Below, piece by piece: positions 1 to 60,452 of a stretch of 60,452 nucleotides of DNA. The stretch covers positions 1-60,452 of the forward strand of contig CAIZQW010000085.1 in assembly GCA_903935195.1 (NCBI GenBank), written 5' to 3'. The DNA is from an uncultured bacterium (GTDB lineage Bacteria; Verrucomicrobiota; Kiritimatiellia; RFP12; UBA1067). Numbering within the stretch: position 1 is the stretch's first letter; the number at the start of each line of letters is the position of its first letter. Made by a program: the position numbers and the translations under genes. The notes beneath the pieces are model-generated. The model had not been told where the DNA came from. It saw only the letters and a program-made list of their open reading frames with translations, and ran no database searches.

Positions 1-149
1 CCTATAAACTGCCCTATAAAAAAGTATGGCACTTCATGATGGGCGGGCCTGATGGCGCCATTGTCAGTGAATCCGGCACGTATCATGACAATGCCGGGCT
101 ACGCTTCCGAAACCCAGGAGTTAAGTTCTAAAATCTTACGAAAATGCTC

Positions 150-2498
150 TTATGATATCCACTGGGGATGCGCAATAATCGGCCGAGCAAACGCAATCGC
201 CTGTCGGCTGGCCTCTCCCGCATCAAAAGTCCCATGCGTAAGAAGACCATAGCGTAAGCGGATAGCCCCGGGCTGACTCCTCGGAAAGTTAGTATTCCAG
301 TAGTTATTCAGGGGCCACGCGAGAAGCAAGGGGTTCTCTAGACGGGGAACGGTTTCCAACGGCGGCCCGAAATGGAAGTCGCCGGCCATCACCATGGGCG
401 CGTCAGGACAGAATAAGGTTGCCCCCCACCCCTCCGTATACAGGGCAAGATAAGATTCGACTGTGAGCCAACTACGACAGGCTCCCGGCAACTGTTCAGC
501 ATCCAACTCGACCGCCCTGCCCGCTGTATCAAAATGGGCGCGCCAGCCAGACGGCAGCGCAAGTGGGATGACAAAATAAATGGCCTCCGGCTCAGTCTGC
601 GCCAGCTTCTCAAACTCTGCTTCCAAACCGATCACGGGCGAATCCGCACGCAGGATGATGCGCTGTACAAACTGTTCGACGCCTGGCGCTTCAAAGCAGC
701 GGATAAGCGTGATCGATCCCACCCCTCGCTCCACCCGGCAGGAAATTGGGCGAGAGGCACGTTCGCGCACCGCCCGCCACGATTTCCAACACGACTGGTC
801 AATCTTCTCGCGATCCAGGTCTCGATCGTAGAAAGCTTCACGCCGCCCGTCAATAAGCGCATCGGGACGTTCGCGGACAAAATCGAAGAGATCATATGGC
901 CCATCGACGGGCAGTATTTCCCGTGACAATATCTTGTCGAATAAGGCGATGATACGTCCGGTTTCAGGGTTATAGGTGAGCCGATGCGTCGGCGACTCAA
1001 GCAGGGCATCGCCCTTTCGCGCTACCTCAATGCGAACATTGTTGAAGGCGCGAAAAGTCACTGGTGTCCGCCGGTCTTCGTGCCGTAAGCGGGTGTCTTC
1101 GGTTACTGGAGCAAGCAATACGAGCGGCAGGCTCTTCGTTCCAAAAGCTGGTATCTCAATCGGCCCAATAGTTTCCACGTTGGTCAGCGCACTGGGTTTA
1201 AAGCGCTCGCAACGTAGGCGCGGTCCTGGATTCCGCCACGCGCTCGGAATCTCAACGTACTCGGTGCGTACGATTGGCGAGGGGTTGACCAGCAGAACAT
1301 GATCAGGCGGCGTTTCAGAATGTGCTGCGTTTCCAGCGAGTGTTTCAAGTTCATGCGTGAGCACATAGCCGGCCAATTCCCGCGCTTCTATCGCCAGCGA
1401 GGCTTTCAGATGGTCCTGGACCAACGCAGGATCAAGTCCGTCCGCCGTATCCCAATAACTCCAGGTGTGCTCGTTAAACAGGTCCAGAAGGTCGCTGGCG
1501 CGCTCGGCGACCCGCCGTACGGCTTCGGGGCGCGGCAAGACGGCGAGCCCGTCTGCAGTATCTAGCATACGTTTTGCGGCGCGGGAGCGGGCGACGTTCC
1601 CAGCCGTACTGGCACACCCGAAATTCCAATAGTCTGTCCAGTCGCCCGAAAGCAACGGTAATTTTTCATCAGGGATCAGCCGAATACGTTCAAGCAGGTC
1701 TTCTGTGGTCACATACCGGATGCGTGGTTGCCGTCCTGCCTCGTTCCATTGACGGATGAGCTTGGCCACCGACAGATTGGGCGGTGAATTGTCCCACATT
1801 TCCGGCGCGGCGGTGGTTGTGAGGTAGAGGAAGTCATGCGGATAATCAATGCGTTCGAGTTGGTTCAAATAACTGCAAAGACCGTTTTGCATCGCATCGA
1901 GCGAGCGTTCCCACGTCAGCAGTATCTGGTCGAACATGGTGTAATGGTTGCCGTTCATAACGCGCAACTCGCGGCCGGACGGCGTGCGCCAGCGGAACAC
2001 GCCCGGCCGCGGCCGGACCGGCGCTCCCAAGTGGGTGTTAACGCCCATGACCAGAAGGTCAACACCCCTATGCAGGAGCAAATCGGAAAGCGGCCACGGC
2101 ACGCCATTCACATCGTGCTGGATCGCCGTTGAGATGCGGACGCCCAAGCTTTCACGCAATTCGTCCACCGGCGCAAGTTGCCGCGCGAGCTGTGCCACTG
2201 AATTCAGCGGAGTGATGTTGTATCGCATCGCCCCGATTGCTAAACGCCCTTGACGAACGAACATTATAAATGACTCCACGTCGGTAGCCGAGGCGGTCTC
2301 CAGCCATTTCAGTACGGGTGCTGTGACCTCGCACGTCCATTTCGGACGCGATTCTTCGGGCCAATCCGCCGTCTCTGCCAGCAGGCGCAATGCCTGATCA
2401 ATATACTCGCGCTGAAGCTCCATGATCACTGGCTGGCTGTGCGTGTAGCCTACGTCCAGATGACTGTGATGTAAAATTAAAACTTCTTTAATGTTCAC
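150..2498 (-). CDS. GH38-like glycoside hydrolase (alpha-mannosidase-family N-domain), cytoplasmic
   Basis: 782-aa ORF, the last gene of the minus-strand array. The N-terminus 'VLILHHSHLDVGYTH' resembles the metal-binding start of GH38 N-terminal domains. No signal peptide. GTG start 6 nt after the transporter stop. Family call is by eye only. Confidence 0.5.
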   Translation of the reverse strand: MNIKEVLILHHSHLDVGYTHSQPVIMELQREYIDQALRLLAETADWPEESRPKWTCEVTAPVLKWLETASATDVESFIMFVRQGRLAIGAMRYNITPLNSVAQLARQLAPVDELRESLGVRISTAIQHDVNGVPWPLSDLLLHRGVDLLVMGVNTHLGAPVRPRPGVFRWRTPSGRELRVMNGNHYTMFDQILLTWERSLDAMQNGLCSYLNQLERIDYPHDFLYLTTTAAPEMWDNSPPNLSVAKLIRQWNEAGRQPRIRYVTTEDLLERIRLIPDEKLPLLSGDWTDYWNFGCASTAGNVARSRAAKRMLDTADGLAVLPRPEAVRRVAERASDLLDLFNEHTWSYWDTADGLDPALVQDHLKASLAIEARELAGYVLTHELETLAGNAAHSETPPDHVLLVNPSPIVRTEYVEIPSAWRNPGPRLRCERFKPSALTNVETIGPIEIPAFGTKSLPLVLLAPVTEDTRLRHEDRRTPVTFRAFNNVRIEVARKGDALLESPTHRLTYNPETGRIIALFDKILSREILPVDGPYDLFDFVRERPDALIDGRREAFYDRDLDREKIDQSCWKSWRAVRERASRPISCRVERGVGSITLIRCFEAPGVEQFVQRIILRADSPVIGLEAEFEKLAQTEPEAIYFVIPLALPSGWRAHFDTAGRAVELDAEQLPGACRSWLTVESYLALYTEGWGATLFCPDAPMVMAGDFHFGPPLETVPRLENPLLLAWPLNNYWNTNFPRSQPGAIRLRYGLLTHGTFDAGEASRQAIAFARPIIAHPQWIS

Positions 2499-2504
2499 AA
2501 GATT

Positions 2505-4349
2505 TCAATCGTTGGGTAATGTCTTGTACCACGTGAAGTAAAGGGCGACACAGGCACTCATGAAAATCACAGCACAGAGAGCTCCCTTCATCGGCCAGTA
2601 GCCAAGAAAATAGACCGGCATCATGTAGAGAGAGAAGGACGCGATCATGCCGAGCACGATATTCACACCGATCAGCAACAGGCTAATACTGGATGCCATA
2701 GGCAGGTTCAGAGCACGAGCAGTAGCCTCTTCACGTTTCCAGAAACCAAAGGGCCGAACCTTGGCGTAGAAGCCCGCACTGACTTCCGGTTCTAATGCCG
2801 GTGTCAGAAGTGAAACCACCACGCAGGCAATTGTAGAGACTGACAGTGTGACGTAGGTGTAGATGTCCACAGGGATGCTCTTTAAGATATTCCCGTCGGG
2901 CACGAAGTTGCTCGCCAGCATCGCGAGGGAAGGAAATATTCCGACCACACAGCCGGCGGCAAACCCCCAGCCGTTCATGCGTCCCCAATACCAGCGTAAA
3001 GCCAGCGGAACCACGAAACAGGTCAAGAGCCCCCCCAGCATCCAGCTCCAGATCACGTTCATCGCGCTACCGCCCCCGCGGTTCTGAGTCTCGACCATGC
3101 CATAACCGATCGCGATAGCGATGAAGGCGAGCAACAAGGTGGCCAGATAGCTGGCCCAGATCAACTCCTTAGCCTCGTCAGACACCTTCGGCCGAAGCAA
3201 GGGCTGATAGAGGTCGCGGACGATGATCGATGCGCAGGCATTGATCTCCGAACAGAAACTCGTCATGAAGGAGGCGGAGAGTCCAGCCACCACCAAGCCA
3301 AGGAAGCCGGGCTTCAAGAGTCCTGACTTGAGAAAGAGCGGCATCACGCATTCAGGGTCTGTGCTGATCTGAGACTGATAAAGCGTATAGCCAAGAAAGC
3401 AGAGACCCGCAGTCATCAGCCAACGGGGGAAGCCGAGAAATTGCCAGAGCGCGGCCATCAGCGCCGCCTCGCGGGTATTTTTAGTCGCCAAAAAACGCTG
3501 CTCGCCGTAACGACCGCCCGCGCCGCCGATACAGCCGATCATTCCGATAATTGAACCGGCCAGTACCATGCCCGAGAAATCTTTCCAGCCCACATAGCCC
3601 TTGGCCGCCTCGAACATGCCGATCCGCGGCATGCTCTCGGGAACCAGCGACGTCCAATAGTCTGCGTTCACCGCTGTCGCGCCCGCACCATGCGTTAGGA
3701 AGGCGTGAAGCGTTTCGGCGCTATACTGGACATAACAGACATAGCTGATGATAAAGGCCACTGAAAACAGGACGACCGTCTGTAGGAACTCGCTGAAGAT
3801 AACACCTTTGAAACCACCAAACAGCACATAGACGCTGGTCAGGGTCACGGCCACAAGAGAGAGCACATGTGCAGCCTCGTACGTGCAACCGAATACCATT
3901 GAGAATTTGTGGATGATGATGTATGACATGCAGAGCGATGCGACACTGAAGAGGCTGATCATCAGCGCGAAACTAGTCCTCGCCCATTTGGCACCCGCGC
4001 CATCACCGAAGCGCACCTTGTTCAATTCAGCCGCTGTCATGCAGCCGCACCGTCTGATCCAGATGCCTGAATACGCCATCAGAAAGACCGCGCTGGGCAT
4101 CCACCAGACCAACGTGACATAGAAGGACTTCATCCCCAGTACCATCAGGATCGCCAGATTCCAGACCGTGCCATTGATGGAGAAATTGGTCGAGGCACCG
4201 GACGCTGCGAGCATCCACCACTTGTTCTCCGCGCCCAGAAAATAGGTTTTCTGACTCTCCGCCGATTTACGGGAAAAGAAAAATCCTGCCCCGACCGCAA
4301 TCAGAAAAAAAGCGCCGATGATCAGAAAGTCGATTAGAGCGAAATACAT
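2505..4349 (-). CDS. sodium:solute symporter (SSF) family transporter
   Basis: 614-aa ORF with an ATG start and hydrophobic segments throughout. The N-terminal block 'FFFSRKSAESQKTYFLGAENKWWMLAASGASTNFS' is typical of SSF/SGLT-type symporters. It is the only transporter in the glycan locus. Confidence 0.8.
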   Translation of the reverse strand: MYFALIDFLIIGAFFLIAVGAGFFFSRKSAESQKTYFLGAENKWWMLAASGASTNFSINGTVWNLAILMVLGMKSFYVTLVWWMPSAVFLMAYSGIWIRRCGCMTAAELNKVRFGDGAGAKWARTSFALMISLFSVASLCMSYIIIHKFSMVFGCTYEAAHVLSLVAVTLTSVYVLFGGFKGVIFSEFLQTVVLFSVAFIISYVCYVQYSAETLHAFLTHGAGATAVNADYWTSLVPESMPRIGMFEAAKGYVGWKDFSGMVLAGSIIGMIGCIGGAGGRYGEQRFLATKNTREAALMAALWQFLGFPRWLMTAGLCFLGYTLYQSQISTDPECVMPLFLKSGLLKPGFLGLVVAGLSASFMTSFCSEINACASIIVRDLYQPLLRPKVSDEAKELIWASYLATLLLAFIAIAIGYGMVETQNRGGGSAMNVIWSWMLGGLLTCFVVPLALRWYWGRMNGWGFAAGCVVGIFPSLAMLASNFVPDGNILKSIPVDIYTYVTLSVSTIACVVVSLLTPALEPEVSAGFYAKVRPFGFWKREEATARALNLPMASSISLLLIGVNIVLGMIASFSLYMMPVYFLGYWPMKGALCAVIFMSACVALYFTWYKTLPND

Positions 4350-4394
4350 AATAGGACTACTCCACGTCGTTTACTGTTACGTCACACCATACAC

Positions 4395-7300
4395 TCAGTT
4401 ATGTCGACTGTCCATTATTTTCTTCACTGTCTTGCCCCCGTCAGCTGAGCGATAGAGTCCGTCCGTGGCCAGCAGCCACCAAAGATCGCCTTTTCTATAT
4501 TCACCGCAGAATGCAATATAGCCTCCTTTAGGCACATCTCCTGCCATGTCAACCCAGTACCATTTTAAAGCAAAGTCTTCGCTACGGGAAATCCGACCTG
4601 GCTTTACGGGGTCAAGAGCCTGAAGAAGCGCTCGTCCACATCGTGTATCTCCGCGACCTGAACTCGCCACAGCCGTGAACGGCCTCAGGCTTTCCATGCT
4701 CTTGGCTTCAGGAAACAGGAACATTTTACGATCACCCAGCGTCATGGCATATCCATGCGTCGTGGCAAAGGAGGGCTCATCAACGGAACCTTTGTCGAAA
4801 GCCACATTCAGGTACCCCACATCGCTCCACTCACAGATCGGCCACATGCTCTTGCCACCTGTGCGACTGACGTAAACACGCGAACTTTTGACGGAGGCCG
4901 ACAGGGCTGGCTTGCCACGCCCCAGAAGTGGCATCAAAGCATCAGGACACGTGACGACATGCATGCGAGGAAGGCCCTTTTCGCCCCGACTCCATCCGCA
5001 CAGAGCAACGGCAGTGATGCGCTCATTCTCAATCCCGATTTTCGTCCATGTGACACCGCCATCCTCGCTCTTGAACAATCCTCGGGTCTCACACCCAGCA
5101 TAAACAATTTCCGGGTTTTCAGGATCAATAGCAATAACCTCACCGCACAGCGCTGACGGTCCTACACCATCAAAATCGCCTGAAAAATTAAGTTTTTGCC
5201 ATGATTTTCCAGCATCCGTGGTTTTCCACAGACCCCCATCCCATTGGCCTGAGGCATCAACCCGTCCTGCTGCACGGTACATCATCTGCGGATCTTTCGG
5301 ATGAACGGAAACACTGCGGACTGAGTTGGCAGCCCCACTCAACCCCCCATTGGCGGCTACCCAACTCTTGCCGTCATCTTCAGTCCGGAACAGTCCCTGC
5401 TCAGATGAACGTAGAACAACGATCCTAGGATCGGATCGTGACATCACAACACCGGTCCAGCGCGGCCCGTCCGTATGAGTTGCTGTGATAGAGACGGGAA
5501 GGGCCATATCCTTGGCCACACCAGCTTCCAGCTTCACATTGGACACCTTGGCCTGGAAATACGCCTGAGCATCCTGTGGCAGAACACGAAAAACAACACC
5601 CGCGTCCACGCCAGCACGCATCGGTTTAAGGTGTGTAGCGCCAAGTTGCCAGGCCTTACCATCAGCCGATGTCCAAGCCATCCAGACCTGTCCCTTGCGC
5701 ACTATTCTTATCCACGGGTGCCCCTTGGGCAGTTCGTAGCTATTGAGTCGGCTCGCGCCCTGGTCGCTGAAATCCGGAGTCGTCCGCAACCCGCCGCGTG
5801 CCATCTGGCAGATCCCAAAATCCTCACCCCACCACCGTTCCGTCCCTTTTTCTCTTGCGGTTAACCCGACCCATGACCAGCCGTTCACTGGCTCATGATT
5901 ACTTCCATACCAAGAATCGAGCCGACAGGTCAGGGTGAAATCTCCTATAATAGGGCGCGTCACCACATATTCGCCTTCGCCAATGAAAGAAAACGCATCA
6001 GGAGCAGTCTGCCAAATCCCTTTCACCGCCTTCTGCTCGCCAACCACAGACATAACCCAGCCATCCTGGATAGCCGGCCCCGTGATCACGATGTGTTCAG
6101 GAAGTGAATCCATCGTGCAGTTCGTATCATACGTGACACGCGTCCAGAGCGTGTTCGTGCCATTGAGCATGGGACCATGATACGTTAGCGCTGCAGTGGA
6201 ACTTTCAGCCATCTGCATAGTTCCGACGAACAGTTGGAGCTTTGTTATCGTATGCCCCTTCGCATCCACATCAACCTTGACTGTGGCTGTCCCATTCGTG
6301 CCACCGTATGTCGTTAACATAGCCACCGGCATCTTATCAGAGTCTTGGCGGACCAATAATGAAGCAGGGATTTCCTGCCTGGGTATGCCCGGCCCTTCCC
6401 ACTCAAGCTTGAAGAACGGCGACGAAGAATCATCGACAAAGTAATCGACTGTGAGCGGGTGATACCCCGTGTCAAGATTCACATATCCCGAGCGTTCTGC
6501 TGGGCCATGCTTTCCATCCCAGACCAACGCATCACGCCCATCAACCGATATGCGGTATCCGTCACATCCCTGCATACGCAGGACATAAATACCGTTTGTG
6601 GGAGCGCGCAAAAAACCCTGATACCGGAAGGCGTATCGCTTTCCAAGGGAAGCTCCGACCGACGTATCAAACCCACGCGAGACGCCCTGTTTATTCAACG
6701 TTGCTCCTTCAATATCAGCAAGCACTATCCGGGTTTTTTCCTTAAACTTGTTCCGCAGTTCGTAGCTCAGTCCTGGCACCATTGTGCCCATCACCGCGCG
6801 AGAGGGCTGGGTTGCGACCTTGACGGCGACAATTTGAGGCTGAAGCACCTGATCGAACACGTCAATCAGCGAGAAGCGAACCGTCGGTTTAGCAGCAACA
6901 GCATCAAGGAGCACCATACGGACTGTCGGCATACGTTCCTGCCGGACAGCAACCGGCTCGCCCTCGCAGGAGGCGTTATTAAACACTTCGATGCGATACA
7001 GAAACTGAGGGGAAGACTTTTCAGCGAGAGTCCATTCTACCAACACCTGCTTTCCATTGGATTGAGCAGACAGAGATGCTATCTGCGGGCTATCGAGTTT
7101 CGGCTTTCCCGGCTGTTGAACTATGAACTCATGCGTCTTGTTTGCCTCCAGCGGAGTGCCCTTCAACAGGAAGGGCACCATCGCCTTGTTCCAAGACAAC
7201 TCCATAGCAATAAACTCGTGATCGCCTTCAGGCTTCACCTCAACAACCCAGTAATTGTCATACTGCCCGTTCTTTGGATCAACACGAATGGTAGTTTTGT

Positions 7301-8048
7301 TCGACGAACGCCACGTCCCTTCTTTGAGGAAGTATCCCAGTCGACGGTGCAACGAGCGCACTGAACGTCCACTGTTGCCGATATCCTCTAAAAATCCGTT
7401 GTTGCTGTTAAACGACTTGGCAGGCACCGGCAAGCGCATGATTCCGTAGAGGTGCCACTGCCCACTGGCATTGTCCTTGATCCAGCGCCCGATAAAGCTA
7501 TGCTGGGCATTGGTCACTCCGACAGGCTCCCACACCCGCATCATCATCGTGTACCAGGCTCCGTTTGTCATGAAAGGCCAACTGTACGCGCCCAGCGAAC
7601 CGCTGGCGCCTTCTACGATATACTGTCGTGGATAGGTGTATTCAGACGACGCGACAACACGTACGGGTTCACCCTCTTTATTGCTGCCCCAGAATGACCA
7701 CACTGAGCCGGGATGGAATGCCGCCTGAACTGCTGGATCCATATTCGGCTTATGGTCAGGAGGTACAGACGGTATTCCGTTGGCAAAACCACCGTAGCCA
7801 CCTATACCAGTGGGGCTAGTTCCAAAATTCCAGATCGCAGAATATGTGCTTTCCGGCCAAAAAGGCCAGCACACATCCATCATGATGACTTCAGCACCAC
7901 TTTCGACATTCTCACCATACCAGGTGGCATAGAGCGTGTTAGGAAGCGTAGCTAAAAGAAAGGTCGCCAACAGCATGCTAGATCCACGCACGCCTCGTCC
8001 TGCATCAAACCACTTACCGTCACACTCGACCGCATATCTCTTGTTCAT
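4395..8048 (-). CDS. secreted multidomain protein: DUF3472-like N-domain + PA14 + ConA/LamG-like beta-sandwich + BNR/Asp-box (sortilin-like) propeller
   Basis: 1217-aa ORF. The DUF3472-like block is 'VWSFWGS...GAWYTMMMRVWEP...GQWHLYG...NGFLEDIGN'. The PA14-like block is 'GIYVLRMQGCDGYRISVDGRDALVWDG...HPLTVDYFVDDSSSPFFKLEWEGPG'. C-terminal Asp-box repeats are 'TEDDGKSW', 'TTDAGKSW', 'SEDGGVTW' and 'SADGGKT'. The signal-peptide-like 'MLLATFLLATLPNTLYA' begins at the internal Met, so the true start may be 7976. Confidence 0.7.
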   Translation of the reverse strand: MNKRYAVECDGKWFDAGRGVRGSSMLLATFLLATLPNTLYATWYGENVESGAEVIMMDVCWPFWPESTYSAIWNFGTSPTGIGGYGGFANGIPSVPPDHKPNMDPAVQAAFHPGSVWSFWGSNKEGEPVRVVASSEYTYPRQYIVEGASGSLGAYSWPFMTNGAWYTMMMRVWEPVGVTNAQHSFIGRWIKDNASGQWHLYGIMRLPVPAKSFNSNNGFLEDIGNSGRSVRSLHRRLGYFLKEGTWRSSNKTTIRVDPKNGQYDNYWVVEVKPEGDHEFIAMELSWNKAMVPFLLKGTPLEANKTHEFIVQQPGKPKLDSPQIASLSAQSNGKQVLVEWTLAEKSSPQFLYRIEVFNNASCEGEPVAVRQERMPTVRMVLLDAVAAKPTVRFSLIDVFDQVLQPQIVAVKVATQPSRAVMGTMVPGLSYELRNKFKEKTRIVLADIEGATLNKQGVSRGFDTSVGASLGKRYAFRYQGFLRAPTNGIYVLRMQGCDGYRISVDGRDALVWDGKHGPAERSGYVNLDTGYHPLTVDYFVDDSSSPFFKLEWEGPGIPRQEIPASLLVRQDSDKMPVAMLTTYGGTNGTATVKVDVDAKGHTITKLQLFVGTMQMAESSTAALTYHGPMLNGTNTLWTRVTYDTNCTMDSLPEHIVITGPAIQDGWVMSVVGEQKAVKGIWQTAPDAFSFIGEGEYVVTRPIIGDFTLTCRLDSWYGSNHEPVNGWSWVGLTAREKGTERWWGEDFGICQMARGGLRTTPDFSDQGASRLNSYELPKGHPWIRIVRKGQVWMAWTSADGKAWQLGATHLKPMRAGVDAGVVFRVLPQDAQAYFQAKVSNVKLEAGVAKDMALPVSITATHTDGPRWTGVVMSRSDPRIVVLRSSEQGLFRTEDDGKSWVAANGGLSGAANSVRSVSVHPKDPQMMYRAAGRVDASGQWDGGLWKTTDAGKSWQKLNFSGDFDGVGPSALCGEVIAIDPENPEIVYAGCETRGLFKSEDGGVTWTKIGIENERITAVALCGWSRGEKGLPRMHVVTCPDALMPLLGRGKPALSASVKSSRVYVSRTGGKSMWPICEWSDVGYLNVAFDKGSVDEPSFATTHGYAMTLGDRKMFLFPEAKSMESLRPFTAVASSGRGDTRCGRALLQALDPVKPGRISRSEDFALKWYWVDMAGDVPKGGYIAFCGEYRKGDLWWLLATDGLYRSADGGKTVKKIMDSRHN

Positions 8049-8144
8049 CTTTATTATTCTCCTTATCGTTTAGCAGGCGTCGGTTTCGTCTCCAGCACCA
8101 GCACCTCGAACGACTTCGATGCGAATGCTGTATCCCATTGTTTT

Positions 8145-9251
8145 TTAATACGCACCGTATTCCTCCACCAGTTCACCGACACGCCGCACACGCGATGCCA
8201 GTGCGCCTGGGGGTACCTGATCGCCCACACCCAGAACATACCGGGGCGACTGGCGCATGACCGATAGCACCTGCCTGATATGCCGTTCAAACTCGGCATC
8301 GTCCACCAGCGCCGTGAAATAACCGCCGGGGATTCCACCCCAGAGAACGGTGTCGGGATTCCCGCAGAACCCCGCCCAGTCGGCAACGGCAAGATCACCC
8401 ACCGGCGCAGGGGTCATCGCCTCGATAAAACTCAGACCGACTGAACATTCTTGCTTCAACAGCCCCTTCAGGGTTCCATCGAGATGAATACAGGAAAACT
8501 TGCCGGTCGCTTGGATCGCCGCCGCCCATTCCGTTTGATAAGGCCGCATGAACTGTTCAAACAGAGCAGGCCCCACCACTTCCGAGGAAAGGTTCTCCGG
8601 CATCATGAGCACCTCGGCTGGCGATTCCACTGCTACACGCGCGGCACGGTCATGTGAAGCTTTTACTACACCAAGGGTTTCGGCAAACAAGCCCTCGTCG
8701 TCGCTCATCATTTCAACGACTGCCATGATTCCCGCATCCAGCGCCACCAGCTGCATCAGCGGGCTCTTAGGCAGGTAAGCCAGCATCACGCCTGCACCGG
8801 TCTGCCTCAACAATTCACCACGTTGCCTGGCAAAATCGTAGTCAGGCTCATACCGAGTGTTGGCATGAAGATGCTGATAGGCAGGCAGGTCGGACACGCT
8901 CTTCACCAGATGCTCAACCGACCCCTCGGTAAAGTCATCCGGCATCCACTGCCAGCACTCCCTCAGGGTTCCCGCAGGCGTTGTGATCCGCCGATAGCGG
9001 CGGATACCTTCTTTCCATTCCTCCACCTCGCAATTCTCAACAAGGGTCTTGAAGGGAAAATATCCTTGCAGGTAGAATCCGACCCCGAGCTCAATATGCC
9101 AGTCAATATATTCGGGGCTTTTTTGGAAGCCCTGCGGTTTCTGACCACGCCCGACCAGCGCCGTGGCCCAGTAATCAAGGTCGCCCAACCAGGGCACACG
9201 ATCCGGCTGTTGGCCGTTCAGAATCGCCAAAACTCTTTCGCGTGATGTCAA
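8145..9251 (-). CDS. uroporphyrinogen decarboxylase (URO-D) family protein, function unknown (copy 2)
   Basis: 368-aa ORF with no signal peptide. The N-terminus 'RERVLAILNGQQPDRVPW' is typical of URO-D/MtaA-like proteins, and 'GKFSCIHLDGT' sits near residue 256. The TTG start directly abuts the TAA stop of the upstream paralogue. Confidence 0.65.
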   Translation of the reverse strand: MTSRERVLAILNGQQPDRVPWLGDLDYWATALVGRGQKPQGFQKSPEYIDWHIELGVGFYLQGYFPFKTLVENCEVEEWKEGIRRYRRITTPAGTLRECWQWMPDDFTEGSVEHLVKSVSDLPAYQHLHANTRYEPDYDFARQRGELLRQTGAGVMLAYLPKSPLMQLVALDAGIMAVVEMMSDDEGLFAETLGVVKASHDRAARVAVESPAEVLMMPENLSSEVVGPALFEQFMRPYQTEWAAAIQATGKFSCIHLDGTLKGLLKQECSVGLSFIEAMTPAPVGDLAVADWAGFCGNPDTVLWGGIPGGYFTALVDDAEFERHIRQVLSVMRQSPRYVLGVGDQVPPGALASRVRRVGELVEEYGAY

Positions 9252-10283
9252 TTAAACCCCAACCTTTCCCCATTCGTCATATACAGCCATGACCGTGGCC
9301 GGGACTCCGCCGGGCCCAAACTCGAGCTGGGCGATGACGCCACCCCTCGGATCGTAAAAATGCTCTGCTACCTTGCGCACCGCCTCACGCCCTTTCTGCG
9401 GATCAGACGACGTCAACACATGCTGACGGTCGATCTCACCCCAGAAGGTAATCTTGCCCTTGACTTGCTCTGCCACGTCGGCCATGTCCATCACGAAGAG
9501 CTGCGCGTTCAGGGCATCAACGCCGACCTCTACTAAGTCGCGGATGACCGCTGTGATATGCCCGTCAGAATGCATAAAGCCGAACTTGCCATGCGCGTGC
9601 GCCAGATCGCAATAATCCCTGTAGAGCGGTTTAAACCATTCGCGCCACACGGGTGGCGGTATCAAGAGTTGGTTCTGCGACCCCCAGTCATCCATGAAGA
9701 ACACTGCGTCCACATCCGTGGTAACCCAGAACTCCAACTCCCGCAGGTAATGGCGGTGGATCACCTCAAGGCAAGCCGTCATACCCTCATCCGGTGTCAT
9801 CACATCGGCCAAGCTGTTCTCCGTGCCACGCAGAAACTGGTAACGCTCCCACGGCCGCGGCAGGCTCTGGGCAAACACAAACTGTTCCGTCCCCCCGCAG
9901 AACCGGTTGACTCTGTCGCGTGCCTCACGCACATCAACAGGGATATTCTCCACCGGCGGACGGATGGTCTTAGGGTCAGGATTGTCGCCTGTCAGGAGCG
10001 GAAACTTAACCTCTCCGTGTACCCCCTCTTGGATATTCGTGAAGACACATCCCCAGTCGTCGGTCGCCTCGCCGATCATGTAGGGGTCGCCTTTCTTCAG
10101 GGGTGACGATTTCCCGGCAACGGGCGCAATAACGATATCTCCGGGATAATCAACACGCAGGGCCGCCAGCTCCTCGGGGTATCTTTTCTCCGCCCACGGC
10201 AGGGTCCAGAGATCCCGCGGAATCCGTTCCGGAGTCCCGAACTCGAGGCAGCGCCTCATATTTTCTCGGGGTGTCAGGCTCAT
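9252..10283 (-). CDS. uroporphyrinogen decarboxylase (URO-D) family protein, function unknown (copy 1)
   Basis: 343-aa ORF with an ATG start and no signal peptide. Motifs are 'RENMRRCLEFGTPERIPRD', 'VDAVFFMDDWGSQ' (a D-x-W-G block like HemE/MtaA) and 'GKFGFMHSDGH' near residue 238. Confidence 0.7.
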   Translation of the reverse strand: MSLTPRENMRRCLEFGTPERIPRDLWTLPWAEKRYPEELAALRVDYPGDIVIAPVAGKSSPLKKGDPYMIGEATDDWGCVFTNIQEGVHGEVKFPLLTGDNPDPKTIRPPVENIPVDVREARDRVNRFCGGTEQFVFAQSLPRPWERYQFLRGTENSLADVMTPDEGMTACLEVIHRHYLRELEFWVTTDVDAVFFMDDWGSQNQLLIPPPVWREWFKPLYRDYCDLAHAHGKFGFMHSDGHITAVIRDLVEVGVDALNAQLFVMDMADVAEQVKGKITFWGEIDRQHVLTSSDPQKGREAVRKVAEHFYDPRGGVIAQLEFGPGGVPATVMAVYDEWGKVGV

Positions 10284-10337
10284 GACTTCACCTCTGCAGT
10301 GTAAATAAAAGTCTTTCCCATAATCCTCTGTTCCTGC

Positions 10338-12473
10338 TCACTTGACCGGTGCGAGGCCAATCGTTTCGCCCGAGTCGGTTACCACTGTGAAACGTTCCCC
10401 TCCCAGAGTCTCTTTCGCCTTACCATTGCGCGTGACGCGAACCTTCTTGCCCGGCCATGGATTCTGTACCATGCAGGGCTTGCCCTTCTCACTGACAATT
10501 TTCACACCCGACACCGCACCACCCTTCAACTCCGCCGAGACAATGAACGCACCGACGGCGCGCAACGTCCCGAAGCGGGCATCCTGATCCTTCGGCCAGC
10601 AGGGAAAGAAACGTAACACACCCTCATGGCTCTGCAGCAGCATCTCATTGATCGCCAGAAAACCACCGCAGCTCTCAACCCCGCCGCCTCCGTAGAACAG
10701 CAGGAGGTTCGGGAAGGAATGCTTGTCGCACTCCTCACGCATTTTCGACAAAATTATTTTAGGGTCATAACTTACTCTGGCGCAGGCGGTATACCACGAC
10801 GAGAAGCCATTATAATCCGCCCAACGGCTCATCTCGTCAATCGTATTGCGGCTAATTTCCAACAGCTTTGGATCACTCTCCAAGCCGATGGTATCGGAGG
10901 GAAAGATGTGCTGTATACCCAACGTGTTGTCCTTCCACCAAGCAAGCCCTTTCTCCGTATAGCGAAACACGGTCTTACCGTTTCGCTCCTGTAGTGGGTA
11001 GGCACTCAACCGATCTTGAATGTCCTGCCATTTGGCTCGCCGTACGTCATCCACACCCAGATCCTTGCTCATGACAATCAGATTTTTAAAGAGGTTTCTG
11101 ACCAGTCCCAACGAGAGAATGGGATTCAGATCCTCGCCTGTACCTTCATGAATTGCGTCGCCATGGATTACATACCGACCCGCTTCCAGCTTGAGGTAGT
11201 CTTCCCAGAATGCCGCCACTTCCAACAGATACGGATACGCTGTTGATTTTAGGAACTCCTTGTCCTGCGTGTACTGATACTGCCAGATAAAATTTAGGGC
11301 CACATATGCGGCATTCGAACGCTGCCCATGATCCTTTTCGCCCTCGGGGAAAATGCCCCTGGGTCCAATGCACACGGGAAAATATACACCTTTCCATCCA
11401 CGTTTCTTGGCCAGCTCTTTGGCACGGGGCAGCGCCTCAAGGATCGCCTGATAAAACGGTAGCGACAAATCAGCGTGGTTACTGGCATAGGTGATATAAT
11501 ACGGTGCCTGAAAATTATAGTTCAGGTGATAGTCGCCCTGCCATTGCGCGAAGAGTGTGACCCAGCACCCCCAGAGACCAGGCGCCACTTTACCAGCCTT
11601 GCTACACGAGCCCATCACGTACAAGGCCGCGTACCAGCGCTTCTCAATTTCCTTGTCAGGGATCTCAATGAACGATTTCGCCCAAAAGCTCTTCCACCAG
11701 TCCCTGTGCTTGCCCGTCATCGGTGAAATGTCTTTTGCTTCCAGCGACAATACCGTCTTCTTTGCCGTTTCAAGAAAATCAGGCGCATCTAGTTTGGAGA
11801 GCACGCACGTCACGAGCGTTACCGCCTCGCCCGCCTTGAGGGTCAGCTTCAGCGTGCCACCGGCGCTGTCAAGAACCGGTGCGCCGCCGATGATACGGCT
11901 CACCACTGCGATGTCCATTCTATTCTCTGGAGCCGCGTCCTGACTCTTGCGCGTATAACACAGGACACCTTCGGGAAGAGTTGTATGGCGGGTTCCCCAA
12001 GGCTCGTTCAAACCATTTTTCTGTGAAAGCACGACCGTCACCGGCTTTGTCCCAGCACACTTCAATTCCGTCACCAGTAAATTGGAGTGGGTGTCGACGA
12101 ACGAGCGCGTCTGCACCGCGACCTCGTCGTTCGTGAAGGAGCCACGCACCTCTGCTAGCGCCAGATCCTGCTCCTGCCGATAACTTGCGCCCTTCAGCTC
12201 CGCGATCGCGAGGGTTAGCCCACCAACCGGCATCGCACGCGAGCCGTCACCGTACCCCCACCAGTCGTTCTTGCCGATAAAGAAGCGCTGTTCCTCCGGT
12301 GCCCCAGCCAACGCAATACCTAGATCGCCATTCCCCAGCAGAGGCCCGTCAGGCATGTAGTAAGTAGGAATGTTCTTCGGCGGCTCAGTAAAGACGGCTG
12401 TGTAATCCATGGCCTGCACCGTAGCGCAGGAAAACAACGCCAGCATCGCATATCTGCACAATCTGTTATACAT
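10338..12473 (-). CDS. distant GH95-like six-hairpin glycosidase, secreted
   Basis: 711-aa ORF with a signal peptide ('MLALFSCATVQA'). 'DGPLLGNGDLGIALAG' echoes the GH95 N-terminal GNGxLG block. 'GLWGCWV...WQGDYHLNYNFQAPYY' echoes the GH95 'NLQGxWN...YHxNINxQMNYW' block. Confidence 0.5.
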   Translation of the reverse strand: MYNRLCRYAMLALFSCATVQAMDYTAVFTEPPKNIPTYYMPDGPLLGNGDLGIALAGAPEEQRFFIGKNDWWGYGDGSRAMPVGGLTLAIAELKGASYRQEQDLALAEVRGSFTNDEVAVQTRSFVDTHSNLLVTELKCAGTKPVTVVLSQKNGLNEPWGTRHTTLPEGVLCYTRKSQDAAPENRMDIAVVSRIIGGAPVLDSAGGTLKLTLKAGEAVTLVTCVLSKLDAPDFLETAKKTVLSLEAKDISPMTGKHRDWWKSFWAKSFIEIPDKEIEKRWYAALYVMGSCSKAGKVAPGLWGCWVTLFAQWQGDYHLNYNFQAPYYITYASNHADLSLPFYQAILEALPRAKELAKKRGWKGVYFPVCIGPRGIFPEGEKDHGQRSNAAYVALNFIWQYQYTQDKEFLKSTAYPYLLEVAAFWEDYLKLEAGRYVIHGDAIHEGTGEDLNPILSLGLVRNLFKNLIVMSKDLGVDDVRRAKWQDIQDRLSAYPLQERNGKTVFRYTEKGLAWWKDNTLGIQHIFPSDTIGLESDPKLLEISRNTIDEMSRWADYNGFSSWYTACARVSYDPKIILSKMREECDKHSFPNLLLFYGGGGVESCGGFLAINEMLLQSHEGVLRFFPCWPKDQDARFGTLRAVGAFIVSAELKGGAVSGVKIVSEKGKPCMVQNPWPGKKVRVTRNGKAKETLGGERFTVVTDSGETIGLAPVK

Positions 12474-12495
12474 CTTTTTTTCTTTCTTTTGCTTT

Positions 12496-14403
12496 TTAAC
12501 GATAGGCTACCAGTGGCAAGGCACGCGAAAGAACGATAGAGTCCGTGAACACTCCGTTCGAAACCACATCGGCAGACACTGGGACGATCTTTACCGCATT
12601 CCCCGTGGCAAACACGGCAGCTCCACCCCAGTCGGCGAGATCACAGGCAGCGCCGTCGCCACCGTCCGTGACGACAAGTCTCATGCGCTTGGCGCCTCTC
12701 AGGTCGACGGACAGTAACTTGGGTTCATCCCCGCAGCGCATCAGTCCTGAAGTGGCTTTCCTCACATTGTCCACCCAAACCTGAAAAATCACGGAACTGA
12801 CCCCAGGGGGGCCCGCCATATCATCTACACCGACCGCCGAGACAAACCGAGTCGCCTCCCCCCCAAGTTCAACCTCAACCACGCTGGCCGCATGCGTTCC
12901 GATCCCATGCTCAAAGATCTGCTTGGCAATGGAAAGGGGTTTCTTGCCACCGATCGACTTTCCCTTGCCCACGGTGCCGTAGCCCAGCTTCACGAGGCTC
13001 AAGTCCTGCGAGTCGAGCCAGACCGCGCCGGCGGGAGCGTCTTTACCTTTCAGCACCGACAGAGGTACTTCAGTCACGATCACCCGTGTTGTCGGCGTCA
13101 GTACCACGCGGTGTATCTTCGGCTGACGCGCCACCTCGATCTTCGCCTCGCACTCGGCGATCTGCTTGTCCAGCTCCGGAATCGGCCCCTGGTTGTTGGG
13201 GTTCAATTGGCAGTTGCGCCAGCGCTTGAAATAAAGGTCGTTCTTCCTGAACACGGCCTGGAGGAGTTCCTGAGACTGACGCAACACAGGACCCGGCGTC
13301 ATAGCCATGTTCCAGCCCTTGGACAGCTCCTCTCGCGTCACAACGCAGACGCTTTCGCCGTCGATCTGCACATCATAGTATTCCGCCTTCAGCCCCGTGA
13401 CTACCAGTTCATAACGGTTCAGCTCGGCGAGAAGCGGGATGTGCGCCAATCCCGGTTCGGCGCGTTCATCAACCGGCATGGGCAACGCACCGTCCAGGCG
13501 TTCAAAGCTGAGCACACCCTTGGCCCATGTGATGTTTGAGACTTTCGCGTTCTGCGCCGTTACACCCACTTTTTCTTGCGGCCGCGTCACGTCCAGCGCG
13601 ACCTGCGAAACCAACGACGGCATGCCCAGCCCCTTGAGGATGGACCACGCCATAATCAATTGACCCGCCGGCCCGGGATGGATAACGTCCCCGCCGCCGA
13701 TGGAAATATGGGGGTTCCCCGCACGCGCCTTGAGCATCAGCGCCATGTAAGGATCGAACTGATCCGCGAAGGTGACTCCCTCTGCTACTGAGACGTTCTT
13801 GAGCGCATCGGCGAACTTCCTGAGCGAAAGATTCCGCGCGTCCTGGTTCGGATCCGGCCGTCGTTCTTCAAGAGGCTGCGGTGTGATCAGGGTGACACGT
13901 GCGCCACTGGCTTTCAGCGTCTTCACAAGCTGAGTTTGGCTGCGTACATAGGCATTGCAGATATCCTGGCGAAAAGGCTGGTAGGAGTGGTCGTTCATGC
14001 CAAAATTTATCGTCACAACCGTGGGTTTCAGCGGCAGCACGTCACGGCCTAGCCCAGCCGCAACAGCCTTTTCAACAAGCGCCTGTTGCACCTCGGGTGT
14101 TGCGGCGAAGAGCACGTTCTCATCCGTCACGTAGCGCTTGCGCAGCCACGAGGTGTCCCCCCCCCATCCCACATTGCGAAAGACCAGCTTATACGTGGGA
14201 TAGCGCGTGAGCCAGTAGGCCTCGAGGTATGTCGTGTACAGGCGCTGTTCGGTAATGCTGTCGCCTAAAAAAACCACTCGGTCGCCGCTACACAGCGTAA
14301 AGTCCAATGCACCGCCAGCCTTAGCCGCAGACGGAATGGTCGCCCACGTCATCATACACGCTGCGATCACAAGTAGTCTCTTCATGTAACAGATCCTCAT
14401 CAT
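12496..14403 (-). CDS. SGNH/GDSL esterase fused to a C-terminal NPCBM carbohydrate-binding module
   Basis: 635-aa ORF. SGNH blocks are 'VVFLGDSITEQ', 'GWGGDT', 'NFGMNDH' and 'DVIHPGPAG'. The C-terminal NPCBM-like block is 'FEHGIGTHAASVVEVELGGEATRFVSAVGVDD...VIFQVWVDN'. An alternative ATG at 14385 gives the signal peptide 'MKRLLVIAAC'. Confidence 0.75.
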   Translation of the reverse strand: MMRICYMKRLLVIAACMMTWATIPSAAKAGGALDFTLCSGDRVVFLGDSITEQRLYTTYLEAYWLTRYPTYKLVFRNVGWGGDTSWLRKRYVTDENVLFAATPEVQQALVEKAVAAGLGRDVLPLKPTVVTINFGMNDHSYQPFRQDICNAYVRSQTQLVKTLKASGARVTLITPQPLEERRPDPNQDARNLSLRKFADALKNVSVAEGVTFADQFDPYMALMLKARAGNPHISIGGGDVIHPGPAGQLIMAWSILKGLGMPSLVSQVALDVTRPQEKVGVTAQNAKVSNITWAKGVLSFERLDGALPMPVDERAEPGLAHIPLLAELNRYELVVTGLKAEYYDVQIDGESVCVVTREELSKGWNMAMTPGPVLRQSQELLQAVFRKNDLYFKRWRNCQLNPNNQGPIPELDKQIAECEAKIEVARQPKIHRVVLTPTTRVIVTEVPLSVLKGKDAPAGAVWLDSQDLSLVKLGYGTVGKGKSIGGKKPLSIAKQIFEHGIGTHAASVVEVELGGEATRFVSAVGVDDMAGPPGVSSVIFQVWVDNVRKATSGLMRCGDEPKLLSVDLRGAKRMRLVVTDGGDGAACDLADWGGAAVFATGNAVKIVPVSADVVSNGVFTDSIVLSRALPLVAYR

Positions 14404-14448
14404 TTAACGGCTGTCGACTTCTTCGCCGATTTTAACACATTCTTTACT

Positions 14449-16791
14449 TTACTTAACAGTAAGCGATGCAGACTCGAGTCCAGTGGCGCTGGCGGACACG
14501 CGGACGGGGCTACCGCTGCCGGGAGTGAGGAGCAGCGCCGAGGCGATGCCCGCTTCGGCGGTGACCGTCTCGGGTGAAGCCATCTCCGCACCAGTGGCCA
14601 CGAACGTGAGCGGCAGGCTGGCATCGGGAACCAAGGTGTTGTTGGAATCGAGAATTTCCGCGTAGACAAAGAACGCATCTTTCGCGTTTTTAGAAACAGG
14701 GACACCCGCGAGCCTCGTAACCAAGCGTATCTTGGCGGGTTTTTCAGGGGTGCGCACGGACTGCACGGTAGCAGACGTTCCATCGATGAAACCTGTGGCT
14801 GTGAGCTCGCCAGGAATGAAGGCGGGAACAACAAAGGTGAAGGGCGGATGCGAAAGGTTTTTGGAAAAAATATTCTGGTCGGGTTTCTGCCGGGCAATAA
14901 CCGCACCGTTCAGACGCAGCTCCACCTCTTCGCAATTGGAGAAAACCCGAACTGCGAGCGTGGACTGCGCTGTCCAATAGGAGGCGATGAAGACCATGGG
15001 CTTGGCCATAAACTCGCCCTGAGCGTTACGTTGGCTTGTGTAGAAGTGATAGACAAATTTGGGTAAACGGAAAAAATCAACAACGCCACTGGTGCAATAA
15101 TGCGGTTTAGCTCCGCTACTGTAATCATTGAACAACCAATTCGCATCGCCAATCATCGAGGTGCAGACGTGGTTTTGATTGTGGCCCTCTTGGAAATTAA
15201 GGGCCTGTTGCAACATGCGCTTTTCGCCGTCCGCACGACGCTGTCGGCTATTGACTTCCTCGCGCTTGAGTTCCTTCACGCCAGTCTGGTTGAAATTGGC
15301 AGCCCTGTCGGCGTAGTACTCCCAGTCTCCATACTCAGCAGTGAAGATTGGCTTATCGCCCTGCTTCCAGTCATCCCAAAATTTCGGGCCTTCCGTATGC
15401 TGCCGGGCAGGGATGAAGACGTCGTGGTATTTGTCGCTATGGCTGACGGACAAAGCGCCAGGGTATTCTTGTCCGACAATCTCGTGAAGCTGTTTCAAAA
15501 ATGCATCTGGCTGCCCCGTCTCGTTCAGGGAGGTCTCCCAGAAGATGCAGGACGGATGATTGCGATCACGGCGAATCATATCACGGGCATTTTGCAGGCT
15601 GCGCTCGGCAAAAATCCCGTCCTTGTAGAACTGCCACCCGGGAATCGGTTCCATCACTACGATGCCGTAATAGTCACAGGCATCGAGAAACGATGGTGAA
15701 TTCGGATAGTGCGAAAGGCGGACCAGATCAAATCCCGCCTGCTTGATCAGGGCTGCATCACGCCATTGGGCGCTGTCTGGTACGGCATACCCAATATAGG
15801 GATACTCCTGATGCCGATTGGTTCCACGCAGATAGATCTTCTGTCCGTTGATGGTGAAGCGTCCTGCGGTACAGGTTACTGACCGGATGCCCACCTTGAT
15901 GCACTGGCTGTCAACGACAGTGCCGTCAACGTTAAGAATCTCCGTCGCCAGCGGGTGTAGATACGGAGCTGTCGGAGACCAGAGTTTCGGAGAGGGAATC
16001 GTCAGCGTGAGCGTGGGGTTGGTGGACTTCCCCGATGCCAGTGTGGCTGGCACAGATTGAGCGGAAACACCAGAGAGCGAACAACGTACTAAAAATTTGG
16101 CTGACGTGCTTCTGTTATTTTTAACATGAACTCGGACGTTAACGGTCGCCTCTTCTGCAGAAACCTTAGGATAAGTGACAAAGATGCCGCCAGACGCAGC
16201 AAGGTTGGCGGCTACCGGATCGGTGATATGAAGTTTGTCGGTAACCCGCAGCTCCACATTCCGATAGAGGCCATGATACCACGAGAAATCCAACTTCCGA
16301 AAAGGCTTGCCAGGTGGAAGATCGGTATTCTCTCGATTGTCGAGTTTGATCAACAACTCATTGGTCGCCCCCTGATTCAACACCTCGGACAAATCGACCT
16401 GGAATGGCAAATACCCCCCCGCATGAGTTGCAATCACTTTACCATTGAGTGAAATATCAGCAGTATGCATGGCACCCTCAATAGCGAGGCAAACTCGTTT
16501 TCCTTTCCATGCCGGATCCGCCGTGATCACCTTTCGATAGAGACACTCGCCCATCCACATCTTGTCGCCCATCAGGAGCGGGGCGAGTTGCGCGGTATGC
16601 GGAAGCGTGGCAGGCTGCCATACCGTGGATACTGTCGCAGTGGCCGTGTTGAGGGCAAACTGCCAGCCCTCATTGAAAGGCTGTGGCGCCAACGTCGGCG
16701 GCTTGGTAGAGACGTCTGTGTACTCCAGAGCTTGAATCGTCGTGCTAAAAAACAACGCCAGCATCACACATTTGAAGATATTTTTTTGCAT
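14449..16791 (-). CDS. glycoside hydrolase family 2 (beta-galactosidase/beta-glucuronidase-like)
   Basis: 780-aa ORF with a signal peptide. GH2 blocks are 'NGKVIATHAGGYLPFQVDLS', 'GTNRHQEYPYIGYA', 'FDLVRLSHYP' and 'IFWETSLNET'. Confidence 0.8.
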   Translation of the reverse strand: MQKNIFKCVMLALFFSTTIQALEYTDVSTKPPTLAPQPFNEGWQFALNTATATVSTVWQPATLPHTAQLAPLLMGDKMWMGECLYRKVITADPAWKGKRVCLAIEGAMHTADISLNGKVIATHAGGYLPFQVDLSEVLNQGATNELLIKLDNRENTDLPPGKPFRKLDFSWYHGLYRNVELRVTDKLHITDPVAANLAASGGIFVTYPKVSAEEATVNVRVHVKNNRSTSAKFLVRCSLSGVSAQSVPATLASGKSTNPTLTLTIPSPKLWSPTAPYLHPLATEILNVDGTVVDSQCIKVGIRSVTCTAGRFTINGQKIYLRGTNRHQEYPYIGYAVPDSAQWRDAALIKQAGFDLVRLSHYPNSPSFLDACDYYGIVVMEPIPGWQFYKDGIFAERSLQNARDMIRRDRNHPSCIFWETSLNETGQPDAFLKQLHEIVGQEYPGALSVSHSDKYHDVFIPARQHTEGPKFWDDWKQGDKPIFTAEYGDWEYYADRAANFNQTGVKELKREEVNSRQRRADGEKRMLQQALNFQEGHNQNHVCTSMIGDANWLFNDYSSGAKPHYCTSGVVDFFRLPKFVYHFYTSQRNAQGEFMAKPMVFIASYWTAQSTLAVRVFSNCEEVELRLNGAVIARQKPDQNIFSKNLSHPPFTFVVPAFIPGELTATGFIDGTSATVQSVRTPEKPAKIRLVTRLAGVPVSKNAKDAFFVYAEILDSNNTLVPDASLPLTFVATGAEMASPETVTAEAGIASALLLTPGSGSPVRVSASATGLESASLTVK

Positions 16792-16823
16792 TTGTTCTCT
16801 CTTCTTTTAGTTTTCGCAACACC

Positions 16824-18272
16824 TTACCATGCGTCTGTCCGGAACGGAGATGCCGGTAATCCTTCATTATTGTACAGGTTGCAGCCGTCTGGATTAACGG
16901 AGTACGCATAACGTACCGCGACGGGTCGAAGAACTTCAGGACTTGAAACTACGATGGTTTTCCCATCTATTACGGCATCCGCCCAGAACCACTTTTTGTT
17001 ATCCCCTGCAATCGCGAATCTCTGCAGTTTACCCTGCGGGTCCTTGACCATGGGGTTATAGCCTTTCTTGGTTGCCACGGTCAAGCCAGAACCGATGTTG
17101 TCAAAAGCAATCCTTATCTTATTGTCTTCAATATTCATGGCCCTGTAAAGCGGGCCGCTATACACGAGATCATTCTTGCCGTAATTTTTCGCGAGCGCCC
17201 AGAGCGCCAGACGTTCGCCCACGTCTCGCTTGTTCTGCGGATGGACATCGCCAGGGTTGCCGACGTTTGCTAATTCGATTGTTACAGCCATGCCGGTATT
17301 CGTGATGGAAAGCGCCTTAAACTGGCCCATACGGGTCTTGGCCCAACCATCACCGCCTTCCGGTTTGTTGTCCGGATTGCTGTAATTGGGAAGCTGGACA
17401 AAGTGGAAAGGGAAATCGCCCTGGCTCCAGGCCTTGCGCCAACCGTTGATGAGAGCGCGCATTTTGTGATAATACCCGTCTTCTTCACTGCCGTTGGTTT
17501 CGCCCTGATAGAAGAGCACACCTTTGATCCCGAAGGTCACCAGAGGATGAATCATGCCATTATACATACAATGCCAGTCGCAGGGCCCAATTGCACACCC
17601 CCCTGAAACATCGAGTCTGGCCTTGTTTTTCGAAAGTTCGGGAATCGCAGCCAACCCGTCGGCGGAGCAGAAAGGCTCGATCGACCTCCCGCTCGCTACG
17701 CTCCTGATCAGACCGATGGGAATACCGGTTTCGCGGTGTATTTTGCGACCGAAATAATAACCAACTGCTGTGAAGTTTCCCGCCGTCTGGAGAGTGCACG
17801 ACACCCAGCTGCCCTTAACCTCAGTCTGCTGAAAGCCGGCATAATTGCTTGGCACATCGAACTGCCGGATCAGCGGGTAGTCAGCCTTCTTGGCATCCGC
17901 TGAGCTGCCGCAGCTTCCTAGGAGCAATTCCATATTGGACTGACCGCTGCAAACCCAGACGTCGCCAACGACCACATCTTTGAGCGTCACCTTGTTCTTG
18001 CCGGCAATACTCAGAGTGGCGGAGTTCGTCGATGCCTTCAGTGCGTCCAGTTTGACGCTCCAGTTGCCGGCCTTGTCGGTGATCGCGGTTTTTTCCTGAC
18101 CAGCGAAAGCGACAATAACTTTCTCGCTCGGGTCAGCCTTGCCGTAGATCGCCACCGGTATCTCTCGCTGGAGAACCATGTGATCCGTAAATAATCCGTG
18201 TAACGTAACATCGGAATACACCGACAACGTCATACCCATTGACATCAGTACCAGCCACATTTTTTTCATCAT
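16824..18272 (-). CDS. sialate O-acetylesterase-like (SASA/DUF303) carbohydrate acetylesterase
   Basis: 482-aa ORF with a signal peptide. Motifs are 'VWVCSGQSNME', 'GVLFYQGETNG' and 'HPQNKRDVGERLA'. Confidence 0.8.
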   Translation of the reverse strand: MMKKMWLVLMSMGMTLSVYSDVTLHGLFTDHMVLQREIPVAIYGKADPSEKVIVAFAGQEKTAITDKAGNWSVKLDALKASTNSATLSIAGKNKVTLKDVVVGDVWVCSGQSNMELLLGSCGSSADAKKADYPLIRQFDVPSNYAGFQQTEVKGSWVSCTLQTAGNFTAVGYYFGRKIHRETGIPIGLIRSVASGRSIEPFCSADGLAAIPELSKNKARLDVSGGCAIGPCDWHCMYNGMIHPLVTFGIKGVLFYQGETNGSEEDGYYHKMRALINGWRKAWSQGDFPFHFVQLPNYSNPDNKPEGGDGWAKTRMGQFKALSITNTGMAVTIELANVGNPGDVHPQNKRDVGERLALWALAKNYGKNDLVYSGPLYRAMNIEDNKIRIAFDNIGSGLTVATKKGYNPMVKDPQGKLQRFAIAGDNKKWFWADAVIDGKTIVVSSPEVLRPVAVRYAYSVNPDGCNLYNNEGLPASPFRTDAW

Positions 18273-18303
18273 GACAATTTTCCTTCCGAAGTGATTTTAG
18301 TAC

Positions 18304-21300
18304 TCACTTCTCCATTATTAAACGTCCATCAACTTCTTTTAATTTACGAAATTTCACACGTTCGTTCGGGGATTGGTTCGGCTGATGTGACACCAAACAG
18401 AGGTTTCCCGAAAAATCCCGAAAGAACATGCCATGTCCTCCATTATCAGGGAACAGTGGCTCGCCAGATTGACGCCAGGGCCCCTCGATTCTCCCGCTCT
18501 CAGCCTCTGCCAGACCCAACGCATAGTCGCCTCCTTTGCGGAAGCTAGACCAGAGTATGAGCAGTTTCCCGTCCTTCATGCGATACAAGCATGGACCGTC
18601 AGTGACATACTTGTTTTTACTATACTCACGGACCCAAGGTGCCTCCGAGGCTTTGAAAAGTAGGATCGATTCGCCCTGCCGGGTTGTCCAGTCCTTCGCC
18701 ATCCTGACCGCACGTACGGTGCCCTCCCCTATCTGACACCACTCATGGCAATAAATCATCCAATTCGTACCGCCAACATCGACCCACGGTGTGCCATCCA
18801 AAGCCCGTTGCTCGGGCGGCGTGTTCGCGCCTTCACCCGCAACCACAAAGGGTCCCTCTGGATGTTGTGCTTTCAGAATCTGAGTGCCCCTTCCACCTTG
18901 GCGTCCAGGAAATGAAACAAACATGAAATAAGTGTCACCCATCCTGTGCACTTCGGGGGCCCACACTTCCTTACCACCCCAAAAGTTTGCTGTGGGTCGC
19001 TCAAAAACCTGATGTGGGTTTGTCCAGTTGCTGAGATCCTTGCTACGATAAACCTCTACGCCTGTTCCTAAATTATCATTCCGCAGTCGATTCCCGCATT
19101 GGGCATAGAGGTAATAATTACTCGTCGTTTGATCTGTGAGGATGAATGGATCGCGAACCCGAATCTCGCGCAATTTGAGAGGGAATTCAGCGAGTTGAGC
19201 AGGCGTGAGCGGAACTGGCAGTGAAGATACTCCATCATAATGCGCGGTGAAATTCCACGTGCCAGGAGTCACTTCAAAACGACAATACCGTTCGTCTTCA
19301 CCCTTGCAATTCACGCCGCTCACAGACACTCCCGGCTTACCTTTTTTCCATACTGTTTTTCCGTTGAGTGTCACACTAACGATATTCCGGCCTTTTTCCT
19401 GCGGAATTCCGACCAACGCCTTCGTCCCCTTCGGCGATATAAGTTTCAAGCCGAGTGTAGCCGCATCACGATTAAGCGAGACATGAATGTTACCCTTCAC
19501 TGTCGGCACCACGCCCTCAACGGTTGCCAAATCGCCCATCTGCGGCAGGACATGATACTCCGCGTACGCCACCTTATCCGGGGCCACCCCCAGCACATAC
19601 TGCGACATCATGGTCAGCGGCCCGCCGCTCCAGGCATGGTTATAGCCGCTCCAGCCGCCATATCCATCCCACATTTCCCACAGCGTGGTGATCTCACTGC
19701 CGACCATCTTGGTATAGCGCTGTTTCATCCGTTCGAGACCGATCTGCGCCTCACCCATCATGAACAGGGCTTCCATCACATATTTTTCCATGTAAGGGGA
19801 GGCGTTGCGGTGCTTGTCCAGCACCTCGCGCAAAGCCGCATACTTGTCCGACCCCGCAATTCCGGCCACCACCGCCAGCCCGTTCCCGCGATCATCGGTG
19901 TCACCGGTGTAGCCTGGCGAGCGATACTCTGTACCGTTCCATAATTTCGTGTTGATCCCCTTCTCAACGGCCTTCAGTCGAGCCTGCCATGCCGGTAAAT
20001 CGCCTTCAGCCCCGCACAGCTTGGCCATCTCAATCGCCACCTGGAGTGCCAGGTGATACCACACGCTGTCCAATAGCCTGACGTCAATATTATTTCCCCA
20101 ATCCGACCAATCCCATTCGCCTTTACGATGGATAACCAGACTGTTCTCGTCCAATTTCCAGAGCATCAGGTAATCACGGACCTGCGGATAGACCGCCCGC
20201 ATGGTTTCAACATCTCCCGTATAAAAATAATAAAGCCAGAACCCATATTTTCCGACGCTCGCTAGTATTTGCGGAGGAAGTTCCGCTGCCCAATTTCCTG
20301 AGGGGACAGGTGAATACATGGTTTTGTTGGGTCTCTGCCAGTTCGCCAGCTCAAGAATCCCCTTGTGCGCCAGCTGGTAACCTGGCGGGTCAAAAACATA
20401 AAACGCTTCGCCGAGTTCATTGACCGCATCACCCCACCACTGCGCCCGCTCGCGATCCGGACAGTCCATGTAGTTGTCCCGCATGGTGATATACAGTGTG
20501 CGCCTAGATTTCTCCCAAAGCGTGTTGTAAAACGGATCCTCACACCGGAACATACCGACAAACTCGGCGTTGTAGCCAGTCTCCCGGTATTGCAGCGACA
20601 GAATCTTCACGCCGGCCGGAATCGTATATTCGATCACATGACCGTTCATCCAGCCGAGTGCCTCAAACTCCTGCACCCCGTCCCGGGTGACATAATCCGC
20701 ATGTACACTGAACTCGCCGCCGCCCTTAATGTCGTCCGTCCGGATATCGATCTTCTGGCCAGCCGTTGCCTCGATCTTGAAATATGGCGTCACCTGCGCG
20801 TTGTAAGGCAGCGCGGCCTTGATCACTTTGCCATCGCTTACGGCAGGCAACGCCGCCGCATTCGTATAAGCCTTCAACCCGTAATCCTTCCATTGCGGAA
20901 TTGGCCGCAACACGAGATTGCCCCACGGCGCCACTGGCGGAATACCGCCCTCAGCCGGGGCTGTCCAGGAGGAATCGTCATATGTCGGCTCCATCCAGGC
21001 ACCAATGTCCTTGGTCGCATCGAACAGGAGACTGGACTCCGGGAGCCGGTAATTGGACGGTGGATCACCTGCCGTGCCAAACGCCGGATGAATCCGCATC
21101 TTCCACGTGGCATCGGTCGCGATGATTTCCTTTTCCGGCTTGGTCTCCATCACCAACCCCGGCTTGCCGCTGCTCTTGTGCGAAAAACCCTGCTTACCGA
21201 AATACCAGACAAGAACCGCAATTGTGTTATGCCCCTTCTTCAGATACGGCGCAAGTTCCAGTACATCATAATATCCGTCATTCGGCGTGGGGCCACGCTT

Positions 21301-22104
21301 GAGTCCGCCCTCCCGCACCACCAGTTTGCCATTGATCCACAACCAGTATTTTGAGTCGACTGCAATACGGGCCGGAACCGCTGAAGGTACACTCCCCAGC
21401 TCAAAACCTTTGCGGTAACAGACCCAAGTGTTCGCGTCGGCTTTGGCCGGCCCGATCCACTTCCCAGTCCATGGGGCGCTGACCGCCTGAACCGCCGCTG
21501 TTCCCATGGCGTTGCCGAGCGGCGGGAAGGCGTGCCCCACGTATTCTTCGATGTCCACGATCCGAGGCTGCGCACCATTCCATGTGAATGTGGCATCCAC
21601 CAAATTGGCGTGATCGCCCCACTTGTTATCCCCCGTATCGGACACTTCAATCTTAAGTTTCTTCACACCCGCAAGCGCAACATCAACCACCTTGGGTGCT
21701 TCGGCTGGAATTGTCACTACACCCTTGCTATATAAACCGCCTTTCATCACGCCGCTCCGATACAGTACTTTCCCGTCGCCAGTCAGGATAAATTCAATGG
21801 AACCGCGATCACCCGGAAAATCACTGAATCCGACCACGGCATGAAACTTTTCCGTATTTCCATCAAGGCTAAACATGGCAACCGCTGGTGCATGAAGCCC
21901 CAGTCCATGTTCATATTTCGTTCCGCCCATCTGCAAGGGATGATCCGATGTCGCCCGATCCTTTCTCGGCGCTCCACCACCATTTTCAATCAGACTAAGG
22001 TTGGGCAGATCCTCAAGCCGAGTTTCATTGTCAGCCGCATGACTCGACCTGCACAATCCCCCTGCCAACACAATAACCACCAACCATAATTTTAAATTGC
22101 TCAT
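18304..22104 (-). CDS. NPCBM + GH78 (alpha-L-rhamnosidase-like) + GH43 triple-domain enzyme
   Basis: The ORF runs to 22140, but the ATG at 22104 gives the signal peptide 'MSNLKLWLVVIVLAGG'. The NPCBM block is 'GTKYEHGLGLHAPAVAMFSLDGNTEKFHAVVGFSD'. The GH78 N-domain block is 'WTGKWIGP...ARIAVDSKYWLWINGKLV', and the six-hairpin block is 'DCPDRERAQWWGDA'. C-terminal GH43 blocks are 'VRDPFILTD', 'VWAPEVHRMGDTYFMFVSF' and 'ALDGTPWVD'. Confidence 0.8.
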   Translation of the reverse strand: MSNLKLWLVVIVLAGGLCRSSHAADNETRLEDLPNLSLIENGGGAPRKDRATSDHPLQMGGTKYEHGLGLHAPAVAMFSLDGNTEKFHAVVGFSDFPGDRGSIEFILTGDGKVLYRSGVMKGGLYSKGVVTIPAEAPKVVDVALAGVKKLKIEVSDTGDNKWGDHANLVDATFTWNGAQPRIVDIEEYVGHAFPPLGNAMGTAAVQAVSAPWTGKWIGPAKADANTWVCYRKGFELGSVPSAVPARIAVDSKYWLWINGKLVVREGGLKRGPTPNDGYYDVLELAPYLKKGHNTIAVLVWYFGKQGFSHKSSGKPGLVMETKPEKEIIATDATWKMRIHPAFGTAGDPPSNYRLPESSLLFDATKDIGAWMEPTYDDSSWTAPAEGGIPPVAPWGNLVLRPIPQWKDYGLKAYTNAAALPAVSDGKVIKAALPYNAQVTPYFKIEATAGQKIDIRTDDIKGGGEFSVHADYVTRDGVQEFEALGWMNGHVIEYTIPAGVKILSLQYRETGYNAEFVGMFRCEDPFYNTLWEKSRRTLYITMRDNYMDCPDRERAQWWGDAVNELGEAFYVFDPPGYQLAHKGILELANWQRPNKTMYSPVPSGNWAAELPPQILASVGKYGFWLYYFYTGDVETMRAVYPQVRDYLMLWKLDENSLVIHRKGEWDWSDWGNNIDVRLLDSVWYHLALQVAIEMAKLCGAEGDLPAWQARLKAVEKGINTKLWNGTEYRSPGYTGDTDDRGNGLAVVAGIAGSDKYAALREVLDKHRNASPYMEKYVMEALFMMGEAQIGLERMKQRYTKMVGSEITTLWEMWDGYGGWSGYNHAWSGGPLTMMSQYVLGVAPDKVAYAEYHVLPQMGDLATVEGVVPTVKGNIHVSLNRDAATLGLKLISPKGTKALVGIPQEKGRNIVSVTLNGKTVWKKGKPGVSVSGVNCKGEDERYCRFEVTPGTWNFTAHYDGVSSLPVPLTPAQLAEFPLKLREIRVRDPFILTDQTTSNYYLYAQCGNRLRNDNLGTGVEVYRSKDLSNWTNPHQVFERPTANFWGGKEVWAPEVHRMGDTYFMFVSFPGRQGGRGTQILKAQHPEGPFVVAGEGANTPPEQRALDGTPWVDVGGTNWMIYCHEWCQIGEGTVRAVRMAKDWTTRQGESILLFKASEAPWVREYSKNKYVTDGPCLYRMKDGKLLILWSSFRKGGDYALGLAEAESGRIEGPWRQSGEPLFPDNGGHGMFFRDFSGNLCLVSHQPNQSPNERVKFRKLKEVDGRLIMEK

Positions 22105-22142
22105 ATTGCGTCTCTCAACCATGACGTTTACACATGACATCC

Positions 22143-25100
22143 CTACCGTGCGAGGGGAAACACCCCGAGCCGCAACCGTGTGTTGCCATACGGCACAAGG
22201 GTAAGAGTCTCAACAGCGGTCTCACATTTAACGTTGTCCTGATTCGGCAACGGTGGCGTATAACGATTTTCGACAAGCGTCCAGCCAATCACCTTCTGGG
22301 CGGGCACCTTGATCGCCACTGGGCTGGCCCCGGGATCAAACGGATAGCCCTTGGAGCCCGTGTGCACAAGCGACAACTCCGCTGCGGACTTTGCCGCGAG
22401 CGCATAGTTCCACGCTCCATCGGGACGGATGTCGAGCGCGGGAAAATTCACGGGGTCAGAAGATTTTTTGCCTCTCATATTCGCATAGCTCTGATTATCG
22501 ATTGTTACCTTTTCCGGCACCGGATAGGCAAACAGCAAAGGCCCGCGCTCGACTGCAACGCCTTGATTTTCCAACGTGAGCAACTTCACAGGCATGGGCA
22601 GGCGGAGGACAATCTTATCGCCATCAAGGAAGGTCCGATTCAGGGTGACAAAGGTTCCAGGCGTGAGCGCGCCGTCATAAGGTCTCTGGTTGACAGTGAC
22701 TGCCGGGGATACGCACCAGCCGGGGATACGGAATGAGAAGGGCATTGAAACCGGGGTTGGCGTCTTGAACGTGAAGGTGATGGTCTCTAAAAATGGATAG
22801 CCGGTCTCTTCCGTAACTGAAAGGTGCTGGCGCCCTTGATTGATCGGGAGTGTCGCAGAGGAAGGCCCGTAAAGAGCGGCAACAAGCCCGCCATTCGTGT
22901 CGCACATCCACATCCGCGCAGCATAATTGGGCATGAAGCGATGCACATTGCCAGCGCAACATTCGGTTTCATGACAGGGCCTGTAAGCCATCCAGGTGGA
23001 GCCATGGAAATGCTTATTGTGGTTGGAGTCGCCAGTTGCGATGACCTGATTGACACCGGAAAAGTACTGAAGGCTTTTGAAGTCTTTAGAGATACAACCA
23101 AGCCCGGCATTGAATATAGCCTTCTCAATATGATCGGCCCACGTTGCGTCACCCGTGGCCATCAGGAGATAGCCGACGCTCCAGGTGTAATCCGAAATAT
23201 CACAGGTTTCATGACTCTGATGAATATCCTTGCCCGCTAGAAATTCGTTGGAACTGGGCACGCCATCCGGCAGCATGTGATCGCGATCGAGCTTTTTAAA
23301 GGCGTTGACTGAAGCGGACAGATATTCCTTGTTTCCGGTGTAGGCAAAGAAGATCGCCGGCAGTTTCGCCATTTCATTGTAGGTGACCCCATGCTCAACA
23401 TCCTTTCCCGGCGCGGCCAGAGCACCTCTTCCCCAGATGCCCTGCCCTTGATTGTATATCGCATTGGCAAGATCAAGAAGTTTGCGGTCGCCGGTCTTGC
23501 CGTAGGTCCAAAGCATGCCCTCAAGATTGATGACATTACGTCCACACTTTAACTCCTCAATTGAATAGGAAAGGTAGTGCTGGCGCAGCGCCTCCAAAAG
23601 CTTGGGGTCCTGGGTGGCGGAGTATTCGGCCTGCATGGCCCGGAAAAAGACCGCCATCGGCCACTGGCTGGTGAAAAAGGGGTGGCCCAGCCGACTCTTT
23701 TTCATGGGATGCTCGAGCACATACGCCACGCCATCACGCCCAGTCTGGATGAGCTTGTCATCGCCGATGAGATAGCCGAGCCGGAGCATGCCGTCGGTCA
23801 GGTAGGCGGTTTGTTCGTAGCGCCACCAGTCATCGCCGTTCCCGTTGTAGGGGATGCGCCCGGCCCAAAGGCAGGTATTAAACGGGTAAGACAATATTTC
23901 ACGGTTTCCCGTGAGGCCGGTATTTTGCCGGACCAAAAACTCGCGCAACCACCCCTGCGGCGTGATAGAATTGATAGAAATCTCCTTAAAGGCGTTGAAC
24001 TGCGCGGTCTTTTCCGGCGCGGCATGGACCACATAATCCGACGCGACGGCGAAAGTACTGGAGGTCGCCCCCGCCAGCGAACCCCCGCTGGCCACCAGTA
24101 CGGCGGAACCGCCCATCTTGACCGGCTTGAGCGTGCTGAAGGTCGCCACGCCGGCGACGGCATTCGTGGCGAGGATGCTGTCACCGGAGAAAGCGGTTGT
24201 TGAGCTACTGATCGTCACGCGGCGAGTATCGCCGACCACGGTATTGCCGTTGGCATCTTGGACCTGCACCGTCACAGCCGGACTGAGCGGCCACCCAGAA
24301 ACCACCGCGGCTGTCGGCTGGGCGTCAAACACCAGTTTGCAGGGAGCCCCCGCCGTAACCGTAAAGGCCGCGCTGTCGCCATCCCCCGCCCCTTCACACA
24401 GAGCCGTCAGTACCACGCCATTTTCCGCCTTGGTGTAGGTTGCGCCGCTGATCTTTTTCGCATGGGTTCCGGCAGGAAAGGTCACGGTCGTCGTTCCGCC
24501 TAGGCTACCGCTGCCAGCCTTGCACCGGAGCGACACTACCCGATCCGCCCCGACAGTGGCCGAAGCGTTGTTCATATCCTGGAATTGCACGGTCACATCG
24601 AAGTCGGTGCCTGCCCTCGGGCTGTCCCCACCGTTTATGGAGGTAATCGCCAGCTTCATGGACAGCGGAGCCAGCGATAGCGTGCTGCCCTTGACCCGAA
24701 ACCTGCTGAAATTGGTTTGCTTCACGCCATTGACGCGAATGTACCCTTTGGCAACCAGATCTTCATAGTACGCCTGATTCTGAGTCTCAATCGTTAACGT
24801 CGCTAGCGATGCGGTAGCACCACTGGCAAAGCTGATGTACTCGCCGTCACAATCCAAACCACGAAGACTTCCCGCTTTAAATGTGGCTGACCCGCTCAGA
24901 AGAAGATGATTCGCTGCACCTGCACAGAAATCTAAAGCACCGCCTAGCGTCGCGCTAGCGGTATCGGTCAAACTCCAGTCAGCGACCTTGCTCCCCCCTT
25001 TGTCGCGCCCCAGCAAAACGTCCGTCGTTATCGCAAAGGCGGCCGAACCCGACATCTTGTAGGTACCCCCTGTGCTCCAACCAATGGAGGCTCTCGGGGC

Positions 25101-25376
25101 GCCCCAATTGGTGACACTGCCTAGCGTGCCCCCTCTCTGCTCAAATGTGGCCCCAGCAAAGATCATGAATTCACCGAACCCCAGCAGACCGTCACCCGTT
25201 CCACTTGTCGGAGTCCACACCTCATCCTCAACACTCACGTGCTTCCAGTGCTCACGCTTTTCAGCCAAAAGAACGTTCGGTACAGCCAGCAGGCACAACG
25301 CCATAAGCGTTAGCCTGAAACGCCAACACCAGCTATTCAAAGCTATTTCTTCTCGCTTTTCTGATCTGTTTCGCAT
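22143..25376 (-). CDS. GH127-family (beta-L-arabinofuranosidase/DUF1680-like) enzyme with an N-terminal Big_1 Ig-like region
   Basis: 1077-aa ORF. 'SHETCDIS' and 'CHETECCAGN' fit the Glu-x-Cys...Cys-Cys zinc/catalytic motif recalled for GH127 HypBA1. The N-terminal ~450 aa contain invasin-type Ig-like repeats ('VTAGAPCKLVFDAQPTAAVVSGWPLSPAVTVQVQDANGN'). The ORF overlaps the upstream gene by 34 nt; an alternative start is at 25304. Confidence 0.75.
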   Translation of the reverse strand: MRNRSEKREEIALNSWCWRFRLTLMALCLLAVPNVLLAEKREHWKHVSVEDEVWTPTSGTGDGLLGFGEFMIFAGATFEQRGGTLGSVTNWGAPRASIGWSTGGTYKMSGSAAFAITTDVLLGRDKGGSKVADWSLTDTASATLGGALDFCAGAANHLLLSGSATFKAGSLRGLDCDGEYISFASGATASLATLTIETQNQAYYEDLVAKGYIRVNGVKQTNFSRFRVKGSTLSLAPLSMKLAITSINGGDSPRAGTDFDVTVQFQDMNNASATVGADRVVSLRCKAGSGSLGGTTTVTFPAGTHAKKISGATYTKAENGVVLTALCEGAGDGDSAAFTVTAGAPCKLVFDAQPTAAVVSGWPLSPAVTVQVQDANGNTVVGDTRRVTISSSTTAFSGDSILATNAVAGVATFSTLKPVKMGGSAVLVASGGSLAGATSSTFAVASDYVVHAAPEKTAQFNAFKEISINSITPQGWLREFLVRQNTGLTGNREILSYPFNTCLWAGRIPYNGNGDDWWRYEQTAYLTDGMLRLGYLIGDDKLIQTGRDGVAYVLEHPMKKSRLGHPFFTSQWPMAVFFRAMQAEYSATQDPKLLEALRQHYLSYSIEELKCGRNVINLEGMLWTYGKTGDRKLLDLANAIYNQGQGIWGRGALAAPGKDVEHGVTYNEMAKLPAIFFAYTGNKEYLSASVNAFKKLDRDHMLPDGVPSSNEFLAGKDIHQSHETCDISDYTWSVGYLLMATGDATWADHIEKAIFNAGLGCISKDFKSLQYFSGVNQVIATGDSNHNKHFHGSTWMAYRPCHETECCAGNVHRFMPNYAARMWMCDTNGGLVAALYGPSSATLPINQGRQHLSVTEETGYPFLETITFTFKTPTPVSMPFSFRIPGWCVSPAVTVNQRPYDGALTPGTFVTLNRTFLDGDKIVLRLPMPVKLLTLENQGVAVERGPLLFAYPVPEKVTIDNQSYANMRGKKSSDPVNFPALDIRPDGAWNYALAAKSAAELSLVHTGSKGYPFDPGASPVAIKVPAQKVIGWTLVENRYTPPLPNQDNVKCETAVETLTLVPYGNTRLRLGVFPLAR

Positions 25377-27232
25377 AGAACACCTTTAAAATTGTTTTCC
25401 TTTTTAACATCCGTACAGGCTTCTGTATGGACCTTGAGATCGCCGGGGATCGATTTATTTCCAGTAATGACCAGCCCCTTGACACTCTTAGCTACAATCT
25501 CAGAATTAAAGAAGACATTATCCTCGATCCGAATATTTTCGTGCACAGGCTCCTCTGGCTTGGCAGAACTATTTTCAGGCCAAAGCGCAATGCCGCATTT
25601 AACAAACTGATTACTCCTAATGGTCATGTCACGCACGGGACCCGACTCAAACCAGCCGCGCGCATCATTGGAGACAAAAATTGCCCACATCGCTGTCCTA
25701 TGGAATGTATTATTCTCGATGACAACCTTGCGCCGGGTGGTCAACAGAAAACCGCGCGTGGAACACATAGTCACTTGACAATTGCGAACATAAACTTCTG
25801 GGGTCCATGTAACATTCTCAATAACATCATTTACACGTATTCCCTCAGGCGCAGGCTTATCAAGTGTCAAGAGCATATCCCGCTCGCCCTTCATCTCCGC
25901 CTTCGTTACTTTGCCCGAGGCAAAGATTTGAAGGGAATCCGGATGCACAAAATCAATATCATCCCCTGCAAAGAAAGCCTCAAATCCGTAGGTTTGACCA
26001 TGACAAAAACGGACTTGCACTTGGTCGGGAGCCGGACGTTCCACAATACGCAAATGAGTTCCATGCACATTAATCGGATCATCATTGGTTCCAGAAAACG
26101 TGCAATCCTCTGCGATAAACTTACCTTTGCATCCTGAAACCTGGATAGCGTCCGCCCAGCAAGCGCAGGTGCGTCCCGAGCCAGGCCGTGGCGCCAAGTC
26201 AACCTTCTTCAGCGTCAAGTTCTCACAATACTGATTCACCAGCCCCATGCCATGCATATAATGATAGGCGCAGTTCGTCCAAGAAATATCCTTGCTATTA
26301 CGAGCAAACGATCCGGCATAATCACGGTACGTATCTCGCTCCTGCCAGACCCGCCCTTTGATGAAGCCCGGATTTTCAGAAAAGCTGACACGTATTTTAT
26401 GAGGTTCCAGCTCTTCAAGTTTAGAGATTTTTTTAAAATTTATTCCGGACCGCCACAACGTACCTTCATTAATATTTCCCTGTTGCTGGGCACTCTGTCG
26501 AAAGGCGTCATGACGCCAACCTTCTCCCACCCAGACCATCTTTCCATTCTCGATGACATATTTTGAATCCTTGTGTATGGCCAGATCAGCATGATCCCCG
26601 GCTACATCCTCCACCGTGTACTCCGAGATGGTTGGCCGCCGGTAATCAAACGTCATCCCACTCAAGCGAACATCCTCGGCTTGATCGAAAAACGTCTGGA
26701 TCATCTTGCCGCGCATATAGAGATCGCTCCTCTTATCCGCCTCTCCTCCGACCACTCGCATGTGACGAACTCGCTGGAACGCTAACGCAATGGCTTTTGG
26801 CGTTTTGGGATCATCGTTCGTATTACTGATATGAAGTTTAAGCTTGAGCGACTGCTCTGGATAAAAGTCATATTCACCCACGGCGAAGCGAATGATAATC
26901 GGATTTTTTAAAGTCCCTTCGCCAGAGGGTTTCAGCGTTTCACGATAATCACCTGGCTTCAGCTCAATCCGATCACCTGCCGCCAAAAGAAGCTGGTTGA
27001 CTCTCTTAAGGCTGCGCCACGGCTTGCTGGCGCGAGTCCCGGTATTATCGTCATTCCCGTTCACTGGATCGACATAATACGTTGTTTTGCCAGGCGACTT
27101 CACCAGTTTATCCATGACCGGATATGCATCCTGGTTACCCATATTCTTTGGTTCTTCTCCACCCGCCGAAAAACAAACGCCTAGACATCCAGCAACCATT
27201 ACGGACATAAACCTATTTCGTATTCTATTCAC
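25343..27232 (-). CDS. right-handed parallel beta-helix repeat protein (putative glycanase/lyase, family unassigned)
   Basis: 629-aa ORF. Periodic turn motifs occur in the C-terminal half ('VIENNTFHRT', 'TIRSNQFVKCG', 'RIEDNVFFNS', 'VITGNKS'). The N-terminus is lipoprotein-like ('MSVMVAGCLGVC') if the ATG at 27208 is used; the ORF-track start at 27232 is GTG. Confidence 0.55.
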   Translation of the reverse strand: MNRIRNRFMSVMVAGCLGVCFSAGGEEPKNMGNQDAYPVMDKLVKSPGKTTYYVDPVNGNDDNTGTRASKPWRSLKRVNQLLLAAGDRIELKPGDYRETLKPSGEGTLKNPIIIRFAVGEYDFYPEQSLKLKLHISNTNDDPKTPKAIALAFQRVRHMRVVGGEADKRSDLYMRGKMIQTFFDQAEDVRLSGMTFDYRRPTISEYTVEDVAGDHADLAIHKDSKYVIENGKMVWVGEGWRHDAFRQSAQQQGNINEGTLWRSGINFKKISKLEELEPHKIRVSFSENPGFIKGRVWQERDTYRDYAGSFARNSKDISWTNCAYHYMHGMGLVNQYCENLTLKKVDLAPRPGSGRTCACWADAIQVSGCKGKFIAEDCTFSGTNDDPINVHGTHLRIVERPAPDQVQVRFCHGQTYGFEAFFAGDDIDFVHPDSLQIFASGKVTKAEMKGERDMLLTLDKPAPEGIRVNDVIENVTWTPEVYVRNCQVTMCSTRGFLLTTRRKVVIENNTFHRTAMWAIFVSNDARGWFESGPVRDMTIRSNQFVKCGIALWPENSSAKPEEPVHENIRIEDNVFFNSEIVAKSVKGLVITGNKSIPGDLKVHTEACTDVKKENNFKGVLCETDQKSEKK

Positions 27233-27237
27233 GTTAT

Positions 27238-29853
27238 TTAATCCTTCTTTGTCTTGATGGTTTTTTCTTCACCATTCACGCGCACCTTGACTTCGCGCGA
27301 CGTAGATGAACGGATGCTATAAGAGATCACCTTTCCCTGGTCCCAGGCGATATCCACCGTGAAATTACCGCGCGCCTTCAGTCCTTTAACGCTACCCGTT
27401 GGCCACGCCTTGGGAATTGCGGGCAACAGCTCTATCGTGCCAGTGTACGACTGCATCAACATCTCGCAAATACCCGCTGTAATACCGAAGTTGCCGTCCA
27501 TCTGCATAGGTGGATGATTGCCGAACAAATTGAGACAGGTATTCCGTTCGTTCAACAAATTCCGAAACATGATGTAAGCACTTTCACCTTCACGCAAACG
27601 AGCGTAGAGCGCGGTCCGCCAGGCAAAGGACCACTCCCGAACATCACCCACTGGACCCCGCGCATCGAGTGATTTCTTAGCCCCTGCCGCCAACACTGGA
27701 GTCTGGGCGACACTAAATTGTTCCCCTGGGAAAAGCCCGAATAGATGCGAGGTGTGACGGTGGTGATTATTCGGATCATCACGATCAACCATCCATTCCT
27801 GCAACTGACCCCATTTCCCGATTTTAGGAACCATCAGTTTGTCGCGCATCCCTGCAATCTTCTTCCGGTAGTCTTCGTCCACGCCAAGCGCCTCACTAGC
27901 CGCCACGTAGTTGTTAAAAAGATCCCAGCAAATTTCCTGATTATAACTCACGCCGTCCTCAACGGGCCCATGCTCTGGCGACCAGCCGTTCGGCACCACC
28001 AAGGTTCCATCTGGCAATGCTTTCATGCGCACCTCCCAGAACTCGCAGATTTCTTTCATGATCGGGTACGCCACATTTTTGAGCCAAGTCTTGTCTCCCG
28101 TATAGGCATAGTGCCACCAGAAATGCTGGCAATACCAGGCGTTCGCAGTAATGTCCCACTGCCACCCCATGTCGCCGTTGATACCATGCGAGGTCCGGAC
28201 AGCCCAGCCCACGGGCTTGCCGTTTGTTGACTTGAATTCTTTCGCCTCCGCCGTTGCCTTGCGCCATGCGGGGAGCTGGCTTACAATAAGGTCCAAAAAG
28301 GTTGTATGGCATTCGGAAAGATTGGCTGGCTCGGCGATCCAATAGTTCATCTGCACATTGATATTCGCATGGTAGTCGCTATGCCAGGGCGGATTGTTGT
28401 TGTCGTTCCACATCCCCTGCAGATTTGCCGGCAGCCCACCGGGACGCGAACAACTGATCAGCAGGTAACGCCCGTACTGGAACATGAGTTCCTCGAGATC
28501 AGCATCGCCACCCTTTTCGGCATGTAGACTCTTCCGCTTATTTGTCGACAGTGCCAATCGCTCCGTCGGTGTTGCTCCGACATCAAGCTCCACCCTGTTG
28601 AAATAGGATTGAAATTCCTTGATGTGCGAAGCTTTTAAAACGTCATACTTCTTTTTAGCTGCCTTAGCCAGACGCTTCTCGACAACCGCCTTCGGGTCTC
28701 CGCCACGATACTGGGCAGAATGGTCAGAGGTGTAATCCGTGCTGGCCGCCAGCAGGATTGTCACACTGTCACAGGCCGTGTAATAAATCAACCCCTCGCC
28801 CGCCTGTACGGACCCGCCCTCGTTCAACACCCGGACGCTGGTCATATATTTTAAATTATTTGCTAACACGCCTGAAAACTGGAGTTCATTTTTTGAAGCC
28901 AGCGTGACTTCCCGATGTCCGCCCTTCAGCATTACGGCGCCGCCGCAAGCACCTGGCTTATCGGCCGTCAGGCGCATCACCATAACCTGATCTGGGGCGG
29001 AAGCAAATGTTTCACGGCAATAGGTCACATCGCCTGCCTTGTAGGTCACCCGATGTGTCGCCGTAGCAAGGTCGAGCGCGCGGCTATAGTTCTCCACTTT
29101 GTCTGGAGCAATCTTGCCTGGAAAAACAACGCCCGGAATTGAGATCTCAGCGATCTGAAAATGCATCACACTCTTTTTAGGCACAAACGTCACTCGGTAA
29201 AATGCAAACGCCTTGTCATTCGTACAGGTATATGTCTTTGTTTCGCACCGTTTGGAAAAAGGCGGCTCATTCTCGTGATTGTCCAACACAGTCCACTCCT
29301 TACCATTGCTCGAACCGCTGAAGGCCCATGTGGACGGATCACGTTCCTGAACGTCCCCAGCGGATGTGAATGCGTATTGGCTGATCACACGGGCTTCTGG
29401 TAACCGAAGTTCCCAAATCAGCGGTACGCCATCTGGCACTACGCACCATTTGGTTCCGGGATTGTTGTCCGTGCTCGCCTCGATGCCTTCTCGCTGATAA
29501 TAAGACAACTGCCCGCTGGCGCATATAACCATCGGCACCTTTGCCACGCCTGCACCCGACTTAGCAAGGGTATCAATATTGAGGATGCCGAGCGTCTGAT
29601 ACGAACCCATCTCATCGTACCCGCCCGTGGCGGTCTTCTCTTCGCCAGTCCACAGGCTAATCTCATTGAGCACCACGCGTTCAAGCTCAGGTTTGCCATG
29701 AATCATCCCGCCCAGCATTCCGTTGCCCACAGGCAAGGCTTCTGTCATCGTATCATTCGCAGGCGTATCATATCGCAAGACAAGTTCACCTGCCTGAACG
29801 TGTAACACCAACGCCAGCAAGCTCACACTGGACAATATAATTCTTTTTTTCAT
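27238..29853 (-). CDS. GH95 alpha-L-fucosidase/galactosidase-family enzyme with an inserted F5/8 type C (discoidin) module
   Basis: Canonical GH95 blocks are 'LRYDTPANDTMTEALPVGNGMLGGMIHG...NEISLWTG' and 'LPANLQGMWNDNNNPPWHSDYHANINVQMNYW'. The discoidin-like insert is 'NNPGTKWCVV...PSTWAFSGSSNGKEWTVLD'. The ATG at 29853 gives the signal peptide 'MKKRIILSSVSLLALVL' (ORF-track start is 29916). Confidence 0.85.
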   Translation of the reverse strand: MKKRIILSSVSLLALVLHVQAGELVLRYDTPANDTMTEALPVGNGMLGGMIHGKPELERVVLNEISLWTGEEKTATGGYDEMGSYQTLGILNIDTLAKSGAGVAKVPMVICASGQLSYYQREGIEASTDNNPGTKWCVVPDGVPLIWELRLPEARVISQYAFTSAGDVQERDPSTWAFSGSSNGKEWTVLDNHENEPPFSKRCETKTYTCTNDKAFAFYRVTFVPKKSVMHFQIAEISIPGVVFPGKIAPDKVENYSRALDLATATHRVTYKAGDVTYCRETFASAPDQVMVMRLTADKPGACGGAVMLKGGHREVTLASKNELQFSGVLANNLKYMTSVRVLNEGGSVQAGEGLIYYTACDSVTILLAASTDYTSDHSAQYRGGDPKAVVEKRLAKAAKKKYDVLKASHIKEFQSYFNRVELDVGATPTERLALSTNKRKSLHAEKGGDADLEELMFQYGRYLLISCSRPGGLPANLQGMWNDNNNPPWHSDYHANINVQMNYWIAEPANLSECHTTFLDLIVSQLPAWRKATAEAKEFKSTNGKPVGWAVRTSHGINGDMGWQWDITANAWYCQHFWWHYAYTGDKTWLKNVAYPIMKEICEFWEVRMKALPDGTLVVPNGWSPEHGPVEDGVSYNQEICWDLFNNYVAASEALGVDEDYRKKIAGMRDKLMVPKIGKWGQLQEWMVDRDDPNNHHRHTSHLFGLFPGEQFSVAQTPVLAAGAKKSLDARGPVGDVREWSFAWRTALYARLREGESAYIMFRNLLNERNTCLNLFGNHPPMQMDGNFGITAGICEMLMQSYTGTIELLPAIPKAWPTGSVKGLKARGNFTVDIAWDQGKVISYSIRSSTSREVKVRVNGEEKTIKTKKD

Positions 29854-29932
29854 ATGATTTGCCTTGTTTTTGATACAGCTGAGCCAGAACGCCCTGACTG
29901 TGTACGCTGGCATCAACGACTATTTCTTAACC

Positions 29933-31684
29933 TTAGAAGAATTGGATGATTGTGCCTTCGGCCAACGCACGTAACACCACATTTGTATTGCCTGGATAGC
30001 TGATGGCAAAGCTTCGTCCCCCAGCCGACAAAATAGCTCCCTCAGGAAGGCCGTTAAAGGTTCCCACGATGTTCGTGGCGGACATAATCGTGAAGAGTGT
30101 CTCCTGGTGAATGTTCGCATTCGCCAATGAGAGAGAGAGGGTCGCATTCAGGTTCGTAATCGTTCCAGAAGAGGCCAGTTTGTCAGCCAACCCGTTTGTC
30201 GAGATCTGTGCCACAAATATCGAACCTGAAGCAAAAGTTACACTGTTGCTGACCGTGAATTTACCAATGCCATTATTCGTCGCCGGCTCGCCGGGCGAAA
30301 TGGTGCCCCCTGATACCACGGAGGTCGCACCCAATACCAGTCCTGTGCCACCCAACGTACCACCGCTGTAAACAGTGACTGCACCTGTCCCCGTCAGCTT
30401 TCCGTTCACCAACAAAGTGCCGTTAGTGATAACCGTCGTTCCGCTGTAGGTGTTCACGCCAGAAAGCGTCTGCGTGCCGGCGCCGGTCTTGGTAATGCCG
30501 CCTAAGCTACTAATGATACCGCTGAACGTGCCGGAACCACCCGCGCTGCCGATGGTCAAGCGGTTAGCAGCAGAGCTTGGAAGCGAAACCGAACCACTCC
30601 CCGTGAGAGCATCGATGGTTTCATTGTTTCCCCCTTTGCCTATAATAAGAGTGCCTGCAACATTCACAGTAGATGCATCGGGGATCAAATTGACGCTCGA
30701 AGCCCAGCCACTGCCTAAATTCAAAATGCCACTGGTGAGAACATGAACATTGCCACTGAAAGTATTGGCAGAGCCGCCACCGTTTATGGCTCCAAAATAT
30801 ACACTATATCCTCCAGCAGCAACAATCGTCACATCTCCCGCTCCAGAGATGCCGCCTTGTCCAAAGTTTATGTTATTACCGGCTTGTATGGAAATGTTAC
30901 GGTTTAACGTGATCGCCCCGGCAAACCGCCCCCCGTTATCGCCGCCGCTGGTATAAAAGGTCACCGTGCCTGAGCCTTGGTTGGCCACTGTGATCGGCCG
31001 TGATATGGCGGCTACTGTGGCCGACAGTTGGATCGCATTCGTACCAGAATTAACATCTCCCAACGTGATCGCTCCCGATGTTCCCAACGCATTGGCATTT
31101 CCGGCGATAACCGTTCCCGCACTAATCGTGGTCCCGTTCGTGTAGGTGTTGGCGCCACTCAGCGTCAGTGTTCCAGCTCCAGCCTTGATGATAGCCCCGT
31201 TGGTAACTGTATCTATAATCGTCAGGGTACGATTAGTCGCGACTGTTAGGGTGCGAGTCGCACCACCGAGATTGACATTGAGATGATTGGACGCATTACC
31301 TATAGTGACGTTGGCAGAACTTCCGCTTCCCGTATTCAGACCAATATTGCCACCCAGTGTGATTGTATTAGTTCCTGCCGCAGAAGCATCCAGCGTAAGG
31401 GCGTAGTTGCCTGCATAGCTGAATGTCAACCCAGTGGTCAGCGTGGTGTCAGCGGCAAACGTTACCGTCTGTGCCGCTGTATTGGTCAACGACGTGTCCC
31501 AGGTGCCATTGATGGTATTGCCGACCCAGTTACCGATCGTATTGTAGTCGTAAGGCCCAGCTGCGGTTTGATTAAACCCAGTAGTTGCCGCCTGTGTGGC
31601 GTTCACTGTGAGAAACATGAGCACGAGGCTGATGATGGAGGTCTTATTACCTCTTGTGAGCTTGACATGTCCTGATGTTTTCAT
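29933..31684 (-). CDS. autotransporter-associated beta-strand (PATR) repeat surface protein
   Basis: 583-aa ORF rich in Gly/Thr/Asn. PATR units are 'KAGAGTLTLSGANTYTNGTTISAGT' and 'KTGAGTQTLSGVNTYSGTTVITNGTL'. It has a signal peptide and is the first gene of the array. Confidence 0.75.
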   Translation of the reverse strand: MKTSGHVKLTRGNKTSIISLVLMFLTVNATQAATTGFNQTAAGPYDYNTIGNWVGNTINGTWDTSLTNTAAQTVTFAADTTLTTGLTFSYAGNYALTLDASAAGTNTITLGGNIGLNTGSGSSANVTIGNASNHLNVNLGGATRTLTVATNRTLTIIDTVTNGAIIKAGAGTLTLSGANTYTNGTTISAGTVIAGNANALGTSGAITLGDVNSGTNAIQLSATVAAISRPITVANQGSGTVTFYTSGGDNGGRFAGAITLNRNISIQAGNNINFGQGGISGAGDVTIVAAGGYSVYFGAINGGGSANTFSGNVHVLTSGILNLGSGWASSVNLIPDASTVNVAGTLIIGKGGNNETIDALTGSGSVSLPSSAANRLTIGSAGGSGTFSGIISSLGGITKTGAGTQTLSGVNTYSGTTVITNGTLLVNGKLTGTGAVTVYSGGTLGGTGLVLGATSVVSGGTISPGEPATNNGIGKFTVSNSVTFASGSIFVAQISTNGLADKLASSGTITNLNATLSLSLANANIHQETLFTIMSATNIVGTFNGLPEGAILSAGGRSFAISYPGNTNVVLRALAEGTIIQFF

Positions 31685-31753
31685 TATTTGAACCTTTCGT
31701 TGAACGTATCCTCTGGTCTGCGTTAACTATAAAACATCTAATCTGTAAATTCA

Positions 31754-31789
31754 ATTGCAATTCTTGCAAAAAATATTACAATTCTTACA
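31754..31789 (+). promoter_or_regulatory. two direct 15-bp repeats ATT[G/A]CAATTCTT[G/A]CA spaced 21 bp start-to-start; candidate AraC/XylR-type operator
   Basis: The copies are ATTGCAATTCTTGCA (31754-31768) and ATTACAATTCTTACA (31775-31789). They lie in the divergent intergenic region between the PATR gene and the Gfo/Idh/MocA gene. A third copy lies upstream of the XylR-like gene. Confidence 0.4.
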
Positions 31790-31915
31790 CACTAAAATAC
31801 AGCGCAGACGGTCGGTGAAAACGCCAAGGAGTTTTTATATCCGCTTCAATTATTGTGTTGCAAAATTCACACCTCGTTGTTAATTTATAAATAATCAAAT
31901 TAAAAGAGGAGTACT

Positions 31916-33208
31916 ATGACGAAGAATGATTTCAATATGTCGAGAAGACTTTTCATCGGAGGCACCACAGCCTTTGCCATGTCCCAGCCATCGCTCTTTG
32001 CGCAGACAACGCCTGCAACGAGGGATTTCAAAATTGCCCTCATCGGATGTGGCGGGCGGGGTAGCGGCGCCGTCAACGACATCAAGGCTGCGGCCAAACG
32101 CTTAGGCTGTACAGCGACACTTGTTGCTGCGTCCGATTTCGTGCAGGAGAAAGCCATCGCCTTATGTAAGCGTCATGGGTGCAATGAGCAATTTGCCTTC
32201 GGGGGTCCGACAGGTTACCAGAAGATCATGGAGTCTCCCGCGGAGATTGTCCTTCTTGCAGCACCGCCCTTCTTCCGTCCACTCCACCTCGAAGCGTGCG
32301 TCAAGGCTGGCAAGCACATCTTCGCGGAGAAGCCTGTCGCCACCGACCCAGCGGGTCTGCGACGTTTCCTCGCAGGCGTCGAGGCCGCCAAGAAGGCTAA
32401 CCTCTCTATCCTCTCCGGCACATGCCACCGCCATAACAACAAAGCCCTGCGCATGATTAAACCGATGCAAGAGGGAGCGATCGGTCCAATCCGAGGGGGC
32501 ATGGTCTACCGTTGCCATGGAGGCATGAATAGTTTCGGATACAATAAACCGCGCAAGCCAGGTGCCACCAACGCAGAATACCTCTCCACCGCTTGGTACT
32601 TCTGGCGCCAGATGTCTGGCGACAATCTTACAGAGCAAGGCATTCATGAAGTCGACCTCGCCAACTGGTTTATTGGACGCCTTCCAAAATCAGCCATGGG
32701 TATTGGCGCGCGTTACCGTCGCGCCATCGGCAATGGCTACGACTGCTTGAGCGTTGATTATGATTACGGTGACAGCCTCCACATTCATGCCATGGCACGT
32801 CAGGTTGACGGCTGCTCTGAACGTTTAGGCACCATCCTGACGGGTGCCGAGGGTGAATGTTCTGTCCTCGGAAAAATCACGCGCTTTGATGGAAAGCCTG
32901 TCGCTTATGATGAAGAGCGTGTCAAAACCCGCGATGAAAACATGATGACGATGGAACACTGGGACTTTCTGAATGGCCTGATGACTGGCAACTATTTGCA
33001 CGAAGGCGAGCAGGTTGCAATGTCGACTGCCACTACGCTGATGGGGACTCTCGCATGCTACACCGGAAAAACAGTTCGAATGAGTGACCTCCTGACAAAC
33101 GCCACAAGCGAATTCTATACGATGAACAACCCCTTCCTGCCTGAGGACTTTGATAAAGGCGATGTTGAATTGCCCAAAGAATTTGAAGCCCCCATTCCCG
33201 GAAAGTAG
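31916..33208 (+). CDS. Gfo/Idh/MocA family oxidoreductase with a Tat-type signal peptide
   Basis: 430-aa ORF with a good RBS (AAAGAGGAG) before the ATG. The twin-arginine leader is 'SRRLFIGGTTAFAMSQPSLFAQ'. The Rossmann block is 'FKIALIGCGGRGSGA'. Confidence 0.85.
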   Translation: MTKNDFNMSRRLFIGGTTAFAMSQPSLFAQTTPATRDFKIALIGCGGRGSGAVNDIKAAAKRLGCTATLVAASDFVQEKAIALCKRHGCNEQFAFGGPTGYQKIMESPAEIVLLAAPPFFRPLHLEACVKAGKHIFAEKPVATDPAGLRRFLAGVEAAKKANLSILSGTCHRHNNKALRMIKPMQEGAIGPIRGGMVYRCHGGMNSFGYNKPRKPGATNAEYLSTAWYFWRQMSGDNLTEQGIHEVDLANWFIGRLPKSAMGIGARYRRAIGNGYDCLSVDYDYGDSLHIHAMARQVDGCSERLGTILTGAEGECSVLGKITRFDGKPVAYDEERVKTRDENMMTMEHWDFLNGLMTGNYLHEGEQVAMSTATTLMGTLACYTGKTVRMSDLLTNATSEFYTMNNPFLPEDFDKGDVELPKEFEAPIPGK

Positions 33209-33214
33209 GCTCTT

Positions 33215-34177
33215 ATGAACAGACGATCTTTTTTGCTGAATGCCACGGCAGGTCTTGCCGCCTTTCAGGCAGCACCCCTCTTCGCTCAAACAAAGCCCGC
33301 CTTTAAGACAACCTTACTCAAGGCTCTTATTGCGAAACAAGCCGATGCCGCCACCTGCGAGCGTATTGCAAAAGCTGGTTTTTCAGGCTTCGAGGTTCAG
33401 GATAAAAACGCAACGGTTGAGACAGCCCTTGCCGGAAAGGCCTGCGCGGAGAAACAGGGCATCAAGATCCACTCTCTGATGTATGGCTGGGCGCAATTCA
33501 ACCATGCTGAAGAGAAGACTCGGCGCACCTCCATTGACGATGCGAAGCGCGCATTAGAGATCACGGCGGCTTTTGGCGCGACCACCATGCTACTCGTCCC
33601 CTGTCGCGTGGACTGCAAAATGCCAGCTCCCTCAGCCTTTGACCTGGCGTTTGATCCCGCCACGCTTAAGCTGATCCGTGCCGCCCAAGGTCCTGAGGAC
33701 TTCGCCGAATATATTAACCAGCAGAACATCGCTACCGAACGCTCACGCGCCGCCGTAGAGGAGCTCATCCCAATAGCAGCAAAACATAAAGTTGTTATCG
33801 GTCTTGAAAACGTCTGGAACAACCTCTGGGTGAAGCCCGACTATGCGGCTGCGTTTGTTAAATCGTTCAAGAGTCCGTGGGTCCGCCCCTATCTTGATCT
33901 TGGCAATCATATCCGCTATGCCCAGACTGAAGCATGGCTTCGCGCCTTCGGTCCAGACATCGTTCGACTGCACATTAAGGATTTCAAGATCGATCGAGCC
34001 GCCAAAAACGAAGGGGCTTTTGTCCCGATCGGCAAGGGTAGCAACGACTGGGCTTCCATCCGAAAAGTGATCGAAGAAATTGGCTATAACGGTTGGGTCA
34101 CGATCGAGAGCGGTGGTTATACCGACGCCGAACACAGCGCCTTAATGGACCGCTTCTTCGCAGGTTCTCTCAGCTAA
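33215..34177 (+). CDS. xylose-isomerase-like TIM-barrel protein (sugar phosphate isomerase/epimerase family) with a Tat-type signal
   Basis: 320-aa ORF starting 6 nt after the oxidoreductase stop. The leader is 'MNRRSFLLNATAGLAAFQAAPLFAQ'. The 'LENVWNN' and 'YLDLGNH' blocks are typical of this TIM-barrel family. Confidence 0.75.
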   Translation: MNRRSFLLNATAGLAAFQAAPLFAQTKPAFKTTLLKALIAKQADAATCERIAKAGFSGFEVQDKNATVETALAGKACAEKQGIKIHSLMYGWAQFNHAEEKTRRTSIDDAKRALEITAAFGATTMLLVPCRVDCKMPAPSAFDLAFDPATLKLIRAAQGPEDFAEYINQQNIATERSRAAVEELIPIAAKHKVVIGLENVWNNLWVKPDYAAAFVKSFKSPWVRPYLDLGNHIRYAQTEAWLRAFGPDIVRLHIKDFKIDRAAKNEGAFVPIGKGSNDWASIRKVIEEIGYNGWVTIESGGYTDAEHSALMDRFFAGSLS

Positions 34178-34328
34178 CTCATGGCGAAAGAGGGAGGGCA
34201 AGCGCATCCCCGTACTCCGGGAGGCTTTCCAAAAGCATCCTTCCAAGGCGTTGGTCCTGATCACGAGACCGTTCGACGTATGAATCCCATTCTAAATGAA
34301 ACAGCCGTGCACATTGCCCACAAAACTA

Positions 34329-34343
34329 ATTGCAATTCTTACA
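34329..34343 (+). promoter_or_regulatory. third copy of the 15-bp motif (ATTGCAATTCTTACA) immediately upstream of the XylR-like regulator
   Basis: It matches the 31754-31789 repeats at 14/15 positions and ends 17 nt before the ATG at 34360. Confidence 0.35.
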
Positions 34344-34359
34344 TATAAAAAGGGCCTAC

Positions 34360-35499
34360 ATGAAAAAACAAAAACTACCTCGCATCTTGCTGGTCAGCAC
34401 GTGGCAAAGCTATGAACTGGTGACAGGTATCGTCCAGTATGCGTCAGAAGCAGGCTGGCATCTGGACATGACTTTTTTTATTTCAGGGGAACTGCCCAAA
34501 GGCTGGAAAGGCGAGGGCGCCCTTGTCTTGCTCGGCGAGAGCTTGGCCATGACACGGTTAGTCAAGACACTCGCATGTCCGATTGTATCCATGACGGTCA
34601 ACCGCCACGGACTGAACATCCCTTACGTGGATTCCGACAACGAACGCATCGGAGCGCTGGCCGCTGAACATTTCCTCAAGCGGAATTTCCAACACTTCGC
34701 TTATTATGCGCTGCGGGATTGGCCCGTGGATCGGTTACGCGGAGAAGGGTTTGCACGCAAACTCAAGCAGGCCGGTCACGCCTGCGAGTGGCTAACGTGG
34801 AGTGCCTGTCGAGGTCGGCGCAACAACACCTGGGAAAACCGACAGCAGTGGCTGAAACGAGAAATCCGGCGACTCCCCAAGCCTGTGGCGTTCTTCACCC
34901 TCGACGACCTTCGCGCCGTGGAGCTGATCGAAGCGGGTCAACAACTTGGACTTCGGATACCCGAAGATCTTGCTATTCTCGGCGTGGGCAACCACAAGTT
35001 GCTTTCAAACACGACAGCCGTTGCCTTATCGAGCATTGCTACCGACGAAAAAAACATCGGTTATCAGGCCTCCCGCTTACTGGATCGTTGCATGAAGGGC
35101 GAAAAATCAATACCCGCTAAAATCCTCGTCACACCGTCTGGCATCGTGGAACGCAAAAGCACCGAGACCATCGCCACCAACCATCCAGAAGTCTCCAAGG
35201 CACTCCGCTTCATGATGCTTAATTATCAGAACCCCATCGGCATTCAGGACCTTGTCGCCGCTACCGCGCTTTCTCAGACACGCCTGTATCAGGCATTCCA
35301 GTTAGAGTTTGGAGAGAGCCCGGCCCGCTTTCTGAACCGCATCCGTCTTGACCGGGCCAAGCAGATGCTGGGCGACCCTACCAACAAACTCGCCACCATT
35401 TCTCAGGCGTGTGGATTCGGTGACCCCATCAATCTGTTCCGAGTCTTCAAACGTTTCGAGAATCTTTCTCCAAAACAATACAGACAGGCGATTTACTAG
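34360..35499 (+). CDS. XylR-type hybrid regulator (periplasmic-binding-protein-like sensor domain + AraC HTH)
   Basis: The N-terminal PBP-like block is 'PRILLVSTWQSYELVTGIVQYASEAGWHL'. The C-terminal AraC HTH is 'LSQTRLYQAFQLEFGESPARFLNRIRLDRAKQML...ACGFGDPINLFRVFKRFENLSPKQYR'. The ORF track starts at the TTG at 34330; the ATG at 34360 is preferred. Confidence 0.8.
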   Translation: MKKQKLPRILLVSTWQSYELVTGIVQYASEAGWHLDMTFFISGELPKGWKGEGALVLLGESLAMTRLVKTLACPIVSMTVNRHGLNIPYVDSDNERIGALAAEHFLKRNFQHFAYYALRDWPVDRLRGEGFARKLKQAGHACEWLTWSACRGRRNNTWENRQQWLKREIRRLPKPVAFFTLDDLRAVELIEAGQQLGLRIPEDLAILGVGNHKLLSNTTAVALSSIATDEKNIGYQASRLLDRCMKGEKSIPAKILVTPSGIVERKSTETIATNHPEVSKALRFMMLNYQNPIGIQDLVAATALSQTRLYQAFQLEFGESPARFLNRIRLDRAKQMLGDPTNKLATISQACGFGDPINLFRVFKRFENLSPKQYRQAIY

Positions 35500-35528
35500 C
35501 CAGTTCAGCGACTATAAGCTAATCTTGG

Positions 35529-36419
35529 CTAGACATCGATCTTGATGATCTTCTTGATGAAGAACCAGCCGACGGCGATGAGGCAAATGGTTATACCCAC
35601 GCAGATCATGCCGCTGGTCGCGCGGAAAAAGGGCATCATCATGTCAGGCTTGAGGAACGTCATCGCCCCGCCGAGAAAGACAGGCATGCTGGCGACAATG
35701 AGTCCTTGCAGACGGCCTTGTGCAGTCAGTGTTTGAACACGTCGCTCAATGCGCATACGCTCGCGAATCGTTAAACTGATCTTATCGAAAATTTCAGTCA
35801 AATTGCCACCTGTCCGGCGCGCAATATCAACCGCGGTCACGACCAGTGTTAAGTCGTCACTCCCCACGCGCTGATCAAGACTCTGGAGGGCATCATAAAA
35901 ATTCATGCCCACACGCATTTGCTGCAACATGACGCCGAATTCCTGAGAAATAGGCTTCTCTCCTGCCTGCACAATCGTTTCAAAGGCTTGGTTAATACTG
36001 AAGCCCGCGCGCATGGCATTGCTCATACTCCCCAGCGCTTCCACCAATTGAAGATTGAACTTCTGCTTCCGCCGCTCTTTCATAATCAAAACGACCTTTG
36101 TCGGCAGCGAGAGCGCGATAAGCCCAAAAACCGTCCCGAGTATCAGGCCAATCAGGGTTGACAGCGGACTGCTCATGTCAAAGAGTGTCACCGTACACAC
36201 GAGAAAGATCGCAACGGCCAAGGACCACCCAATCTCTGAAATACGTCTCGCAGGAATAAAAAGAAACATATCCTCAAACTGACGAGACGTTTGTTCGGAC
36301 ATCGAGTCCGCATACGTGGAAGCCCCGGAGGTCAGACCATTAATAAACGTAAAGGCAACACCTCCAAAAGCGAGGCCTAACAAGAGAGGAGCAAGCCAAG
36401 AGGCATAAGTCTCGATCAT
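35529..36419 (-). CDS. type II secretion system F-family inner-membrane protein (TadB/TadC-like)
   Basis: 296-aa ORF with N- and C-terminal TM segments flanking the cytoplasmic block 'ISQEFGVMLQQMRVGMNFYDALQSLDQRV'. The ATG overlaps the CpaF stop (ATGA). Confidence 0.75.
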   Translation of the reverse strand: MIETYASWLAPLLLGLAFGGVAFTFINGLTSGASTYADSMSEQTSRQFEDMFLFIPARRISEIGWSLAVAIFLVCTVTLFDMSSPLSTLIGLILGTVFGLIALSLPTKVVLIMKERRKQKFNLQLVEALGSMSNAMRAGFSINQAFETIVQAGEKPISQEFGVMLQQMRVGMNFYDALQSLDQRVGSDDLTLVVTAVDIARRTGGNLTEIFDKISLTIRERMRIERRVQTLTAQGRLQGLIVASMPVFLGGAMTFLKPDMMMPFFRATSGMICVGITICLIAVGWFFIKKIIKIDV

Positions 36420-38191
36420 AGACGCTCTCCTTGTTTCGATGGGTCAAAGACCGAGGGATCAATGTGAAGGCCGCGACTCTTCAAATGTTCATAGAAGGTA
36501 GGAACTGCACCTGTCGGCATGAACTGCCCAACAACCTTGTGATTATCATCAAGCCCGGTTTGCTTATATTCAAAGATATCCTGCATGACCACTTGCTGTC
36601 CCTCAAGCCCCACCACTTCCGAGATACAGACTACCTTGCGAGAGCCGTCACTCAAACGTGATTCATGGACAACAATATCAATGGCCGAAGCAATCTGTTC
36701 ACGGATCGCCCGCGACGGAAGCTCCATCCCCGACATGAGCACCATGGTCTCCAAACGAGAGATCACGTCGCGCGGCGAATTGGCATGGACCGTGGTGAGC
36801 GAACCATCATGTCCCGTGTTCATCGCTTGCAACATATCCAAAGACTCACCGCCTCGACATTCACCAACGATCACGCGGTCAGGACGCATACGAAGTGCAT
36901 TGCGGACCAAGTCACGAATCGCAATGGCACCCCGGCCTTCAATGTTCGGAGGCCTCGCCTCAAGCCGGATGACATGGGGCTGCACAAGGCGCAATTCAGC
37001 AGCATCCTCAATGGTCACGATGCGATCAGATTCTGGAATAAAACTGCTGAGCACATTCAACAGGGTTGTCTTTCCTGATCCCGTACCACCCGCGACGACA
37101 ATGTTCTTGCGCATCAGCACGCAAAGCCGTAAGAAATCAGAGGCATTACGCGTCCACGTATTGAAACGAATTAAATCCTCAACCGTCAACGGTTTTTTGG
37201 AAAATTTACGAATCGTGATGCACGGACCAATCAAAGAGAGGGGCGCGATAATCGCATTGACACGCGAACCATCTGGTAACCGAGCATCCACATACGGCTG
37301 ACTTTCATCAATGCGCCGGCCGATGGGTGAGACAATACGCTCAATGACCCCCAGCACCGACTCATCATCCATAAAGGTCTGGTTCGTCAACTCCAGCTTT
37401 CCTCTGCGTTCAACATAGACCTGATTGGGTCCATTGACCATAATTTCCGTGATACTCTCATCCGCTAAAAAGTCTTCAAGAGGCCCCAGTCGCATCGCCT
37501 CGTCATAAATTTCCTTCTCGAGACGCAAGGGATCAATACCACGCGGTAAGGTGTTTTTCCGTTGAACCTCCGCAATGATCGCTTTAATGGTCTCCCGGGC
37601 CTTAGTTTGGAGTTCTTCCGCCCCTATATGCGTAGCCGTCATCCGCTTGAGATCCATACGCTGAACCAACTGCGAATGGATCTGGGTCTTGATCTCACGC
37701 ATGAGAATAACACGAGGATCACGCAGCTGTGGTAATGAGACAGCCGGCTGAGCCTCTGTCTGTGGCGTTGAAAGTGGTTTTGCGAGCACCACCGCTGGGG
37801 GCTGCTGTTGTACAGGAGGAGGTTGCAGTGGCTGTTCTATAGATTTTTTGACTTCAACGGGGGCGGGGACTTCCAATGATGCTTCAAGAGGCTTTTGAGC
37901 GTCATCTGAACTCACACGCAACAAACAGGGGCCGACGCCGATGACACTATCCGAACGGACCGGCACCTTTTCTTGAATAGATACGCCATTGATGGTCACG
38001 CCATTACTTGAACCTAAATCCTTTATAAAAACCAAGTTCCCATGAAGAATAAGGCACGCATGGCGCTCACTAATCTCTGGATGACGCAACCTGATTTGAC
38101 AGGTATCACCCCGCCCAATAAAATATTCACCGTCAGGCAAATCAAAACGGCGAGAGGCTTGACCAGGGTTGACAATATCAAGATGAAACAT
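36416..38191 (-). CDS. FHA-domain-fused CpaF/TadA-type secretion ATPase
   Basis: The FHA block is 'YFIGRGDTCQIRLRHPEISERHACLILHGNLVFIKDLGSSNGVTING'. A Pro/Gln-rich linker follows. ATPase blocks are Walker A 'VAGGTGSGKTTLLN', 'TIEDAAEL' and 'GHDGSLTTVHAN'. The ATG at 38191 is preferred over the TTG at 38227. Confidence 0.85.
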   Translation of the reverse strand: MFHLDIVNPGQASRRFDLPDGEYFIGRGDTCQIRLRHPEISERHACLILHGNLVFIKDLGSSNGVTINGVSIQEKVPVRSDSVIGVGPCLLRVSSDDAQKPLEASLEVPAPVEVKKSIEQPLQPPPVQQQPPAVVLAKPLSTPQTEAQPAVSLPQLRDPRVILMREIKTQIHSQLVQRMDLKRMTATHIGAEELQTKARETIKAIIAEVQRKNTLPRGIDPLRLEKEIYDEAMRLGPLEDFLADESITEIMVNGPNQVYVERRGKLELTNQTFMDDESVLGVIERIVSPIGRRIDESQPYVDARLPDGSRVNAIIAPLSLIGPCITIRKFSKKPLTVEDLIRFNTWTRNASDFLRLCVLMRKNIVVAGGTGSGKTTLLNVLSSFIPESDRIVTIEDAAELRLVQPHVIRLEARPPNIEGRGAIAIRDLVRNALRMRPDRVIVGECRGGESLDMLQAMNTGHDGSLTTVHANSPRDVISRLETMVLMSGMELPSRAIREQIASAIDIVVHESRLSDGSRKVVCISEVVGLEGQQVVMQDIFEYKQTGLDDNHKVVGQFMPTGAVPTFYEHLKSRGLHIDPSVFDPSKQGERL

Positions 38192-38247
38192 GAGGGATCC
38201 AATCGGGGTTAGCGTTGACAAGAACAACCACGTGAATTCAAAACATC

Positions 38248-39066
38248 TTAGCGACGCGGTGCAGCCATTTTGTTTTTTTGACGAATCTCGTTTAATTGTC
38301 CAATCGTCTCTTGAATTTTCTCAAAGTTCACGCGTGGCAATTCCGACTCGGTGTAGACATCTGCAGGATTTCGCAACGCCAGAAAGATTCTCCCCTTAAT
38401 CTGTTCAGAAAAAACCAACATCTCTGCTTCGCGGGGTGTCACCTCTAGCGTGACCGTATTATAGTTGCCTCCCGAGGTTTTCTCGCCCAAGACACGTGCG
38501 TTTGCGGTCTCCTTGCCTGTTGCAAGGATGAGCACATTCTGCAAGATCGTTAAGGTCACTAATTCCATTTCGCCAGGAACCTTCTTAGAGGGAAAAGAGA
38601 ACGTTCCTAGAACATCCACGTGATCATTGGGTGTCACCATGCCACTCACCGCAGCCGCGCCAGCTACATTCACCGAGATCGCGCGCCGACCATTTGCCAG
38701 AGTTTCGGCAAGTCGACGTGACAAGAGATCACCTTCTTTGATATCAGCCCAACCAATAATCTGTTTTTCATCAACCGCATGAGCGAGTTCACGGCCAATC
38801 AGAGCAATGGCATCCTTTGCCAGTACCACACGCCCGCGCACGTGACTCTCGATCGCTTTTGCTCCTCCAAAATCTTCCCACGTAAGTCTGGTTCCAGAAG
38901 GCAAGGCTTTACTCGCGACACACACTTCAATCATCGCATTGCGCTTGTTGAATTCAGCTTTCATCCTTTCAATTTCACGATCCTTCTCGTTCAAATAGGA
39001 ACGCGTCAACAACGCAGCTAACAAGCCAATGACAACAGAGGCGATCAAAACTAATTTTTGCTTCAT
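38248..39066 (-). CDS. Flp pilus assembly protein CpaB/RcpC-like
   Basis: ~272 aa from the ATG at 39066 (ORF-track start is GTG at 39081). It has an N-terminal TM anchor 'MKQKLVLIASVVIGLLAALL' followed by a SAF-like domain. It lies directly upstream of the CpaF-like gene. Confidence 0.7.
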   Translation of the reverse strand: MKQKLVLIASVVIGLLAALLTRSYLNEKDREIERMKAEFNKRNAMIEVCVASKALPSGTRLTWEDFGGAKAIESHVRGRVVLAKDAIALIGRELAHAVDEKQIIGWADIKEGDLLSRRLAETLANGRRAISVNVAGAAAVSGMVTPNDHVDVLGTFSFPSKKVPGEMELVTLTILQNVLILATGKETANARVLGEKTSGGNYNTVTLEVTPREAEMLVFSEQIKGRIFLALRNPADVYTESELPRVNFEKIQETIGQLNEIRQKNKMAAPRR

Positions 39067-39123
39067 ATATGAAATCTCCACAAAGCTAATGTTTCGTTAT
39101 TGTATTCCATTGCCGAGGCGTAT

Positions 39124-39882
39124 TCAACCATAAACCTCAGAACTCTCCCAAATACATCCCAACCCAAAGAGTGTCAAATCTTGATCAATAACAAAGTCCA
39201 TCCCGGACCCTTCAAGCGCCCAACGGGCATATCCGCCTGTTGCAACCAGCTTAAATTTCTGTCCGACGTTCTTTTTTAAGTACGTGACGATCTCACGAAC
39301 CATGCCCCGATATCCGATCTGTGCGCCAATGCGCATGGCTTGTTGCGTGGATCGTCCAACCTGCGGGCATTCGCCTGTAAATTCGACTCTCGGCAAAAGC
39401 GCTGTCCGCTCGTACAAATAATCGGACATCAACGGAAGCCCTGGAGTGATCACACCCCCGATATAGCGGTGATCGCGCGTAATGACATCAAAGGTCAGCG
39501 CCGTACCGAAATCAGCGACAATGAGTGGTGCGCCATAACGCCTGACGCCCCCTACTGCATCAGCCAGACGGTCCGCCCCTATCGTCTCAGGCTCTGGATA
39601 ATCAATCGCGACATCCATCTTGACTCCCGCCTTGACGATCAGAAGGTCGCATCCCAGTTCATGCTTGATCATTCTTTTCCAGGCTGGATTCACGCCAGGA
39701 ACAACCGAACCTAAAACTGCACCATTGACCATGCCGCGAGCAGCCTTGCGAACCGCTTCCGCGCAAGCCTCAGACTGTTTACGTATGCCACCTTTGAGAT
39801 GGGTCACACGTGAGATCTTGCCATTATCGTATAAGGCAATCCCCGTCGAGGTATTTCCCACATCAATAACGATTAGTTTCAT
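39124..39882 (-). CDS. coaX: type III pantothenate kinase
   Basis: 252 aa. Motifs are 'MKLIVIDVGNTSTGIAL', 'GADRLADAVG' and 'IVADFGTALTFD'. Confidence 0.85.
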   Translation of the reverse strand: MKLIVIDVGNTSTGIALYDNGKISRVTHLKGGIRKQSEACAEAVRKAARGMVNGAVLGSVVPGVNPAWKRMIKHELGCDLLIVKAGVKMDVAIDYPEPETIGADRLADAVGGVRRYGAPLIVADFGTALTFDVITRDHRYIGGVITPGLPLMSDYLYERTALLPRVEFTGECPQVGRSTQQAMRIGAQIGYRGMVREIVTYLKKNVGQKFKLVATGGYARWALEGSGMDFVIDQDLTLFGLGCIWESSEVYG

Positions 39883-39961
39883 AATGGATTACGGTTTAAC
39901 GTTCGTTTTGAAAAAAGTTCTTTACGGGGTTCATGTTAGCAAAACAACGGGTATTTCTCTA

Positions 39962-41980
39962 TCAAAAAAGCAAGCAGCCCAGTTGGTAAATGACGAAGCA
40001 CACGCAATAGGCCAATAGGGTCATCGCCCCTTGTTGGGCAAAGGCCCAGCCCCAGGACTGGGTCTCCTTGCGAACCGTCGCAAAGGTGGCCACACAGGGC
40101 GTCGCCATCAGGCAGAAGATCATCAGGACATAACCTTGCAGTGGCGAATAGCGTTCCTGCAGGAACTGGCGCAACGGTTTCTCCCCATCAACAGCGGCCA
40201 GGATCGCCAATTGCGAGACGAAAACCTCCTTCGCGGCAAAGGCCCCGACCAAGGCAGAGCTGATGTGCCAGTCAAAGCCGATATGGCGCATGACCGGCTC
40301 GAGCACATAACCGACACGACCGCTGACCGTATCTTCAGGGTGTCCAGTCTTGGGATAGGTTGTCGCTGCCCAGAAAATAATCGAGGCCACTAAGATAATG
40401 GTTCCCGCCTTGTAGATGTAAAGCTGGGCGCGTTCCCAGAGGTGGATTCCAACGCTCTTCAAGGTCGGAAGACGATACGGAGGCAACTCTAGGATAAAGA
40501 GCGAACTCTCACCCTTGAATACTGTTTTACGCATCAGCGCCGCCACAGCGAAGGCGGCAAGTACCCCAATGATGTAGACGGAGAGCAAAACAGGTGCACG
40601 CCATACAGGGGTAAAGAAGGCGGCAATAATTAGCGAGTAGATCGGAAGCTTCGCACCGCAACTCATCAAGGGAACAATAAAGAGTGTCGCCAGACGATCT
40701 CTACGGGATTCGATCATACGCGTGGCCATGATCGCTGGCACACTGCAGCCGAAACCGATCACGAGAGGGATAAAACTCTTACCCTGTAGCCCAACCGCAC
40801 GCATTGCCCGGTCCATAATAAAGGCCGCACGGGCCATATACCCCGTCCCCTCGATCAAAGCAAGGCAGAGGAAGAGCATCAAGATATTGGGCAGAAAGAC
40901 CAGTACCCCGCAAACGCCACCAAGGACGCCATCTAACGCAAGGGAACGTAGTTCAGGGAATCTAGCTTCGGGCCACCAACTTCCCAATAACGCGCCAAGG
41001 CTTGCGAAGGCGGACTCCAGTAGGTGCATCAACGGTTCACTTGCGATAAAGGTCAACGCAAACATCGCATACATAATCAGGAAGAAGATGGGGAGTCCCC
41101 ATATCCGATGCGTGATGACGCGGTCAACGCGCCGGGTGATATCCTCGCGTGAAGGGGCTGCCTGACGCTGACACGCCTGAACGAGGGCGTTGATAATGCC
41201 ATAGCGGAAATCTGAAACCACCTCTTCAGAGGACTCCCCTTGCGCAGCCTCCAGCATGCCGATCTGCTGTTGGACAGTCGTCTGCAGGGCGGGAAACCGC
41301 TTCAAGACCTCCTCTGTCACCGTCGTATCCCTTTCCAGCAACTTCACCGCGATCCATTCCGATGAGGGGGCTGAGGGGAAGAACGGTTTTTCGCGTGAAA
41401 GTTCTTCACTTAATTTGGTAACCGCACGACGCATATGTTCGTCGCCATGATAGTTCCAGTCGGGGATCTTACGCACAAAAGGCCTTTGAACCGTCTCAAG
41501 AACGGCGGCCCTTAACTCATCCATGCCTTTGCCTAAGCGGCCCACGGTCTGAACAACTGCACAGCCGGTCAGCTTCTCCAACTGTTTGACATCAACAAAA
41601 ATCCCTTTCGTCTCCGCCTCATCCGACATATTCAATGCCAGAATGACGGGAAATCCAAGGTTGAGCAACTGGACCGTCAAATAGAGGCTCCGGGTTAACT
41701 TTGTGGAGTCAATGACATTGACCAACACATCAAAGCGCTCTTCCAGCAAGGTCTTCTGGACAATCGTTTCATCCACCGAGGAGGCTGTCAGGGAGTGCGC
41801 CCCAGGAAGATCCGTGATCTCAATCTCAGCATCCTTCCAGGAGCAGGTGCCGGTATGACGTTCGACCGTCACACCGGAATAGTTACCGACATGCTGCCGC
41901 CCGCCGGTCAACGCATTAAAAATCGTTGTCTTGCCGCAGTTGGGCTGTCCCACTAAAGCTATAGAGAGTGCTCTATTCAT
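39962..41980 (-). CDS. feoB: ferrous iron transporter FeoB
   Basis: The N-terminal G-domain is 'IALVGQPNCGKTTIFNALTG', followed by a large polytopic membrane domain. The ATG at 41980 is preferred over the TTG at 41986. Confidence 0.9.
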   Translation of the reverse strand: MNRALSIALVGQPNCGKTTIFNALTGGRQHVGNYSGVTVERHTGTCSWKDAEIEITDLPGAHSLTASSVDETIVQKTLLEERFDVLVNVIDSTKLTRSLYLTVQLLNLGFPVILALNMSDEAETKGIFVDVKQLEKLTGCAVVQTVGRLGKGMDELRAAVLETVQRPFVRKIPDWNYHGDEHMRRAVTKLSEELSREKPFFPSAPSSEWIAVKLLERDTTVTEEVLKRFPALQTTVQQQIGMLEAAQGESSEEVVSDFRYGIINALVQACQRQAAPSREDITRRVDRVITHRIWGLPIFFLIMYAMFALTFIASEPLMHLLESAFASLGALLGSWWPEARFPELRSLALDGVLGGVCGVLVFLPNILMLFLCLALIEGTGYMARAAFIMDRAMRAVGLQGKSFIPLVIGFGCSVPAIMATRMIESRRDRLATLFIVPLMSCGAKLPIYSLIIAAFFTPVWRAPVLLSVYIIGVLAAFAVAALMRKTVFKGESSLFILELPPYRLPTLKSVGIHLWERAQLYIYKAGTIILVASIIFWAATTYPKTGHPEDTVSGRVGYVLEPVMRHIGFDWHISSALVGAFAAKEVFVSQLAILAAVDGEKPLRQFLQERYSPLQGYVLMIFCLMATPCVATFATVRKETQSWGWAFAQQGAMTLLAYCVCFVIYQLGCLLF

Positions 41981-42019
41981 AACCAATGCCTTTGCATCTG
42001 ACGCTGAAATCCAAAAAGT

Positions 42020-42616
42020 TTATTCACCCGCTTGAAGCTCTACTTGAATCTGCTTCGCCTCTGAGGCACGTAAGGAGAGTTCCGTGTCATTCACAAGAAA
42101 GCTTCGAGGATCCCCCATTGGCGCGATTTTCGATAAACTGACCACAGCTCCTTTGACGAGACCGTAGGGCGCCAGACGTCTTCCGAGCGCCGGCGTGAGA
42201 CTCACAACAACAGCTTCTTCCTCAGGGAGAAGCGCATCCAAGGACTTGATGTTCACAAAAGCGGTGAGCCGTTCCAAAGCCAGATCATCCAATTCATGCT
42301 CAAGCTTACACGCAAGCGTATCCGCATGTTCTGCCGGCAACTTCAAGCACTGCGTGAGAAAGCATTTCAGAGTCTCATGCTTCTTCATCACCTTCGTCGC
42401 GATCTGGGTTCCTTTACGCGTCAGCTCAACCGGATGATACGACTCATATTGAACAAGCCCCTTCTCCGCCAGCGACTTGAGCGTCGCGGTCACTGACGGC
42501 TTCTTAACGCCCAACTGACGCGCAATATCACTCACATGCGCATGGCCCTCCTTCTCGGCGAGCTTGGCGATAATTTCAAGACAATCTTCTGTGCTGGAAG
42601 TCGTTAAAGAGTTCAT
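42020..42616 (-). CDS. DtxR/IdeR-family iron-dependent repressor with a C-terminal FeoA (SH3-like) domain
   Basis: 198 aa. The HTH is 'VSDIARQLGVKKPSVTATLKSLAEKGLV'. The metal-site block 'LACKLEHELDD' matches DtxR 'ACRWEHVMSD' (Cys-x-x-Glu-His). The C-terminal FeoA-like block is 'VVVSLTPALGRRLAPYGLVKGAVVSL...LSLRASEAKQIQVEL'. It ends 33 nt upstream of feoB. Confidence 0.8.
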   Translation of the reverse strand: MNSLTTSSTEDCLEIIAKLAEKEGHAHVSDIARQLGVKKPSVTATLKSLAEKGLVQYESYHPVELTRKGTQIATKVMKKHETLKCFLTQCLKLPAEHADTLACKLEHELDDLALERLTAFVNIKSLDALLPEEEAVVVSLTPALGRRLAPYGLVKGAVVSLSKIAPMGDPRSFLVNDTELSLRASEAKQIQVELQAGE

Positions 42617-42622
42617 GTCAGA

Positions 42623-42642
42623 ATGTTAGCAGAACCTAACAT
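42623..42642. promoter_or_regulatory. 20-bp inverted repeat ATGTTAG-N6-CTAACAT; candidate DtxR-type operator
   Basis: The arms are a perfect 7 bp. The half-sites GTTAG/CTAAC resemble the DtxR/IdeR consensus TTAGGTTAGCCTAACCTAA but have a wider spacer. The site lies 7-26 nt upstream of the regulator ATG. Confidence 0.4.
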
Positions 42643-42672
42643 GTTCGTCAAGGTGAACGGGGGTACCCATAC

Positions 42673-42695
42673 TGGAATATTCCATTATTCCATTC
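42673..42695. repeat. TGGAATATTCCA palindrome plus ATTCCA repeats at 8-bp period
   Basis: The 12-bp perfect palindrome is at 42673-42684. ATTCCA occurs at 42679-42684 and 42687-42692. Read on the minus strand, the sequence is GAATGGAATAATGGAATATTCCA. It lies 57-79 nt upstream of the DtxR-like gene. Confidence 0.5.
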
Positions 42696-42766
42696 TCTCA
42701 AACAAGGTCTTGACCTCTCAGGACGAATATGAGAATGTTTTCACACAATTTTAAAAGGAACACATT

Positions 42767-43459
42767 ATGGCTGAACTGATTGTTGCATTGGATCTCGCCT
42801 CAACCGCTGAGGTGAAAAAGATGATTGAGCTTTTGGGCAATACCGTCGATTTCTATAAAATCGGACTAGAACTCTTCAGCGCTGAAGGCCCTGATGTGGT
42901 CCGTGCCGTGAAAGCCTATAACAAGAAGGTCTTTCTGGATCTGAAGCTGCACGACATTCCGCGCACGGTCGAACGTGCGGTCACCAGCGGCGCCGCACTG
43001 GGTGTGGACCTGATGACGATTCACTCGGTGGGTGGACGCGCCATGATTAAGGCTGCCAAGGACGCTGCGCTCGCCGCAGGAGCCCATGCGCCTAAAATTT
43101 TGGCGGTCACGGCGCTCACGAGTCTGGATCAAAGCGATCTGACTGATATTGGGGTTCTGCGTGAGATGAAGGCCCAAGTCGAAGCCATGGGACTCCTCGC
43201 CTGCTCTAATGGTGCTGACGGTATTGTCTGCTCGCCTAAGGAAGTGGCCAACATGCGCCGCATCCTGGGTCCCGCAGCCCTACTCGTCACCCCGGGTGTG
43301 CGTCCGGCCGGAGCCGATGTCGGCGACCAGAAGCGCGTCGCTACCCCTGGACAGGCTGTCCGTGACGGCTCTACGCATCTCGTGGTCGGCCGCCCCATCC
43401 TCGAAGCCGCTGATCCCCGCGCCGCCGCTCTCGCGATCGCCGCCGAGATGAAGGCCTAA
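42767..43459 (+). CDS. pyrF: orotidine 5'-phosphate decarboxylase
   Basis: 230 aa. Motifs are 'LIVALDL', 'DLKLHDIPRTV' and 'VVGRPI'. Confidence 0.9.
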   Translation: MAELIVALDLASTAEVKKMIELLGNTVDFYKIGLELFSAEGPDVVRAVKAYNKKVFLDLKLHDIPRTVERAVTSGAALGVDLMTIHSVGGRAMIKAAKDAALAAGAHAPKILAVTALTSLDQSDLTDIGVLREMKAQVEAMGLLACSNGADGIVCSPKEVANMRRILGPAALLVTPGVRPAGADVGDQKRVATPGQAVRDGSTHLVVGRPILEAADPRAAALAIAAEMKA

Positions 43460-43730
43460 AGAACTCTCAGAAAAAGTGCTTGAATAACTTTGTGGTTGCT
43501 AGGAACACAGTTAGGCTCCTCGACCGCTTCGACCTACATTGATCTACGCATACCTGCCACAAAAACGGAGTAGGCTGCATTCTCCGCGTCCATGTTGTAG
43601 CTATCGCAGACATCTGGCCATGGCGGCGTGAACTGGCTAAAAACCGCCTTTTCCAAGGCCGGCACTGCGGTACTGTTGGGTGACTTCCGACCCCTAATAC
43701 CTAAAGTTATAACCCAGACCTCAAATTTAA

Positions 43731-46172
<2,442 letters not shown>

Positions 46173-46191
46173 GCGTCGTAAAGTTGCGATC

Positions 46192-48000
46192 TTAGGAGCT
46201 TTTCTTGGGTTCGTTGGAGCGGGCTTCGAGTTCTGTCCAGCGGGCGAACGTTTTCTCTAATTCATGCTCTGCCTGTTCCAGCCGCGTTTGGGCTTTCCCG
46301 AATGCGGCTGGATCTTTCTGGTAGAGCACGGGATCACAGAGTGTTTCGTGCAGGGCCTTTATTTCCGCTTCCAGCTTTTCAATCACAGCGGGAAGTTCTT
46401 TCAAATCGCGTTGATCCTTATAGTTCATCCGATTTGAAGAAGACTTAACGACAGGCGCGCGTGCTTCGGCTGCTGCTTTGCTGGCCGCTTGCGCTTTTAA
46501 CTCCAACTCTTTGGCGCGCTGCGCAAGCCAATCCGCGTAGCCGCCGGGATAGAGATCTACTGTGCCATCCCCCTCCATCACAAATGTACTTGTCACCACA
46601 TTGTCGAGGAAGGTACGGTCATGGCTCACGAGTAGCAAGGTGCCTTCATAGCCCATCAACTGTTCTTCGAGCAGTTCAAGCGTCTCAATGTCGAGATCGT
46701 TCGTGGGTTCATCCATGACCAGCAGATTACCGGGATTCAAGAAGAGCTTAGCCAGCAGGAGACGGGCGCGTTCACCTCCAGAGAGCGCGCTGACCGGGGT
46801 CCGCGCACGTTCAGGTGTAAAGAGGAAGTCAGCGAGGTAGCCATGCACATGCTTGCGGACGCCACCAATAACCAGCTCCTCCCTGCCCTCCGCGACATTT
46901 TCAATGACGCTCTTGGATAAATCCAATTGGGCGCGTAACTGGTCGAAAAAGGCGATCTCCACACGCGACCCTTCATACACGGTCCCGCTCGTTGGCTGTA
47001 AACGGCCGCAGAGCAAATTCAAGAGCGTGGTCTTCCCGGAACCATTCGGACCAATGATGCCGATACGTTCCCCTCGGAAGATCTTATTGGTGAAGTCATG
47101 GATAATAGGTTTGCACCCTGGATAGGCGAACGCGAGATTCGTAATCTTCAAGACCTGGGCACCAGAGGAACCGCCAGCATCCAACTGCAAGCGACTTGTG
47201 CCGGACTGTGTGCGACGCTGGGAGAACTCCTGGCGAAGCTTCTGCAGGGCCATGACGCGCCCCTCATTACGCGTCGTACGCGCTTTGACGCCGCGACGGA
47301 TCCAAGCCTCTTCTTGGGCAAGCTTCTTGGTCTTGCGCTCCCAAAAAACCTCTTCGTCATTCAATAGATCTTTTTTACGCTGCAGGAAGGTTGCGTAATC
47401 ACAATCCCAGCCCGCAAGCTGACCGCGGTCCAAGTCCAAAACTTTTGTTGCCACGCGCTTCAAAAAGGCACGGTCATGCGTTACGAAAAGACACGCGCAA
47501 CGGCTCCTGCGCAAAAACTCCTCCATCCACTCGATGGACTCGATATCCAAATGGTTCGTCGGTTCATCCAGTAACAGCACATGGGGATCTGACAAGAGCG
47601 CATGAGCTAGGAGAGCACGACGGCGCATGCCGCCAGAAAGGGAATTAAAGAGCTGGTCTCCATCGAGTCCAAGTTGCATCAAATAGCGTGCAGCGCCTGC
47701 ATGGTGTGTATCATGCAAGTGATGGGGCAACCCCTGCTCCACGATATCCAGGACTGTCCCGTCCAAATCCGTCGGCACATCCTGTGTGAGATAGGCGATG
47801 CGCACCCCGGGTTGCTTGATGATTTCACCGGAATCCGGAGTCTGCAAGCCAGCGATAATTTTGAGCAGCGTGGATTTCCCCTCGCCATTTCGACCCGTGA
47901 CGCAGGCGCGATCCCCCTCTTCAATCGAGAAACTGACATCGTCCAAGACGAGAGGTCCGCCATATTGCATTGAAATATTACGTAACGATAATAAAGCCAT
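46192..48000 (-). CDS. ABC-F family ATPase (Uup-like, two ABC cassettes + C-terminal coiled coil)
   Basis: 602 aa with no TM segments. Walker A motifs are 'GRNGEGKST' and 'GPNGSGKTT'. Signature motifs are 'LSGGMRRR' and 'LSGGERAR'. The tail is charged and helical. Confidence 0.9.
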   Translation of the reverse strand: MALLSLRNISMQYGGPLVLDDVSFSIEEGDRACVTGRNGEGKSTLLKIIAGLQTPDSGEIIKQPGVRIAYLTQDVPTDLDGTVLDIVEQGLPHHLHDTHHAGAARYLMQLGLDGDQLFNSLSGGMRRRALLAHALLSDPHVLLLDEPTNHLDIESIEWMEEFLRRSRCACLFVTHDRAFLKRVATKVLDLDRGQLAGWDCDYATFLQRKKDLLNDEEVFWERKTKKLAQEEAWIRRGVKARTTRNEGRVMALQKLRQEFSQRRTQSGTSRLQLDAGGSSGAQVLKITNLAFAYPGCKPIIHDFTNKIFRGERIGIIGPNGSGKTTLLNLLCGRLQPTSGTVYEGSRVEIAFFDQLRAQLDLSKSVIENVAEGREELVIGGVRKHVHGYLADFLFTPERARTPVSALSGGERARLLLAKLFLNPGNLLVMDEPTNDLDIETLELLEEQLMGYEGTLLLVSHDRTFLDNVVTSTFVMEGDGTVDLYPGGYADWLAQRAKELELKAQAASKAAAEARAPVVKSSSNRMNYKDQRDLKELPAVIEKLEAEIKALHETLCDPVLYQKDPAAFGKAQTRLEQAEHELEKTFARWTELEARSNEPKKSS

Positions 48001-48125
48001 AAGTGTAAGTTAAAAGTGAAAGGTTTCAAGTGAAAGGTTGAAACAATCTCATATTCGCGTGGGGAGGTCAAGCACGGGAACAAACTGAATGGGAACATTT
48101 TTAGGAGCCCCACGGCGTGGCAATG

Positions 48126-48274
48126 CCTGGGAACGCGGACACTCCTGTCCGCCAGAGCAAGTTGTCAGCCCATGGATAGAGGGAACTGCAATAGAGGTTG
48201 GTGAGCGGATTAGGGCTAGACAATGATCGTGAAGATAAGATAGGTTGGCGGACAAGAGTGTCCGCGATCCCAGG
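48126..48274 (-). repeat. 149-bp inverted-repeat (MITE/REP-like) element, copy A
   Basis: The 28-bp terminal inverted repeats are cctgggaacgcggacactcctgtccgcc and ggcggacaagagtgtccgcgatcccagg. Each arm contains its own 7-bp-stem hairpin, GCGGACA-N4-TGTCCGC. The reverse complement matches copy B over ~50 nt at one end and ~40 nt at the other. Confidence 0.85.
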
Positions 48275-48323
48275 AGTGAAATTATAGACAAGGAAGCCTC
48301 ATGCCCCGTTCCCTTCAACAGAA

Positions 48324-48857
48324 TCAGCAAGCAAAACCCACAACTATTAGCATAATACCGCCCCAGATACGCCAAGCCGAAAGACGGAAGAAATAGGGTG
48401 CTGTAACGAGGCATAACATTATTACACCGCATACCACTGCCACGGACCATTCCCAGCTTGCCGCGTCACACTGAATCGCGCTGATCAGCGCACCTATTCC
48501 AATCAGAATCGACCCCAGCAGGCTCTTGAGTTGCCAAGAACGCAACTCCCGAGGGGAACAGACGATCACATCATGTGGATTATGAGGAAAAAGAAAGAGC
48601 ATCGCTGCGATGCTTAAAAGAATCCACCCCTGTGCAGAGGAAACAGCATGGGGGTGAGCATGCATCCCGGGCAGCAAGATAACCAGTCCCAGTGCCCCAG
48701 TAAAGGCGACAATCCAAGCCCTGCGCAAGAAGACCCATGCCCGTGGCATCAGGATCTCCTCGCTGCAATAGGGACAGGTCGCGACATGGGGCCACGGCGG
48801 ATGCCTGCCGCACGAAACACACTGACCTTGGGGATGACGGATCATCATCTTAGACAT
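48324..48857 (-). CDS. hypothetical membrane protein with an N-terminal zinc-ribbon (CxxC...CxxC)
   Basis: 177 aa. 'CVSCGRHPPWPHVATCPYC' is followed by about four hydrophobic segments. The ORF overlaps, or lies within 1 nt of, the stop of the upstream TIM-barrel gene. No family recognised. Confidence 0.45.
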   Translation of the reverse strand: MSKMMIRHPQGQCVSCGRHPPWPHVATCPYCSEEILMPRAWVFLRRAWIVAFTGALGLVILLPGMHAHPHAVSSAQGWILLSIAAMLFLFPHNPHDVIVCSPRELRSWQLKSLLGSILIGIGALISAIQCDAASWEWSVAVVCGVIMLCLVTAPYFFRLSAWRIWGGIMLIVVGFAC

Positions 48858-49722
48858 CGCACAACTTCACCGCATCGCGCAGGCTCTGCATGGCATCTGG
48901 CTTTTTAGGCGAGAACTCCTGTCCGAGGAAGCCCGTATAACCGCTATCCACAATGGCCTTGGCGATCGCGGCATAATCCAATGTCTGGATCCCGGGATCA
49001 ATCTCGTTGCGTCCGGGCATGCCGGCCGTGTGGTAGTGTCCCCAGCAGGAAGCATGCTTCTGGATATCCTTGAGCGGATCTTCCTTCATCATGGCAGCAT
49101 GAAAGATATCATAAAGAACTTTGACACGCGGCGAATTGACCTTAGTCACCAGTTCGACGCACCAGGCTGTCGTATCCGCCATATAATCCTTGTGGCCGAT
49201 GGAATTCAAATACTCTAAGCAGATCGTCACCTTCTTCTCTTCCGCATACGGCGCGATCTTTTTGAGCGCAACCACACACTGCTCAAGTCCTTGCTGCTTA
49301 TCCAGACCCCCGCAATTTCCCGAGAAGGTGATCACGTTGGGGTAACCCCATGTCGCAGCCTTATCAATATTCTTGCGAAGGCTGTCCAGACAGGCGTCAT
49401 GATTTTCCGCGCGATTCAAGCCTTTGCCGATGGAATGCGTTGAAATCATGGCGCAGACCATGTTGTGCTTCTTGAGTAACGGCCAATGCTCTTCGTCGAT
49501 CATCTCCACACCCTTGAGGCCGATACCTGCACAGGACTCAATGAACTGCTCCATGGAGATATTATTCTTCTTCATATAGCCGGCATAACACCATTGGCAG
49601 ACCGACTGTTTGATGTTGCCCTTGAGCGCCTCAGCACTCCAAAGAGACAGGGGCGATGACATGGCGCTTACGGCTGTCGCACCTGCGATTGTCTTCAACA
49701 TATTACGACGTGATGTATTCAT
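48850..49722 (-). CDS. xylose-isomerase-like TIM-barrel protein (hydroxypyruvate-isomerase-like) with a Tat-type signal
   Basis: 290 aa. The leader is 'MNTSRRNMLKTIAGATAVSAMSSPLSLWSAEA'. The 'CLEYLNS' block and the 'HYHTAG' block (in '...GHYHTAGMPGRNE') are typical of this family. Confidence 0.75.
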   Translation of the reverse strand: MNTSRRNMLKTIAGATAVSAMSSPLSLWSAEALKGNIKQSVCQWCYAGYMKKNNISMEQFIESCAGIGLKGVEMIDEEHWPLLKKHNMVCAMISTHSIGKGLNRAENHDACLDSLRKNIDKAATWGYPNVITFSGNCGGLDKQQGLEQCVVALKKIAPYAEEKKVTICLEYLNSIGHKDYMADTTAWCVELVTKVNSPRVKVLYDIFHAAMMKEDPLKDIQKHASCWGHYHTAGMPGRNEIDPGIQTLDYAAIAKAIVDSGYTGFLGQEFSPKKPDAMQSLRDAVKLCDV

Positions 49723-49832
49723 TTCTCTCTCCCCTTGATTAGTTTGTCATACTGTATCGGATGTTTTTATCCCTGTCAAACAAGCGGTTCGAAAAAGTTC
49801 TCATTCTCCACTCGATTACTTCATTTTAGGAC

Positions 49833-49862
49833 TTGCTTTAGCGGAGACTGGGCTGGTATACT
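49833..49862 (+). promoter_or_regulatory. candidate sigma70-type promoter for tRNA-Ala (TTGCTT-N18-TATACT)
   Basis: The -35-like TTGCTT is at 49833-49838 and the -10-like TATACT at 49857-49862, ending 20 nt before the tRNA 5' end. This assumes E. coli-like consensus, which is unverified for this lineage. Confidence 0.3.
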
Positions 49863-49881
49863 AAACGCTTCTTTAACTCAT

Positions 49882-49957
49882 GGGGCGATAGCTCAGTTGG
49901 TAGAGCATCACGTTCGCAACGTGGGGGTCGGGAGTTCGAATCTCCTTCGCTCCACCA
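49882..49957 (+). tRNA. tRNA-Ala (anticodon CGC), CCA encoded
   Basis: The cloverleaf folds by hand. The acceptor stem is GGGGCGA/TCGCTCC with the G3:U70 alanine identity pair. The D-arm is 'AGCTCAGTTGGTAGAGC', the anticodon loop is TTCGCAA, and the T-arm is 'GGGAGTTCGAATCTCC'. The 3' end is ACCA. Confidence 0.9.
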
Positions 49958-49963
49958 TGTATA

Positions 49964-49990
49964 AAAAGCCGCCAGTACCGGCGGTTTTTT
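49964..49990 (+). terminator. rho-independent terminator after tRNA-Ala
   Basis: An A-tract is followed by the stem CCGCC/GGCGG (49969-49973 / 49980-49984) with a 6-nt loop, then T6 (49985-49990). Confidence 0.6.
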
Positions 49991-49997
49991 CTCTTTT

Positions 49998-51692
49998 ATG
50001 AAAACGTTTCATCAAATTTTTGACGCTATTTCATTACGTTTCCAGCCTGCCCTGCTGTCTGTTTTTAAAGAAAAATACACGTTTCACAAATTTACACAGG
50101 ATCTTCTTGCTGGACTGATCGTTGCTGTTGTTGCATTACCTTTAGCGATCGCCTTTGGCATTGCGTCTGGGGTTTCGCCCCAGCAAGGTCTCATTACGGC
50201 CGTCGTCGCGGGTTTCCTCATTTCATTCTTCAGCGGCAGCCATGTGCAGATCGGGGGTCCGACAGGGGCCTTTATCGTCATTATCTACGGAATTGTCCAG
50301 CAATACGGCTATGACGGACTGGCGGTAGCAACCATTCTTGCTGGCATCATGCTCATTTTGATGGGTGCTTTCGGGTTCGGCACCATCATCAAATACATCC
50401 CCTACCCTGTCACGGTCGGGTTTACCTCAGGAATTGCGCTCATCATCTTTACAAGCCAGCTTAAGGATATTCTGGGGCTTGACATCGACAAGGTACCGGC
50501 AGATTTTGTCGCGAAGCTTGAATCCTATTACCATCATTTTCATACGATCAGCCTCACGGATATCGCCATCAGCGTAGGCACCATTCTCATCTGTGTCTAT
50601 TGGAAGCGCGTCACCGCCAAGATCCCCGGCTCCCTGGTCGCTGTCATCGTCATGACCGTGATTGTCTCCGTTTCCCGCCACTATGGCTTTCTCACAACAG
50701 AAATCATCCAGACCATCGGCGATCGTTTTCCAGATGTTTCAAAGGGCATGAGCATTCCGATGCCACACTGGCCATCCTGTTCCTACGAAACGTTCCGCGC
50801 GATGATGTCCCCTGCCATCTCCATCGCACTCCTTGCCGGTATTGAGTCGCTCCTCTCCGCTGTCGTTGCGGATGGAATGACCGGCAAGCGCCACCATTCC
50901 AACACCGAACTCATTGGCCAGGGAATCGCCAATCTCTGTTCCCCACTCTTTGGTGGCATCCCTGCCACAGGTGCCATCGCTCGAACCGCGACAAACATCA
51001 AAAACGGAGCCGTCTCACCAATATCTGGCATCGTACATGCGGCGATCCTTGTTTTGGTCATGCTTTTTCTTGGCCGATTTGCCTCGTTGATCCCCATGTC
51101 AGCGCTGGGGGGCCTTGTAGCTGTCGTTGCTTACAACATGAGCGAACGCCACAGCTTTGTCGCCATGTTCCGCAGTACGCGAAGCGATACTGCCGTCATG
51201 GTCATTACCTTCCTCTTGACGGTCTTTATTGATCTCGTGGTTGCCATCCAGGCGGGTATTCTGTTGGCGGTCTTCCTCTTCATCCGCCGGGCAAGCGAAA
51301 CCATGGTTACCAAGCGGGTGACCTTGCGGACAGATGAAAAGGATTTCGCTGACGCCGAGTACATCCCGAACCTGCCAAAAGATGTTGAGATTTTCCGACT
51401 TGAAGGCGACCTTTTCTTTGGCGCAACAGAACAGTTCCGTTCGACAATCTCACAGATCGGGCGTTATCCAAAGGTACTGATCCTGGAGATGACGCATGTC
51501 TTAAATCTGGACGCAACCGCGTTGCATGCGCTTGAAGATGTGCATAACCTGCTAAAGAAGCATGGTACACGACTGATCCTCTGCGGCGTACATAGCCAAC
51601 CCATTCTCGTCATGCAACGCGCGGGCTTCCTTGAGCGTGTCGGCGACACCAACACGTTTGGTTCGATCAAAGAAGCGCTGGAAGCACTTTAA
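49998..51692 (+). CDS. SulP family anion transporter with a C-terminal STAS domain
   Basis: 564 aa. 'FTQDLLAGLIVAVVALPLAIAFGIASG' is the typical SulP N-terminal block. The C-terminal STAS-like block is 'VEIFRLEGDLFFGATEQF...LNLDATALHALEDV'. Confidence 0.9.
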   Translation: MKTFHQIFDAISLRFQPALLSVFKEKYTFHKFTQDLLAGLIVAVVALPLAIAFGIASGVSPQQGLITAVVAGFLISFFSGSHVQIGGPTGAFIVIIYGIVQQYGYDGLAVATILAGIMLILMGAFGFGTIIKYIPYPVTVGFTSGIALIIFTSQLKDILGLDIDKVPADFVAKLESYYHHFHTISLTDIAISVGTILICVYWKRVTAKIPGSLVAVIVMTVIVSVSRHYGFLTTEIIQTIGDRFPDVSKGMSIPMPHWPSCSYETFRAMMSPAISIALLAGIESLLSAVVADGMTGKRHHSNTELIGQGIANLCSPLFGGIPATGAIARTATNIKNGAVSPISGIVHAAILVLVMLFLGRFASLIPMSALGGLVAVVAYNMSERHSFVAMFRSTRSDTAVMVITFLLTVFIDLVVAIQAGILLAVFLFIRRASETMVTKRVTLRTDEKDFADAEYIPNLPKDVEIFRLEGDLFFGATEQFRSTISQIGRYPKVLILEMTHVLNLDATALHALEDVHNLLKKHGTRLILCGVHSQPILVMQRAGFLERVGDTNTFGSIKEALEAL

Positions 51693-52594
51693 GGCTTGTC
51701 AGCCGGCGTTGGAAGCGGCTTCGTGGGTTCCAGATGGATCATGACGTCATAGACGAGTTTATTCGACTCCATGATCGCCCCTTTAATTTTATGGCTGAGC
51801 GCATGGCTTTCGACGATCGTCATCTGTGGCGCGACCCAGACATGCATATCCACAAACCACCCGATGCCGCTCTTGCGAATCTTGACCACCTCGACATTTT
51901 CGACAGAGGGGATATCGCTTGCAAGTTTATAGACCGCATCAATGGAGTTCTGGGATACCGTTCCATCTAACACATCATGCAGGGAACCTTTGATTATAAG
52001 GATACCATTGATCAAAATGATCAAGCAGGCTATCAGTGCGCCCCAGTCATCCGCCATCTCGTAACCTTTTCCCCCAAACAGGGCGACAGCAATACCGACA
52101 GCCGCAGCAGCAGAGGTGATCGCGTCTGAACGATGATGCCAGGCATCTCCTCTCAAGGCCTGACTGTTGATCTGGGTGTTTGCCCCGAGCACCTTCCTGG
52201 ACATCGTCTCTTTAATGATGACCACCCCAATTAAAACCGGCAAGGTAAACCACGCGGGGACGAGGTGAGGGGTCATGATCTCTTTGACCGAATGGTAAGC
52301 AATAATTCCTGCGGCAGCGATCAACGAAAACCCTGAAAATACACCGGCTAACGATTCAAATTTACCGTGTCCATAGGGATGTTCTTTGTCTGCTGGTTTT
52401 AAGGAAAAATGAAATCCCACCCACGTAATCAAGGAGGTAAAGATATCGGAGGCTGACTCAATGCCGTCCGCAATCAAGGCATACGAGTGTCCAACAACAC
52501 CCGTAATAATCTTGGCCAGCATCAACGAAATATTGACAATCACGGTCAATATCCCCAGATTCACCAGCTCAGCCCTATCTTCGTTTTTTAACAT
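51689..52594 (-). CDS. cation diffusion facilitator (CDF) family metal efflux transporter
   Basis: 301 aa. 'SYALIADGIESASDI' and 'HHRSDAITS' are CDF TM2/TM5 metal-site blocks. It has a C-terminal cytoplasmic domain. Its stop overlaps the SulP stop on the opposite strand. Confidence 0.85.
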   Translation of the reverse strand: MLKNEDRAELVNLGILTVIVNISLMLAKIITGVVGHSYALIADGIESASDIFTSLITWVGFHFSLKPADKEHPYGHGKFESLAGVFSGFSLIAAAGIIAYHSVKEIMTPHLVPAWFTLPVLIGVVIIKETMSRKVLGANTQINSQALRGDAWHHRSDAITSAAAAVGIAVALFGGKGYEMADDWGALIACLIILINGILIIKGSLHDVLDGTVSQNSIDAVYKLASDIPSVENVEVVKIRKSGIGWFVDMHVWVAPQMTIVESHALSHKIKGAIMESNKLVYDVMIHLEPTKPLPTPADKP

Positions 52595-52658
52595 AAAGTG
52601 CCTTTACCTTACCATAAGAGCACCATTTCCGTCAGCAAGAAATTACCTATGCCTTCAC

Positions 52659-52700
52659 TGGAATATTGGAATATGGGAATGTTGGAATGCTGGGAAATGC
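52659..52700 (+). repeat. tandem octamer array (TGGAATAT TGGAATAT GGGAATGT TGGAATGC TGGGAAATGC)
   Basis: There are four to five consecutive ~8-bp units containing TGGAAT, in the divergent CDF/SBP intergenic region. The array lies 65-106 nt upstream of the CDF ATG. Confidence 0.8.
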
Positions 52701-52738
52701 CGTCTTCGGGAGAGACACACTTCGTCGCGAACCTAAGC

Positions 52739-52886
52739 CCTGGGACCGCGGACACTCTTGTCCGCCAACCTATCTTACCTGCACGATACCTTCTCAAACC
52801 ACAACCCATTCAGTAACTTCTATCATGAAAATTTTATACGTGGGCAACTACTTGCTCTGGCGGACAAGAGTGTCCGCGGTCCCAGG
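52739..52886 (+). repeat. 148-bp inverted-repeat (MITE/REP-like) element, copy B
   Basis: The terminal inverted repeats are cctgggaccgcggacactcttgtccgcc and ggcggacaagagtgtccgcggtcccagg. The first ~50 nt and last ~40 nt are near-identical to the reverse complement of copy A. The central ~60 nt have diverged. Confidence 0.85.
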
Positions 52887-52976
52887 GTTTTTCACACTGT
52901 AGAGACCCTAAAACAGTTTTAGATTTCGTTCCTTTCGAGCTTTTCGGATGCTAAAAAGATTGTTAAACTGCCTTCG

Positions 52977-54719
52977 ATGAAATTTGTGCTCATACTCGTA
53001 ATCGCCACGGTCATCGCACTGCCCTTTCTCTTCACGCGCGATGTCACGCAAGATTCGTGGAGGCCCGGCGATCCGGAACTGATCATCGTGACTCCGCATA
53101 ATGAGGCGATCAGGCAAGAGTTCGCACTGGCCTTCTCCGCGTGGCATCAGGAAAAGTACGGACAACCCGTCCGTATTGATTGGCGCGTGCTGGGTGGGAC
53201 CACCGAGATCATGCGCTATCTTGCCGCCGAGTACGCCCGTTCTGCCAAACACTATTTCAAAAGAGAATCCACCATCTGGCCGGCCAACGGACAGGAGGTG
53301 ATCCTCGCAACACACCCGCCAACCACCCCGGCTGACCTTCAGCTCTGGCAACGTTTTCGAGCCTGCGATAGGCCGGATGACATTTCCTGCGGGATGGATC
53401 TCTTCTTCGGGGGCGGACCCTTTGATCACAGCAAAGCCCAGCGCCAAGGACTGACGGTTCCCGCGTGGGGTACGAATGCCCCTCCCCTTGGACTCTTTGT
53501 CGACCACGCGAACCGCGTCCTGATTCCTGACGGACTCCATGGCGAAGTTTGGCGTGGACATGCTTTTTATGGAACTGCCCTCAGCGCCTTCGGCATCTGT
53601 TACAACAAAGACCGCCTCCGCGATCTGGGCATCACCCATCCACCCCGGCGCTGGGAGGACCTCAGTGATCCGAAATATTGCGGACAACTGGCACTGGCTG
53701 ACCCGACCAAAAGCGGGAGCATTGCCAAAGCCTTTGAAATGATTATCCAAGCCACCTGTATGGAGTCCCTCCTAACCGCCGGCTTCACGCAAGACCATGT
53801 TGACCAATATGAATTAGCCCTTTCCGATATTCACTCACAACCCGGAACTACGAATCCCTATTTGCCGGCCAATTACCAAGCGACGCTTGAACAGGGATGG
53901 TGTAAAGGGATCGCCCTCATCCGACGCCTCAGCGCCAATGCACGTTACTTCAGCGACTCCGCCTCAAAAATTCCGGTCGATGTCAGCATGGGGGTTGCAG
54001 CAGCAGGAATCACCATTGATTTCATGGGACGATTCCAATCCGAGATGTCCACACCGGCAGGCAAAGAACCGGCTGTCTGCTACGTCAACCCCGAGGCTGG
54101 CTCCAGTGTCAATGCAGACCCGATCAGCCTCTTGCGCGGCGCGCCCCACCGCGAGCTGGCTGTCCGCTTTATCGAGTATGTCCTAAGCGCGGACGGTCAG
54201 AAACTCTGGAACTACAGGCCCGGTACGCCAGGCGGCCCCAAGCGCTTTGCCCTGCGCCGACTGCCGATCCGACGCGCCTTCTATCCGTCAACGGATCCCG
54301 TTCTGCAACGCGCCTTTGAAGCACATCAACCCTATCTTTCAGATGAACTCGGAAACCCTGAGAATGATGCCTACCGACTCGCACAATCGTTTCACTACAT
54401 TCCGCGCTGGACTGCGCAGCACTTCGGGGTTCAACGCGACCTCATCCGCGCCATGTGCATGGATTCAGGGGATGAACTGAAGTCGGCCTGGCGCGCGATT
54501 CTCGCCCATGGCGGACCCGAGGCCAACCCAAAAGCCATGGCGCTCCTGGAAGCAATGCCGGACACCCCTTATCCGCTAACCTGGAAGAGCGCCATCACCG
54601 ACTATGCAAGCGTTCCCCGTGCAGACATCCTTCGCACCTGGACCGCTTTCTTTCGCACACAGTATCGGCTCGCAGAGGAAGAGGCGAAGAGGAATACACC
54701 GATCATTAAAAAAACATGA
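52977..54719 (+). CDS. ABC-transporter-type extracellular solute-binding protein (orphan; Fe3+/polyamine-type PBP2 fold likely)
   Basis: 580 aa. It has an N-terminal anchor '[19 protein letters not shown]'. '[36 protein letters not shown]' is typical of SBP_bac-type proteins. No permease or ATPase genes are adjacent. Confidence 0.65.
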
Positions 54720-56836
54720 TACCAACGAACCATTTGATAGCCGAGAAGAGTCCTTATCTGCTTCAACACCTGCACAACCCGATTGACTGGTATCCCTGGG
54801 GTGAAGAGGCCTTCGCGAAGGCGCGCGAAGAAGGAAAGCCCATCTTCCTCTCAATCGGCTACTCAACCTGCCACTGGTGCCATGTGATGGCGCATGAATC
54901 CTTTGAGAATGTGAAGATTGCGCAACTTCTGAACGAACATTTCGTTTGCATCAAAGTTGACCGCGAAGAACGCCCCGACGTGGACCGTGTCTACATGACC
55001 TTTGTGCAGGCGACCACGGGTGGCGGAGGCTGGCCGATGACGGTCTGGCTCACGCCGGAACTGAAGCCCATTTTTGGCGGAACGTATTTCACCCCTCAGC
55101 AACTTGCCGCCACAGCCAACACCATCGCCGATGCCTGGAACAACAATCGCACCGGCATTATCTCCCACTCTGATCAGGTGATCGAGGAACTGCATAGATT
55201 CACGCAGCGCAGTAGCAGTGCAGAAGAAGAAAAGTACAGAGGGGTACAGGAGTTGGCCTTCCAGCAGATCGCTTCATCGTTTGATAATACGTTCGGTGGC
55301 TTTGGCTCAGCACCAAAATTTCCCCGCCCGGTCACGTTCAATTATCTCTACCATTTCTACAGTGGCCGAGCTGAATCAGAGGAGGGTCGCCACGCGCTGG
55401 AGATGACACTCTTCACACTGCGCAAAATGGCGGCGGGCGGCATACATGATCACCTCGGCGGCGGCTTTCATCGCTACTCCGTGGACGCCTCCTGGCGGGT
55501 GCCCCACTTCGAAAAAATGCTCTATGACCAAGCTCAACTCGCCACGACCTGCATCACGGCCTACCAGCTCACCTCTGAACCAGAACCTGAGACCCTCGCC
55601 CGTGACATTCTTGACTATGTCCGACGCGACATGACCGACCCTTCCGGCGGATTTTATTCTGCCGAGGACGCGGACAGCCTGCTCGCCGCTGGAAGTCCGG
55701 AAAAGGCCGAGGGCGCATTCTATGTCTGGACCTCCGAAGAGATTGAGGACACACTCGGCCCTGAGCCGGCGAAACTATTCAGCGATTATTTCGGCATCGA
55801 AGCGCGCGGCAATGTAGCGGAGGCCCACGATTTCAGACATGAATTCACAGGCAAGAACATCCTGTTCCAACCGTTGTCCCTCGCTGAGACCGCAAAGCGT
55901 TCCGGTCTGTCCGAGGAACAGGTCGCTACCTCGCTTACCGCGAGCCGTAAAAAACTTTTTGAGACGCGCGAGAAGCGTCCGCGTCCGCATCGTGATGACA
56001 AAATTATCACAGCCTGGAACGGCCTGATGATCTCTGCTTTTGCCCGTGCCGCGCAGGTACTGGAAGATCATGGCTACCTAGAAGCTGCGACACGTGCCAC
56101 CGTGTTCCTTCGCAACCATCTATATCGCGAGAGTGACCAGACCTTACTGCGCAGTTATCGCGAGAGCGCGAGTAGCGTCGAAGGCTTTGCAGAGGACTAC
56201 GCCTTTCTGATCCAGGGATTACTGGATTTATATGAAACTACTTTTGATCCCAGCTGGATCGAATGGGCGGTTCATTTGCAGGAACGCCAAGATGAATTAT
56301 TCTGGGACGCGACAGCAGGCGGCTATTTCACAACAACCGGGAAGGACGCCAGTATCCTCCTGCGTCCGAAAGAAGTATACGATGGCGCCGAACCTTCAGC
56401 GAACTCCGTGTCCGCGCTGAATCTCCTGCGCTTATCGTCCATGCTTGGCCATGCCGACTGGCGGGAGCGTGCGAGAATGACGCTGCGTGCCTTCGGACAA
56501 CAACTCCTGCAGGACCCCGCTGGAATGCCGCAAATGGCTGTTGCGCTGAACTGGCTGGAGGCGAAACCCCTTCAAATCGTCATCGCCGGAAGACCGGATG
56601 CGCCTGACACCCAAGCCATGCTGCGCGAGGCCACGCGCCTGTTTATCCCCGGCAAGATTGTGCTACTGGCCGATGGTGGCGCAGGGCAAACTTTTCTGGC
56701 CAAGCAAGTCGCATTCATGAAAGATATTATTCCTATCAATGGCCGGGCAACGGCTTATATTTGCGAAGACTTCGTGTGCCAACTTCCCACAACCGACGTC
56801 GTGACGATGGCCAGGATACTCAAAGGGAAACAGTAG
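54716..56836 (+). CDS. thioredoxin-domain protein of the DUF255/YyaL (SSP411-like) family with a six-hairpin C-terminal domain
   Basis: 706 aa. The hallmark motif is '[22 protein letters not shown]...[17 protein letters not shown]'. The start overlaps the SBP stop (ATGA). Confidence 0.9.
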
Positions 56837-56843
56837 CACGATT

Positions 56844-57803
56844 TTAAACCATGGCCCTACGATACTCCGCAGGGGTCACCCCGAAATAGCGTTTGAAGAG
56901 ATGATGAAAGTGGCTCACGCTGTCAAACCCGAGCTCCATTGCCACGGACACGACCTTGGTGTCCGGCTCACACAATAGACGCGCCGACTTCCGGATCCGC
57001 AGCCGGTTCAAAAAGTCCGTGGGGGTCTCGTTGTAGTACTTCCTAAAGGTCTTGCAGAGGTGGCTCGGATGGCAACGGCTGCGGTCGTGAATGCGTTGCA
57101 CGGCATCCTTGAAACTCGTCCACCCCTCCACCTCATCCCGAAGTGTTGAGAGCCAGACAGGTGGCACTTGATTCTCCTGATGGGCAACCTCCGAACGTCC
57201 GAGGTGGTTTGCAAAGAGTTGTGCCGCCAGCGCTCGCGCCATGGGCGTGCTGTTATCCGGGTTCACGGCCTGCTCGGTGCTGATACTCTCCATCTGGAGC
57301 ATGAGGTTGCGGGCCTCCTCAACAGGCAATTGAACATAAGGGGCCTCAGGGGCTGTATTGAACCGATTTGAAATTGCGGGCGCCGCAAGATAGGCTAGGA
57401 GGTCTTGGATCACGGCAGAGGAGATCATCAGGCTTGCAAAGACCACGCGCGCAGAATTGACCGGCAGCAACCGATGCAAATCATACGGACGGACAAAGAC
57501 GAGGGCCCCCGGCGACAAAATATGGTGTCCGCCGTTCACCTCATGCAACAGAGACCCTTTTCCCAGTAGCAGGATCTCTGCAAACTCATGCAGATGAAAA
57601 TGAAGGGCCTCCTCACCACTCAACAGGATCTTCTCCCCTTTTAAATGGGGAAAACTGTTCACCACATACACTTCTCCATCCTGGAACATGTAGAGCAGAA
57701 CAGCGGTCTGTGTGTGCTGAAGAAACTCCTCCTGCTGCACATTCAACGGAACCTCTTTTGAAACGGCCTGCGGAGCCTTTTTTCGTGAACGCTTTTTTAT
57801 CAT
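56844..57803 (-). CDS. AraC family transcriptional regulator (cupin-like sensor + HTH)
   Basis: The C-terminal HTH is 'HLCKTFRKYYNETPTDFLNRLRIRKSARLL...MELGFDSVSHFHHLFKRYFGVTPAEYRR'. The ATG at 57803 is preferred over the TTG at 57845. Confidence 0.8.
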   Translation of the reverse strand: MIKKRSRKKAPQAVSKEVPLNVQQEEFLQHTQTAVLLYMFQDGEVYVVNSFPHLKGEKILLSGEEALHFHLHEFAEILLLGKGSLLHEVNGGHHILSPGALVFVRPYDLHRLLPVNSARVVFASLMISSAVIQDLLAYLAAPAISNRFNTAPEAPYVQLPVEEARNLMLQMESISTEQAVNPDNSTPMARALAAQLFANHLGRSEVAHQENQVPPVWLSTLRDEVEGWTSFKDAVQRIHDRSRCHPSHLCKTFRKYYNETPTDFLNRLRIRKSARLLCEPDTKVVSVAMELGFDSVSHFHHLFKRYFGVTPAEYRRAMV

Positions 57804-57955
57804 GACATGCAAATATAGAGCATATTTTCGGAAAAGCAAGAACAATCGGAAAAGATGGCTCTCCCCCCTCTATTCAGGTATTGTGTTGAACATGCACGTT
57901 GTTCACGTATGTTGGTGACGGGGCGTTCTATAACAGGATCGGAAAGGAGTCGATT

Positions 57956-58192
57956 ATGTGTAATGGCTTAAACGAGTTGAATATTCCGTTTGAGAAGCAT
58001 GAATTAATGCAGTTCCTCTGCGGACTGGAGTCGATCGATTCCCGCCTGAAAGACGCACTGACCCCCCAGGAACTGGCGGCCGTCACAGGGACGCGCGAGT
58101 TGTTGCAGGAGTTGATTGCTGGCATGCTCAGCACAAGAGGGGATCACGCGCACACGCATTCGCATGATCATGAACATCCCCATACGCACTAA
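57956..58192 (+). CDS. small hypothetical protein with a His-rich C-terminal tail (possible metal-binding/metallochaperone)
   Basis: 78 aa from the ATG at 57956, preceded by GGAAAGGAG. It ends in 'GDHAHTHSHDHEHPHTH' (8 His in the last 15 residues). It is the first gene of the plus-strand cluster. Coding status is unproven. Confidence 0.45.
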   Translation: MCNGLNELNIPFEKHELMQFLCGLESIDSRLKDALTPQELAAVTGTRELLQELIAGMLSTRGDHAHTHSHDHEHPHTH

Positions 58193-58243
58193 TGCGTGGG
58201 CGGGAAAAACAGGTTTCTATAATAACAAACAGGAGATAATTCG

Positions 58244-59143
58244 ATGGCTAAACAGAAAATCGTTGCGGCAATAAAAAGTGGCAAGGTGTTGATCTCAGAT
58301 GGCGCCTGGGGAACCTTCCTTCAGAAAAAAGGTTTAAAACCCGGCGAATGTCCTGAACTCTGGGCCGTGGAACGGCCAGCAGATGTCAAGGCGATCGCGC
58401 AGGCCTATTTTGCGGCCGGTGCAGATATGGTTGAAAGCGACTCCTTTGGCGGAACCTCTTTCAAGCTCGAACACTATGGCTTGAAAGACCGCGTGGCGGA
58501 AATCAACGAAGCCGCTGCGCGTCTTTCCGCTGAAGCAGCTGCCGAAGCCAGCGGCGATAAATGGGTGATCGCCTCTGTCGGACCGACCGGCAAAATGCTG
58601 GTCATGGAAGATGTGACCGAAGCGGAACTCTACAATGCCTTCAAGGAGCAGGTGGTTGCGCTGGCCAAGGGCGGCGCGGATGCGATCTGCATTGAAACCA
58701 TGAGCGATATCGCGGAGGCCACCCTGGCTGTGAAAGCCGTGAAGGAGAACACCTCCTGCGAAGTCATCGCCACCTTTACGTTCGCGCTGACCGTGAATGG
58801 CGACTATCGGACCATGATGGGTGTTTCGCCGGAGCAAGCAGCAGAAGCCATGATCGCAGCCGGTGCTGACATCATCGGCCCTAACTGCGGCAACGGCATT
58901 GAACGGATGATTGCGATCGTCCGCGCGATGCGCACAGTGGCGAAGGACATTCCGATCCTCGTCCATGCCAATGCCGGCCTTCCCCAAAACATTAACGGGG
59001 TCGACACCTTCCCGGAGAGCCCGGAGGACATGGCTCGTCAGGTCCACGGACTGGTAGCCGCGGGCGCAAATATCATCGGAGGATGTTGCGGTACAACGCC
59101 CGCGCATATCAAGGCAATGAAAGAAGCGGTTCAGGCAAAGTAA
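58244..59143 (+). CDS. homocysteine S-methyltransferase-domain protein (MetH N-domain/MmuM-like, Zn-dependent thiol methyltransferase)
   Basis: 299 aa, with an AGGAG RBS 8 nt upstream. Motifs are 'LISDGAWGT', 'IIGPNCGNG' and 'IIGGCCGTTPAHI', giving the Cys...Cys-Cys zinc triad of this family. Confidence 0.85.
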   Translation: MAKQKIVAAIKSGKVLISDGAWGTFLQKKGLKPGECPELWAVERPADVKAIAQAYFAAGADMVESDSFGGTSFKLEHYGLKDRVAEINEAAARLSAEAAAEASGDKWVIASVGPTGKMLVMEDVTEAELYNAFKEQVVALAKGGADAICIETMSDIAEATLAVKAVKENTSCEVIATFTFALTVNGDYRTMMGVSPEQAAEAMIAAGADIIGPNCGNGIERMIAIVRAMRTVAKDIPILVHANAGLPQNINGVDTFPESPEDMARQVHGLVAAGANIIGGCCGTTPAHIKAMKEAVQAK

Positions 59144-59165
59144 CAACACGTCAGGAGAATAAACA

Positions 59166-60242
59166 ATGGCTATTAAAACAAAATTTCTGGGCTCGGCAAT
59201 TGGCTCGATGCCGTTTTCAAATGTGGATCACGCAATTGATGTTTCGCTGACGAAGCTGGATTGCCCGATCTGGCCCCAGCTCTCGTTTTTCGGACTGAAG
59301 GAACAGATGGAAATCCAGTATTCGGAAGGCATTCCCTGCGCCGTGATTGATGAAGAGAAGGGGCGCATGTTTTTCAAGACCGACAGCGACTATTCTGAAA
59401 AATTCGCCGAATTCTACGAAGCCTATATGACGGCCATGGACCCGGACAGCGGTACGGGCGACTGTTCCGCGCTGGCGATTTCCGAAGCGTTCTCGCACGG
59501 TATTTATGCTCTTGAGAAGCGCCTGAAAGCGACCCGCGCCAAACTGCCCTGGCTTAAAGTGCAGACGACCGGCCCGATCAGCTTCGCGCTGACCATTGTT
59601 GATGAAAACAAACGCGCGCTCTGGTACAACGACGAATTCCGCGATGTGATCATTAAATCCATGGCCATGAAATCACGCTGGCAGATTCAGAAGTTCAAAC
59701 CTTATGCCGATAACATCATTTGCTTTATCGATGAGCCGATTCTCTCAGCTTTTGGCAGCTCAACGTATGTTTCGGTGAAACGTGACGAGGTGGTGGCTGC
59801 GCTGAAGGAATGCGTAGACGCGGTTCATATGGATGGCGGAATAGCGGGAACGCATTGTTGCGGCAACACCGAGTGGAGTATCCTCGTCGATGCCGGCGTG
59901 GACATCGTCAACTTCGATGCCTTTGAATTTGGCGAAACGATCGCCATGTATGCCGCCGACATCAAGAAACATTTGGCCCGCGGCGGAATGCTCGCGTGGG
60001 GCGTGGTGCCGACCTCGGTCGCGATCCGCGAGCAGACATGCGAAAGTCTTTGCGCGCAGCTCGAAAAGGTCATGGACCACCTGGCCTCCAAAGGTATTGA
60101 CAAGCAGACGATTATTGAACAGGCCATCATTACACCTTCCTGCGGAACCGGCTCCATGGCTCAGGACGACGCGGAAAAAGTGTTTGAAATGGTCAAGCAG
60201 GTATCCACCGCGATGAAAGCCAAGTACGGCTTCAACACCTAA
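59166..60242 (+). CDS. short MetE C-terminal-domain-like (core-MetE/URO-D superfamily) putative methyltransferase
   Basis: 358 aa. Blocks 'ICFIDEPILSA', 'GTHCCGNTEW' and 'ITPSCGTGS' parallel the IDEP, His-x-Cys and Cys blocks of cobalamin-independent methionine synthase catalytic domains (alignment by eye). Confidence 0.55.
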   Translation: MAIKTKFLGSAIGSMPFSNVDHAIDVSLTKLDCPIWPQLSFFGLKEQMEIQYSEGIPCAVIDEEKGRMFFKTDSDYSEKFAEFYEAYMTAMDPDSGTGDCSALAISEAFSHGIYALEKRLKATRAKLPWLKVQTTGPISFALTIVDENKRALWYNDEFRDVIIKSMAMKSRWQIQKFKPYADNIICFIDEPILSAFGSSTYVSVKRDEVVAALKECVDAVHMDGGIAGTHCCGNTEWSILVDAGVDIVNFDAFEFGETIAMYAADIKKHLARGGMLAWGVVPTSVAIREQTCESLCAQLEKVMDHLASKGIDKQTIIEQAIITPSCGTGSMAQDDAEKVFEMVKQVSTAMKAKYGFNT

Positions 60243-60246
60243 GCTT

Positions 60247-60452
60247 ATGAAACTAGCCATTTCAGGAAAAGGCGGGGTGGGAAAATCCACCCTCGCAGCC
60301 GTGCTGACGCTCCTGCTGACACGTAAGGGGGTGAAGGTGCTGGCGCTCGATGCCGACCCCGATGCAAATCTGGCGGGGTCGCTCGGCATTTCTCCTGAAG
60401 AGCAGAAGACCATTGTCCCGATTGCCAAGCAGACGCGCTTGATTGAAGAGCG
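60247..60452 (+). CDS. CooC-type (MinD/ParA superfamily) P-loop ATPase, 3' end truncated by the window
   Basis: 'MKLAISGKGGVGKSTLAAVLTLLLTRKGVKVLALDADPDANLAGSLGI' closely matches the CooC deviant Walker A and 'DADP.ANL' blocks. The ATG is at 60247, 5 nt after the previous stop. Confidence 0.75.
   Translation, partial: MKLAISGKGGVGKSTLAAVLTLLLTRKGVKVLALDADPDANLAGSLGISPEEQKTIVPIAKQTRLIEE

Follow-up and report, generated by a model that had tools for sequence, protein, structure and literature searches.

Here, we identify two abutting genes, A and B, as members of two large and uncharacterised clades of the UroD/MtaA superfamily, in which carboxylates align to the positions of the zinc-thiolate ligands of MtaA-type enzymes. 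Both genes lie within a glycan-degradation array, and their orthologues recurrently adjoin genes for corrinoid proteins. The explanation that we favour, albeit with somewhat less than even confidence, is that A and B are corrinoid-dependent methyltransferases that demethylate imported methylated sugars. The literature searched assigned no function to either family; the earlier note on this DNA had named no characterised URO-D-family enzyme that acts on carbohydrates.

A gene pair within a glycan-degradation array

The window, i.e. the whole stretch of 60,452 nucleotides analysed here, contains a co-directional array of 14 genes (150-31684), all on the minus strand, with the following features:

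150-2498, minus strand: GH38-like alpha-mannosidase (Pfam Glyco_hydro_38N, 53 bits), part of a module seen again beside A and B in relatives
2505-4349, minus strand: sodium:solute symporter (SSF; Pfam SSF, 71 bits), the sole transporter of the array, 3.8 kb from A
4395-8048, minus strand: 1217-aa protein with DUF3472, PA14 and sortilin/BNR (Pfam), between A and the symporter
8145-9251, minus strand: gene A, 368 aa, TTG start, URO-D/MtaA fold, 'CIHLDGT' motif
9252-10283, minus strand: gene B, 343 aa, ATG start, URO-D/MtaA fold, 'FMHSDGH' motif
10338-31684, minus strand: upstream CAZyme array (Pfam)

The upstream array encodes GH95-like, GDSL+NPCBM, GH2, SASA esterase, NPCBM-GH78-GH43, GH127, GLAA-B beta-helix, GH95 and PATR proteins. 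Its composition differs among close relatives, and window positions 18304-25376 are missing from L176. The 1217-aa protein resembles BNR proteins encoded near other A/B genes at the level of the repeats only. Coordinates and Pfam matches together bear out the 14-gene array with a single transporter 3.8 kb from A that the earlier note had described, and the SSF symporter is the probable importer of the A/B substrate.

Both reading frames are present as the note had them, the four peptide strings quoted there occur in the translations, and the junction sequence (...GGG GTT TAA TTG ACA TCA...) confirms that the TAA stop of B runs without a gap into the TTG start of A. A Shine-Dalgarno-like sequence (GAGGTGA) lies upstream of the ATG of gene B, while the start of A is backed by the family consensus N-terminus MTPRERVLA. 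Both N-termini align to the conserved N-terminal helix of their families and, upon sequence inspection, neither displayed a hydrophobic signal-like stretch, which agrees with the proposed cytoplasmic location. The gaps around the pair measure 0 nt, 54 nt and 96 nt, with a terminator-like site in none of them, and from this spacing we infer that the pair may be co-transcribed with the array.

Family and fold of A and B

Both proteins scored above the gathering cut-off (23.9 bits) of the Pfam profile PF01208 (URO-D), with 47.5 bits for A and 46.2 bits for B, the match being limited to their C-terminal halves (profile positions about 154-346). AlphaFold2 models (pLDDT 94.4 for A and 93.3 for B) returned HemE, human UROD and Methanosarcina mazei MtaA (4ay7) as the best Foldseek matches in the PDB (E 1e-9 to 1e-12, TM 0.6-0.69, identity 12-17%, predicted models against PDB entries). 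The best match of A was 4ay7, which shares 13-14% identity with A/B in the Foldseek alignment. Profile search and predicted structure hence concur on the UroD-type (beta/alpha)8 barrel that had been read from the sequence by eye. In the models of both proteins, a beta-sheet subdomain is inserted after strand 1, outside the region that matches URO-D.

We rejected HemE as an identity for A and B, as the earlier note had done for haem synthesis: the hemE equivalog model TIGR01464 gave no match at E <= 1 for either protein, and no tetrapyrrole or haem pathway gene was present among the window ORFs scanned. HemE does share PF01208 and the fold with A/B, and the 'MDDWG' of B resembles 'FDSWGG', which we take to be the corresponding HemE motif. 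However, A and B match the profile in the C-terminal half only and have a probable metal site, whereas HemE is metal-free. As for the N-terminal substrate residues of HemE (in human UROD presumably Arg37, Arg41, Asp86 and Tyr164 bind substrate), the N-terminal halves of A and B are unaligned to the URO-D profile and carry the inserted beta-sheet.

A canonical MtaA was likewise rejected, given the replaced zinc cysteines (see below) and scores far under the cut-offs: 24.5 and 25.7 bits against 235.4 for TIGR01463 (MtaA/CmuA), and 14-37 bits against 400 for MtaA NCBIfam models (NF040654 and NF041608 were also in the family tested). With MtaA, MtbA and CmuA (4ay7; TIGR01463), A and B have in common the UroD-type TIM barrel, an N-terminal 'P-[DE]-R-[IV]-P', strand-end motifs, the His in the H-x-C column and, in their orthologues, neighbouring genes for MtaC-like corrinoid proteins and RACo. 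They differ from MtaA in the low identity, the Asp of the motif, an Asp (A) or Glu (B) at the second Cys and the additional beta-sheet after strand 1, and their setting is glycan catabolism, without a corrinoid gene in the operon, rather than methanogenesis.

A carboxylate-type candidate metal site

The earlier note had aligned by eye an H-x-D motif of both proteins with the zinc-binding H-x-C of MtaA. This register was borne out by two alignments. The A-family profile aligns 'fscihlDGtl' to 'vtvLHICGNV' of 4ay7, if within a weak overall match (E 0.18), and when true H-x-C paralogues encoded in related loci are included in the alignment, Cys and Asp share one column, each at 100% in its class. 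H238/D240 of B are invariant in 43 homologues, and H256/D258 of A in 41. The second Cys of the MtaA-like paralogues ('GC') aligns with D344 in A and E321 in B, and both Cys sites are changed likewise in the sister subfamilies A2 (HWDGD) and B2 (YH[TS]DGQ). At the level of these alignments, both zinc-thiolate ligands of the MtaA type are replaced by carboxylates, and a putative metal site appears to have been kept and shifted from a thiolate to a carboxylate type. Candidate ligands are H238, D240 and E321 in B, with N259 and Q261 at the position of the MtaA Glu, and H256, D258, E277 and D344 in A. A carboxylate-type site would be as expected for the binding of oxygen ligands, not for thiol activation. 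Besides, nine to ten Trp residues of B are invariant or nearly so, and A is rich in aromatics.

Distribution and neighbours of the relatives

The B family occurs in at least 594 species genomes from many phyla, including Gemmatimonadota, Fimbriimonas and Planctomycetaceae, lineages usually regarded as aerobic. Conserved synteny with CAZyme genes, as predicted from the window, proved recurrent but loose: sugar transporters and glycosidases come back across loci, yet the best-conserved partnership is with GH38, GH29 and a sugar porter rather than with the GH95, GH127 and GH78 enzymes. The genes most often found on the same strand beside A-family genes encode SSF or MFS sugar porters (sugar porters at 15 of 78 loci; GH38 and GH29 are neighbours, too), and one A-adjoining MFS protein exceeded the NCBIfam sugar-porter cut-off (345 against 238 bits). 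A BLAST cluster of GH38 proteins unites seven A loci, ten B loci and the window. Gene orders with GH38 include SASA, GH38, B, MFS (L005), MtaA-like, A, MFS, GH38, GH2 (L174) and GH38, (AGE), sugar porter, A, MtaA-like paralogue (L154, L166 and L174). Genes for AGE epimerases, GFO/IDH/MocA and xylose-isomerase-like proteins were also found nearby. Overall, the neighbour sets of A and B are heterogeneous, with no single conserved partner.

A second UroD-family paralogue (B, B2 or the H-x-C type) directly adjoins about 30% of the A genes, and B or B2 sits directly upstream of A, often abutting it, in 14 of 77 cases. Most relatives of A and B are singletons, and gene A is missing from a 90%-identical relative; A and B thus do not form an obligate pair. 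These findings bear on the idea that the two proteins are cobalamin-independent, MetE-like methyltransferases, acting singly or as a two-barrel pair and passing a methyl group directly from donor to acceptor at the metal site. MetE consists of two UroD-like barrels and was the next structural match after HemE and MtaA (TMq 0.48-0.51), the recurring tandem of a B-like and an A-like gene would fit such an arrangement, most loci are devoid of a corrinoid protein, and an enzyme of this kind would function in aerobes. On the other hand, the zinc cysteines of MetE are missing from the A and B sequences, so that the H-x-C...E...C site for thiol activation is not kept, Pfam detected URO-D alone and no Meth_synt domain in either protein, the singletons and the relative without A argue against an obligatory heteromer, and the corrinoid-protein adjacency described below favours a carrier. 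We therefore consider a MetE-like mode of action improbable.

Another explanation, which we regard as rather unlikely, dispenses with methyl transfer altogether: A and B would be metal-dependent sugar-modifying enzymes (isomerase, epimerase, dehydratase, decarboxylase or unusual hydrolase), each acting alone on the imported sugar, which would be bound by the His/Asp/Asp(Glu) metal site and by invariant Trp and Tyr residues. Consistent with this, the majority of relatives stand alone beside a transporter or glycosidase gene, and no corrinoid gene lies within reach of them, the families are present in probably aerobic phyla, and the AGE, GFO/IDH/MocA and xylose-isomerase-like neighbours point to a sugar-rearranging context. 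The proteins themselves would fit as well, in that both zinc-thiolate ligands are gone, the Trp residues of B and the aromatics of A would suit a carbohydrate pocket, the inserted subdomain lies outside the URO-D-matching region, and weak Foldseek matches include sugar epimerases and aldolases. What this explanation leaves unaccounted for is the company that A and B orthologues keep in a subset of loci.

Linkage of A and B orthologues to corrinoid proteins

A corrinoid protein (CP) is encoded at most 10 kb away, and usually directly adjoining, in nine of about 77 B loci and two of about 78 A loci. In the remainder (about 88% of the B loci and 97% of the A loci), the locus DNA examined contains none. 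The CP-linked B orthologues are 50-57% identical to B of the window and share its motif. The CP gene is located directly upstream of B in L038, L041, L047, L049, L057 and L085; L065 has it in the cluster that holds B, and in L040 and L087 the two are no more than 4 kb apart. A gene for the activase RACo directly precedes B in L087 (Lacunisphaera) and is also found in L049, while L065 encodes a MetH activation-domain-like protein. In L041, L047 and L057 the order is A2, CP, B, which is the layout of known three-component systems, and the same genes come together in L065 (with two more genes in between) and L038 (in another order). CP-linked B genes occupy at least five separate positions in the B tree and are interleaved with GH38-linked ones. 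Some loci join corrinoid and glycan functions: L057 has the order GH31 ... GH29 fucosidase, A2, CP, B, with GH29 overlapping the start of A2, and the A locus L169 has the order homocysteine S-methyltransferase, AGE epimerase, sugar porter, A, MtaA-like (HICG), CP, MetH-activation-like, GH35. The loci L154, L166 and L174, with an MtaA-like paralogue beside A in a GH38 and sugar-porter setting, point the same way.

In all, at least 11 loci, belonging to unrelated phyla, have corrinoid-related genes beside an A or B orthologue, usually in direct adjacency. By a rough estimate, chance adjacency to so rare a gene would be expected in well under one locus in 77. The lost Cys and the lack of a nearby corrinoid gene, both remarked on in the earlier note, could be taken as signs that A and B work independently of a corrinoid partner; the CP adjacency in relatives argues for the opposite. 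Of its two suggested activities, O-demethylation gains from the CP, RACo and MetH-like neighbours of the orthologues, while decarboxylation of an acidic sugar found no specific support. Enzymes without methyl transfer would leave the adjacency to CP, RACo, MetH-type and homocysteine methyltransferase genes in these loci unexplained; furthermore, their only known precedent in the superfamily is HemE, whose chemistry, with a pyrrole as the electron sink, is not applicable to sugars.

A corrinoid-dependent reaction could also involve a donor other than a sugar, such as a methoxylated aromatic, a methylthio compound or a methanol-derived species, the glycan context being incidental. For all characterised corrinoid methyltransferases of the superfamily, the substrates are indeed aromatic ethers, thiols, halides or methylcobamide (PMC10418091, PMC8630106). 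Feruloyl groups and further methoxylated aromatics are found on plant cell-wall glycans, and several CP-B loci (L049, L085 and L040) are without a nearby glycosidase. Yet the most frequent neighbours of A are transporters of the SSF or sugar-porter MFS type, and A resides inside GH38/AGE/GH35/GH29 operons, GH29 overlaps the A2 start in L057, and the carboxylate-rich and Trp-rich sites would suit polyols over aromatics. A non-sugar donor thus strikes us as improbable.

Candidate partners at the 3' end of the window

No gene for a corrinoid protein, RACo or a pterin methyltransferase was found within the 60-kb window, yet its 3' end holds three features of related character:

58244-59143, plus strand: stand-alone MetH-type homocysteine S-methyltransferase domain (PDB sequence match to the MetH N-terminal domain, E 3.5e-42)
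59166-60242, plus strand: URO-D/MetE-like protein, 358 aa, H-C-C-G...S-C-G ('THCCGN' aligned to the H-x-D column in a local HMM alignment)
60244 to the window end at 60452, plus strand: start of a CooC-like ATPase gene

Contig L171, with 98.2% nucleotide identity to window positions 51700-60452, continues into genes for CODH/ACS, a corrinoid Fe-S protein and RACo. The statement that no corrinoid gene lies nearby accordingly applies to the roughly 48 kb surrounding the pair, but not for the region beyond, where the MetH-type and CooC-like genes and the near-identical contig with its corrinoid Fe-S protein come into play. The CODH/ACS cluster, about 48 kb from the A/B pair, may be unrelated to it; the region 58244-60452 is a possible in-trans partner system.

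A model for corrinoid-dependent sugar demethylation

If A and B are corrinoid-dependent demethylases of imported sugars, the secreted CAZymes of the array and the GH38 enzyme would free a methylated mono- or oligosaccharide, which the SSF symporter would import. The substrate would be a sugar methyl ether or possibly a methyl ester, 2-O-Me-fucose and 2-O-Me-xylose being plausible candidates. Our guess at the division of labour is that A serves as the substrate-side 'MT I', in which a metal on H256, D258, E277 and D344 might polarise the methoxy oxygen or sugar hydroxyls, with Co(I) of the corrinoid protein attacking the methyl carbon. B might then be the 'MT II' that transfers the methyl of CH3-Co(III) onto an acceptor, e.g. 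tetrahydrofolate; because of the carboxylate-type site (H238, D240, E321), this acceptor is probably not a thiol. Alternatively, B could likewise be an MT I, one that serves another sugar. Genes for the corrinoid protein and for its reductive activator would lie elsewhere in the genome, and the methyl group would finally reach methionine or acetyl-CoA.

As methyl donors, alkyl (sugar) methyl ethers are far inferior to aryl ethers, and no corrinoid enzyme is known to act on them. Several further observations count against a corrinoid reading: the similarity to MtaA is remote, the neighbours are heterogeneous and a close relative has no A; a carrier gene is absent from the window and from the examined locus DNA of most relatives; and the families extend into probably aerobic lineages, with KatG encoded in the window itself. 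Besides, the genes of known corrinoid methyltransferases are usually clustered with the carrier (PMC10418091).

Comparison with known systems

The UroD superfamily includes corrinoid methyltransferases that demethylate O-, S- and halogen-linked substrates (PMC10418091). Among these, the MT I components of the MtvABC, OdmABCD and MtoABCD systems belong to the same superfamily as A and B (PMC10418091), and the MT1 genes of MtvB/MtoB-type O-demethylases occupy operons that also encode an MFS transporter, an activase and a corrinoid protein (PMC8630106). Such three-component O-demethylases of anaerobes consist of MT I, corrinoid protein and MT II, served by an activating enzyme. Compared by layout, this operon logic is mirrored by the arrangements A2-CP-B, RACo-B and MFS-A-MtaA-like-CP, and the ether-cleaving methyl transfer without O2 would be shared with the reaction proposed for A and B. 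Their substrates are aromatic methyl ethers, however, whereas the context of A and B is carbohydrate, and in the window and most relatives carrier and activase are not clustered with A/B.

If the demethylation hypothesis holds, the physiological counterpart of A and B would be the P450/ferredoxin system for 6-O-methyl-D-galactose from porphyran, which likewise removes a catabolism-blocking methyl ether within a polysaccharide-utilisation locus (PMC6292453, PMC10033563). The two have nothing in common in fold or chemistry: the P450 reaction is oxidative, depends on O2 and releases formaldehyde, whereas the one proposed here would be independent of O2 and conserve the methyl group. In its full extent, the proposal is that the A/B clades are the first carbohydrate-acting corrinoid-dependent methyltransferases, removing sugar methyl ethers or esters without O2 by means of a re-tuned His/Asp/Asp(Glu) site and handing the methyl group to a B12 carrier. 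This broader claim we put forward with considerable doubt. Were it true, such a route would be widespread in heterotrophic phyla (PVC, Chloroflexota, KSB1 and others), would feed methyl groups into methionine synthesis or, here, into acetyl-CoA via the CODH/ACS just past the window, and would represent an oxygen-free counterpart to a sugar demethylation so far known only for the O2-dependent P450.

Lastly, Type 1 mlp clusters of anaerobic bacteria, found outside methanogens, hold several UroD paralogues together with genes for an activase and a corrinoid protein; their function is unproven (PMC10418091). Mlps share more than 25% identity with coenzyme M methyltransferases, are clustered with Ram/RACE, occur mostly in Firmicutes and have been proposed to act on methyl-sulfur or methyl-selenium substrates (PMC10418091). 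A and B are far more divergent, as judged by their identity to 4ay7, lack the cysteines, belong to sugar loci in PVC bacteria and further phyla, and have neither a corrinoid protein nor a RACE gene in their operon. The H-x-C paralogues next to A/B in some loci, by comparison, may be of the mlp kind.

Gene pair and surrounding array

The two abutting UroD/MtaA-fold genes of the window, A and B, are arranged as follows:

9252-10283, minus strand: gene B, 343 aa, ATG start
8145-9251, minus strand: gene A, 368 aa, TTG start

The B/A junction reads GGG GTT TAA TTG ACA TCA on the coding strand, that is, the TTG start of A directly follows the TAA stop of B with no gap, as the earlier note had stated. 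This start is backed by the N-terminal consensus MTPRERVLA... of A homologues (the A-family). The peptide strings quoted in that note were all found in A/B, and on inspection of the sequence neither N-terminus is signal-like, in keeping with the claimed absence of signal peptides. Likewise, the pair does lie within a co-directional array of 14 genes, which spans 150-31684 and contains, in plus-strand order (the reverse of transcription):

genes 1-5: GH38, SSF symporter, DUF3472/PA14/sortilin protein, A, B
genes 6-9: GH95-like protein, GDSL+NPCBM, GH2, SASA esterase
genes 10-14: NPCBM-GH78-GH43, GH127, GLAA-B beta-helix protein, GH95, PATR protein

The gaps flanking the pair measure 54 nt upstream and 96 nt downstream, and a simple scan detected no terminator-like site in either, which makes co-transcription of A/B with the array plausible. 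Between A and the symporter, the minus-strand gene at 4395-8048 encodes a 1217-aa protein that combines DUF3472 and PA14 with a sortilin/BNR beta-propeller. L007, L031 and L044 (L-numbers denote related metagenome or genome loci compared with the window) likewise encode BNR/sortilin-type proteins close to A or B, with likeness at the repeat level only. A conserved BNR/sortilin neighbour was rejected, since the BNR proteins near several A/B genes are alike only at that level, and the 1217-aa protein shows no relation to the unnamed 700-750-aa neighbours of L089 and L090.

Fold, family and distribution

In the Pfam URO-D check, A and B both scored above threshold, with the match confined to their C-terminal halves. 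Their NCBIfam matches to MtaA/CmuA were far below cut-off and neither matched hemE in NCBIfam, while PDB sequence searches with A, with B and with a B profile returned no meaningful match. AlphaFold2 models, built on 41-43 homologues, reached a pLDDT of 93.3 for B and 94.4 for A. Foldseek placed both nearest HemE, human UROD and the Methanosarcina mazei methylcobalamin:CoM methyltransferase structure 4ay7 (TM 0.6-0.69, 12-17% identity), followed by MetE as the next tier, so the fold assignment of the earlier note held in both checks. Both models also contain a predicted beta-sheet insertion after the first barrel strand. The UroD superfamily includes corrinoid O-, S- and halogen-demethylases, MetE and HemE (PMC10418091); by membership tests, A and B are inside this superfamily yet outside HemE, MtaA/CmuA, MetE and Mlp. 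A role in haem synthesis was ruled out, given the absence of both a hemE equivalog match and haem-pathway neighbours. A fusion to a B12-binding domain was found in none of the long UroD ORFs, which apparently are upstream start-codon artefacts. An obligate A-B heteromer as a general rule was ruled out as well, based on the low mutual identity (∼21% over 105 residues), the mostly singleton relatives and a close relative of the array, L176, that is devoid of A.

At the cluster level, B has more than 5200 homologues and is present in at least 594 species-representative genomes at 47-62% identity, distributed over KSB1, Armatimonadota, Planctomycetota, Verrucomicrobiota, Lentisphaerota, Chloroflexota, Cloacimonadota, Gemmatimonadota, Bacteroidota, Actinomycetota and others. 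More than 1400 homologues were counted for A, e.g. in Opitutaceae, Sedimentisphaerales and Anaerohalosphaera lusitana, and at least 380 metagenome loci carry it. The source annotations read only 'uroporphyrinogen decarboxylase (family)', 'methyltransferase' or 'hypothetical'. We are dealing with a widespread, mis-annotated enzyme clade for which a specific, testable function hypothesis can be formulated.

Predicted metal site

The earlier note had aligned by eye an H-x-D motif of A and B with the H-x-C zinc motif of MtaA, and this substitution was borne out. H238/D240 of B and H256/D258 of A are invariant within their respective families, and the A-family profile ('...fscihlDGtl...') aligned in register with 4ay7 ('...vtvLHICGNV...'), albeit as a weak match. 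We further aligned 227 UroD-family ORFs from related loci and compared A, B and the additional paralogue classes A2, B2 and H-x-C. The His column was 100% His in all five classes, while the next-but-one column held Cys in every H-x-C paralogue, Asp at 100% in A, A2 and B2, and Asp at 99% in B. The MtaA-like (H-I-C-G) paralogues keep the second cysteine within a C-terminal 'GC' motif; its position is taken by D344 in A, by Asp in the sister subfamily A2, by E321 in B and, shifted by one residue, by Glu in the sister B2. Taken together, the H-x-D column and D344/E321 at the second-Cys position indicate that carboxylates have taken the place of both thiolate ligands, and this in two distinct lineages within the superfamily. 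The zinc-associated Glu of MtaA, which we take to fall at E277 of A, is also kept in A2, and B has N259 and Q261 at this position. With the ligand geometry read from alignment and strand-end positions alone, the proteins seem to have kept a metal site of a 'harder' kind, one that would fit oxygen ligands better than thiol activation.

Besides, three or four UroD-family paralogues lie side by side in some B loci (L008, L033, L037, L065 and L087), with the motif classes H-x-C...H, H-x-C...C, H-x-D...D and H-x-D...E. Among them, 'H-S-C-G' proteins in which a C-terminal His replaces the second Cys form a distinct class. The metal-site diversity of this superfamily in non-methanogens seems largely unexplored.

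Glycan-locus neighbourhoods

For the neighbourhood survey, ORFs were called in 170 related loci and clustered, and their neighbours annotated. UroD-family paralogues, frequently present in multiples, comprised B (HSDG), A (H[LIMV]DG), B2 (WYH[TS]DGQ), A2 (HWDGD) and ∼31 classical H-x-C proteins. The majority of A and B genes are singletons: B or B2 is directly upstream of A for 14 of 77 A genes and B directly downstream for one, and an H-x-C paralogue is adjacent in 5/77. The B-then-A pair is conserved in the close relatives L088, L091 and L151.

The commonest same-strand neighbours of A were sugar-porter MFS (11/78) and SSF (4/78) transporters, followed by GH38 (4/78) and GH29 (2/78). B was accompanied by transporters (8/82), GH38 (6/82), B12-binding proteins (3/82 in this first count), GH2, GH31 and sulfatases. 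Typical gene orders are GH38, A, MFS, GH18, GH38 in A. lusitana; SASA, GH38, B, MFS in a KSB1 MAG; GH36 then B on a Gemmatimonadota contig; and MtaA-like (HICG), A, sugar porter, GH38, GH2 in L174/L175, whose A is 82% identical. L176, at ∼90% DNA identity to the window, lacks A exactly (window 9270-7934 missing) as well as window 18304-25376 with the NPCBM-GH78-GH43 and GH127 genes. The array is therefore built from movable modules even among close relatives. In L176, the B orthologue has 25 additional residues and lies flush against the DUF3472/PA14 gene. Tight synteny with GH95, GH127 and GH78, for which the earlier note had proposed a co-occurrence survey, did not materialize, as these genes occur in just 1-3 of 80 B loci. 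Going by gene order, glycan-gene synteny is real but modular, with a sugar transporter and GH38/GH29 as the stable partners.

An AGE-family gene (cellobiose 2-epimerase/mannose isomerase-like) adjoins MFS and A in L154, L166, L169, L148, L160 and L168, often together with several GH38 genes; this recurrence points to a mannoside-centred pathway for one A-family branch. Another recurrent set consists of a GFO/IDH/MocA oxidoreductase, one or two xylose-isomerase-like TIM (AP_endonuc_2) proteins and an AraC-type regulator, and lies beside the B-A or MtaA-like-A pair (window 31916-35499, plus strand; L088 4666-8832; L174 2550-8153). This combination is reminiscent of the oxidoreductases and lyases/hydratases that work together in oxidative 3-keto glycoside cleavage; it could belong to the same catabolic route or provide another means of stripping substituents from sugars.

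Possible corrinoid partners and functions

The earlier note had implied that A and B work independently of a corrinoid partner. On the contrary, genes for corrinoid proteins (CP) and for MetH modules lie beside some relatives of both, and genes for reductive activases (RACo) beside some relatives of B. Located by tblastn with corrinoid-protein sequences, CP genes were present in 9 of ∼77 distinct B loci and in two A loci; by a rough estimate, chance alone would place so rare a gene directly adjacent in far less than one locus out of 77. CP is directly upstream of B on the same strand in L038, L041, L047, L049, L057 and L085, and the order A2, CP, B recurs in L041, L047 and L057. In L057, a GH29 fucosidase gene (E 2e-77 against a solved GH29) overlaps the A2 start, and the CP matches the cobalamin-binding proteins 1y80 of Moorella and 4jgi of Desulfitobacterium, MttC, MtmC and the MetH B12 domain. 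L065 reads HSCG, A2, CP, MetH-activation-like protein, HICG, B. In L087 (Lacunisphaera, Verrucomicrobiota), RACo is directly upstream of B with CP nearby, and L049 has RACo, CobW and AraC and then, divergently, CP and B. L040, from a Sedimentisphaerales MAG, carries ETF, ETF-QO and B, with CP 4 kb off; here (6204-11023), a fused ETF beta/alpha and an ETF:quinone oxidoreductase are directly upstream of B on the same strand, which suggests electron transfer by a route other than RACo, perhaps to reactivate the carrier.

The A locus L169 runs homocysteine S-methyltransferase, AGE-family epimerase, sugar porter (above NCBIfam cut-off), A, MtaA-like (TIGR01463, E 3e-47), CP (TIGR02370, E 1e-50), MetH-activation-like protein and GH35. 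Known aromatic O-demethylase operons consist of MT1, corrinoid protein, MT2, activase and an MFS transporter (PMC8630106). CP-linked members of B are spread over at least five separate places of a neighbour-joining tree, interleaved with GH38-linked ones, so the CP link extends beyond a single B sub-clade.

Our best-supported reading places A and B in sugar-associated clades of putative corrinoid-dependent methyltransferases. Of the two activities proposed in the earlier note, O-demethylation is, through the corrinoid partners in relatives, better supported than decarboxylation. A might be the substrate-side enzyme, as it is more often beside transporters, and B, which often adjoins the carrier, might pass the methyl group on. 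The main weakness of this reading is that the majority of loci, the window included, have no carrier gene in cis; besides, demethylating alkyl methyl ethers is chemically demanding. In the main rival reading, A and B would be metal-dependent sugar-modifying enzymes that abandoned methyl transfer; this agrees with the singleton loci and with the occurrence in aerobic lineages, yet leaves the adjacency to carrier, activase and MetH modules unexplained. Also possible are a MetE-like, cobalamin-independent mechanism and a non-sugar compound as methyl donor.

In the 60-kb window, we found no CP, RACo or MetH-activation homologue. Its 3' end, however, carries three genes that bear on this question:

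58244-59143, plus strand: stand-alone MetH-type homocysteine S-methyltransferase domain
59166-60242, plus strand: UroD/MetE-like protein, 358 aa, H-C-C-G...S-C-G
within 58244-60452, plus strand: start of a CooC-like ATPase gene running off the window's 3' end

Contig L171, 98.2% identical to window 51700-60452, continues (8548-18543) with two CooC genes, CODH (Prismane), a 1150-aa fusion of ACS and corrinoid Fe-S protein (CFeSP), CdhD and RACo; a pterin-binding AcsE-type methyltransferase was not seen in this stretch. Given CODH, the ACS/CFeSP fusion, CdhD and RACo on a near-identical contig, the organism is predicted to run corrinoid-dependent methyl chemistry. For a glycan-degrading bacterium, it is unusual to have a CODH/ACS module with homocysteine methyltransferase and UroD-like genes at its head.

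Implications

Pectin (RG-II), xylans and glycans of algae, fungi and bacteria contain methylated sugars, e.g. 2-O-Me-fucose, 2-O-Me-xylose, 3-O- and 6-O-Me-mannose, 6-O-Me-galactose and 4-O-Me-glucuronate, which block ordinary catabolism. How anaerobes, and glycan degraders of sediments or guts, handle them without oxygen is the gap addressed here. Our literature search turned up a single carbohydrate demethylase, a P450 system that depends on O2 (PMC6292453, PMC10033563). Targeted searches returned nothing relevant on corrinoid-dependent sugar demethylation, or on UroD-family proteins in PULs, CAZyme clusters or glycan loci. Two large, so far unannotated clades, now mislabelled 'uroporphyrinogen decarboxylase' or 'methyltransferase', offer a concrete candidate that can be put to the test: its genes are defined, its metal ligands predicted, and partner proteins and substrates for it proposed. 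If A and B indeed demethylate sugars in a corrinoid-dependent way, the substrate range of corrinoid methyltransferases would extend to carbohydrates, glycan degradation would be tied to C1, methionine and acetyl-CoA metabolism, and B12 dependence would be predicted for some glycan-degrading lineages; widespread hemE mis-annotations, which distort haem-pathway predictions in MAGs, would be corrected. If they instead modify sugars by other means, the UroD scaffold would have given rise to a new family of carbohydrate-active enzymes.

Genes outside the array

Three further regions of the window lie outside the array:

35529-39081, minus strand: Tad/Flp-type pilus genes (T2SSF, FHA-T2SSE ATPase, RcpC)
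39962-42616, minus strand: FeoB with a DtxR/FeoA-type regulator
43761-46172, plus strand: catalase-peroxidase, KatG-like, TTG start

The presence of a peroxidase gene in a CODH/ACS-carrying organism suggests oxygen exposure.
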